Assembly: GCA_051362555.1 (NCBI GenBank)
Contig: CM120640.1
Span: 21,514,001-21,578,000, forward strand
Direction: 5' to 3'
Length of the DNA stretch: 64,000 bases
Source: Lingula anatina
Taxonomy: Eukaryota; Animalia; Brachiopoda
Below the pieces are notes generated by a model. That model made no database searches. It had not been told where the DNA came from and worked only from the letters and a program-made list of their open reading frames with translations. Numbering within the stretch: position 1 is the first letter of the stretch; each line of letters opens with the position of its first letter. Both the position numbers and the translations under genes were made by a program. Below, piece by piece: positions 1-64,000 of this stretch.

Positions 1-2160
1 ATATATCTGTTTATGTTAGGACACCATGTTATTTCAAATGGGTAGTCTGCTGGCATCTCTGCGTGAATAAAATCACATTATTCTGCCGTATTTCCTCTCT
101 CCAAATGTGCAACAGTTGAATTCCAGGTCAACACGGTAACCGCCACCCAATGGCAATTAATGGATAACGAGAGTCATCTTTTTGGGCCTGCCCATGCATC
201 CCCCATTCATCAGCATAAGAAGTGAACATCCGTCAACCGCAGCATATTATCACTTGCTACAACAAGGCTACATCACTGTGCATGCCATGACAACCTCGCT
301 TGACTTTGGATTCAACTCCTAAATCTAACCAATATTATTCTAGCTTTTTTATTTTGCAGTATTATTTAGTGATACTGTTCTATGATTTGAGGAATATGTA
401 TCAATTTTTAAAAATTCGAAGTTAGTAGTAGGTACCAGTAGGTATTTATTTATTATCATGTATAATACAGGAAATGATCAAACCATAGAAACAAGTCCCA
501 TATGTGGAAACAACGTGATGACAGCATGAAGAACATTGACACCTAAATCGTCACACTTCAGTGTTGGAAGTGATGCTCTGTATAATCTCACAATAATATT
601 GTTTTCAATATTTTTATCTGCAACTAGCATCCCACACGAAATTAACCGAAAGGATAGCATACCGCCATCCAAAATGCGGTGAGACGTGACTGTGTCTGCA
701 TGGTCTACTGTCACCTATTTGTCCGTTATGCAGACCGGTGTAACACGATGACGGGGGCGAAATTTGAAGTGTATGTATGCGTAGTAGACTAGTTTAAATA
801 AACCAACACCGTGTGTACATCCATAACCGAATGCCTTTAGCTATTTAGCATAATGGCAATGCACTCCTTGCTTCAAAACGCTGACAGCAGTTTTCGAATC
901 GGTGTCAGTTGCCTGTGATAGAGATAGTAGTATATTGCAGGCAGTAGATCATCTCGTCTGGAACCCCTTAACTGCTACTGTTGTAAACAATGCCCATTCA
1001 TACTTACAACTTGTCATCCGACCTATCTAGAGAAACACACAGCTAAGTTCATACGGGGTCAGTGATTATAGGGGACAGTGACAATGTCTAAGAAAACAGC
1101 GACAATGACATTGCTTTCATAAAATGCACTGGACAAGAAAGTAGGTATGCACTAATGTACACTCAACCGGTAGAGAAAAAGTTAAGGTAAATACATACCT
1201 TTATGCACTGTCACTCGTTTGTAGGGTATAGCTCCATTCATGCGAACCAAAGCTACGGCCTAATATTACATCGAGATCGTTGCCTTTCCCCGTGGAAATA
1301 CAAGAGTTGCGTTGCTACAGTATTCCTATTTGTTACCAATCTGATAAAGAATAAGACTTGATTTTACATACCTTTCATTGACAACTCCACAGTCACTCTG
1401 CGCCGTTGTCATAGCTCAACAATATGTAGAATAGCTTCACAAACTCGTAAAACCAGTCTTCCCAGTGCTATGATAACTGATGCAGTTAATAAACCAGTTC
1501 TCCAACAAAAAGAGTTTTCCTCATAGAACGGGTGTACTTTTGACGGGTCGACGACCACCTGATACCTCGGAGAATCCCAGAAAGATACGAGACACTCTGA
1601 GAGATGCGCCGTCAGTCCACATAGGCTGGCCTGATGATAGCGGATTAGCTCGCGATGTTATTAGCTCACAGTTCTCGTCGGCTGAATGCTTGGATGATTA
1701 ATGTGAAAGGAGGAAGCCTAAAGGGGTGTAGGATGGAGACTTCCAATGTTTGCGTGATTATGGGACCTTTTTTGACAGGCTCAGGGAATTCAAGCGAATG
1801 TGGACGCTGAAGACACTTCTGTGCTGTTGTTTGGTGTTGTTTTCTGTGAGGTTTTCGAAGAAATGAGCGCAATTTTGAAATGCTCCCTATTTGGACAAAT
1901 GATGGATCTTTTTTAACCGCAGTGAGAGCATGTCATATAAGATACTGTCTCCGCAGTGGCTTATAGTTAATAGGTTTTGATGTGTTTATTTGGCAACTGT
2001 TGCATATTCCAAAATTTCCCAAGTAGCTAAAGGTGAATGGCAAACTTGAAGATTTGTAACAGCCGCAATTTTTTTTTTTTTTTGTTTATAATTTTCTCGT
2101 AAGGGAAGGGGGTTCATATTAGTGTCTGGTTGTGGTTATCGGATTCTTTGATATTTTTGG

Positions 2161-2208
2161 ACACACACAGTGACAGACAGACAGACACACACACGCACAC
2201 ACACACAC
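2161..2208. repeat. (AC)n/(GACA)n microsatellite
   Basis: acacacacag tgacagacag acagacacac acacgcacac acacacac, read directly. Confidence 0.8.
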
Positions 2209-5200
2209 TGAAAGCTACAGGCCCACAGATAAGGGAGCTCGGGGAGTAGGACCGGGTGTTCGTAATGAACCGCTCGGTTGGAAAAGGTCCTCTCTTAATC
2301 AAAATATATCTATTTAGGTCCATGCCATTTTTCAAGTTTAGCCAATGAAATGTGCAAAAATGTCTTCCTTTGTATATATAAAAAAAACTATGGAAAGGCT
2401 GACTACAAGACTGGTCTATATTATGATATTTTTAATACGGATCCTCAGCATCCCATTAATGCGAAGTTTAGCGTGCTCTGAATGCAAAACAACGTTTGAC
2501 TCAAGCCAGATCTATCAAAGATGACTTTCTGAAAAGAAAGTTTGGGAAGATGTTCACAGCAAATCATTCTATCTTTTGTGATATGCATTCAAAGTTACAA
2601 AAAAAACTTTCTTCAAACGATAACTTAACTGAAATATCGGGGTGCAAATAAATAAGTTTTACTGTTGTATGGAGGAAAAGATGTTCATTTTAAGTGCTTG
2701 AATATACAGGCATTCATCCGGTGTGACACGTTTGATATTCACAGGGTCAGCAGTATGGCTACCCAACAACGAAAGCTGTGATAGCTATTCACGGCTTTGA
2801 ATGGCAAAAGATTCATCCTTACGAATTAGCCACTGAACTCATCATTTAGTTGAAAAAAAATCAAATTATGTAGGTCAGTGATCACTTTATCCGAAATTTG
2901 AAAAGCTTGCGATTGATTAATTCAGGCAGTGTTTAAGACTTGACGATTTTATAATGACAGTAAGCATACCAGTATCTAGGTTGCCAGTAATTAATTTTAT
3001 CAAGTTATTAAGTGGTAATTAATAATAATTATAAAAGCCCTTGACTTCCTTAAACTCTTATTTTGTGAAATTTTCCAGTGGCTTTAAAAGTGATCAAAAT
3101 AACGATTGCCAATCAGCCAAATTTAGCTTCGTATTTTCACCTTCTTATACTTCATATTCTGTATTTTTGTATTTCCCCTCATCTGGGACCCTCCTTTACC
3201 CTGCTTCTGTTTCTGTTGAGGGACTCATTATTCCTTTATGCTCTTTTTATAGTCACACCATAATTCAAGTACGTCATTAAATAATGGCCATCGAAGATAA
3301 AACGTTTGTAGAATTAAAGAAAGACAATTCGGATTTCATGGGCAAATATTCTGGTCTGAAAGGGTGTTATTTGGTCGTTATCCGTTTTTATACAAGCTTT
3401 ATGTTATGTTTATGTTACATAAGTTCACGATGAACGTGTGCACCGGAACACTGGTCAGCAATATCAAAACAACTGTGATACGGTCTAGATGGTCTGTCTT
3501 TGTAATCCAGGCTTTGCACTACTGTCTATCTACAGGGTGCACCCGCAGTCTGTTACAAAATTATTTAATCGCTGACTTTTTTAGAAGCCCCTGATATCAG
3601 AAGGTAGCTTTGCACAGATATTCTCCAACTTGTCCTAGACATTAAGATCCTACTCTATACTATAGAAACCAGCTTAGTGATGACAATTGTAAACATAATT
3701 TTTCATAGTACAGAAAAGTGAATAGAATTAGACATATCTGTAAATATGTACTGAAAGACCAATCTATGCCTTATATAGAGGGTGTTGTGATCTATGAATG
3801 AATAAACGAGACTTTTTCAATGGTGCATTTTAGCCCCTTTCCAGTCTTGTCCAAAAACATGTCTGAACTGTGCTATCAGTTGACCAGAAGCCCAACAAGA
3901 AACAAAAACTCCCAAGAGTATATACCCAACAAGAGACTCACATTAAATAAATTCAGGCCACTTTAATATATGCTCTGTTTCGAGTGTTATTGAGAGCACC
4001 ATCGTTCCGAAAAAGAGGCATTTTTGCTCAATGGTAATATCGATATTCACTGCGCCATTGAGAAGAATATATATATACCATCGTGACTCTTCCGGATTGC
4101 TCTAAGGTTTCAGTGTAATCAAAAGTTTGAATGCTAGCAAAAACGAGAAAACATTTGCCCGTAATATTCTGTCAAAAAAGTAATTTTATCCTTGCTGACA
4201 TTTACCTTTAAATGGCTTTTGTAATAGTTAAGAAAACAAGCTGACAAACCAAGTCATTTTGTCAAACGGTGATGTTAACACGAGCAAACAATCTCAAATA
4301 AACATTGTAGGAAAGAGATCAAGCGTCCACTGCCCCAGATTTATCTGGCGCCATTGTGACTGTCAAAAGTGAGTTTTTGATTAGGATTAATTGAACCCGG
4401 TCAAGTAAGCAGTGAAGGTGTTTTTACAGGTTCAATGGTATCATTTCTACCCACAAAATTATGTTATATCCAAGTTTGTTTTACTGTCAAAAACGGTTTT
4501 CATGCAGTCAGTAGCACTTTATTCATCAAACTGGTGTCGATCATAGCATTAACAAATATCATGCCCAGTACATTTTAAATATCTGTCGGACTTACATTAA
4601 AATTTAAACAATTTGCTTTTGTGGTAGTTTACACATTTTTTCCTTGTAATCAAAAGAAAGAAGAGTCCCAATAGAGGGTATTATGAGGAAATTTTTTCTT
4701 GTTGCCTTCAATATCTTTTTTCTAAAAGTAAGGCAAATTTCTAAAGATTGAAGTTTTACTGAATAAATCAGCCACCGGTCATCATAAGCAGTAGATATAA
4801 TCGTGGCTGTGGGCCCTAACAAACAGCAGTTACTAAATATCTGCATCTAAGATCTTTGAAAAGAAAAAATGGGTTGGAAAGGAACCTTTAGGGATATATA
4901 GGTGACATGGCCTGGCAGGACTGCCTGAAAACCCGATGATGTGGAGAAATGTTGCCATTGGCCTATTTTTCTTCACTTTGGCTATATGGTGATGATGATC
5001 ATGATATCAAATGCCTATTCACTTGCAAATATTAAAGTTACACATGACATCTTTGCCACTTTACCCCACCAAATGCCATCACATAGTTTCAAATAGCATA
5101 ACTTAAAGAAAACCGAAGTGCGTCGTCTCATACTTTCCAAAAAACGATATTTGGAAAGATGGTTTTTCTGCTTTTTTTCTGTACTATATAGGTAGTTTCC

Positions 5201-5447
5201 ATCAAGTCTTATTTGAATATTTATGCGACATTGCGCGCGTAGCAGCAATGCGCTATACATTAAGTAGGCCTACTACGTCATTTGGCGTCTTTTTGCGATC
5301 TGGAGGGACACATGAAATAACTGTTTCCGAACAGAAATTTTAAGGTTCATGACTATTTTTCGGCTGACCCAGTGGTTTTCATTTTGTTGATCTTTTTGCA
5401 TGTAGACTTTAACTAAGTCGTAAAAAAACTAGTAGAAGTGGTTTATA

Positions 5448-5892
5448 GGGGAGACCGGGGCTAGTTGGACCCCGGGGTAAGTTGGCCCCCCATCAATTTA
5501 TTACAAAGTAACTATGGGGTAAAACATCATTTTGTAAAGTGCCCGTATCCAATAGTGCTAAGAAAGCGTCGGCAGTGAGTCAAAATGAAATATTTAGAAT
5601 CTTAGGGCGTATTCCCATAGGTTTTAAATCGATCTATCCGCGTGGGGAGTCTCACTAGATTACTGTCAGATAATCCGGCTTAAATGTCCGTCCCGCCTAC
5701 TACAAGCTGTAAGGGGGGAATTAACTTTCGTGCCCGCTCGGCTGACAGCTATTTAGCGTGAACCCCCAGGGAGTTAGGTCGATCTAGTTTGGACCGATCT
5801 ATTTTCTGGGAATGGGGTCTTAAAGTAACTTTATTAAAGAGACTTGATGCTGGGCCAACTTACCCCGGGGTCCAACTAGCCCCGGCCTCCCC
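5448..5892. mobile_element. Non-autonomous DNA transposon (MITE), Tc1/mariner-pogo type
   Basis: Near-perfect ~41-bp terminal inverted repeats GGGGAGACCGGGGCTAGTTGGACCCCGGGGTAAGTTGGCCC ... GGGCCAACTTACCCCGGGGTCCAACTAGCCCCGGCCTCCCC. TA flanks both ends (5446-5447, 5893-5894). Confidence 0.85.
5605..5819. mobile_element. Probable PIF/Harbinger-like MITE nested in the TA-flanked MITE
   Basis: TTA on both flanks. Imperfect inverted ends GGGCGTATTCCCA ... TGGGAATGGGGTC. The right end resembles those at 28413-28422 and ~46663-46672. Confidence 0.5.
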
Positions 5893-8800
5893 TATGTGTA
5901 ACCGAATAAACGCTCGGTTCGAACGAAGGCCTATCTTCAAGTGAAAAGTGTTATGTTCACTCATGATTCCCCTAACAATCTGGCTTGTTACCCGCCAAAA
6001 TCTGAATTTTGATTCGCTGCTTCCATCATGTATGTACAGGTGGAGTTCAGGTCGACTCCGAAACAAAAAACCCTCCACTCACTGAATTTCGAAGATACGA
6101 ACAGTGTTGTGTGAAAGTTGTATATGGGCCGTAAAGTTGTCAATGGCACGTGAAAAGCTGATCCGCGAGCTCGTCTCTTGCGACAATTTGCAGCAGCAGC
6201 GAGGCTGTCATTTTTATCACTGCATTCCAAGAACGAACTTAAAAAAAAATTGTCCGAAACCTGTAGAATACTGGTACTACCGTAATTGTATATTGAAGCG
6301 TACTTGTGTTGGACTAAAGATCAAGTCATCTCACGTAGAACGTAGCCCGTTCGTACCTCGGAGGTAGTCCGTACTATGTTTACACCGGGTATGTCATTGA
6401 TTCACGCCAGCATAACTCATATCATGAATATTAAGAAGATCATGCCTCCATTCATGGACAAATTATTTTGTCCATGATCTTTTCACTCTCCGGAAACTGG
6501 CCGATTCGGTTGGATTTGCCTGGATTTTCTGACATAATACAAATCATATGTTGGTGTATTACATTGCGTTATCTGCGTTACATTTTGTGAAGCATTATAT
6601 TGGAAATTTATATTGCAATCCTATGGGATTGAAAATCATTGTTACTATTCGGTAGTTACTGACGGTTAAATAGACTAGGGACTGTTTTAGGGAGATGTTA
6701 TTATAATTCTGTTTCTATTCACATTATGGGGCAATATTTGTTCACTCTATAAGCTAAGGCATTACAAGTTTTTTTTTAGCAAAGAAATGACTTGTGACAT
6801 ATCACGTGCGCCATAGGAAGCACCAGTGAAATCTAAAGTGAGGCTTTCCTGGGGGTTTCCGTCTGAGAACGCAACGAACTCTCACCAGTATGAAGGTGTC
6901 ACTAAAGAAATAACTAAACCAATCTTTTGACAATTAGGATGTATCATAGAAAATGCCAAACAAAACATGGCAACCCTACATCATAAAAGACGCAAAAGGC
7001 ATTGACTTTGCACGCGAAAAAGTAAATTACGTACACTGTGCAAAAACCATGTAAATTTTTTTGATTGAGCATGTAAGGAGTCCTGGACATAAGGGTGTGA
7101 AATTTCATCCGTGTGATTTTCAAAGTTAGTCGAGCGCGCTGTGCACATGCGTGGCAGGAACCTTACAAAGCCGGCTGTAATGTTATATGTACGAGTACAA
7201 ATGTCAGCGCCCAAGTTCAAGAACGCATATAGAAGCAGATAAATGTTTTGGAAATTTTCAGTCTATGTCATTTTCTAGCAATGTTCATGTCTCGGTTCGC
7301 TACCTGGTATGCAGAAATAAGCCAACAAAGCAATCTTGCTTTGATGACAATACCTAATAAAGCAATGTAGTCTCTTTCGCATTGAAAATCTTAAAGGTGT
7401 GTAGCATAAAGTGGGACTCTTAGTCTGCAAAATTCAACCATGCTGAAAATACAGTATTTAGTGAGGGAAACTTGTGGTATGTTTCAAAAGAACTGTATAC
7501 TAAGAATAAAATTACATGTAAAACAAACCAAATATCAAAACGGTTTTTAGTAAAATCGAATTGGACACATTAATAGAGCGTGTCTTTAACTTTTCCTATT
7601 ACTGTAATAATACTTTTTGCTTTGCATTAAAAAATGCCCAATTTTAGACGCGATTATGCTTCATCTCATGCTTCTTCGACTCCCCGCCCCCTGTCCACCC
7701 CTTATGAATCCGCCAGTGATCGACAGGGTAAACTTAGAGTTTGCGTTTATATAGGGCTGAACGCGCAAAACAAAAACTTAAAAAAGTACCTACCTATGTA
7801 TCTAACTAACACAAATGTTTTTTGGTCAGTTATAACATCGGCAAATAATTTACTACAAAGGTTGTGAGCCCCAGGACCCACGTTTAGTGGTCTTAGATCA
7901 GCCGAAAGATAATGTCGTGAGTTGGTCTATATCATCTGATATCATGGCCAATGTCACTTTTGTTTGATGGCCACACACACGTTGTTAGGACACATGCACA
8001 GTAAAACCTCGTATTAAGTTACTCGTGGACCGTGCTGCTTTATACCAACGCCTTAACCTTGGGTCAAAACTCAGTCATTGACGGCACTGTTTTCAGTCAA
8101 TCTGAAAGTGATCTCCCTACCAAATGTGACACACAAAGAGAGGTATCACTCAAACAACTTCATCAATCAATCCGATGAACTAGCTAAACTGTAAACGAGA
8201 AGTGGTGAGGATGAAAAAAAAAAAAAAAAAAGATGAAACGAAAAACCATTGCCAAGTCACTTTGAATGCAGTTTAAGGTCTGTGTGTCACTGGTGTCATG
8301 TCACATCAAGGTCGGAAACTGATCGTTGTAACAATGAGGAACAACTGTCGCAGTCGCTAACTCAGACGATCCAGCCCAGTTATCTTTTTCTTTTTGCACG
8401 ATTGGCGTAATCTCTGTGTGATATTTTAAACCTCCCTACGAAAAAATGTCATCCCTAACGTAATGGGTAAAGTGATACAGAAAATCATGCCATGAACCAA
8501 TGTTCTTTATTCAACTTCTAAACGATTTTAATCACAAAAATTTACTGATTGTACAGCAAATAAATAAACTAATCATCATAAAAAAAAAACCAAAGTCACA
8601 TTTAAGCATTTTGTACAGTATCTTCTGCATTGCAGGATTGCGTCTGTGCGTGGAATTAAAGAGTTCTGTGACTTTGGGCAGTGATGGCGGTAAACTTAGA
8701 AACATGGTATGCCATTTTTTTGTGAAATGTTGCAGTCAAGTTCCAAAATGTCATGTTCGTTTTCTAGGAGGAAGGCGTATAAACATCCCCTTTTCTCTGG

Positions 8801-10754
8801 GAGTGGTTTCCTTCGGTCGGCCTTCCCCAGGCAATATTACCCATGTGCATGTTTGGTTATGATGTCGTCTATCCCTCTGAACGGTTCTCATGGAACAACC
8901 CCGTTTCGGCGGGTCAAAACTCCTTTCTGTGTCAACCGCTCGGTAAAAAATGCATCCCCCCGCACTTACCAGCCGCATATTAAAAAATAATTAGCGTTGG
9001 AATATTTCAATGGTTAGGTAGCTCAATGTTCTACTACGCATATCCTCAATTTACACGATGATCGGTTGCCTAGTTGTAATGTAACTTTAATTAAAACTAT
9101 GGGTACCCTTGAAGCAACAGGGTATATATTTCGGCGTTACCGTAATTGCGGTAGGGGTGCCACTTTTTTTTGCTAGGGGAGTATAGTGCAATACTATAAT
9201 AACAGAATTTTCAAATTAGCGCCCATTGATATTTGACTCTGACATCAACTCTGAATAAAAATAAATTGAAGTCACTACATTTATCTGTTAATTTCATTTA
9301 TGACTTCCCTGTTCAGTATTTGTGTAGGCGTGATCAAAAGAAATAATGATTATATAATACAGTCATTATATACAGAGAGACTACATTTTGCATATAATCA
9401 ATAAATACTTGTAAATTTATCCAGAATATATTTTAATTTTTTCTTCAAAATAGATGCACAATATTGTTATATGTCTATCATATATATTTGACATATTAAT
9501 CAGCACATGTGTTTCTTCTGAAATGATTACCACACATTTCAAACACTGGTATTCTAAAATTCTATAAAACATTCTGCACTGGAGATCTAGATTTTTGATA
9601 TTTTAAAAATCAAATCATTAATCAATTTATATGACTTATAATTACAATGAATAATTGGTATTGTTTAGTTATTTTATAATAATTCATTTAGAAAGAAAGG
9701 GGACACGGGGAAAATATGGATAAATCTAAAGCCCACCCCATCCCACCTTTCCACAAAGTTCGGTATCGGATAAATACTGATCTAAATTTACATGAAGTGG
9801 ATCTAGTGTAACCGATTTGAACAATAACCACAGTCTCACATCAGAACTGCAGGGAATAAAAACAGAAAGATACAGTGATTTTGTATGTGATACCAGGTTT
9901 ATTACCATTGGGTTATAGATTTCAAACATTCCACAGCAATAAAATGGAAGTGTAATGACATTGAAAGGCGATCTGTTCCTTCCACGTAATTTTTTACGAT
10001 AATAAAGTTAGTATTCAACGTGTAAATGATAAACGTGCATTGCATTATTGTATTTATCTACATTTGATACAGTTCAATAAGGTAATTTTTATGCCGCTCA
10101 CGCCATCTAGTTGCTTCGTTGATCTACAAGACGATGACTGGGAGAGGCACAAGCAGGAGACAGTAACCTTATTTTGAGAGACGCCTTCGATTGTGAATAA
10201 AATTTGGAAAGCCACCCACGCCCTAAGCTTTCTGGCATCACCTGCAGGCAAATATTTGTAATCTTAAAACTCATTTCAGGAGTCCATACTAAATGGCAAC
10301 AAATAGAAAATAATAAAGATAATGTTCGTGATAACCTAATTTTTGTATGAATCATGTTTCTATCAGTTTACAACTAAAAATCAATTTTTAAATTTTTGTT
10401 TGAATGTACATTTTTATCCATGATTGCTCTCAGAAGAGTAATAAGACGTTTTACTAGTACTGAAAGGACATATATGGTATAATACGCTACATAATCATGG
10501 TTTAAATTAACTCTTACAGTGCTGGCGTTGTTCGGTATATCTGTTGCAATATTTCTGCCATGAGTTGCTAATGAGTCTTCACAGAAGCTGTTTTATATAG
10601 CTATTATTGGAAAATGTAATTATCCTGGTATTTAACGCTATGGTTTTGGACCATTAGTCTAAGAAAGCAGTCCTTATGTGACCACTCTTCCTTTGGATTT
10701 GTCACCTCAGTTTTCCAAGTGCGTCTTTGAATGTCACTTGCTTTCGATCATTTG

Positions 10755-12746
10755 TTAATGAATGTCAGGAGGTAAGCCAGAAAGGTACGGGCGTGAATAG
10801 GCAGTAATTTCTTCCTCTGAACCCGAAGCTTCTGATGCTGGGACACTGTCACCAGGAATTCTTTCATATATTCGAATCATTCCCCTACGTCTGAGCCAAA
10901 TCAAAACTACAATGACGAAAAAGATAACGAACATAACCGTCCCTCCGATGATGAACCAGTTAATGTTCTTCTCCCAAATGTTTGGGTCTGGGATGTAATC
11001 GCAGACGACATTCGTGCCCATTTTGGGACAACAGGCACCAGCCTGCGATGGATCTTTCAGGTTTGGAAACATACACGGTTCGGTATAAGGGTTAAAGCTA
11101 CAACATGGGGTCTTTCTTACCACGTGAGAATCAGCTGGATCGAGCATCAAACACCCGGATTCCAAGCGCGTACAGTTGTTCGGCCTTGATCTCTGTGAAT
11201 CACAAAGTTCGGCGTTCTCATCGGAGTTGTCTCCACAGTGGTTATGTCCGTCACACACAGTGGACGAATCAACGTAGACACCGTTGTTACACCTAAGCAC
11301 CGTCTCGACATCCGTAACGCTACCGTTTCCAGTGTGATACAAATTCATAATAATGCGGAAACCTACGGCGTCCAGCTTAACACTTCTTAAACGCAGATAA
11401 AGAGCCACAGAATCATCCGGTGGAGAAAGGAAAATAGAAGTGTTAGGCGTGGTATTGGACGCGTCAAACTTCCCAAGAAACATGCTGCCGTTATCCCCAG
11501 ATCGATAAGCAATTAGTGTCATAAAGCTGTCTTGGCTCCATTCATCGTATACCGGATCTGAAAACAAGTGAGGGTTACGTATTGTCTTATTGCCAAAGTC
11601 AAATTCTTCAAAGTGTATATGAAGTTTGCTTCCGTTTAGAGGAATAAGCCATACACAGTCGTATATTTCATCCGAGGATATGCCGTTTATACTGATCGTC
11701 AACGAGTGTTCAAAATCCAACATCGACGTTGCCTGTCCACAGTTAGTTATGGTTGGGAGTACGTAGTTTGTTGAACTTTTATAATCGCCTGGCAAAAACA
11801 GGTAGGAAAACCTGAAATAGTTGTAAAATGCGTTGAACATCTTTTTGTTGTACTCGTCTGTAAATGTCATCTTTATCTGATTACTGCTGGATATGACGAC
11901 GCTGGAATGTTTGTAAAGCGGCGAAAGGGAAGAGCCGCTCTTGCCATCGGTGATTTCAATGTACTTTACCGTATCTGGTATCAGTACAGCCACGTGGCCA
12001 TTACGGTTCTTGTTCGTAATGGAGAGGACACAGGACGTTTTTTGCGTGTCCCACACCGGATTAAACCACGATAGTCGACCCATTGGCACACGGTCTTCAT
12101 TAGAACCAGGGATGATTTGATTCTCTGCTAAGTACCGGTTGCCGAAACGGTCCCACTTTGGGAAACAAGCGCCAACATAGTTTTCCTGATGCCAAGCTTT
12201 AGCTTTACATATCTTATATCTATCAAAAAGTATATTCGTCTCGGGGAAAATCGGGACGTAGAAATTGTCATCACCTTTACCTTTCTCAACTCTCCAGTTG
12301 CACAAGTGACTCGTATCTTGTAACATCACAAAATCACATTCGTATTCGAATACACATGATTGACTTTCCTTGGTGATGTTCTTAATAGCTACCCATCCGT
12401 ACATGTAGCTTCTCGCCATTTCGTCCTGGTCGCTTGCTATAAATGTGTACTTACAGCCACTGACCAATTCTCTGCTGTCCGTGTGGTTCTTCCCCTGACC
12501 ACACGTGGACTTATTCTCCGGCCTGTTGTCGGCATCGGTTGTTATTACCACCATCTCCATCGCCGTGGCATTTGGGGTTTGCTGATTCCTGGCGCGTGGA
12601 GAGCCCTCTCTGGAGATGTCTTCCTGGTTGAATACGACAACCTTCGTAAGATCGTCCTTGGCGTCCTCGCGTAGTAATATGCTGCATGTTCCAACGCTAA
12701 AGCTGTACAGGACAGCAAGGAAGGTCAAAAACAGCGTCATCATCAT
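10755..12746 (-). CDS. Single-pass type-I membrane protein with CUB-like domains and an LDL-receptor class A repeat (~663 aa, intronless CDS)
   Basis: Uninterrupted ORF. First ATG is 12746; the track start at 12755 is TTG. Signal peptide MMMTLFLTFLAVLYSFSVGTCS. CUB-like segments (CVLSIT...YIEITDG...SSSNQIKMTF; DCVWLI...LHIHFEEFDF...LYLRLRS...GFRI). LDLa CNNGVYVDSSTVCDGHNHCGDNSDENAELC. Cys-rich linker, TM WFIIGGTVMFVIFFVIVVLIWL followed by RRR, short tail with YERI. Splice acceptor tttctag|G at 12790 just upstream. Confidence 0.85.
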   Translation of the reverse strand: MMMTLFLTFLAVLYSFSVGTCSILLREDAKDDLTKVVVFNQEDISREGSPRARNQQTPNATAMEMVVITTDADNRPENKSTCGQGKNHTDSRELVSGCKYTFIASDQDEMARSYMYGWVAIKNITKESQSCVFEYECDFVMLQDTSHLCNWRVEKGKGDDNFYVPIFPETNILFDRYKICKAKAWHQENYVGACFPKWDRFGNRYLAENQIIPGSNEDRVPMGRLSWFNPVWDTQKTSCVLSITNKNRNGHVAVLIPDTVKYIEITDGKSGSSLSPLYKHSSVVISSSNQIKMTFTDEYNKKMFNAFYNYFRFSYLFLPGDYKSSTNYVLPTITNCGQATSMLDFEHSLTISINGISSDEIYDCVWLIPLNGSKLHIHFEEFDFGNKTIRNPHLFSDPVYDEWSQDSFMTLIAYRSGDNGSMFLGKFDASNTTPNTSIFLSPPDDSVALYLRLRSVKLDAVGFRIIMNLYHTGNGSVTDVETVLRCNNGVYVDSSTVCDGHNHCGDNSDENAELCDSQRSRPNNCTRLESGCLMLDPADSHVVRKTPCCSFNPYTEPCMFPNLKDPSQAGACCPKMGTNVVCDYIPDPNIWEKNINWFIIGGTVMFVIFFVIVVLIWLRRRGMIRIYERIPGDSVPASEASGSEEEITAYSRPYLSGLPPDIH

Positions 12747-13935
12747 GCTATACAAATGCTTTCCTACACCGTGTTTTGAAACATTGACCCCTAGAAAATG
12801 ATGGTTGTAGGTTAATGTTACATATCAAAAAGCAATACAGAAATTCCTTTGAATAGTTTTTGAATTTAGCCGACGAAATTAACCAATCATAACGAAAAAC
12901 TGATAAATTACGTCGAAAACGCATTTATAAACATCAACTACAATTGATAAAAAGTTACCGAGCTTTCGGCTTGTGTACCCGTCTCCAGGGACTAAAATAA
13001 GAATAATACACAAACTCTTTAGTCCCTGAAGAAAGCACACAAGCCAAAAGCTCGGGCACATTTTATCTTTCATAGCTGATCTTTATATGATGCGTTTTCA
13101 ATGTAATTTATTTATTTCTTATACAAGATCAACACGGTGATTACGATGAATCCTCATCGAAAAACTTACTGGGATGCATTGCGTTCATTCAGTAGAATGC
13201 TGCCTGACACGCTAAATACAACTGAAGACAAACGAGTTGTGAACTATGTTGAAATTAGGTTCAAAGTAAAATGCTGCGTTTTAAAGGAACACAAAGAGCC
13301 TACAATGAAAATAAAGAAATGGTTGACTGCACGGGCAGGCCAGGTAACGATATTTACGTTTTGTAGGTCATTCAAGTAAACCGGATACCCTTACTTACGT
13401 AAGGTGAGTAACACGCGGAACGCATTCATCCCCGGTTAGCGCCCCCATGTTAATGGGCTAGCACTACGAACTATTGTTGTGCCTTACAAATGCGTTAAAG
13501 TCTTATTAAAACTTATGTGCATTTATCTCATGGTTGATGCCAAGCAGTGAGGTTGCGTGAAAATATTAATGCAATGATATCACATTTTTTACTGTTTCTC
13601 CAGGGAAATAATTAATAAAATTTGCAGCCTTCAACAACTCAAATTTACATCATTTGGTCTTACAATGTTTGAACTAATGATTACATTGTTCCTCAGCCAT
13701 TCTGGTATCTACTATGTAAAAGTGTTGCGCAAATATTTTACTTATTGGCAACTACATTATTTTTCTTCTTCAAAAATTAACGATAATTTTTTTAACAGGA
13801 ACGGCATCCAATTAGTGTAAAAAAACATACTTTTTCCCACCCGCACCTTCAAGCCAATACTAATTTTCATAATCCGTTGAATATATATTCCCTAGATTTT
13901 ACCTGTAGTGCTTAACACACGTATATCTTACTTAC

Positions 13936-14035
13936 CAAGGAAGTCGTAGTAGACGAGAGACCATCAGACAAACCACTTTCTCAAGAACACCGGCAGATTC
14001 TGGTCTCAGCGCGCACGTCACTAGTCCTATTTAAA
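13936..14035 (-). promoter_or_regulatory. Possible core promoter and non-coding first exon of the CUB-LDLa gene
   Basis: Minus-strand TATA-like TTTAAATA (14035-14028) in a CpG-containing patch. Strong donor TG|GTAAGT at 13936/13935 could splice to the acceptor at 12790. Inference only. Confidence 0.35.
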
Positions 14036-15433
14036 ACCAGGGGTCGAGTTACGAAAGTCGTCCCAGTGAGGCGACCCGTCGCTAGAGGTCGGACAACCTT
14101 TTGGTTTTAGTATGTACTGTATTTATCAACTATGCTAAATAATGATGAATTATTTATTCCAAAATTTCGTGCACGAGTTGCTTTGTGGTGTTGTTACTAC
14201 TTTTGAAGGGATGCTAGTATGAATTCTTAGAAATAAACCTCTAGCTGTTTTGTTTAACGCTCCAATGGTCCGATTGTATAATCGCTGGAAATGTATGTTT
14301 GAAAAAAAAAGGACAAGTATTCGCGTGCCCATAGAAAGGCCGTTATCAGGACAATGCCCCCCCCCCGGATAATCCCCCCCCCCCTCGGGACAATTGCCAC
14401 CTGTAATGAATGAAAATAGATGCGGTAATGAACAATGTGATATGGAAAAATATAAATACCTGCCATTAATCATATTGTATCTCTAGGTATTTGGGTAAAC
14501 AATCTCCATGTATCCCTTTGATGAACTGACACTCTGAATTGTTTACCCCCCCCTCCCCGTCCCCTTGGTCACGTTGCCTGCCTTTTATCAAGGTGTGTCA
14601 CCAGGTAAAGGTGGGGAAAATCTCACTCATCAAGGAAAATCCCTTTGATGAACTTGCTGTCTGTTTAAATTGTTTCTCCACAACCCCATAGCATACATAT
14701 TTTCTTTTCCTTTTTTATTTTTATTCTGAAAACTCACTAAAATCAAATGAAATGCAGATAAAATAGCATTTGTTTGCTTATAGAAAAATGGTAAAATGAC
14801 AGTGTTTGTTTGATTAAAAATGACATATAATTTCATAATGGCAAATTTCATATTTCATTTTTGTCTCCTTTATTATCTTAGTAAAATATTCAAGAGATGT
14901 ATAAATGCTTTAGTTTAAATATATAATTCAAAAGCAGAGTATTTTCTTTCCTGGGAAGGGAGGTTGTATTTGGGGGGGGGGGGGGGGGGTTGTCCTAGGA
15001 CCCCAAGATTCAGTGGTTATAACCGCGTAGAAATCTTGAGTCTATTTTCGAGTTGATAATAGAACGTTTGACCTGTAGGTTCTTAACAAATTGGGCTAAT
15101 CGAAATGGCGTCGAAAAGTAGAGTGATAAGTTAAATTTATCTATCAATCAAAAAATATTAAATAAGAAATAAAAAGGCTTTCCAACTGGTAGCCAACTGT
15201 TAATTGTATCTGTTTGGGAGAAACATCTACAGTCTACATCATACAATGAACAAATATCAACCACATCTAGGGCAGAGTAGTACGGTATAAGTCTAACACC
15301 TTAAAATAGTTGAGAAGCTTTTATTATCCTTTTTGTTCTAAATGTATACAATAATTGAGAGGCTGTCATGCTCAACAACTTGATGCAATATTAGTAGTCC
15401 AATGTATTCCGTGGAAGGTACTCGCGTACACAT

Positions 15434-18116
15434 TTAGTAGCAGGTCTTTTCACAAATATAGAACTTCTTCAACGAGCAATCGTCGTCGTTCCAACCATAC
15501 CGGACTGTGTTAATGGTAGGGTGCATCCCACGCTTTAATGCCAGGCAGTGCTCATTTCTGTGGACGTTGTTAGGTTGACCCCACAGCCAATCGAAAGTGG
15601 TGATCGTTGTGCCTCCAAGATTTCCTTAAAAACAAACATGCATGTTTTAGGTTTAGGCAAGGAGTTATAACTCCTTGGTTTAGGTAATCGTAGAGGTTTA
15701 AACAGGGATAAATATCTATTTACGTTATTTAAATTGACAACAAGACTATTACAAATGAAATATTTTTTCATTTTATTTGTTTGATGGTGAAATTCAAATG
15801 TCAAGGTTTTCACAGAAATAAATAACCATTAACGATATTCATGCCGAGAAACAACTGTAACTGCAAGGTCTATATCATTTGCACATCTGATGCAATATTT
15901 AATAAGTGTAACAAGTCGTTAAATGATTATTCTGGTCAACACTCCAGCCTCGACCAGTCTATTCTACTCTCTACCAGGTTCACAAATTGATTTTTCACAA
16001 GATATTCACAAATATGTCTTAAGGTAAATAGACGGTCATTTTACTATCTCTGGCTTTTGGTTATTATCCCTATAATATCTGCCGCCCTGGTAGAAGGTAA
16101 GTCTACTCAGAAAGACTGGTATAAGTACGTTTATTTGCAAACTATTTTTGGTGGATATTATACCGTGGATGAGGTTCACGAGACGTGAATATTAAACTTT
16201 TACAAGTTGTAAGAAAAAAGGCATCAATATTGGTGAGTAAAAGATTGGGAATTGCCATTTGATTATATACTGTATAATTTTTAGAGAGATATTGTAGAAG
16301 AAAAATGTATGTGTTATGTGTATATTTATTCTTATCACTTGCAGACAGCGATGTTTGCCGCTCCGTTATTATTTTACCACCTATATTAATCTGCTCACGG
16401 TAGCCTTATGTAGGCCTACACATATGAATATATTAAGCACATGTTGACACGATTATAAGAATCTTATTATTGTCTTTTAGTCACATAGAATTCCAAAAAG
16501 ACATCCTATTAAGTGTTGTAACTATTGTTTTATTGATACTGTGGTTACAACATATAAAATGTATAGTGAAGACTATTGAGAATTTGATACCGTTGTAATG
16601 TGCAGATGATTTAAGTACAGTGCTGACTTAAAAGATTTCAATATTTTCTTCTTAATTTTTCCATATTCCTGTAAATTCCTGGTGGCAATAAAACAGAACC
16701 TGTAAATAACTTGTGCCTTTGTTTCTACGTTATTATAGGCCTAACCCCTGCGCGTTTTAGTTACGATTGGAATTTAAATCTCAACACCAACTCACGTACA
16801 CTCTGACCACAGGACCCGCTAGTAGTCTGTTACAATATTATTGCATCGGCCTGTACTTAAATTCTGTATACTTTTTTAGAGACCCCTGATATCAGAGAGC
16901 ACAACTCACCTTTGTGAGCCCACTTCCAGAGGTAATCTCTAGCGATGTCATTACCAGCGATCCAAAAGTCCGGGTAATCTTTTACCCGATGAGTATCCGT
17001 GAAGAAGCCTTAAAATAAAATTGATGTATCTTTAAGTCCAGTCAATACCATGCATGAAAATTGCAATTGAATTGGTCATAAACTTACTTTTTATCATTTG
17101 TAATTCATACTGAATTAATTTGATTTTCAATTCATTTGAATTTCCTTTAGCCAACCCGGATATAGACCTATTTTAATATTTAAAAACATCAGTACACAAT
17201 GATTTTTAGAACATCTTACTTTGGCGTTGGGTAACATAATTCTCGACCCAGTTCTCTTCAGAGGTGTCTTCAATCACAGCTAGTTTCGCTCCGATGGCTC
17301 TACAGTATTCCTGAAACGGTCATTAACACATTCAGGTGATTCGTTCAGAGGTAGGCTATAACCCACGAAAAGGTCTTTGTTCAGCTAAAGAGTTCATCCC
17401 AACTATCAGCCATCAGTCCACGTGGATCGATCCAACTCCCCGGGGACACTTGCTGAATGCAGCCTCCTGGCGTTAAGTATAGAATGCACGAAAACTGGTA
17501 ATCATACGAGTATGTTGGAAACAAGAGAAGGCGAGTTTATCTCTTAAACTAACTGCATTCATCGAGAGTCTTCGCGGAGTTGGATCAATCACGTGTCAAT
17601 GGAAATGAGCCCAGTGACTATTTAAGAAAACATTTGTGAGATTGAGGCAAATCAATAAGGTCGATAGCCACCACTCATTACTTTCAAACTCGTACTCCAT
17701 AAAGAGAACTTTTCCATACCAATTTTTGTTCGCGTGGTATAAGACGAATGATTGAATGTCCTGGTGATATTAGAGCGGGGTTGTGATGAAATTAAACAAA
17801 AAAATGTAAAGTCCCTCTAAGAAAGTAACGAGATAATAATGTTATTACCCTTGTGAAGGAGGTTATGTATTCACCTCCGTATGTCCGTTAAAAAATCATG
17901 AAGTGCCCTTTTTATCTGGAAAAGCATTGTATAATCTCCAATACATGTTTTGACTTGCTTTAGTGATCAGATGCAAACTTTTAAAAAGTACAATTACAAA
18001 AAGGTTAAAGGACATTCAAACTTCTTAACTCACATTCGCCTCTGCCCAGCTGGCCACATCTCGTACGAACTTGTAACAAGACCAAGAATTCCTTGAAACG
18101 AAACCAGGAGGGCATT
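15434..18116 (-). CDS. Exons 3-6 of the M4-CTLD gene: C-type lectin domain (QPN and WND motifs)
   Basis: Four small GT-AG exons missed by the ORF track. Joined in frame they give a long-form CTLD with the conserved Cys, a WIG-like FWIAG, QPN and WND. Confidence 0.88.
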
Positions 18117-20356
18117 CTGCAAAGCAAGCATATAGTTAACACTGCTGAACAGAGTTTTTTTTCGTAGCAAATGTATTCCTTGTTACAGTTTGAAAATTCT
18201 TTACCCGGAAAATTGTGCACAAAACTGTACTCACTGCAAAATACCCCGACCTGTGCGAAAGCATCAGCCACATCTTGGGTATTGTGGCCAAGGTCCCATG
18301 CCGCTTGAATCACCCCACATGAGCCAGAGTTAAAGTTGCTGTTACTGACCCAGTATAGTCTGTTGGCTCTCGCAAACACTCCAAATGCAATCTTGGTGGT
18401 CCAGCCGGGTGTCGTAGCTAAGATGTAAAATGCCTTGTTATAAATGCCACTGGAGTAATGGACACCCTGACCTTGGTAATAGCGAGCACATTGGATAGAA
18501 GGAGGAGCAATAGGCGGGTGCATCATGTATCGTAACGCGTCTCCATTCTTCATGATGTCATGCCCGAGACGCCAGTCGTTATGCCCCCGGAGATAGTACT
18601 TAAACGCCTCGCCTGCTATATCTGAGAAGGCTTCGTTCATCCCACCGGACTGCCCAGCGTAAATAAGGCCTGAGGTTGCTTCCGTGTAGGCGTGGCCAAG
18701 CTCGTGGGACACCACATCGGCCACAGCCAAGGGATAAAATGTTGTAAACCCGTCGCCATATGTGGTACACATGCCATTCCAGAAAGCATTCTGGTAGTTG
18801 ACGCCGTAATGGGCTCGGATACGCATGGCACCGTAGTTGGTTGGCAGTGTAAAGTCACTGAACCAGTCGCGGTACATATCGTACACAGCTTTGGTGAAGT
18901 AGAAGGAGTCATGTAAAGGAGAGTAAGCACCATTGATGGCGTCCACGATGCCCGTCGCGCACAGAGCCGTTGCCACGGGACCAGAGGCGCAGCTGCAAGC
19001 CCAACTATTACCACAGTTGGTGACCCTTGCATCGGCATTGAAGTAGAAGCAAGTTGCACTGAACTGAAACACGTCCAGCGGTCTTCCTGCCCATCGCAGT
19101 TCTCCGTACTTCCACTGTCCAGTCTTGACATTTCCACCAGGTACACCTGTCATGGAGTAGAAACCAATGGATTCCCAGTGCTTCAAAATGGTTCCATCTA
19201 AAGCGTCGATGAAGTAAAAAGGGCGAGAGGGTTCCGTTGAATTTTCGACATTATAATTAAGATACCAGGCAAGTCTGACCTTGCCACCTTCATCCATGTA
19301 GATCTGCAGTGATGCATCACGCTTGGGTTCAAAGACGATGAGAGATGTATTCTGTTGTTTTTCATTGTTAATAGCAATTTTCAGTGCTTCTTCAACGGTT
19401 AACTCTGGTATAAAGGACTCAAGATCTTGTTCGATGCCTTCAGCGATGGTGCCATAAACAAACTGCCGGAAACCCCCAGTTGCCATAACTTTTTTACTTC
19501 TCTTGTCATAGTCCTTCACTTCAACTTTTTCCAATACCACGTTTTGTCCAAAAACTGGGATGTTTTTGAATGTTTCCACATACTTGATTTTCACTGCAAC
19601 TGGCCCTTTCTTTCTCCTATCGTCTGAATTCGGCACTTTCTCGCGATGTATCTCTAACAGAGCATAATCGTTGCTTGGCAGCCGTAATAGTTGTTCTGGC
19701 CACACGTCACAGGGAGGGTCGGGGCATGATTCGATAACCCTCTTCTGTAACTCTTCTCTATCCACTATTTCGATGGCGCTCACTGTCAAACCTAAAAGGA
19801 CTAAACGAGAATTGGAAATCATAAGTTAAATGAACGAACATCCAATAATTACGTAAATAGATATCTTAAGGTAAGCATCAATGGCTTATAAGCCTATTCA
19901 ACAGATATGTAAATTATTTAAAATTTAAAAAGTATGTTTTTCCGTTTTTTAAACATTGCATAAGTGATAGTGTGACGAAGTTATTGGCTTGTCTTCTTCA
20001 TGTTACGCGAGGTAGCAAATACAACTCAGATATTATCTTTCTTATTATTTATTGAACTACTGTCCAGTTATTACCCGCGCCGCTTCCTTCATTTCTATTC
20101 CTACCTCATGCAATCTCTAGCGGCCTTCTCTTCGTTTACACTAAGCGCAGTTGTATAAATACCATAAGAGCATGTCAATCAACTTAAGTTACTCTACTAA
20201 ACACTCCCCGCTCTTATTCACTGCATGCTGTCACTTACTAACGTTACAATAGATACAATACGAGTCCAGCTAGCCGTGGTTTAAATTCTTTTGTTGCCGT
20301 ATTCTGACCAAATCTAACTTACCAAACAGCACGGAAATCTCCAAACCTCTAAACAT
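15434..20356 (-). CDS. Secreted M4 (thermolysin/pseudolysin/vibriolysin family) zinc metalloprotease fused to a C-terminal C-type lectin domain; 6 coding exons, ~684 aa
   Basis: Exons 20356-20323, 19791-18235, 18116-18034, 17310-17220, 17008-16910, 15624-15434. All introns GT-AG, phases consistent (1,1,0,1,1), total 2055 nt ending TAA. Signal peptide MFRGLEISVLFGLTVSA. FTP/PepSY-like propeptide (YVETFKNIPVFG; RPFYFIDALDGTILKHW). Mature M4 domain (PGGNVKTG, NAFWNG, HELGH, GGMNEAFSD, GVHYSSGIYNKAFY). CTLD CPPGF..CYKF..SWAEANEYCRAIGAKLAVIED..FWIAGND..WKW..WLWGQPNN..EHC..WNDDDCSLKKFYICEK. AATAAA at 15325-15320. Confidence 0.92.
18235..19791 (-). CDS. Exon 2 of the M4-CTLD gene: whole propeptide plus M4 catalytic domain in one 1557-nt exon
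   Basis: Acceptor tccttttag|GT at 19791; donor TGCA|gtgagt at 18235. The sequence closely follows Pseudomonas LasB / Vibrio vibriolysin as I recall them (HExxH, SGLIYxGQSGGMNEAFSD, GW.T..AF.VF..ANR.YW, AF..VGV.C). Confidence 0.92.
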
Positions 20357-20542
20357 TGTGATAGAGCCGACTTCACACGCAAATGTCAATGGTCAAGACT
20401 CTCTTGAAAATTAAATGAAATAATTACATAAGTTTGTCATTGATGCATGTAACTTAAAGTCGTTACTAGAGGATAATGCATTGACTTCCGTTACTTGCTC
20501 ATGCTTAACACGTTATTGTTATAGTTTTTAGCGTTCACTTAC

Positions 20543-20622
20543 ATATAGTCTGTCGTAGTTTGGTGTCTTCACCTCCAACGATGATGGAGTAACTTAAAGG
20601 CGGACCGTTGCTCCTTTTTATA
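20543..20622 (-). promoter_or_regulatory. TATA box and probable non-coding first exon of the M4-CTLD gene
   Basis: Minus-strand TATAAAAA at 20622-20615. Donor AT|GTAAGTG at 20543/20542. Candidate acceptor ttttcaag near 20403, upstream of ATG 20356. Confidence 0.55.
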
Positions 20623-20758
20623 CTTGTCAATGAAGAAGTGTTATTATAATTGAAAAATTCCTTACGAAGAAAAGGTGTGACAAAATCTGATAATTATTGT
20701 CATATTTGATTGATATCTTTCCTTAAGAATGATACACAAGGAACTTATATTGACTAAC

Positions 20759-21558
20759 CAATGAATTTCTTGTGAAGAAAATAAGTTCCTTATCTATCGG
20801 GGTGTTTGACAATAGCGTTGCGGACCATGACAATAATCAAAGACCACAAAGAAGTCCCATAAAAGATCTTTTCAAGACGGATGCGAAACGTTTTATAATT
20901 TTTTTCATCGACGTTGCGTTATTTTGTTTACATGGCATATGTAAACGGCTGCCAAATTAATATTTTTTTCTTTTTAGAGGAACCTACATCTGAGTAAGCG
21001 CACAATAGAGAGCATATCTATATGCGAGTGCGCACAGAATGAACTCTGTATACTAGCGATTGGTTGATAAAGCTAAATATACATGTTGCGGGCTGCAGGT
21101 CATTGTGACATTTTATTGGATTAATATGTCATCTTTACAATTGTTTTATTTTCAATGAATTTCTTGTGAAGAAAATAATTTCCCTATCTATCCGGGTGTT
21201 TGACAATAGCGTTGCGGACCATGACAATAATCAAAGACCACAAAGAAGCCCCATATTAGATTTTTTCAAGACGGATGCGAAACGTTGTATAATTTTTTTT
21301 ATCGACGTTGCTTTATTTTGTTTACATGGCATAGGCCTATATAAACGGCTGCCAAATTAATATTTTTTTTTCTTTTTAGATGAACTTACATTTGAGTAAA
21401 CGCACAAACGAGAGCATGTCTATATACATGCGAGTGCGCACGGAATGAACTCTATCTGTATACTATCGATTGGTTGATAAAGCTAAATATACAAGTTGCG
21501 GGCTTTAGGTCATTGTGACATTTAGTTGGATTAGTAGGTCGTCATTACAATTGTTTTT
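20759..21558. repeat. Tandem duplication, 2 x ~395 bp
   Basis: Copies start caatgaatttcttgtgaagaaaataa at 20759 and 21153 and align throughout with scattered differences. This also explains the twin ORFs at 20772 and 21166. Confidence 0.92.
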
Positions 21559-23488
21559 AGTGTAACCATATGCACTTCTTATGTTGTTATTATCCTACAT
21601 TTTACTTATAAACTAATTGTTACTTTAGCAATACTTTATTTGCCTCCAACAAATCAACGTCAGGAATGCGTTATAGGCTGCAACTAAAATTAAAAAGTGT
21701 GTTTTTTTGTTTACATGCTTATGACCGCTTCAATTCGCAATTCTGTCATCAGAATACTAAAACAGTTATACACCCTCGATTGCCAGTTAGATAGGATCAG
21801 TTGAACATTAATTCAACAACAGTTTTGGTTCTCCAAACACCTCTGGTCTTTTTGCGCGGTTTCATACGCTGTTGTATTTTATCTTAAAGGATTATCTGGA
21901 TAAACAGCAGAAACAAGTGCAACAATAAACGTGAAAAACGTTTTTGCGGAAGACACTTACTGTGCCCACTGATGCTTATATTTCTCTGCAATGTTATCTT
22001 CATTTTTCATCTTAATCGAGTGGTGGAGAGGAAGTAAAAATTAAAAGCAAATTCTCTGCAAACCAATAAATGTCAAGAGCAAATGTCCACCAATTTTAAG
22101 TTTGCCTGTGTTCAAATATAGTGATACACGCAGTTTCTTTTGCTAATAAATTAGTTAAGTCGATAGACCCATCCAATAGATGGGACGTACGGTTTCCTAC
22201 CAAACAGAGATACTCTCCAATTTTAAGAGAGAATTCAAAAGACAGCTGGAAGATCGTGGCTGCCTCCCTATGTATAGTTTGTGTGAGGTAATAGAAAGAC
22301 TGAAAGTTCTTCGCGTGCTGCGTTTTCTGCGTGTACGATTGCGAAAAAAGCCCGGATACAATAATATTTCGTCACAGGATGGTCATGACCTAGGTTTAAT
22401 TCATAATTATGTAAGGCTAAATGTGCTTGCTGCTATCAACTCTTGTTCCACACTAGGAATGGATTTATTAATTTTTTATCTCTGAATATTCAGCTTTCCA
22501 ATTGTAGTAGTATTGCGACACTGGAAAAAAAACAAATGGAGGGAAGACAAAACTAAATGTCTTAAAACTTCACCAATGAACATGTGCGCCCTCTTTTTAT
22601 GTGCTTGACCCTTGTTAAGTGTGCCTTATTATCATACAGATAAATGGTTCATTTTTCCATTTCATTTACAGTATAAAACATAAATTCGAATGACGATAAA
22701 TAAGGAGTGCCTTTAGCTGTTGGTGAAAAAAATCAATAAGAATGTTCATGACAGTCAGTGTGCCTATAGTTAGAATGAACAAGGTCATAGGTGATTAAAA
22801 GGTTGTAGAGATCATTTTCCATATTATTATTATTATTATATTATAATATTTTTAAAAGGGGGAGTATAACAGTAGAATGGTGTCTTCAGTAAAAAAAGGT
22901 TTCATGAGAGCATAGAGCAGAATTTTGGGGAACAAATTCAAAACTTATGGCACGTGTGCAATCCCTTTATCTTCACGAGATGTTGCGTCCCCCGCCCAAT
23001 CATCACCTGTGTTTTCGTCAGCGTATCGGACGATGTTGCGATTGGGAAGGGCAGGCATGGCCCTGGCGAGATGCACATCAAAAATTACTACCCGATCTCC
23101 CAGATGTGTAACATTAAGGTTAGACAGTGCGTTCTTGCAACGGGTAAATGCATTGGGAAATAGTCATCGTATTGAGATGAGATTTTTTTTCAGGGCTGCT
23201 GCATCTCTACTTCTATGATTTAATCAAGATGTAGACTGTGCAGCTCAATAAAAGGCCGATTACATTCACAAATTTGGACGTTAATCGGTTTAAATCAGAA
23301 ATGGGCAAGTGATTTCCCTTAAAAAGTGAACATGAGTTTAGCTGCCACTAAAAAAAGAGAATATACAGGCCCCTTGAACGAGAATTTGTTGAATTAGGAT
23401 TATACCATGTTTTCGGTCCGCCTACAGGTCCAAGTTTTCGACATAACCGATTACTATTTTGAGGCATTGAGATATTGGAAGATATAAT

Positions 23489-36590
<13,102 letters not shown>

Positions 36591-37689
36591 GTAAGGAGTA
36601 AGGAAGCTTCTTCTATATGGAAGAGAAGAGGTTGCGGATATCTGGGTATTACAAAGACATATCAATAGGATCACACTGCCCCACAATCCACAGCTATATG
36701 TGCCATTAATTAAATCGAGCAGGACACATACCAGTTAGATGTTTCAGTGTTTTTGTCAATGCATATGCAACTTTTTTGAAGGGAAGAAAGAGTATTTCAG
36801 TGATGTATGATTTTTATTAGATGCTTGTATCAGATGTTTTTAAAAGTAATATAAATATTAAGGTGTGAGGTGCTGAAGACTTTTAGGAGTCAGCTACAAT
36901 GGTATGAACAGACTATTCTGGTAAAATGATGTGACAGAAGTGTGCACATTTTTACAATGTTACAAATTTAATTATGAATTAAATTCTCAGACACAATGGT
37001 GAATTCCGAAATTTTCATGTGATAATTTTTATGAAAGGAAAATATTACAAAAGAATATTTTTGTATTATGGTATTTGTATATCCTTGTTTGTTTAATGTT
37101 GATAACAAATTACATATATACTTAACAGTATGTGCAATAATGTTTTACATTTATTTATCAGTGTAAAAAAATTACAAAGTTAAAAATACTATATATAAAG
37201 GCAAAAATATTCTCTCTAATACTAGACACTTACATATATCTGCTGTTTTGCAGAGACTCTGACATTTCGTCCTTTATCACAAGGACACCTTCAGGGCACT
37301 GTTACTACAGGTGACACTGCTGGTGGTATTGCAGTATTAGAGTTAATATTTTTGTCTCCGAATATCACAATTGGATGAATCAGAATAAACATACCATATA
37401 ATTAAATTTTATAAACTTGTAGAAATATTGTTAAACATCGTATGAATAAATGGATAAAATGAGCTTTTAATGTCAACTTAAAACACTTATTACCACAACA
37501 ATTTTAACTTGAATCAGAATGTATATTAAGTCAAGTAAAGGCCACAGTTACATGTTCAAGTAGGGTAGAGTACATAGATTATGCTAATTGATACTGTTTG
37601 TATAAAAGATAAATGCTGCTCAACCATCTTTGCTGATGCTGTGTTTTATATCTGTAAATTGTCTGTTTATCAAAATCATCATTGTAAGC

Positions 37690-39670
37690 TACAGAAAAAA
37701 AATAGATACTGGTCAATATAAACTTAAAAACCTGACCAGCTTCCGGAAGACCCAGAAGATGGTCTCAATCCACCCCTTCAATAAGATAACAGTTTTAGGA
37801 CTATGAGAGTTCAAATTCACATGGTGAAAGTCCCAATATTTGATAAAATAATATTACATTATATTTAAAGACATAAAAACCAATACAAGTGCTTATGTGG
37901 AAATACAGAAAATGTGCAGAGCCTCAGGCGGATGGGAGTTAAAAGTCACAAATGCCAGTGTTTGAGAAAAAATTTAAAAGAAAAACATAAAACTAGAAAA
38001 GAACCCTGAGAACACAGACCTCTGCCAAGGCAGCAATTTTTGATTATTACTGATTGATTATTGATCCAGACCACCACCAAAAACTAATCATCTCCTCCTT
38101 GACCCACTTCTGACAGTTCCTGAAAATTTCATCAAAAATAGGTCCATAACTTTTTGAGTTATGTTGATGACAGACAAACAGGGGTGAAAACATAACCTCT
38201 TTGGCGGAGGTAAATATAATTCCAATGAAGCTGCCATTCAAACTTATAATTTGAACGAGAAAAATGAAAATTTCAGAACAAGAAAAATGAAAATTTCACA
38301 AAAAAATGGATAAATTTAATAAAAATGAAAATCCAATAGAGCTGGTTTTCTAAAATGAGCTGTATGTCAATCCTAAGAATCATTCTTGTAAGTTTTCTTT
38401 CCATAACGTTAATGGTGGCAGTGCACAAAGAAGGTTTTTTGTTAATTTTGATGCAACATTACGTAATGATTAACTGTATAAATACCACCAATCTTTAAAT
38501 ATCTACTATTAAAAAATGGACATTAAGAACATTTGATTACCACTGGGCTTCGTGCCCAAGGGATCTGTAAGTCCCACATTGAAAATTCCAATATGTGAAA
38601 GATGAAAATTTTCACAAAGAAAATGCATAACTATAAGAAAATTACCTTATGAGACAGATTTTCAAACTGAAGCTGTATTTCAGTCCTATGTTTCTTTCCT
38701 GTATGTGTGAGAAGAATAAGTGACATGGTTTTCCTTTCACGATCACTATGGAGGCAGTTCCCAAAATAGGGTTTTGTTCAATTTTGATGCAATATTACAC
38801 ATTGCTTAACAGCATAATTACCATCAATTTTTTGATAATAAAATAAAAGTATCATGGATATTCAGTAAATGTGACTAGCACATATAGTTCAGAGTCACAC
38901 CTTGAAAATCCCAAAATCTAAACAAGAGAAAACTGTATTGAAAAGAGTTTATTTCCATTTTCAATACTTTTTTAAACATAAAACAAAATAATCAACTTAC
39001 TGTCATTTTTAAATTATCAGTTTAAAAAATGTTGTCAAAGGAAAAATATCAATAGAACAATTTTAAATGTCCAACTTGCTCCATTCTGAGATTCTTAACC
39101 TAGTAAAAGATGGAATCTGACGAACTGCAATGGTACGAGTTCCTTTCCATTTTTGATACTTTATTACACAATATACGATCACAGGTTTACCGTCATTTTT
39201 ATATGATCAACTAACAATATTGTTAAGAAGCAGAAAATGTGAAAACAACACTTTAACATATCTAATCAGTTCTATAATGAGACTGTTAACATGCCTAAGA
39301 ATTAAATCTGAAGAAAACCCACATAATACTAAAAAAGCATAACTTCATCAAAACTTAACTGATCAAGTTTATTTTCAAACTTGATCTCTATATACTAGTC
39401 AGACTGATCACTCCTGTGAGTTGCAAGAAAAAAGGCTGATCGGTTTTCCTTTAAATGCCTTATCATTGTTGCATATATGCTGAAAAAAAGTGAAAAACAA
39501 AACAGCATAATTTTTATAAAAAGGTCCGATCAAGCTGGTTTTCAAACTTGACCTGCGTATTATGAATATTCATCAGTTCTGTAAGTTTCAAGCCAACAGG
39601 TAAAATGGTTTTCCACTTATCATGTTACATGTATCAGTGTTGCATATATGCTGAAAAAAGTGAAAGAATC
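37690..39670 (-). mobile_element. Truncated reverse-oriented HINE-like composite element
   Basis: 39270-39670 and 38750-39270 are reverse complements of modules at 59090-60380. 37690-38640 matches modules at 42020-42370 and 44080-44340. Confidence 0.65.
37990..38216 (-). mobile_element. Short non-autonomous Helentron-type element (HINE/DINE-like), second family
   Basis: Minus strand starts TTTACCTCCGCCAAAGAGGTTATGTTTTCACCCCTGTTTGTCTGTC (subterminal hairpin plus GTYT microsatellite) and ends CCTTGGCAGAGGTCTGTGTTCTCAGGGTTCTTTTCTAGTT (subTIR plus stem-loop). A related 5' fragment lies at ~17843-17890. Confidence 0.7.
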
Positions 39671-41784
39671 TAAAAAGAAGTATTTTCATTTTTTCCTTTA
39701 TGTATCTATCGATAACGGGAGTATAGGGACGTGTAATATTTTGGGACTAAATTTTATCGGTACGCCCCCAAACCTCCGTGTACGTACTGTAGGTCATATG
39801 TTGCCCTGAACAAACAACCTTCTTCTGGGGTTGCCCCCTCCCTTTCCGACTACAGACCTGTTAGTTTGGGTAATTAATCAACATAAAAGATCACAGGAGC
39901 TGAGGGAGGTAACTCCTTGCCTCCCCCCCCCCCCACACACACACACACACGGAAGTTTTTTTAAACCATGCCAGTTCTTAACAGTGAAAAGGGGGGCTAT
40001 GGAGCCCTGCATGCCATCTTCTTTCAAGCAAATATAAGAAGTAGTTAAAATATTTAAGCAAATGTAAAAAGTAACTACATGTAAAACATTAAATCACACC
40101 AAGTATATTATCCTTTCGTTATCCTTTCTCCTTCGAAAATTAATGCTATCAAAAACTGGACAACTCCACATAAATATTTATAGCAAAAATGTATTATCAC
40201 TTTATCTTTATTATCATCATCTGTGAAACAAGAAATAAAATTAAAGTTTCTTCAAAGTGCATTGTGGATCAGTGTATATTGTGAATAAGTGTTCCAGTGT
40301 AAGCGGACAAGGTCATTCAACGATGGCCTGGGGCAGGTTTATAAACTTCAGGTTGATATCATGTCAACAAGATGCAAGGACACTGTCAATAATAATTGGG
40401 GGAGAGGCATGCGTGGTTTCCCTCAAAAAACTATTAGAGCTGTACATTGATTCTTCCCTCCAAGGTAAATGCGCGTTCTTTTCTGTTTAAACATAAAAGT
40501 TTAGGTATGAAACTGCTGAATGCATTTCAAACGTAGGTGTATGTACAATGCAATAATGAAATTTGGGTCTCATTCTCATACGACACCCCCGCGTTCAAAC
40601 TGACAGGATGCTGACGACAGCAGCGCCCCCAGCCGACAATCTAAGATTGGAAGTCTAAGAGCGGGCAATTGTGAAGCGGGATGGACATATTGCGTTTCAC
40701 TTCAAAGGAGTACAAAGGACGCGAAGTGAGAGCGATTTTCTTCGGACAACCGCCTTCAAATCTCATGTAATCCTACGCCAATGCATCACACCTGAGGATA
40801 GTTTCGCCATGTGCTTCTGTGAATTCAACCCTTCAATCCATGCGAACTCTTCGCTCTGGGAAATGTATATGTACAAATAACACTCAGCTCTTAGCCCAGA
40901 CCTCGAATAACCGCCGCAGAAAAATTAATCGTAAATGGACTGAAATCCAAGCTACTGGAGATGGGTTAGTGCCAACATGTCATACTCTTTTCATTTCTGT
41001 CATATTCCTTTTACGCCTCTGTTTCTAGGTCGTTCTTGAAAGTTGAATGCCCTTTGAGGCTAGAACCAAAACCTATTTAGGTCACGCTTGTTTGGTTGTC
41101 GTGTTTCTCTTCTAAGGCTGATGTGCATTTTCTCTCAAGTGTGATTGAGTGTTTTTCCCTTTTGTGTATTGTTTTTATGTACAGACACATGTGTGCGATA
41201 AGTGGAAAACCTTTTTACCTTTTGGCTTGAAACTTACGGAACTGATGAATATTCATAATACGCAGGTCAAGTTCGAAAATCAGCATGATCGAGTCATTTT
41301 TATAAAAGTTATGCTGTTTTTTTTTCACTTTTTCCAGCATATATGCAACACCAATAACACGATATGTGGAAAACCATTTTTACATTTGGATTGAAACTTA
41401 CAGAACTGATGAATATTCATAGTACACAGGTCAAGTTAGAAAATTGGCATGATCAGACCATTTATATAAAAGCTTTTTTTTTTTTTTTTTACTTTTTTCA
41501 GCATATATGCACCACCGATAACACATTTCAAGGAAAATCAATTGGCCAATTGTCTAGAAATTCACAGGAGTGATCAGCCTTACTGAAATATAGATTTAGT
41601 TCGAAAGTAAGCTTGATTGGTTAAGTTTTGTTGAAGTTATGCCTTGTTTTTGTATGTAAGTGTTTTTTCCTCAGATTTAATTCTTAGGCATGTTAACAGT
41701 CTCATTTTTTTTAGCTAATTGGATATCTAAAGGTGTTCTTTTGACATTTTCTGCATCTTAACAATATTGTTAGTTGATTATATA

Positions 41785-44404
41785 ACAAGGCAGCAAAGCT
41801 GTCAAATGTACAGACAAAAAAACAGAAAATAAAGATGCAAAAAATAGATCATTTTGTCAATTTTGATGCAATAATAAATAATGCTGTCAATCAACACTGA
41901 ATTTTAATCATGAACAACAGATAACATGGTCAATAACAGAAGCAATCAGGAGAGATATTTTCTGACAGTATTCCAGATTATCTTTGTTGATCCATCCTCC
42001 ATTTTTGATGGTCTTCCAACAGAAAAAATAGATACCCGTCAATGTAAACATTAAAATCTGACCATCTTTCAGAAGGCCCAGAAGAAAGTCTCAATCCACC
42101 CCTGCAATACGATTACAGTTTCAGGACCACGAGAGTTCAAATTCACATAATGAAAATCACAATATTTGAAAAATGATGACAGTGCATAAAATAATATCAT
42201 ATAATGTTTAAACACATAAATACCAATACAACTGCTTCTGTGGAAATACAGAAATCGGCAGAGGTTCAAATGGATGGGAGTTAAAAGTCACATCTTGAAA
42301 ATGCCAGTGTTTGAAAAAAATTTAAAAAAACAACAAAAATATTCCAATAAAGCTGCTATTCAAACTTTCAATCTTCCTGTATTAACATAATATGAATAAC
42401 CCCATTGAGTTTGAGGATAGATAAGGCACTGTTATTTATCCATAGCAATAATGTTGGCATTACACAAAATAATCTTTTTTTTTTCTTTTTTTTGAAAACT
42501 TATTTGTAATATTAAACAATATTTACCTGCATAATTACCACTGCTTCCTTATTATGGGCACTTATCTGGCAGAGAACTTAACCTATGGGAGTTTACAGTA
42601 TCAACAAGTGTGTTTAATGTAATCTCATTTAATGGCCACTTGAATCTTAATTGACTTTATAGCTCTGAACTTATACCCAAGGGAAAATTACAAATGTGAC
42701 TAGTAAAGGTCTTCAGGCCCATAAGTCACATCTTAAAAAGATGCAGAAAATAGGTCATTTTGTCAATTTTGATGCAATAATAAATAATGTTTATAACAGC
42801 ACAATCAACACTTAAAAGGACAATAACTGTTTGTATGAGATCTATCTTCCACAATAAAACATTGTAAACAACTCATAGATATATAATATATTCTGTTTTA
42901 CCACAAAAATGGCAGTTATAGCTATTATTCTGATATCTGAGCTTGTCATCGGACCACAAGACCTCCATAGATGGCTATACTCTGTAATAATCTCTTAAGA
43001 GATTATTACAAAAAAAGAAAAAAAAAACTTTTTAGAAAAAATTCAGGGACTAACTTTGAATGTAGAAATTGATTCATTAACCATTGGTAAGTATGGGGAA
43101 ATTGTTGTTTACTCCAGGAAAATCAAATTTTGGCCAAAACAAAATTGCTCATGTGGAAATCCAGAAAATACACAGCACTTCTGGTGGATGGGAGTTAAAA
43201 GTCACATCTTGAAGATGCTAGTGTTTGAAAAATAATTAAAAAAAAAAATTCAAAATAAAATATAGCAAAAAATTCCAACAAAGCTGCTATTCAAACTTTT
43301 AATCTAGCTGTATTGACATACAAAACCCCACTGAGTTTGATAAAAATAAGGCACTGTTATTCATCTATAGCATTAATGTTGGCATAACACAATTTTTTTT
43401 CTGTTGTAAATTTATTTGCAATATTAAACAACATTTACCTGCATAATTATCACCAAATCCTAATTATGTAATGCAGTTAAGAGAGCTAAACCTAATATGG
43501 GACTTTTACAGGGAAATCTCAACGAGTGTTTTATGTAATCTCATTTAATGGCCAATTGAAAATTAATAACTAGTCAATATATAGACCTTAATTTAATTAG
43601 TGATCACCCAAGGGACAATTTCAAACTGACAGCCATCCATACAGTATCATCATACAGCACTCCACAGAACTGCATGCTTACAAAACAGAAAACAATCATA
43701 CTGATTTTCCAACACAAGCTGCACTTTTCAGTAAGTACCACAAGTAGAATGGTTTTCCCTTGATGGTCATCAGTTTCCAAAATAGTTTTTTTCCTTTTTG
43801 ATGCAATATTACATGATGCTTAACAGTATTTTAACCATCAATTTTTAATAATAAAATAAAAGTATCATGGATATTCAGAAAATGTGACATGAAAAGGTCT
43901 TCAAGGCCATGGAAGTTGAGAGTCACACCTTCAAAACGCCAAAATATGAACAAGAGATAACTGTACTGAAATGATTTTCTTACCATTTTCAGCACCTTTT
44001 TTTACATAAAACAAAATAATCAATTTACTGTCATTTTTAAATGATCAACTAAAAAAATTGTTGACATGCTTAACAATGATAATCGAATGGACTGGTTTTC
44101 TAATATGAGGTGTATGTCAATCCTAAGAATCATTCTTGTAAGTCTTGTAGGTTTTTTATCAATTTTGATGCAACATTACATAATGATTAACTTTGTAAAT
44201 ACCACCAATTTTTAGTATCTACTATTAAAACATGGACATTAAGAAAATTTGATTACCACTGGGCTTCATGCCCAAGGGAGCTCCAAGTCCCACATTGAAA
44301 ATTCCAATATGTGAAAGATAAAAATTTTCACAAAAAAGACTATATAATTAAATATTAACTTCCAGAAAATTAACTAATGAGACACCTGTGTCTGAACATA
44401 AAAA
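41785..44404 (-). mobile_element. Reverse-oriented ~2.6-kb HINE-like element with both termini
   Basis: 3' terminus ACAAGGCAGCAAAGCTGTCAAATGTACAGAC at 41785 is the reverse complement of 61261-61291. 5' terminus GTGTCTGAACATAAAAA ends at 44404. Inserted in an A-run with no discrete target-site duplication. Confidence 0.75.
42812..43140 (-). mobile_element. Kolobok-like MITE copy (inverted relative to 55928-56245)
   Basis: Reverse complement of 55940-56249 (..atagatggctatactctgtaataatctcttaagagattatt..). Confidence 0.7.
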
Positions 44405-44701
44405 TGATGGTAAACCTGTTATTGTGTATTGTGTAATAAAGTTTCAAAAATGGAAATAAACTCATATCTTTACAGTTTGTCAGATTCAATCATTCACTAT
44501 GATCAGAATCTCAGAATGGAGCAAATAGGACATTTGAAATTGTTCTATTGATATTTTTCCTATGTCAGCAATTTTCTTAGTTGATCATTTAAATATGATT
44601 AAAAAAGGTGTTGAAAATGGAAAGAAAATCAATCCATTACAGTTATCTCTTATTTACATTTTGGTATTTTGAAGCTGTGACTCAACTTCCATGACCTTAT
44701 C

Positions 44702-46115
44702 TTGTTTTTCATTTCTTTTTACAGGACAAAGAAGATGATGAGTGACCCCACTTGGACATGGACTTCATTCTGGATCCAAGCTAAGGTTAGTAATTTTCAT
44801 TTTTTTGGGGTTGTGGGATGGGTAAATTTAAAAAATCTAATCTCGCTTTTTGTTTCTTTTTTCAGGACAAAGAAGATGATGAGCGACCCCATTCGGACAT
44901 GGACTTCACTCTTGGATCCAAGCTAAGGTTAGTAAATTTCATTTTTTGGGGTGGTGGGATGGGTAAATTGAAAAAAATCTAACCTCGTTTTTCATTTCTT
45001 TTTACAGGACAAAGAAGATGATGAGCAACCCCACCCAGACATGGATTTCACTATTGGATCCAAGCAAAGGTTAGTAAATTTCATTTTTTGGGGTGGTGGG
45101 ATGGGTAAATTGAAAAAATCTAATCTCGTTTTCCATTTCTTTTTACAAAACAAAGAAGATGATGAGCGACCCCACCCGGACATGGACTTCACTCTTGGAT
45201 CCAAGCAAAGGTTAGTAAATTTTATTTTTTGGAGGGTTGTGGGATGGGTAAATTGAAAAAATCTAACCTCGTTTTTCATTTCTTTTTACAGGACAAAGAA
45301 GATGATGAGAAACCCCACCCGGACATGGACTTCACTCTTGGATCCAAGCAAAGGTTAGTAAATTTCATTTTTTGGGGGTGGTGGGATGGGTAAATTGAAA
45401 AAATCTCATCTCGTTTTTTGTTTCTTTTTTCAGGACAAAGGAGATGATGAGCAACCCCATTCGGACATGGACTTCACTCTTGGATCCAAGCTAAGGTTAG
45501 TAAATTTCATTTTTTGGGGTGGTGGGATGGGTAAATTGAAAAAATCTTATCTCGTTTTCCATTTCTTTTTACAGGACAAAGAAGATGATGAGCGACCCCA
45601 CCCGGACATGGACTTCACTCTTGGATCCCAGCAAAGGTTAGTAAATTTTATTTTTTGGAGGGTTGTGGGATGGGTAAATTGAAAAAATCTAACCTCGTTT
45701 TTCATTTCTTTTTACAGGACAAAGATGATGATTAGCGACTCCACTCGGACATGGACTTCACTCTTGGATCCAAGCTAAGGTTAGTAAATTTCATATTTTT
45801 GGGGTGGTGGGATGGGTAAATTAAAAAAATCTAAACTGGTTTTTCATCTCTTTTTACAGGACAAAGAAGATGATTAGTGACTCCACTCGGACATGGACTT
45901 CACTCTTGGATCCAAGCAAAGGTTAGTTAATTTCTTTTGGGGGGGAGGGGGGTTGTGGGATGGGTAAATTGAAAAAATCTAACCTCGTTTTTCATTTCTT
46001 TTTACAGGACAAAGAAGATAATGAGCGACCCCAGCCGGACATGGACTTCACTCTTGGATCCAAGCTAAGGTAAGTAAATTTCATTTTTTTGTGGTGGTGG
46101 GATGGGTAAATTGAA
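44702..46115 (+). repeat. Tandem array 1: 10 units of ~142 bp with exon/intron-like architecture
   Basis: Exon-like cores start at 44725, 44866, 45008, 45149, 45292, 45434, 45575, 45718, 45860, 46008. Consensus ctaat-Y-rich-tacag|GACAAAGAAGATGATGAGCGACCCCACCCGGACATGGACTTCACTCTTGGATCCAAGCWAAG|gttagt...ggggtggtgggatgggtaaattgaaaaaat. Confidence 0.95.
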
Positions 46116-46470
46116 ACAAAGCAGCAAAGCCATCAAATGTACAGGCAAAAAACAGAAAATAATAAAGTACAAAATAGTTTACTGCCAATTCTGATGCGCA
46201 GTCATACATTACGCTTAAGTGCAAAGTCAACATCAAGTTTTAATTATGCACAACATGAAAGTAAAAACATACGGCTTCAGGCCCATGAGAGTTCAAGTTC
46301 ACACTTAGAAAATGCCAGTTAGACAAATGAAAATTTCACAAAAATCACATAAATTCAATAAATAACATAGATGTTTAGAAAATGTGACAGGCAAAGGTCT
46401 TCAGGCACATGAAATTGCAAAGTCACACCTTAAATATTCCAATATGTGAAAAATGAAATATTTCACAAGA
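46116..46470 (-). mobile_element. Reverse-oriented HINE/Helentron 3' terminus and adjacent modules
   Basis: ACAAAGCAGCAAAGCCATCAAATGTACAGGC.. is homologous to the reverse complement of 61170-61291. It truncates array 1 inside an A-run. Confidence 0.7.
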
Positions 46471-46474
46471 AATG

Positions 46475-46672
46475 CCTCTCACAGGCCTCCCCATGTGTCG
46501 TCCCAATGGAGCCGAGATTTAATGACTGTACCCCCACAGGGACGACTTGTGGGGAGGCGTATGAGAGGCGGAGAGACTATTAAAAGATTAGGCGGTTTTC
46601 CTTCCATGTACGTCTGCCATATTAAGTTTGTGGCTTTGTAGAGCCATGGCTCAACTCGATGTGAATGGGGTC
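46475..46672. mobile_element. Truncated Harbinger-like MITE with an internal ~30-bp hairpin
   Basis: cctctcacaggcctccccatgtgtcgtccc ... gggacgacttgtggggaggcgtatgagagg form an inverted pair. Right end GAATGGGGTC|TTA is like 5819 and 28422. Confidence 0.5.
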
Positions 46673-47384
46673 TTAAATTCCAAACTGTGATGGCATTTTT
46701 GGTAAACTCCATTACTGGTTAGACAACAGTATGAGGAATTAGGGTAGGTCAGGATGATAGTTGATACATGCAAATATAGGTACATGCATGTACCTTACTA
46801 ATTTTTATGGTATCAAATAACAATTCATCCAAGCCTTTCTTCATCTTCATGTCATTCTTTAAGTTAGGTCAGGAAAGATGGATTTCTTCTTTATCTATGA
46901 TGCTCTCTAATATGATGATTATGTCCTTGCTTTCATCATCTATCTAAAATATGATAGTTATAAATATACATGTATATTTAGCAATATAATATGTATAATT
47001 TCATAAATGCGAAGAAAAGTACAATAATGTGTGAAAATGTATGACTAATTGTGATTTACAAATAAAATAATTAAAATATTTATGTACTGAAAAAAAAATT
47101 ATTTGTGCATTTAAAGTGTTATAAAGATGAAGAAGTGCAATTGGGAGAGATGAAGAAGTGCAATTGAGAGTTAGATATGCCAATTTGATGAAAGTGCTAA
47201 TTACTATTTCTTGCAAAAGGGTTAATAAGTGTAGCTTAATAAAGGAAATATGGAAATATTTATACTGGAATAATTTGTTGGTTGTTGATGCGTCATATCA
47301 ACGGGTTTTCAAATGAATTGAGGGATATATTGCTTTAATTGGATTTTGACTGTTCAAAACTTAAATGGGTGTTGCATTGTTTCT

Positions 47385-47604
47385 CCACATATATTGGTAG
47401 AAATAATTTTAACTTTTTAAAAGAAGGGGTTAATTTTTATGGTTCTGTTAATGTGCTTTCTTCGTAGTTTTGTTCTATGAAACTTTTGCATAATCCACAT
47501 ATATTGGTAGAAATAATTTTAACTTTTTAAAAGAAGGGGTTAATTTTTATGGTTCTGTTAATGTGCTTTCTTCGTAGTTTTGTTCTATGAAACTTTTGCA
47601 TAAT
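47385..47604. repeat. Perfect 110-bp tandem duplication
   Basis: ccacatatattggtagaaat...aacttttgcataat starts at 47385 and again at 47495. Confidence 0.92.
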
Positions 47605-47692
47605 ACACATGTTTAGCTATGTATGTGTCTTAAACAGCTGTGGATGGAAGTAATAAGGTTTGATAAAACTTGGGAGCAATTCCTCTATATAT

Positions 47693-50600
47693 TTAAAGGC
47701 AAGTTTTGGAAAATGACATACAGACTGGAAAATGATCACCAAAATAAGTAGGTAAAACTGTTATTTTAAGATCTGCATGATCAAAGTTTGTAAAGACAAG
47801 ATCTAAGGCTGAGTCATAAATGGTAGTTGGAGTTTTGACACACTGCTTAAACAGAAGGTCATGGCACATCATTTTTCTGAGGGCATTTGCATTGTTTTCA
47901 TGGAGCCAGTTGACATTAAAGTCACCTACAATAATGCATTTGTTTGCCTTATATAATTATCAATAGCCCCAATAGTATTCTTCAATGTCTCAAGGAGAAC
48001 TTGCATTTTACCATGAGGAGGACGGTAAATTGTGATGATGACAAAGTCAAGAAATTGTTCCAATCATGTGACAGTAATCTCAATGCCAGAGGAATTGTAA
48101 TTTTTTGGAAAATTCTTTGCAGTACCATGCTGTCTATAGAGAGAACTATCATTTCGGTGTAGATATTTACCTTTTACTTGGAATTTAGCATTTAAGTCTT
48201 AAGTAGCAAATCTGGTTTCTGTGCAAGCACATACATGTATATCTGCTTTCTCTACATCGTAACGCTTTCTAATATCTTCTATATATTTATGAAGAGAACA
48301 GCAATTCCAATGGATTATTTTGAAGTGGTCATCTGGTTGTTCGTATAGAAATGAAACAGATTTTACAAGCTGTGCTTCTTGTCTTAAACGTTTCATTTCT
48401 TGTTTTACTTTTTCAGAAATGCATATTTTACCGGCATTTAATTCCAAAATATGCAACCCTTCTAATTTTTCTACATGACTTAGTGCAACATAATGCATGT
48501 GTTCATTTTTTCTACCACTGAGATCTACAACTAATTCTTTCAATGTGTCACCTTGGCATCTGTGTATTGTCTTTGCAGCAGACAACTGTAGTGGAAACTG
48601 TTTTCTTATGACTTGATATTGTCCTGTTCTTTCCAGGTGAAATTGTCTGGAAAGATAGGTGTCCATGTTTTCGTAATGTTGCTACTATATAATGGTTTGT
48701 TCATTCTTCTGGCATTTTTGGCAATGTCCTCTGAGTCAAATTATACCCAAATTATTTGTCTGTCTAAATCTACCAGTTTAACAACACTTGGTGCACCATT
48801 AGTAATGCCATCTTCTGTGTCAACATTTAGGACAATTTCTGTCCTTTATCCAACTGCAATATGCAATATCCTTTGTAAATTCATGGTCTTTTTATGATCA
48901 AATGGAAATTGCTTTCTGATGTTGTTTTCTAAATGCTTTGGTACAGACCCAGTGATTGTATCAGTGGCTGCAATTTGAAATTTTTCTCCTTACGAAATTT
49001 GATAACTGGTATGATTGAAATGTTCAACCAGTGCATTTGTTTGGAAAACGTGTAGTAATGGTTGGTGGTAAGTTTTTGATTTATCAAGCTGACGTTCACT
49101 GATAATTTTTATATCTTTGTCGGTATGATTTCCTTCTCTAAGCCTATTTAAAATTTCTGCAAACTCTTTACTGTCTTTTTGACGCATAATCTGGGTCAGT
49201 TCATACATGTAAAAATGTTTCTGCCACAAATAAGTAGCTAATGGACAATAGTCATTGTCAGGATTTTCAAATATCCAGTTATCAAACACAGGCTTCAGTT
49301 GAAATAGGTCACCTATAGCCACAATGCTAACACCTCCAAACAGTCTGTCATTGTTTTTCAGTTCTTTTAGTCTTTCATTGATGAAACTTAACATTTTACT
49401 CCCAACCATTGAAACTTCATCAATAAAGAGAACTTTAAGTGATCCAAGTTTACATCTGAAACTATTTAGCACATCAGGACCAAGTCTTCTGTATTTGAAA
49501 CTTTGATTTGCTGGAATTTTCAGTAAACTGTGAATTGTGTGGCCACCAATATTATAAGCAGCTTTTCCTGTAGGAGCAACTAAAGCAACTCTAATTGTCC
49601 GAAAGTCCTCACCAGGTAAACTTGACATATACTTCAAAATGCCCTGATATAGAGCACGGGTGACAAATGATTTCCACACAACAGCACCTCCAGACAGGAA
49701 TATGTGAAACGGATCAGAATTGGACTTGACTAAATGCAAAACATGATGGAAAAACTCCAACTGTTGTTTGTTCATGTTTCTAATCATTTGAAAGTAATTA
49801 CTGTCAGATATCTCTTTATTGACAATTCCTTCTTCAGTGCAACTTTTGGCAGATACATGTATACCCAAATATTCTGCTAAATCATAAGACAGACCAACAG
49901 AAGACTGCACAACATTACTAGGTTCACACTGATCAGCTTTATTTTGATTCTGGGTATTTGGTGCAACAGTGGCCCACATATCTTCATCCTCACTATCCAC
50001 ATTATTAAGATTTCTCCAAAGGCATGCCATCTGTATCTAATAATCTAGAAGATTTTTTCTTGCTTCCACCCTTAACATTCAAATTGTTGTCATAATATGC
50101 GGCAAAATCTGCAAGGGAAACATTGTCTGAAGAAGGAAAGCGTTTGCTGTAATGTTTCAAGAGATTGCTGGACTCAATATTGTCAGATTCATCTTCCAAT
50201 TCTTTTATTTCTTCCAGTGGCTTAAGCAATCGTACTCTGTCTTCAGGGGTTGTAGTGTTAATGAATACAAATGATCGAGATGCTCTTCTCATGGGTAATT
50301 GTAAAGTGATGTACTAGTAGGCAGCTTCTTGAGCACAAATTTCAACATTGTTAAGAAATTTGTTTCCAACGTGACGGACTTACGGACTTGCTGTTTTATG
50401 TTACTGTTACCTTCTCTAGCTTCTTTGCAAGCTTGACAAAGTAAATCAGACATGACTCTGTCCTTTGGAAATGTAATTTACGATATATGTTGCACAAGCA
50501 TATATGTCTAAAACAAACTGAATATCCATATTTGCTCTCCATGCTTGTAAACATGACCTGGAATAATTGTTTATCCAAATTTCACTTGGGAGTCCTTTTA

Positions 50601-53600
50601 GGAACAATGTATCAGTCTTGATTGTAGATCTCACTGCCAAGATATAATCTTTTTCTGAGACTTGTACTTTATCTAAAAATTCTTCAAATGTGAGACTAAT
50701 ACCTGTGAAATCTTTGTCATTTATAATATTATGAATTAGTTTTCAAATCTTTGCATATTCTTTCTTCTGTGAAGCATCATCAAGGGGTGTCAAAATTACA
50801 CTTTGTTTCATTGGAGACTGAGGAAAATGGAATCTACAAGATTTTTTCAAATTTTTTATATATGTCCTTGTATGTTTGTGTGTCTGATAAGATGCAAGTT
50901 CTTTTAATGGATCATCTTCATTTGGACTGCTACAGCAAATTGTGTTATCAACAAATTGTATAATATCTTCATTAGAATTGACACCGTATATAGGTGCATT
51001 TTCTATCCAAAGAAGCATGTGAATATGTGGACTAACTCTATGTTGAAATTCTACACGGTAAAAAAAATCTTGTATTTTACCTAATGGTGCTACCTTGTGG
51101 CAGAGAAAATGATGTATCAAACACTGCACTTGATAATCAAAATGTCGTGCACAAGTAATAGGATCACTCTGAATCAAGCAACATATCTTTCATCCCAGCT
51201 GAGTTGTTCTAGCTCTGCATCTGAATAATCTTTATTATCTACCAATTTACCCAGAGTTCTGAGTAAATGATTCCATTTTGTTTCAGCAGAAGAAAAACTG
51301 CAAAAAAAGGTTGCTGATCCTAGCTGAAGTATCATTGCAAATAGATCTTTCTTTGCTTTCTCAATTTATGGGGGGAACCACGAACTCCTCTTAAGAATGT
51401 ATAACCTTCGTAAGAGTTTCTCAGTGGCTCCAGACTGTTTAAAATCTCCTGCAGTGAGTTTCTTTCCATTTGTTTTATGTTTTCTTACAGCAAGAGCCGC
51501 TGACCCAATCAATCTTTTCATCTGCAATTTTTTTGCCTTAAAAAATATGTTGTCAACACACATTGATGCTCTTCTGTCATTGCGTCTTAATTCAGACTTG
51601 CAGATGTCACTGTAGTGTACAGGAACAAGTCTGCTTTTATTTGCAGGCTGTGCATTGCCAAGATATATTTCTGGAAAAGCCAGTTCTTCACAGTGTTCAT
51701 CTCTAAATATGCTGAGTGGCTGACCTTCTTGACCAGGTGCAAAAGAGTAAATTTTCTCTCTCTCTGTGTCTTCCAAGAAGTCTCTGCCTGTTAACATTGT
51801 ATCTCTTATACCAGGCTTCATTTCTTTGTCATCAATTTCATCCCAGTCTTCAGTATCATTGGACTGCAAGTATTTACCTCTATCTGAATTAGCCTGTGTC
51901 ATCTCCTTCCTTTGCAGCAAGTTCTTGTTTATGATATTAGCAGGTAATGATAAGTCGCATACATTTTGCACTACGTCATAGTGATCAGAATTAGTGTTTT
52001 GCAGGTAAATGGCCTTCTCAATCTCATGTGAATGATTTTTCTGATCAAGAAACTTGGCTGAATACTTCTACCATTTCCAAGAGTTGCTGCTTGCAGTAGA
52101 CATAGATGTCAGTTTGTAGTAAATGTGCTGCAGCAGGTATTTATGTTTCAGTACCCCAAACATTTACATTATTCATGGCTGTTCTTCTTACATAAGTTGC
52201 TGATGTCCTGTCATTATCGCCTAAAGTATTACTTGCAAAAGCATACTCAAGCTGCTTCATATGACTGAGGATTCTGTTTCTAAGTATAACAACGTGTCAC
52301 AACCAGTAATGGCAAAAGACAAACCTTGAAAAAAACAATTTCCATCTCCAATAATTTTTTTCAACTTGCTAGGTTTTGTCAAGAGAATATTACAACTAGT
52401 TTCAGGCAAATTGTGTGGACGCTTTAATTGTAAATTTAATTTGTCAGTCATTTTCTCTTGCCACAGGGCAACTACAGGCATAAAATGAAATAAAGTATTG
52501 TCAGTCCGTAGATGTTGTATCTCATTTTCAGATTCACAAAATTCAGGTAATAAATGTCGTTGCTGTATGTATGATAACTCTTTTTGCAAGTTTGAAACAT
52601 ATCTTACTCTGTGTCGAATTTTCTTAACAGTCTTGAAGTATCTTGAGTACCATGTTTTTCCTTGTTTTTTTTTCTTTTGAACAAGCCATAATAACTCAGT
52701 TTCAAATGCTTGTATTTTCTTAGTACATGGTGGTGCTTATAAGCCATGAATTTTTCAATTCCTACTGTACTTGGAACTCTGATTCTATTTGTCTTCATGC
52801 AATATCTTGATCTGCCTCTGGTTTGTGATTTGAATGCAGTTACTTCTAAAACATGAGGGTGTAGTGGAGAACCAGTAATTTTTCTTTCACTTTGAATAGT
52901 AGCCACAAATTTGTCAACATCAACAGATGGGTCATGTTTATAAGGCTTGTCTAAAATTACATAGAATTCATCTGCAAAATCACCATCCTGATCCATAAAT
53001 TGTCCTTCTTCAGAAAATTGGATATTTCCACAATCAGAAGGGCACTCAACACAAACAGATTCTTTCAATAATAGGTTTTGTACTTGTTCCTCATTCAAAT
53101 TATTCACACTTGCCCTTTTTCCATTTGTTTAAATGTGATAGAGCTGCAGGGATTATATATCTTCTAATTTCCATGTTGGGTCTACAGTTATTCCTTTTTC
53201 TTGAAACAATTTCCCATTAGCAGTTAACCAATTTGCTGCTTCAAGGTCTTTGTTAGGCCTTACATTCTGAGCATAGGCATAACTCTTAAATTTCACATTT
53301 CTTTTCAGTTGAACTTAAATTGTTGAACTGTCGGTGTCAGTTCTTGGTAATTTTGTTACAGTGGATGTTACATCTGCTGGTATGTTTACAACATTCCCTT
53401 CTAATTATTTTGTATTGTTTTCCACATGGAGCTTGATGAAGTTTCATGAAAACTAACCTTGCATGGGCTAGTTAATCTCCACTCTAAAGTTTTAAATCCA
53501 AGAAACTGGATTTTTCTGTAAATGACGTGCAATTTACAATAGCACATGGAGGTATTTTGTTCTTTTTCAAGTGAGAAGCGCATGTTAAACACATCCAATT

Positions 53601-55386
53601 ACTGTTGAATAAATCATCAACTTCTTTGCATTGATTAACTGCTTTATTCTCTATATTCAAAATAGGCTCTCTATTTATGACAGTATGTCTGTACCAGAGT
53701 TGTTGACATATAAAGCATGTGTAAGTACAACCTTCAGTAACCTTTTTGTGGAACTGTTGTATCAATTCTTGAAGAGTAGTATTGGTTTTCTGTCTCTTAT
53801 TACGCTTAGCAACTGTATCAGTCTTCCTTTCACATATTCTGAAATTGGGATCAGAACCTTTTTTGGTATTTCTCAGTAACGTTATAATCAGGATTAGATC
53901 TTTTCAACTGTTTGTGCTTTAGAATATTGTTCTTCACGTCAGACTGAGAACGTTTTAGTCTCTGATTTTCTTGTTCAGTTTTCCTGTACTGAGGATCAGA
54001 TCTTTTTAACCTTTTTTGGTTTTTCTCAGTAACTTTGTAACCAGGATCAGACCTTTTCAACTGCTTGTGCTTTAGAATATTTGCTTTCACATGGGACTGA
54101 GAACGTCTCTGGGCTTCTTGTTCGGTTTCCCTGTACTGAGGATCAGACCTTTTCAACTGCTTCTGCTTTAGAATAATACTCTTCACAGCTAACTGAGAAT
54201 GTTTTAGCCTCTGGTTTTCTTGTTCAGTTTTCCTGTACTGAGGATCAGATCTTTTTAACCTTTTTTGTTTTTTTCTGAGTAACTTTGTAATCAGGATGAG
54301 ACCTTTTCAACTGCTTGTGCTTTAGAATATTGGACTTTACATCAGACTGAGAACGCTTTAGTCTCTGAGATTCTTGTTCAGTTTTCCTGTATTTTAGATC
54401 AGATCTAAGAAGTTGCATTCTAATTTTATTCTTCTCTCTTTTCAAAACATTTCTGTCAGTGCCACTGGTTTCCATTAATGAACTATCCAAGAGAGTTTTA
54501 TTCACTGTGTTAATTTTGCTTTATTGTTTGTCTTCTGCCCATTTTAACTGCTTCTTCATTTCATCATGTAATATTTTCATATGGGGTTTGTGCAAATTTG
54601 TTTTATCAAAAATGGAAGAGATGGAATCAGAAGTAATGGGATTACCAGTGTATTTTGTCAATGTTGCTTTTCTGTACTGAAATGTACTGGCAACCTTGTC
54701 CATTAAACCGGTTTTTAAATTTATCTTAATCTTGTAGCAAGTTTTCTGACATGAACATTCTTTTCCAAAGGTTTAAGCGATGATGTTAATGTTACTATTT
54801 GAGGATCATTTTTTAGAATTTCAGAAGAAACTGATTGTTGTGATTTTTCTTTAATTTTTGGGGTACTGTTGAGAGCTTTGGGTTAACTGGCATTTTTGAC
54901 TTTACAAGTAAGGCTGACATATCTGATTATGTATGATCTGAATATTTCATAGACTTAATTGAAGGATCTGCAGCATCAGTGGCACTCAAACTGATGGGCA
55001 TTTCAGGATAATCTGTGTCAACTGTAGCATCTGTCTCAACTGTAGCATCTTAATGAGCTCCATAAACAGTATCATCTGAATCAATAGTAATCTCAGTAAA
55101 CTCTGTCAACTCAGTAAAATCTGTCAACTCAGTAAACTCTGTCAACTCAGTTCCCACCGAGGTGGGCGTGGCTACCGAAGTAGCCACAGACAACACAGTT
55201 CCCACAGAGGTGGGCATGGCTACCGAAGTAGCCACAAGCAACTCAGTTCCCACTGAGGTGGGTGTGGCTGCTGAAGCAGACACAGTAGGAGGCCTGTTTG
55301 CCTCAGCCACCCTCTGTTGACTTTCTTTGTTCTTTTTCTTCTGCAGTGCCCTTTTTGTAGCCAAACTGTTTTTTCAAGCTAGGCAT
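47693..55386 (-). mobile_element. Decayed Helentron/Helitron2 Rep-helicase polyprotein gene (many frameshifts and stops)
   Basis: Order N to C: Thr/Ser-rich repeats (55050-55364); K/R/Q-rich repeats RSDPQYRETEQENQRLKRSQSDVKNNILKHKQLK (53851-54420); CxxC motifs CFICQQLW and CLTCASHL; GNVVNIPADV..KLPR..VRP segment typical of Helitron N-termini; OTU-like IGDGNCFF (~52330-52355); FAPGQ..EELAFP; Rep motifs TFFCSFS, VEFQHRVSPHIHMLLW (HUH), YIVNYISK; PIF1 motifs GGAVVWKS (degenerate Walker A), APTGKAA, IDEVSM, GDLFQLKPV, QIMRQ, RKQFPL..TIHRCQG, YVALS; C-terminal endonuclease WNCCSL, TET, IYRPP, GDFN, DLVF, GDH; stop at 47695-47693. Confidence 0.9.
53851..54400 (-). repeat. Coding tandem repeats in the Helentron N-terminus
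   Basis: Recurrent ttcctgtactgaggatcaga / ttttcaactgcttgtgctttagaatatt / actgagaacg blocks encoding RSDPQYR, RSQSDVK and LKHKQLK. Confidence 0.85.
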
Positions 55387-55927
55387 CTAAAAAAGTATAA
55401 AAATACTATATTTATTGCCAAGAATATAACAAGCTGGTTAAAAGGAATAAAATATAATGGGAAATGAAAGAGTGGTAAACAGTTTCTTTTGAGTGCAACT
55501 GCATGATAAGAATCTTTCCACAAACTACCATGACTAAGAAGAAGTGCACTGTGAAACATTATTTATTAATGTGTTAATTCTGTAATTAAAGGTGCATGTA
55601 AACTGAGTATCAGTGGAGAGTGAATTCCCAGTAACCCATGTAAGCACTTCTACTAGTTACTTGTATAAGTGAAGGTTAAATCAACATGGCAAAGGTCAGA
55701 CCAAATTAATCATATATCAACCATAAAAGAGACTTAAAATGTACCTTCGTTGGTGGTAAATTTGGCCTACTTATGTGAGCTACTTATCAGTCCTTTTTAT
55801 ATATGGCTTAGAAAGCAGGCAAAAGAACCCATTTATGGGTAATATAAAATGTCTTTTGGCATTGCTTTAAGTAGTACTATCTGAAACTATATGGTTGCAT
55901 TCATTCGGTTTTTGGTAAAACATTTAA

Positions 55928-56245
55928 GGGATAATAACTATTTGTTTTGGACAAAACATGAACAATTCTCCTATACCTATCAATGGTTAATGAATTCACT
56001 TCTACATTCAAAGTTAGTCCCTGTTTTTTTTCCTTAAAAGTATGTTTTTTTGCAATAATCTATTAAGAGATTATTACAGAGTATAGCCATCTATGGAGGT
56101 CACATGTCCAATGACAAGCTCGGATATCAGAATAATAGCTATAACTGCCATTTTTGTGGTAAAACAGAATATATTATATTTCTATGAGTTGTTTACAATG
56201 TTTTTATTGTGAAATATATATTTCATACAAAGAGTTATTATCCCT
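55928..56245. mobile_element. TTAA-flanked MITE (Kolobok-like)
   Basis: TTAA|GGGATAATAACT ... AGTTATTATCCCT|TTAA, with homologous copies near 42812 and 27103. Confidence 0.8.
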
Positions 56246-57492
56246 TTAATCCAAATGCATCTTAACTTATCACTATTCTAAATGAATGAAGTATATCTAT
56301 TGCCAAGTTGATGAGGTTGAAAGCCTCAAGTAGTGCTTTGTAACTGAAACTGTGAGCTGAAATTAAGCATCACTAAAACTCAACATAAAATATTTATGTT
56401 TTCTTGCCAAATGAAATTTTCATGGGGAAAAGAGTATCTTTCTCATATTACAAGTGATTGGTAAACCTGTACCCTGCACATGGATTCAATGTTTTATTCC
56501 ATTTTAAAAGAATAAGAACAATTTAATAGTGAATGCTGTGAAAACCATAAAATTTTGCTGTACTCTTCTTCCTGCCTTTACAGAAAGTACAACTGGAATG
56601 ATCTGGACTTACCAACTTATATTGGGCCTGGTAACAAGTTTGATTAAGACACATTTATTTGTCTTAATATGTCAAAGCTCAGTTGTTAGACTGGGATGTA
56701 AATTATGACAAGATACACTCAGAAAAACTATTATCTAAGGGTTGTATCATTATTAAAAATTTTGGGAAAATTTGCAGGAGAAAATAGTACTTTTGGGACA
56801 TGTTCAAACTTGCTCAGCCTAGCTTTAAACTCTTTACTGTTTTTACTCTTTATACAATATGTATTGATATTCTTTAATCAAGATGTCAGAAAACAAGTGA
56901 AATTAGGAAGCCATGGCTACTGAAAATAAGTGCAATGATAACATTTCTTCTCTTTATATACAGAATATCTGTACCAGGTTGACTTTTTTGTAAACAAAAT
57001 ACCTATGATATCTTAAATTACCTTAGATTAAATTAATCTAATTACTACTAGCTTCCAAACAGATTCATTACAGAACAAAGCAAAAAATAAAGGAACTTGG
57101 TACCTTTGATAACTGTTAGTATTACTTTAGATTCCTCTAATTAACCTGTAAAATAATAGAAAAAGAATCTCTTGCCTCATAGCTCTTACAAACTGAATGG
57201 GAATCAGCTACATATACTAACGAGCATGAGATAACTGAGTACTTGATTAAAACATATTTTTAGTACTTTTGTAACTCCGTAACTGAACATGCATTTGTGT
57301 ATGTGGATATGTGGGCAAATTTGAATCCAACACCTAAGTTCATAGAACAAATGAAAAGCACATTTACACTTTTGGCAGATCTACATGTATACACAACTTA
57401 TTTCTAATCAGTCAGTAACAGAAAAGAATCATTTCAATATTAATGACTCAGGAAATACTCAGGAGTCAATTGTAATAGAAATTTAACACAAA

Positions 57493-57495
<3 letters not shown>

Positions 57496-57529
<34 letters not shown>
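57496..57529. repeat. (TG)17 microsatellite
   Basis: Pure TG run, read directly. Confidence 0.95.
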
Positions 57530-57530
<1 letters not shown>

Positions 57531-58962
57531 TGCTTCAAGTGTGGGTGACAATGAACATGGCATTTTTATCCATGTCAAGGTTTAATCAAGGGTAAAGTTT
57601 CCCTGTTGAAAAAAAATGCCAAATTACCTCACTGGAGTTATACAGAATGAATAACACTTTTCAACCACTTGTTTGTTGTACACCACATACCAAAAACTAC
57701 TTTCACAGGTTATTTAAATGAACATCCATCCATCCATCCATTAATAAATATTTAAATTGTTCATCCCCTGATGATGAGCCTAGTCATTATAATACATTTT
57801 CAAAGGGAATATTCTCAAGTTAGGTCAACCTGTAGCTTGGTGGGACGGACTGTCTGCTTGAAAGCAATTAAGCTTAATCCCTTTATTAACCAATCATACC
57901 TACTTATACGGGGGGGAGAGGGAAATGAACTGACCTCTTCTAAAAGTTGCTGAAGTGTGGTGTTGATGGTTACCTTTAATAATCACACTGTCAAGTCAAT
58001 GTGCACTAAATCAAAAGCACAGCAAAGTTATAAAAATGCTACTACCCTGTACTAGAAACTCATCCTGTCTCCATAGGGGTAAAACAAAAGATTCTCTTAC
58101 CCCAAAAGCTGATGATCTGGATGACAAGTTAAATCAGCCAAACAATGATCCCCTATTTCTGCAGCAAGCATCTATCAATTGCATATTTTTACACAGGTGA
58201 ACTAGTTATTATCTACAATTAATTCTGCTAAAAGTCTACATTTAAGTCTGAATATACTATGGGCTCACTGTAAAAACCTAAAAAAGCTGTAAACCTAAGA
58301 AAGATTGTTTGAAATAATCATTCTGCACAGTTAGCCACCCTCCTACTCTGCAAATGCTACACAGGTGCAGAACATGTTTGAATTGTTAAAGAAAATGTGT
58401 ACCTTTTAATTTTTCTTACACAGACATGTATAAGTAATAAATCTTAAGAAAGTATATCCATGAGAACTAAGAGAACCTATTTTAAACTGCATCAGTATTT
58501 ATTAATTAACCCTTTAACTCTAATATCAGTAAAAGAAAATTTATTGATTCAAAAATAAATTGCATAGTACACTTCAACTGTGATACATGGTCATTTAAAA
58601 CTTAAGAGAAGGTCATTGATTAAAAACTCACACAAGCAGTTCAAGCGAGTTTCATTCTACAGCATCAAACACAGCTACATTGTATGCTTTGTGAGTTCTA
58701 ATGTATCTTGAACTACAAATAAAAGCTCCCTATCCACTAAGTCAATTACATAATTATCAAACATAGCAAAAATATGTATCATTTAATATATTTTTACACT
58801 TATTTTGAAGGGGAATAAAAAGTGGATGTGTGTACTACTGTATTGTATTTATGAAAAAGCCTAGATGATTACAGAAATATTCCAGCAACTATTTTAATAC
58901 ATTTAAAAATGTAAACAATCACTCATGGATTAAAACAGTGAAAAACTTATCTTGAGACTTAC

Positions 58963-61291
58963 TTTTTATGTACAGACACAGATGTGTCTGTACATATTGC
59001 CATCACCTGCGTCTGTCGTCGCCGATGCCGATGCCGATGCCGATGCCGATGCCGATGCCGTCGCCGGCGCCGTGCACTTTCCTTGTAAACACGATAAGTG
59101 GAGGGCAGTTTTACTTTTTGGCTTAATATTTACAGAGCTGATGAATATTCATAAAACGCAGGTCAAGTTCGAAAATCAGCATGATCGGGCCATTTTAAGG
59201 GAAGTTATGCTGTTTTTTCACTTTTTTCAGCATATATGCAACCCTGTAAACACAATATAAGAAAAACAGATAGGCCAATTGTCATTAAACTCATAGGAGT
59301 GGTCAATCTTATTAAAATGCAGGTTGAGTTTGAAAATCAGCATAATCGGGGCATTATTTTAGAAGTTATGCTGTTTTTTCACATTTCCTCAGATTCAAAT
59401 CTTAGGCATGTTAACAGTCTCATTATTTAACTAATAAGATACGTAAAAGTGTTTGTTTGACATTTCCTGCATCTTTACAACATTGTTAGTTGATTATGTA
59501 AAAATGATGGTAAACTTGTTATCGTGTATTGTGTAATAAAGTGTCAAAAATGGAAATAAACTCATATCATTGCAGTTTGTCAGATTTAATCATTCACTAT
59601 GTTCAGAATCTCAGAATGGAGGAAAAAAGACATTTAACACTATTCTATTGATATTTTTCCCATCTCATCAATTTTCTTAGTTGATCATATAAAGATGGCA
59701 GTAAACTGTTTATTTTGTTTTATGTTAAAAAAAGTGTTAAAAATGGAAATAAACCCGTGTCAGAACAGTGCTGTCTTGTTTCACATTTCCTCAGATTCAA
59801 TTCTTAGGCATGTTAACAGTCTCATTATTTAACTAATAAGACATGTTTAAGTGTTTGGTTGACATTTCCTGTATCTTTACAACATTATTAGTTGATTATG
59901 TAAAACTGATGGTAAACTTGTTATCATGTATTGTGTAATAAAGTTTCAAAAATGGAAATAAACTCATATCATTGCAGTTTGTCAGATGCAATCATTCACT
60001 ATGTTTAGGATCTCAGAATGGAGGAAATTGGACATTTAACACTGTTGTATTTATATTTTTCCCATCTCATCAATTTTCTTAGTTGATCATATAAAGATGG
60101 CAGTAACCTGTTAATTTTGTTTTATGTTAAAAAAATTGTTAAAAATGGAAAAAAAAACATTTCAGAACAATGCTGTCTTGTTTACATTTTGGCATTTTCA
60201 AGTTCCATGGGCCTGAAGACCTTTGCTAGTCACATTTTCTGAATATCCATGATACTAATATTTTATTATTAAAATTGATGGTCATTATGCTGTTAAACAT
60301 TATGTAATATTGCATCGAAATTTGAAAAAAACCTATTTTGGGCACTGCTCCCATGATGACCATTTAAGAAAAACAATGTCACTTACTGTTCTCAAACAGT
60401 ACAGTAAATATGTACAGATGTGTCTGTACATATTGCCATCACCTGTATGTGCCGTCGTCGCCGTCACTGTCGCCGGCGCTGGCGCCGTGCACTTTCATTG
60501 TAAACATGATAAGTGGAAGGCAGTTTTACTTTTTGGCTGTATATTTACAGAGCTGATGAATATTCATAAAACGCAGGTCAAGTTCGAAAATCAGCATGAT
60601 CGGGCCATTTTAAGGGAAGTTATGCTGTTTTTTTAACTTTTCAGCATATATGCAACACTGAAAACACATTTCAAGGAAAACTGATAGGCCTGTTGTCATG
60701 AAACTCACAGGAGTAATCGATCTTATTATAACGCAGGTCAGGTTCGAAAATTGGCATGATCGGGCCACTGTTTTAGTAATTATGCTTTTTTCTTCACTTT
60801 TCAGCATATATGCAACACAGTAAATACAATATAAGAAAAACAGATACGCCAATTGTCATGAAACTCACAGGAGTGGTCATTCCTGCTAAAACGCAGGTTG
60901 AGTTCAAAAATCAGCTTAATCGGGCCATTATTTTAAAGAAATGCCGTTTTTTCACATTTCCTCATATTCATTTCTTAGGCATGTTAACAGTTTCATTATT
61001 TAATTAATAAGATACGTAAAAGTGATAGTTTGGCATTTCCTGCATCTTTACAACATTATTAGTTGATTATGTAAAAATGATGGTAAACTTGTTATCGTGT
61101 ATTGTGTAATAAAGTTTCAAAAATGGAAATAAACTCATATCATTGCAGTTTGTCAGATTCAATCATTAAAATTTGATGTTTAATTTGCAGTTTAACATAA
61201 TGTACTTTTGCATCAGAATTGACAGTAGCCTATTTTGTGCATAGTTACTTCCTGTTTTTTGTCTGTACATTTGACAGCTTTGCTGCCTTGT
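58963..61291 (+). mobile_element. Non-autonomous Helentron-associated element (HINE/DINE-1-like) with internal duplications
   Basis: 5' TTTT followed by a perfect 13-bp hairpin TATGTACAGACAC-agat-GTGTCTGTACATA, then (GCCGAT)n, core repeats, and ~400-bp modules at 59380, 59782 and 60953 (last partial). Second head at ~60408. 3' subTIR GTCTGTACAT plus stem-loop GACAGC-TTT-GCTGCC, then TTGT. Confidence 0.8.
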
Positions 61292-61899
61292 CTAACACTT
61301 GGAGACACCTACCTGTACCAGTGGGCATCGACTTTTAAGATTTCAGGAAAATTTACAACAGTATTATATAATACAGACCTGCTGTTTCAAGATAAACTAC
61401 CAATATTTTACCTATGATAAAGCATCATTTGTAAACATAACCTTTTCTTTGTACTTATTGCTAGTAGCTATCTAAATAAAATGCACATTTCTGGTACTTA
61501 GATGATCCTGAGACTTAAATGACAATGATCTAAAACAATACTTACATTCTATTGGCACACTGATTATGCTGACTAACTTCAACTGTGTGGCTTCTTAACT
61601 TCAAATGTGATCTGGAAGAAACAGAGGAAGAATATGATATATACCCAATGAATAAGGAAAGATTACTCAATCCAGCACTGATGTTTTTATGTCAAAAACA
61701 CTCCTTTATTTTTTATCAGCAACATTATTGAGAAGAAACTAAGGTAACTCTATAATTTTATAATAATATTACCAGTAACATCACCAATTACTGTGATACA
61801 GAACAAAAATTGACCTCCCTTGGAGCAGAGTACACTAAACAATACTGCTTTTTATATCACAAGCTGTTCGACACCATGAAACAGTTATGCTACAGACAG

Positions 61900-62216
61900 T
61901 CAGATAAGAAACGGAAGCAACCTTGATAAAGACATCAATGCACAAAGTAGAAATCTCTTAGAATTGTGTGCTAGCAATAATCTGAGGATAGTAAATGGAA
62001 GAATAATAGGTGATTCCTTGGAATACTTCACAGGTTTTAACAATCACGGTTGCCTATACGCAATTGTAAGTGACAGGATGCTCAGAAAGTTTAGTTTCTT
62101 CACAGTTCATCCCATAGATTACCTGTCAGATCACTGCTTGCTAGATCTTGCAATTAAATGTTTGGGTTATCAAGAGAAAGATAATGCTAAAATAGTGAAA
62201 AACCTTAATGATAGGT
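61900..62216 (+). pseudogene. Fragment of a LINE retrotransposon AP-endonuclease domain
   Basis: DKDINAQSRNLLELCASNNLRIVNGRIIGDSLEYFT...YAIVS...VHPIDYLSDHCLL is typical of the C-terminal half of non-LTR APE domains. Cut off by array 2. Confidence 0.7.
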
Positions 62217-62218
62217 CT

Positions 62219-64000
62219 GGTTAGTAAATTTCATTTTTTAGGGTGGTGGGATGGGTAAATTGAAAAAATCTAATCTGGTTTTTCATTTCTTTTTACAGGA
62301 AAAAGAAGATGATGAGCGACCCCACCCGGACATGGACTTCACTGTTGGATTCAAGCAAAGGTTAGTAAATTTCATTTTTTTTTTTGGGTGGTGGGATGGG
62401 TAAATTGAAAATAAATCTAATCTCATTTTTCATTTCTTTTTACAGGACAAAGAAGATGATGAGCGACCCCAGCCGGACATGGACTTCAATCTTGGATCCA
62501 AGCTAAGGTGAGTAAATTTCATTTTTTTAGGGTGGTAGGATGGGTAAATTGAAACGAAATCTAATCTCGTTTTACATTTCTTTTTACAGGACCAAGTAGA
62601 TGATGAGTGACCCCAGCTGGACATGGACTTCACTCTTGGATCCAAGCAAAGGTTAGTAAATTTCATTTTATGGTGTGGTGGGATGGGTAAATTGACAAAA
62701 TCTAATCTTGTTTTTCATTTCTTTTTACAGGACAAAGAAGATGATGAGCGACCCCAGCCGGACATGGACTTCACTCTTGGAACCAAGCTAAGGTTAGTAA
62801 ATTTCATTTTTTTTAGTGTGGTAGGATGGGTAAATTGAAGCAATCTAATCTGGTTTTTCATTTCTTTTTACAGGACCAAAAAGATGATGAGTGACCCCAG
62901 CTGGACATGGACTTCACTCTTGGATCCAAGCAAAGGTTAGTAAATTTCATTTTTTTGGGGTGGTGGGATGGGTAAATTGACAAAATCTAATCTCGTTTTT
63001 CATTTCTTTTTACAGGACCAAGAAGATGATGAGTGACCCCAGCTGGACATGGACTTCACTCTTGGATCCAAGCAAAGGTTAGTAAATTTCATTTTTTTAG
63101 GGTGGTGGGATGGGTAAATTGAAAAAATCTTATCCGGTTTTTCATTTCTTTTTACAGGACAAAGTAGATGATGAGCGACCCCACCCAGACATGGACTTCA
63201 CTCTTGGATCCAAGCTAAGGTTAGTAAATTTCATTTTTTTGGGATAGTGGGAAGGGTAAATTGAAAAAATCTAATCTCGTTTTTCATTTCTTTTTACAGG
63301 ACAAAGAAGATGAGCGACCCCTACTAGACATGGACTTCACTCTTGGATCTAAGGTAAGAAGGTAAGAAAATTTCATTTTTTTGTGGTGGTGGAATGGGTA
63401 AATTGAAAAAATCTAATCTGGTTTTTCATTTGTTTTTACAGGACAAAGAAGATGATGAGCGACCCCACCCGGACATGGACTTCACTCTTGGATTCAAGCA
63501 AAGGTTAGTAAATTTCATTATTTTTTGGGTGGTGGGATGGGTAAATTGAAAATAAATCAAATCTCATTTTTTATTTCTTTTTACAGGACAAAGAAGATGA
63601 TGAGCGACCCCAGCCGGACATGGACTTCACTCTTGGATCTAAGCTAAGGTTAGTAAATTTCATTTTTTAGGGTGGTGGGATGGGTAAATTGAAAAGATCT
63701 AATCTCGTTTTTCATTTCTTTTTACAGGACAAAGAAGATGATGAGCGAACCCCACCCGGACATGGACTTCACTGTTGGATTCAAGCAAAGGTTAGTAAAT
63801 TTCAATTTTTTGGGGGGTGGAGGGATGGGTAAATTGAAAATATATCTAATCTCATTTTTCATTTCTTTTTACAGGACAAAGAAGATGATGAGCGACCCCA
63901 GCCGGACATGGACTTCAATCTTGGATCCAAGCTAAGGTTAGTAAATTTCATTTTTTTAGGGTGGTGGGATGGGTAAATTGAAAAAATCTAATCTAATTTT
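62219..64000 (+). repeat. Tandem array 2: at least 12 units of the same ~142-bp repeat, running off the window
   Basis: Exon-like cores at 62299, 62446, 62590, 62731, 62874, 63016, 63158, 63300, 63442, 63587, 63728, 63875. Same consensus and orientation as array 1. Confidence 0.95.

What the first reader, a model, noticed from the sequence alone, without database searches (positions are those of the whole stretch)
15434..20356. Bacterial-type M4 elastase spliced to an animal C-type lectin: a candidate horizontally derived, glycan-targeted secreted protease
Seen: the whole propeptide and catalytic M4 region sits in one intron-free 1557-nt exon with phase 1 at both ends. A small signal-peptide exon precedes it, four phase-compatible CTLD exons follow, and there is a TATA box and poly(A) signal. 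The ORF track stops at the protease and misses the lectin. Established: M4 proteases with FTP and PepSY propeptides (LasB, vibriolysin) are mainly bacterial, and Vibrio-type members carry C-terminal PPC binding domains. Long-form CTLDs with WND are typical animal secreted lectins. Inference: an acquired bacterial virulence-type protease was domesticated by exon shuffling, with the lectin taking the place of the PPC module so that proteolysis is aimed at glycosylated surfaces (microbes, mucus, prey tissue, egg coats). M4-like genes occur in some invertebrate genomes, so the protease alone may not be new. The M4+CTLD architecture is what I do not recognise.
Basis: partly seen in the sequence, partly recalled or inferred. 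Interest (0 to 1): 0.9.

Follow-up and report, generated by a model that had tools for sequence, protein, structure and literature searches.

The report
Bacterial-type protease spliced to animal lectin
A lamp shell (the brachiopod Lingula) expresses one spliced gene that joins a bacterial-style zinc protease, likely acquired from bacteria long ago, to an animal lectin domain that likely replaced the bacterial binding tail and is predicted to aim the enzyme at sugar-coated proteins.

Summary
The finding is real. The gene is Lingula anatina LOC106178470 (687 aa, 'uncharacterized'). RNA reads span all five coding junctions in 3 of 8 runs laid, including protease-to-lectin (111, 36 and 87 reads). 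Corrections: the main protease exon is 1566 nt (1557 nt is a minor acceptor), a 5'-UTR exon lies upstream, and Pfam does not detect FTP. The zinc site and catalytic residues are intact. The lectin keeps a QPN-E-WND site. No second M4+lectin protein appeared among 385 other fetched relatives. New here: the protease falls in a 38-member clade with no named bacterium, nested among proteobacterial vibriolysin-type enzymes. The clade is probably animal, and most members tested keep PPC-like tails. That favours an old transfer followed by a PPC-to-lectin swap in the Lingula line. An AU test does not reject a separate origin (p 0.20). Activity, sugar binding and tissue are untested. Verdict: new variant of a known kind.

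The parts
20616..20622 (-). TATAAAA box, about 20-30 nt upstream of the inferred transcription start
   Evidence: sequence; X7 read depth falls to 0.14 in bin 20596-20802
   Evidence: 142 loose-end reads at 20402 match this stretch, 8 joined reads; GT..AG intron 20542-20403
20323..20402 (-). exon with ATG at 20356 and the first 11 codons of the predicted signal peptide; phase-1 donor
18235..19800 (-). intron-free 1566-nt exon: end of signal peptide, propeptide and whole M4 catalytic domain; minor acceptor at 19791
   Evidence: 193 against 31 junction reads; Pfam PF01447, PF02868
18692..18706 (-). HELGH zinc motif (H377, E378, H381)
18632..18634 (-). third zinc ligand E401 in NEAFSD
18034..18116 (-). 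lectin exon 1 (long-form cysteines C535, C547), joined in phase 1 directly after the last M4 cysteine C533
   Evidence: 111, 36, 87 junction reads in X7, X8, X9
17220..17310 (-). lectin exon 2
16910..17008 (-). lectin exon 3 (WIAGND)
15434..15624 (-). lectin exon 4, coding part: QPN (15569-15577), WND (15485-15493), stop
15320..15325 (-). AATAAA, candidate poly(A) signal (use not shown)
   Evidence: sequence

Best explanation
This is an expressed Lingula gene whose spliced transcript encodes a vibriolysin/LasB-type M4 zinc protease fused to a C-type lectin domain; it is predicted to be secreted and active, likely descends from an old bacterium-to-animal transfer, and likely uses the lectin in place of the ancestral PPC tail to hold the enzyme on glycosylated substrates. 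Shown: gene structure, splicing, intact catalytic motifs, sample-restricted expression. Inferred steps: (1) an early animal relative acquired propeptide+M4+PPC as one block and put a signal-peptide exon before it; (2) in the Lingula line a phase-1 intron right after C533 brought in a four-exon lectin module and the PPC tail was lost; (3) the zymogen folds on its propeptide and cuts itself near residues 224-228, as LasB and vibriolysin do; (4) the lectin binds calcium and sugar through Q641, N643, E650, N670, D671 and raises local activity on glycoprotein food, mucus or microbes. The most likely site is a gut or mucosal surface; that last step is the weakest.
For: Junction reads in 3 runs. Alignment to elastase keeps HExxH, E401, Y392, R435, H459 and both disulfide pairs. 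Modelled catalytic domain matches vibriolysin MCP-02 and LasB (E 5.8e-30; rmsd 1.2-2.0 A over 273-290 columns for ranks 1-7). Read variants listed in the coding region: 16 synonymous and 17 non-synonymous base changes, pN/pS 0.29-0.40, p 0.0006-0.008, no stop; the one coding indel listed is in frame. Tree: 38-member clade holding Lingula and none of 80 GTDB or 83 metagenome-locus M4 domains (552 rows, FastTree 0.916); 19 representatives 99/97 in IQ-TREE, inside a 94/98 branch whose named members are proteobacterial. PPC-profile hits in 17 of 23 clade tails at E below 0.03, 6 of them below 1e-6, including the earliest branch and one member of Lingula's sister group; none in Lingula or the window. 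PPC domains bind protein substrate and raise efficiency in a bacterial M4 (PMC3327674 abstract). Lectin site-2 positions align with mincle and mosGCTL-1.
Against: No other clade member is named as an animal; the animal reading is indirect. The clade was defined after seeing the first tree. The bootstrap had not settled (0.953) and a constrained search found a tree 2.45 log units better. AU test does not reject grouping Lingula with myxobacterial and xanthomonad top hits (p 0.20). No fungal or protist M4 was knowingly in the tree and the root is an arbitrary bacterial trio. An intron-free exon is weak evidence: the neighbouring LDLa gene is also one 689-aa ORF. QPN is neither EPN nor QPD and H651 replaces a site-1 aspartate. 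The aspartate that backs the catalytic histidine in elastase is glycine here. Only 33 of the read variants were classified (tables were cut). Tissue is unknown.
Confidence: 0.55

Rival explanations
1. Same origin, but the lectin-like domain binds protein, mineral or matrix rather than sugar, and anchors the protease in shell, egg coat or extracellular matrix for remodelling.
For: Non-canonical QPN and a changed site-1 ligand. Expression is on in 3 runs of one study and near zero in 5 runs of two others, which fits a stage- or tissue-specific job. Lingula is reported to use domain shuffling for shell matrix proteins (PMC4595640 passages).
Against: All five site-2 positions hold calcium-compatible residues. 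No hit for thermolysin, elastase, Peptidase_M4 or neutral protease in the one supplement file of the Lingula genome and shell-proteome paper.
Confidence: 0.2
2. An immune effector: the lectin recognises microbial glycans and the attached protease attacks the bound microbe or its toxins, a one-chain pattern-recognition protease.
For: Closest solved structures of the lectin part are pattern-recognition lectins (mosGCTL-1, mincle, DC-SIGN), though at low scores that reflect what has been solved.
Against: Similar levels in three runs of one study; no induction data; no direct evidence.
Confidence: 0.12
3. The protease came into the Lingula line by its own separate transfer, and its grouping with the other probably-animal M4s is long-branch attraction.
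For: Lingula has the longest end branch in the clade (0.92). AU p 0.20 for an alternative placement. Identity to clade members (31-46%) is no higher than to bacteria (35-48%).
Against: The clade recurs in five trees with different sampling. The top-scoring relative in both large searches is clade member P0002 (394-395 bits against at most 387 and 360).
Confidence: 0.1
4. Artefact: bacterial contamination or a mis-joined gene prediction.
For: All named top relatives are bacterial.
Against: Oligo-dT reads from a population with many fixed differences span all junctions. The gene lies beside a spliced dihydropyrimidine dehydrogenase gene and a Helitron. GC3 0.52 against 0.50 in the neighbour.
Confidence: 0.01

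Closest known systems
Vibriolysin / pseudolysin branch of peptidase family M4 (MCP-02, LasB, HapA, E495)
   Same: Signal-propeptide-catalytic layout, HExxH plus NExxSD zinc site, Y/R/H catalytic helpers, two conserved disulfide pairs, 45-48% identity over the modelled mature domain.
   Different: Eukaryotic spliced gene; C-type lectin instead of PPC, with no linker; five extra cysteines in the mature protease; the histidine-backing aspartate is glycine and one calcium-site glutamate is lysine.
Unnamed clade of M4 proteases (P0002, P0105, P0175, P0197, P0230, P0249 and others), probably animal
   Same: One clade with Lingula; several long-contig members start without a signal peptide, as a separate signal exon would cause.
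   Different: Most keep PPC-like tails; none matches the lectin domain, though spliced tails would be invisible in contig-called ORFs.
Astacin metallopeptidases with accessory domains (CLEC, ShKT, CUB)
   Same: Secreted zinc protease with shuffled animal binding modules; C-type lectin is among the listed accessory domains (PMC9848320 passages).
   Different: Astacins are a native holozoan metzincin family per that review; here the catalytic unit is a bacterial-type M4.
Long-form C-type lectins (mincle, DC-SIGN, mosGCTL-1, ladderlectin-like)
   Same: Six canonical cysteines, WIxG, WND, site-2 ligand positions.
   Different: QPN motif, H651, a seventh cysteine (C686), and fusion behind a protease.

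Membership tests
Peptidase M4 (thermolysin family) | Peptidase_M4 and Peptidase_M4_C above curated cut-offs | tested here: met
   77.2 and 120.4 bits against 22.4 and 24.4
Peptidase M4 (thermolysin family) | HExxH plus downstream Glu zinc ligand, with Tyr, Arg and His catalytic helpers | tested here: met
   H377, E378, H381, E401, Y392, R435, H459 align with elastase; backing Asp is Gly
Peptidase M4 (thermolysin family) | Thermolysin-like two-lobe fold | tested here: met
   Foldseek E 5.8e-30 to 3nqx, target TM 0.87
Peptidase M4 (thermolysin family) | FTP and PepSY propeptide | tested here: inconclusive
   FTP not detected, PepSY 17.1 below 24; fold match to MCP-02 propeptide E 1.3e-7
Peptidase M4 (thermolysin family) | Zinc-dependent endopeptidase activity and autoprocessing | not testable with these tools
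   needs recombinant protein
Vibriolysin-type M4 with PPC tail | C-terminal PPC domain | tested here: not met
   no PPC hit in the protein or six frames of the window
C-type lectin-like domain | Lectin_C above cut-off with canonical cysteines | tested here: met
   50.8 bits against 22.6; C535, C547, C564, C651, C674, C682; Atlas model TM 0.77 to lectin clusters
Calcium-dependent carbohydrate-binding C-type lectin | EPN or QPD motif with E and WND at calcium site 2 | tested here: inconclusive
   hybrid QPN with E650 and WND; neither canonical motif
Calcium-dependent carbohydrate-binding C-type lectin | Measured sugar binding | not testable with these tools
   needs glycan array
Bacteria-to-animal horizontally transferred gene | Integrated in host genome with introns and expressed | tested here: met
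Bacteria-to-animal horizontally transferred gene | Nested among bacterial homologues with alternatives rejected | tested here: inconclusive
   nested in the ML tree; donor unresolved; AU p 0.20; no known fungal or protist M4 sampled

The most novel reading that the evidence does not exclude
Marine invertebrates carry an old, undescribed family of vibriolysin-type proteases from a single bacterial transfer, and have re-aimed it by swapping the bacterial PPC tail for native animal modules: a C-type lectin in Lingula and ShK domains in another member. The Lingula protein would be a one-chain glycan-guided protease with a new QPN specificity and a lectin tethered by disulfide.
Probability: 0.35. 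Interest if true: 0.75.

Novelty: new variant of a known kind. Interest (0 to 1): 0.55.

Why it matters
The M4 family is described as known almost exclusively from bacteria (PMC7851659 abstract). Here an animal expresses an intact one, and relatives let the change of its binding tail be traced from bacterial PPC to animal lectin. That is a clean, testable case of a transferred gene being rebuilt by exon shuffling. It also points to a wider, probably animal, M4 family that my searches did not find described. Both parts are familiar and protease-lectin fusions exist elsewhere, so it is not a new kind of system.

Tried and rejected
The run search listed no indexed RNA holder; all 9 runs came by species label, and I laid 8 of 9. 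A region search on residues 480-687 returned only the protein itself among 261 candidates; it needs exact 5-residue words, so it is weak. The metagenome scan gave 80 gene-dense loci, none in the Lingula clade and none with a lectin match, so I could not read the DNA of any other clade member. AlphaFold did not model the lectin domain (pLDDT under 50; mean 40.3), so no structural claim on domain packing is made. The intron-2 read-through peptide has no Pfam match. Earlier findings of this scan: nothing in 3 look-ups. Eight paper searches for M4 proteases in animals or an M4+lectin protein (listings only) showed no such paper; most subscription journals are not covered, and the supplements of two transfer compendia (PMC13342648, PMC12637581) could not be read, so the gene may be listed there. 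The QPN search gave 6 papers, seen as listings only. No complex prediction was run.
Full report
Observation. A search with the protease exon returned an identical 687-aa protein, Lingula anatina LOC106178470 / XP_013417113.1, named 'uncharacterized', with Pfam M4, M4_C and Lectin_C. With the acceptor at 19800 the model equals that record. So the architecture is in databases as an automatic prediction.

RNA test. I laid 8 of 9 listed runs. The protease-lectin junction appears in two rows, 49 and 62 reads, one base apart; a variant at the first base of the lectin exon explains the shift (inference). X8 and X9 show 36 and 87 reads in the row displayed. Depth over intron 2 is about nil. A further non-coding exon ends at 20543, with TATAAAA at 20616-20622 upstream. 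X1, X2, X4 and X3, X5 are near zero over the exons; X2 has one read at each of two lectin junctions. Among the rows shown, junction reads for this gene against the neighbouring dihydropyrimidine dehydrogenase gene are 278 to 69 in X8, 536 to 108 in X9, 0 to 21 in X3 and 0 to 1 in X5. Expression is therefore sample-restricted, with X3 the only useful negative control. Tissue and stage are unknown.

Not contamination. The gene lies between a 689-aa LDLa-domain ORF and a spliced dihydropyrimidine dehydrogenase gene, with a broken Helitron further on. GC3 of the protease exon is 0.52, the lectin exons 0.54, the neighbour 0.50. Of 33 coding variants listed in the cut tables, 16 are synonymous, against 22-27% expected (p 0.0006-0.008; pN/pS 0.29-0.40). 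The one coding indel listed is 3 nt.

Protease. Best solved relatives are Pseudomonas pro-elastase (E 1.8e-89) and vibriolysin MCP-02. Kept: H377, E378, H381, E401, Y392, R435, H459, and cysteine pairs 262/292 and 506/533. Changed: the aspartate before the catalytic histidine is glycine and one calcium-site glutamate is lysine (the roles of these residues are recalled). The model of residues 79-534 is mostly confident and matches MCP-02 and LasB; the propeptide matches the MCP-02 propeptide at E 1.3e-7, though Pfam FTP is absent and PepSY is under cut-off. By alignment the self-cleavage site is predicted near 224-228.

Lectin. Lectin_C scores 50.8 bits. It is long-form, begins one residue after the last protease cysteine with no linker, and has a seventh cysteine, C686. 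Against mincle and mosGCTL-1, EPN reads QPN, the following glutamate and WND are kept, and the site-1 aspartate after that glutamate is histidine. Calcium and sugar binding at site 2 is plausible, specificity is not predictable. The mature chain has 16 cysteines, 9 in the protease and 7 in the lectin, so an inter-domain bond is possible (speculation).

Is the architecture unique? In a full HMMER search of 1.84 billion representatives with the whole protein, none of the other 149 best hits aligned past residue 575. The lectin part matched none of the other 385 proteins fetched, none of 80 metagenome loci, and only itself in a region search. Limits: only top hits were seen, so a divergent M4+lectin could rank lower, and ORFs called on contigs would miss spliced tails.

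Origin. All named top relatives are bacterial, at 38-44% identity. In trees, however, Lingula groups with a set of unnamed proteins: 13 of 267 rows, 32 of 383, 38 of 552 (FastTree 0.916), with none of 80 GTDB or 83 metagenome-locus domains inside. IQ-TREE on 62 chosen rows gives 99/97 for 19 representatives, within a 94/98 branch that also holds Vibrio, Aeromonas, Shewanella, Spartinivicinus and betaproteobacterial enzymes. The reasons to read this set as animal are indirect. Members come from transcript-sized records or from long contigs with several paralogues each. Many long-contig ORFs lack a signal peptide at the start. A furin-type R-x-K/R-R motif precedes the mature domain in 9 of 19 members against 3 of 81 GTDB ORFs (search windows 260 and 200 residues; Lingula has none). 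One member is labelled Siedleckia nematoides in EukProt, a polychaete gut parasite (recalled); a paper that sequenced it reports host contaminants in its data (PMC6733595 passages; the link to this record is my inference). Against: the group was defined from the first tree, the bootstrap had not settled, the root is arbitrary, no known fungal or protist M4 was included, and forcing Lingula with myxobacterial and xanthomonad hits costs 28 log units but is not rejected (p-AU 0.20).

Tail swap. A profile of bacterial PPC tails hits 17 of 23 clade tails at E under 0.03, strongly in the earliest branch (P0105, P0175) and in P0002 of Lingula's sister group, and not in Lingula or anywhere in the window. 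Parsimony says the ancestor had PPC. The phase-1 intron sits exactly where relatives begin their tail. PPC domains bind protein substrate and raise catalytic efficiency in the M4 protease E495 (PMC3327674 abstract). A further unnamed protein, P0205, is M4 with two ShK domains; adding it to the clade gives a slightly better tree (+2.45, p-AU 0.57), so it may be the same family with another animal tail.

Mechanism and verdict. Most likely a secreted zymogen that self-activates and uses the lectin as a substrate anchor on glycoproteins, probably at a gut or mucosal surface (0.55 overall; fusion and expression shown, activity and origin inferred, target weakest). Astacins already carry C-type lectin and ShK modules (PMC9848320 passages), so the design principle is known. 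M4 is described as almost exclusively bacterial (PMC7851659, abstract start and two passages). The Lingula genome paper has no hit for horizontal, lectin, peptidase or protease in its main text and none for four M4-type terms in its supplement. Eight paper searches showed no description of this protein or of animal M4s (listings only), and two compendium supplements were unavailable. Rating: new variant of a known kind, interest 0.55.

Noticed in passing
P0002, P0105, P0175, P0197, P0230, P0249, P0283 and others: A clade of 37 other M4 proteases with no named bacterium, probably animal, several as paralogues on one long contig and most with PPC-like tails; not found described in my searches.
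   Followed up: partly
P0205: Unnamed M4 protease with a Pro/Thr linker and two ShK domains: a second bacterial-type M4 with an animal-type tail.
   Followed up: partly
window 10755-12824 (-): Intron-free 689-aa ORF with a signal-like start, an LDLa repeat and a C-terminal hydrophobic segment; looks like a single-pass receptor (CUB-like region recalled, not detected by Pfam).
   Followed up: no
window about 27700-35400 and beyond (+): Multi-exon dihydropyrimidine dehydrogenase gene, spliced in RNA reads; used as expression control.
   Followed up: partly
window 48200-54300 (-): Fragmented Helitron-like element (PIF1 helicase and Helitron_like_N pieces in several frames).
   Followed up: no
window 20759-21557: About 400-bp tandem duplication (88-94% alike) just upstream of the gene's TATA box.
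   Followed up: no
window 19608 and 18115-18116: The sequenced population differs from the window by an in-frame 3-nt deletion in the propeptide and likely a variant at the first base of the first lectin exon; many fixed differences suggest a distinct population.
   Followed up: partly
P0030, P0039, P0098: M4 proteases with PF01453 (a B-type lectin family, name recalled), one named Lysobacteraceae: bacteria also appear to pair M4 with a lectin module.
   Followed up: no

What the first reader, a model, noticed from the sequence alone, without database searches (positions are those of the whole stretch)
44702..64000. A 142-bp satellite whose monomer is a complete exon-plus-intron cassette, in two co-oriented arrays either side of a Helentron
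Seen: each of at least 22 units has a CTAAY-like branch point, a ~20-nt pyrimidine tract, YAG|G, a purine-rich 62-nt core (GAAGATGATGA, enhancer-like), and AAG|GTTAGT (variants GTAAGT at ~46070 and GTGAGT at ~62508), then an ~80-nt intron-like spacer with G-runs. Indels fall almost only in the spacer; one core lost a clean 3 nt (63300). With this donor, 62 nt is not a multiple of 3, so serial inclusion hits a stop within three exons. A weaker donor 4 nt later (TTA|GTAAAT) would give an in-frame 22-aa repeat DKEDDERPHPDMDFTLGSKQRL. Two units carry TAG in that frame and one lost its AG. Inference, three options: a multi-exon repeat lncRNA; an array of alternative or mutually exclusive exons (donor-to-branch distance only ~50 nt); or a satellite born from an amplified captured exon. 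In any of these the array could act as a splice trap for read-through transcripts.
Basis: partly seen in the sequence, partly recalled or inferred. Interest (0 to 1): 0.72.

Follow-up and report, generated by a model that had tools for sequence, protein, structure and literature searches.

The report
Spliced exon-intron minisatellite in a brachiopod
A 142-base repeat in a lamp-shell (Lingula) genome is one small exon plus one intron copied at least 22 times; a few RNA reads show copies of this exon joined at the predicted splice sites into RNA that cannot encode a long protein, likely a by-product of repeat growth in a transcribed region rather than a selected function.

Summary
The repeat is real: 22 cores in two + strand arrays (44697-46116; 62219 to past 64000) in a Lingula anatina-like genome, either side of a decayed Helentron. 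Against 22 introns of the neighbouring DPYD gene, the 62-nt donor and the acceptor score in the top 0.1-2% of local GT/AG sites; the 66-nt donor does not. Raw RNA reads laid on one monomer show a 62-nt exon-to-exon joint that fits GT-AG exactly (5 reads, 2 of 4 runs), unspliced tandem joints (10 reads, 3 runs) and a 2.5-fold exon excess on one strand. The reads carry variants of other copies or another population, and there is no DNA control. No frame codes; exon, intron and splice sites mutate at indistinguishable rates, CpGs 5-fold faster. Best reading: an exon-plus-intron minisatellite, a two-boundary relative of amphioxus 'mirages' and a miniature non-coding counterpart of SmPoMuc repeats, spliced at low level and likely neutral. 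Host transcript and parent exon not found.

The parts
44697..46116 (+). Array 1: 10 exon cores (first at 44725-44785, 61 nt; last at 46008-46069) with 79-86-nt introns; starts at the branch-point motif, ends 47 nt into an intron; both flanks are dispersed repeats
46008..46069 (+). Monomer exon used as read reference; canonical GTAAGT donor at 46070; 62-nt back-joint fits 46069 to 46008
62219..64000 (+). Array 2: starts at a donor site, 12 exon cores (62299 to 63936), runs off the window
47696..55373 (-). Decayed Helentron ORF pieces (OTU-like weak, Rep, PIF1 helicase, endonuclease) between the arrays; context, not part of the repeat
40401..41300 (.). CpG-rich patch (o/e 0.88) upstream of array 1; candidate promoter of a host transcript (inferred, untested)
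23489..36590 (+). DPYD gene, 23 coding exons; ends 8.1 kb before array 1 on the same strand; source of the splice-site model and a possible source of read-through (untested)

Best explanation
The 142-bp unit is a 62-nt exon plus a 79-86-nt intron repeated in tandem; RNA reads show copies of the exon spliced to each other at low level, and the repeat likely arose by duplication of one exon with its flanking intron ends, likely lies in a methylated transcription unit, and is likely evolving neutrally. Steps: (1, inferred) a segment running from a branch point through a 62-nt exon to about 50 nt of the next intron was duplicated, so each new junction rebuilt a complete short intron; (2, inferred from block-wise similarity) slippage or unequal exchange amplified it, and mobile-element insertions or a relocation left two arrays 16 kb apart; (3, shown for the repeat family, not for this locus) one strand is present in polyA RNA, part unspliced and part spliced at the 62-nt boundaries; (4, shown by sequence) the spliced ladder has no long reading frame; (5, inferred) the product is a low-level non-coding or decay-prone RNA without detectable selection on it.
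For: Donor 9.7 bits (top 0.1% of 1343 local GT) in 19 of 22 units and higher in 3; acceptor 8.3-13.7 bits (top 2% of 1247 local AG) in 21 of 22; DPYD leave-one-out medians 6.9 and 6.2. Joint 'goes back 62' in X1 (1 read) and X3 (4 reads, 4 starts, side up to 62 nt), none in X4 or X7; its ambiguity window contains the exact GT-AG register, and only 39 of 7021 possible back-joints are GT-AG. Exon/intron depth 2.45 and 2.46 for first-mate-minus reads of X1 and X3, 1.27 for the other strand of X3, 1.14 in X7; unspliced reads alone are modelled flat. Exon 0.67 versus intron 0.76 changes per non-CpG site (P 0.49), no codon-position pattern, CpG sites 3.5 versus 0.72 (P 2e-5). CpG o/e 0.84 before DPYD, 0.22 in it, 0.14-0.21 around the arrays; gene-body methylation is the usual pattern in non-vertebrates (PMC8330077, passages). 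Identity between arrays 90.3% versus 91.1-91.3% within.
Against: Only 5 joint reads, possibly fewer molecules. The reads are not shown to come from this locus: they carry T at 45986 (8 of 8, 10 of 10, 5 of 8 reads in X1, X3, X7), a variant in 2 of 22 window units, and only 14 of 5920 laid reads are 99% or more alike. No DNA run was laid, so an intron-less genomic copy is not excluded, and the strand convention was not calibrated on a known gene. Neither parent exon nor host transcript was found. Hints of constraint exist: GT intact in 22 of 22, branch A in 21 of 21, all three +3 donor variants are purines, 2 changes at 7 key sites versus about 5 expected (P 0.15); with 22 related copies the test is weak, so neutrality is not proven. 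Most of the X1 exon excess (about 19 read-equivalents, 1 joint) is unexplained by exon-to-exon joining. CpG depletion could reflect transposon methylation instead of a gene body.
Confidence: 0.58

Rival explanations
1. A functional repeat-exon long non-coding RNA: a promoter near 40.4-41.3 kb drives a transcript whose body is a ladder of 62-nt exons acting as repeated protein-binding or localisation modules, as RRD does in FIRRE.
For: PolyA, one-strand, spliced reads; level differs about 15-fold between runs (depth per Gb 14-16 in X1/X3, 6 in X7, 1 in X4); CpG-rich patch upstream; non-significant hints of splice-site constraint; repeat present in RNA of at least two studies.
Against: Core mutates as fast as the intron; unspliced tandem joints outnumber spliced ones 10 to 5; no Rfam match near a gathering score, best E 2.6; pooled depth is only about 30 over all copies.
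Confidence: 0.16
2. An array of cassette or mutually exclusive exons inside a larger host gene (5' part upstream or 3' part beyond 64000): usually one core is included, acting as a frameshifting poison exon or a 5' UTR exon.
For: In X1 about 19 exon-only read-equivalents but one exon-exon joint; donor-to-branch distance 53-60 nt and introns shorter than all 22 DPYD introns (minimum 121 nt); a back-joint on a single monomer cannot tell neighbour joining from skipping one unit.
Against: Exon-exon joints occur; every frame is broken in many copies (6, 11 and 22 of 22 cores with stops); no convincing flanking coding exon by a splice-model scan or protein search.
Confidence: 0.12
3. An ordinary satellite at this locus: the joints come from an intron-less or 62-bp genomic copy elsewhere, from another locus, or from back-splicing, and these two arrays are never spliced.
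For: Reads differ from the window copies at fixed sites; no DNA control; 3-nt AGG microhomology at the joint; flanks are transposon patchwork.
Against: The joint matches the best-scoring donor and acceptor exactly; exon excess is strand-specific within one library; an intron-less copy would itself most simply derive from spliced RNA.
Confidence: 0.1
4. A protein-coding repeat using the donor 4 nt downstream (66-nt exons, 22-aa repeat), like SmPoMuc or EBNA-LP.
For: 66-nt joining of all 22 cores leaves one open stretch of 153 codons.
Against: Donor scores 1.9 bits, exceeded by 25% of local GT; no 66-nt joint listed; 10 of 22 units broken; no protein of 106-2000 aa matched.
Confidence: 0.02
5. 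A central repeat array of a non-autonomous Helentron (HINE) or a spliced-leader RNA gene array.
For: Helentron nearby; HINE-like elements with other repeats occur at 58967 and 60407; a U-rich, Sm-site-like run follows the donor (motif recalled, from no call).
Against: No perfect inverted repeat or microsatellite in the array flanks, the two arrays have unrelated left flanks; a strong acceptor precedes each core, depth is only about 30 and falls rather than rises toward the donor.
Confidence: 0.02

Closest known systems
Amphioxus 'mirage' minisatellites (Adh3, globins BflGb6/BflGb9; PMC3087553, passages read)
   Same: Minisatellite-sized unit (10-160 bp there, 142 here) copied from an exon-intron boundary, 81-100% alike, in a marine invertebrate; many copies keep AG/GT signals.
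   Different: Mirages span one boundary and sit in a known coding gene whose normal splicing is undisturbed; here each unit holds both boundaries and a whole intron, there are at least 22 copies, no host gene was found, and reads show the copies being spliced together.
Schistosoma mansoni SmPoMuc exon-2 repeats (PMC2576457, passages read)
   Same: A small exon with its flanking intron parts repeated in tandem (up to about 20 times) and serially included.
   Different: Unit about 1 kb, exon 27 bp, in frame and protein-coding in a gene family; here 142 bp, 62 nt, out of frame, non-coding.
FIRRE RRD exonic local repeat (PMC4820808, passages read)
   Same: Non-coding RNA built from repeated homologous exons (7 of 13 human exons).
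   Different: RRD copies are discontinuous local repeats with a tested nuclear-retention function, conserved human to mouse; here a contiguous minisatellite with no function or conservation shown.
Epstein-Barr virus IR1 W1/W2 exons (bioRxiv 10.1101/2025.04.23.648900, passages read)
   Same: Every unit of a tandem repeat supplies exons that are spliced in series.
   Different: 3-kb viral unit with its own promoter, two exons, coding, efficient splicing; only an analogy.
Cg_HINE non-autonomous Helentrons with central repeats (PMC7492417, passages read)
   Same: Short satellite-like arrays in a Helentron-rich spiralian genome.
   Different: The diagnostic flanks were not found at these arrays.

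Membership tests
Mirage-type minisatellite | Tandem unit that spans an exon-intron boundary and keeps splice signals | tested here: met
   Both boundaries in each unit, high-scoring
Mirage-type minisatellite | One unit is the authentic boundary of a known host gene | tested here: inconclusive
   No parent exon in the rest of the window beyond shuffle level; no protein match; no whole genome held
Mirage-type minisatellite | Extra copies are ignored by splicing | tested here: not met
   62-nt exon-to-exon joints in 5 reads of 2 of 4 runs, for the repeat family
Mirage-type minisatellite | Length instability between haplotypes or cells | not testable with these tools
   Only one assembly stretch in hand
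Coding tandem exon repeat (SmPoMuc, EBNA-LP type) | Exon length a multiple of three, frame kept in the copies | tested here: not met
   62 nt; stops in 6, 11 and 22 of 22 cores by frame; 66-nt form broken in 10 of 22
Coding tandem exon repeat (SmPoMuc, EBNA-LP type) | Serial inclusion of repeat exons | tested here: inconclusive
   Exon-exon joints seen, but runs longer than two exons and neighbour order cannot be read from a single-monomer lay
Repeat-exon lncRNA (FIRRE type) | Spliced, polyadenylated non-coding transcript containing repeated exons | tested here: inconclusive
   Joints and one-strand exon excess in polyA runs; ends and full structure unknown
Repeat-exon lncRNA (FIRRE type) | Repeat has an RNA-level function or conservation | tested here: inconclusive
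   No significant constraint among 22 copies; function not testable here
HINE central repeat | Left flank with subTIR, inverted repeat and microsatellite; right flank with subTIR and palindrome; flanks shared between copies | tested here: not met
   the right flank of array 2 lies outside the window
Spliced-leader RNA array | Donor without upstream acceptor; abundant leader joined to many mRNAs | tested here: not met
   Strong acceptor in 21 of 22 units; low depth, declining toward the donor
Helentron (element between the arrays) | Rep and PIF1 helicase followed by an endonuclease | tested here: met
   PF14214, PF05970 above cut-off; PF14529 E 4.4e-6, 27.0 bits against a cut-off of 27.4

The most novel reading that the evidence does not exclude
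A minisatellite that is itself a gene body: a 142-bp exon-plus-intron unit whose copy number sets the exon count of a regulated non-coding RNA, with each duplication creating a working 80-nt intron, that is, exon and intron gain by satellite turnover caught in use.
Probability: 0.18. Interest if true: 0.72.

Novelty: new variant of a known kind. Interest (0 to 1): 0.46.

Why it matters
Repeats that copy splice boundaries are known and were proposed as raw material for new introns (PMC3087553, passages), but there the extra signals appear unused. Here the unit is a complete exon plus intron of only 142 bp and reads show the signals in use, so the locus offers a natural series of 22 or more near-identical short introns in which branch-point, donor and acceptor variants can be tied to splicing outcome. 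Without evidence of selection or a host gene it remains a curiosity of satellite origin, not a new mechanism.

Tried and rejected
No whole genome is held, so copy number, other arrays and a single-copy parent exon could not be searched. Run search: no RNA holder listed; 9 raw-read RNA runs offered by species label, 4 of the 9 laid. A lay covering DPYD and the upstream region was not obtained, so there is no positive control, no strand calibration and no test of read-through or of the candidate promoter. Protein searches: frame-1 stretch, 3 candidates, none scoring (proteins of 106-2000 aa only); 42-codon open frame at 40840-40965 in the CpG-rich patch, none; frame-2 stretch gave one hit, P0121, a nameless 56-aa tandem repeat at about 30% identity with six weak stretches summed, rejected as spurious; ESM Atlas, no usable hit. 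DNA patterns: 0 in metagenome contigs and viral contigs. Rfam: 8 matches at E 2.6-9.1, all far below gathering. A resemblance between the core and 40929-40955 scores 25, within the shuffled range 25-39: rejected. Splice-model exon scans gave candidates (for example 61720-61743, 43118-43183) but nothing verifiable. Earlier notes by sequence and by genome: none. Literature searches (listings only) showed no description of this repeat or of a sub-200-bp non-coding exon-plus-intron satellite with read-supported splicing; the library lacks most subscription papers. PMC10078293 (passages) concerns repeats that modulate nearby splicing, not repeats made of exons. No supplements were opened.
Full report
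Setting. An exon at 34514-34776 is 100% identical to a protein named dihydropyrimidine dehydrogenase of Lingula anatina, and that protein maps letter for letter to 23 exons at 23489-36590 on the + strand. The window is therefore from this brachiopod or a very close form. No whole genome is held. DPYD ends 8.1 kb before the first array, so the arrays are not in a DPYD intron.

The observation. Tandem Repeats Finder reports a 142-bp period at 44704-46116 and 62219-63994, the second running off the window. I located 22 cores, 10 and 12. Each has a CTAAY-like motif with its A at -26 (21 of 21 examined), a pyrimidine tract, CAG (21 of 22), a core of 62 nt (20 of 22; one 61, one 63), a GT donor (22 of 22) and an intron of 79-86 nt. 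A position matrix from the 22 DPYD introns scores the 62-nt donor at 9.7 bits or more (top 0.1% of 1343 local GT sites) and the acceptor at 8.3-13.7 bits in 21 of 22 units (top 2% of 1247 local AG sites), above the leave-one-out medians of the real DPYD sites (6.9 and 6.2); the alternative donor 4 nt later scores 1.9 in most units. The training set is small, and the 22 copies are one observation, not 22. Between the arrays lie broken ORFs of a minus-strand Helentron and other repeats.

RNA evidence. No indexed RNA holder was listed; 9 raw-read runs with the same species label were offered and 4 were laid on one monomer plus flank, 45976-46740. Two kinds of back-joint appear on the monomer. One goes back 141 bases with one extra A and is the unspliced tandem (4, 2, 0 and 4 reads in X1, X3, X4, X7). 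The other goes back 62 bases (1, 4, 0, 0 reads), with three ambiguous letters that include the exact donor-to-acceptor register 46069 to 46008; 39 of 7021 possible back-joints are GT-AG. All 5 have the first mate on the - strand, which by the tool's note means + strand RNA in most stranded libraries; this was not calibrated, and 4 of 4 in X3 is not significant on its own because that strand dominates. No 66-nt joint is listed, though 4 weaker joints were not shown. Depth on that strand is about 2.5 times higher in the exon than in the intron in X1 and X3, but 1.27 times on the other strand of X3 and 1.14 in X7, and a model of unspliced reads alone is flat. Limits: few reads, mates may repeat a molecule, no DNA control was given, and the reads carry a letter at 45986 that only 2 of 22 window units have, with 14 of 5920 laid reads at 99% identity or more. 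The result holds for the repeat family in animals bearing this label, not provably for these two arrays. In X1 the exon excess is much larger than the single joint explains, so some cores are probably joined to sequences outside the reference; those loose ends were not among the rows shown.

Coding and selection. The three frames of the core contain stops in 6, 11 and 22 of 22 copies, and the 66-nt form is broken in 10 of 22. Joining all 62-nt cores leaves at most 76 open codons, 62 from an ATG. Parsimony counts on a monomer tree give 0.67 changes per non-CpG site in the exon and 0.76 in the intron (P 0.49), no codon-position pattern, and 3.5 at CpG sites (P 2e-5), mostly to TG or CA. GT and AG show 1 change against 2.9 expected (P 0.22); seven key splice positions show 2 against about 5 (P 0.15, chosen after seeing the data). 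So constraint is neither shown nor excluded. Three cores carry indels, two of them frameshifting, and intron indels fall in homopolymer runs.

Context and history. CpG observed/expected is 0.84 before DPYD, 0.22 within it, 0.88 at 40401-41300 and 0.14-0.21 on either side of the arrays. In many non-vertebrates methylation lies mostly in gene bodies but also in repeats (PMC8330077, passages), so the pattern suggests, without proving, a transcription unit starting near 41 kb. The arrays are 90.3% alike between and about 91% within, with near-identical pairs three units apart in array 1 and ten units apart in array 2, as expected from block duplication of one ancestral array. Array 1 begins at the branch motif inside a dispersed repeat and ends against another; array 2 begins at a donor beside an unrelated sequence. 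The flanks lack the inverted repeat and microsatellite that define HINE elements. No parent exon or host exon was found.

Mechanism. Shown: the anatomy, the scores, the lack of coding capacity, CpG decay, and spliced and unspliced RNA of the family. Inferred: origin by duplication of one exon with both intron ends, amplification by slippage or unequal exchange, transcription from the CpG-rich patch or by DPYD read-through, and neutrality. I put 0.58 on this by-product reading, 0.16 on a functional repeat-exon lncRNA, 0.12 on a cassette array in an unseen host gene, 0.10 on these arrays being unspliced, and little on coding, HINE or spliced-leader readings.

Comparison. It works like SmPoMuc exon-2 repeats or EBV IR1 in that repeat units supply serial exons, but fails their coding criterion. 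In size and origin it is closest to amphioxus mirages, but holds both boundaries and its signals are used. FIRRE is the model for a functional outcome. All these papers were seen as passages only. Earlier notes of this scan describe similar boundary-copying satellites in other animal genomes; these are unchecked leads, and they suggest the broad kind is not rare. Verdict: a new variant of a known kind, with direct but thin evidence of splicing; interest 0.46.

Noticed in passing
window 58967-59400 and 60407-60950 (+); related copies near 41185 (+) and 39300-39630 (-): HINE-like non-autonomous elements: perfect 14- and 12-nt inverted repeats, a GCC-rich microsatellite, then about 160-bp tandem repeats and 402-bp units.
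   Followed up: partly
window 18005-19825 (-): A 606-codon open frame with both thermolysin-family (M4) peptidase domains, in an unmethylated-looking region; M4 peptidases are mainly bacterial (recalled), so a possible horizontal acquisition.
   Followed up: no
window 10755-12824 (-): A 689-codon uninterrupted frame with an LDL-receptor class A domain and, by eye, a C-terminal membrane segment; looks intron-less.
   Followed up: no
window 46474-46672: A long hairpin (46474-46570, -29.6 kcal/mol) belonging to a multi-copy fold-back element that draws deep RNA coverage and strand-switching reads in all 4 runs.
   Followed up: partly
window 47384-47610: Two 110-bp copies at 99% identity; recent duplication or assembly artefact.
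   Followed up: no
window 61756-62221 (+): Open frames that look by eye like a LINE endonuclease remnant, cut off where array 2 starts; no Pfam match.
   Followed up: partly
window 45362-45682 (+): Monomers of 141 nt read through exon and intron without a stop in one frame, giving a chance 106-codon frame; no Pfam match.
   Followed up: partly
window 23489-36590 (+): 4 of 22 DPYD introns start with GTT, so the GTTAGT donor is not unusual in this genome.
   Followed up: yes
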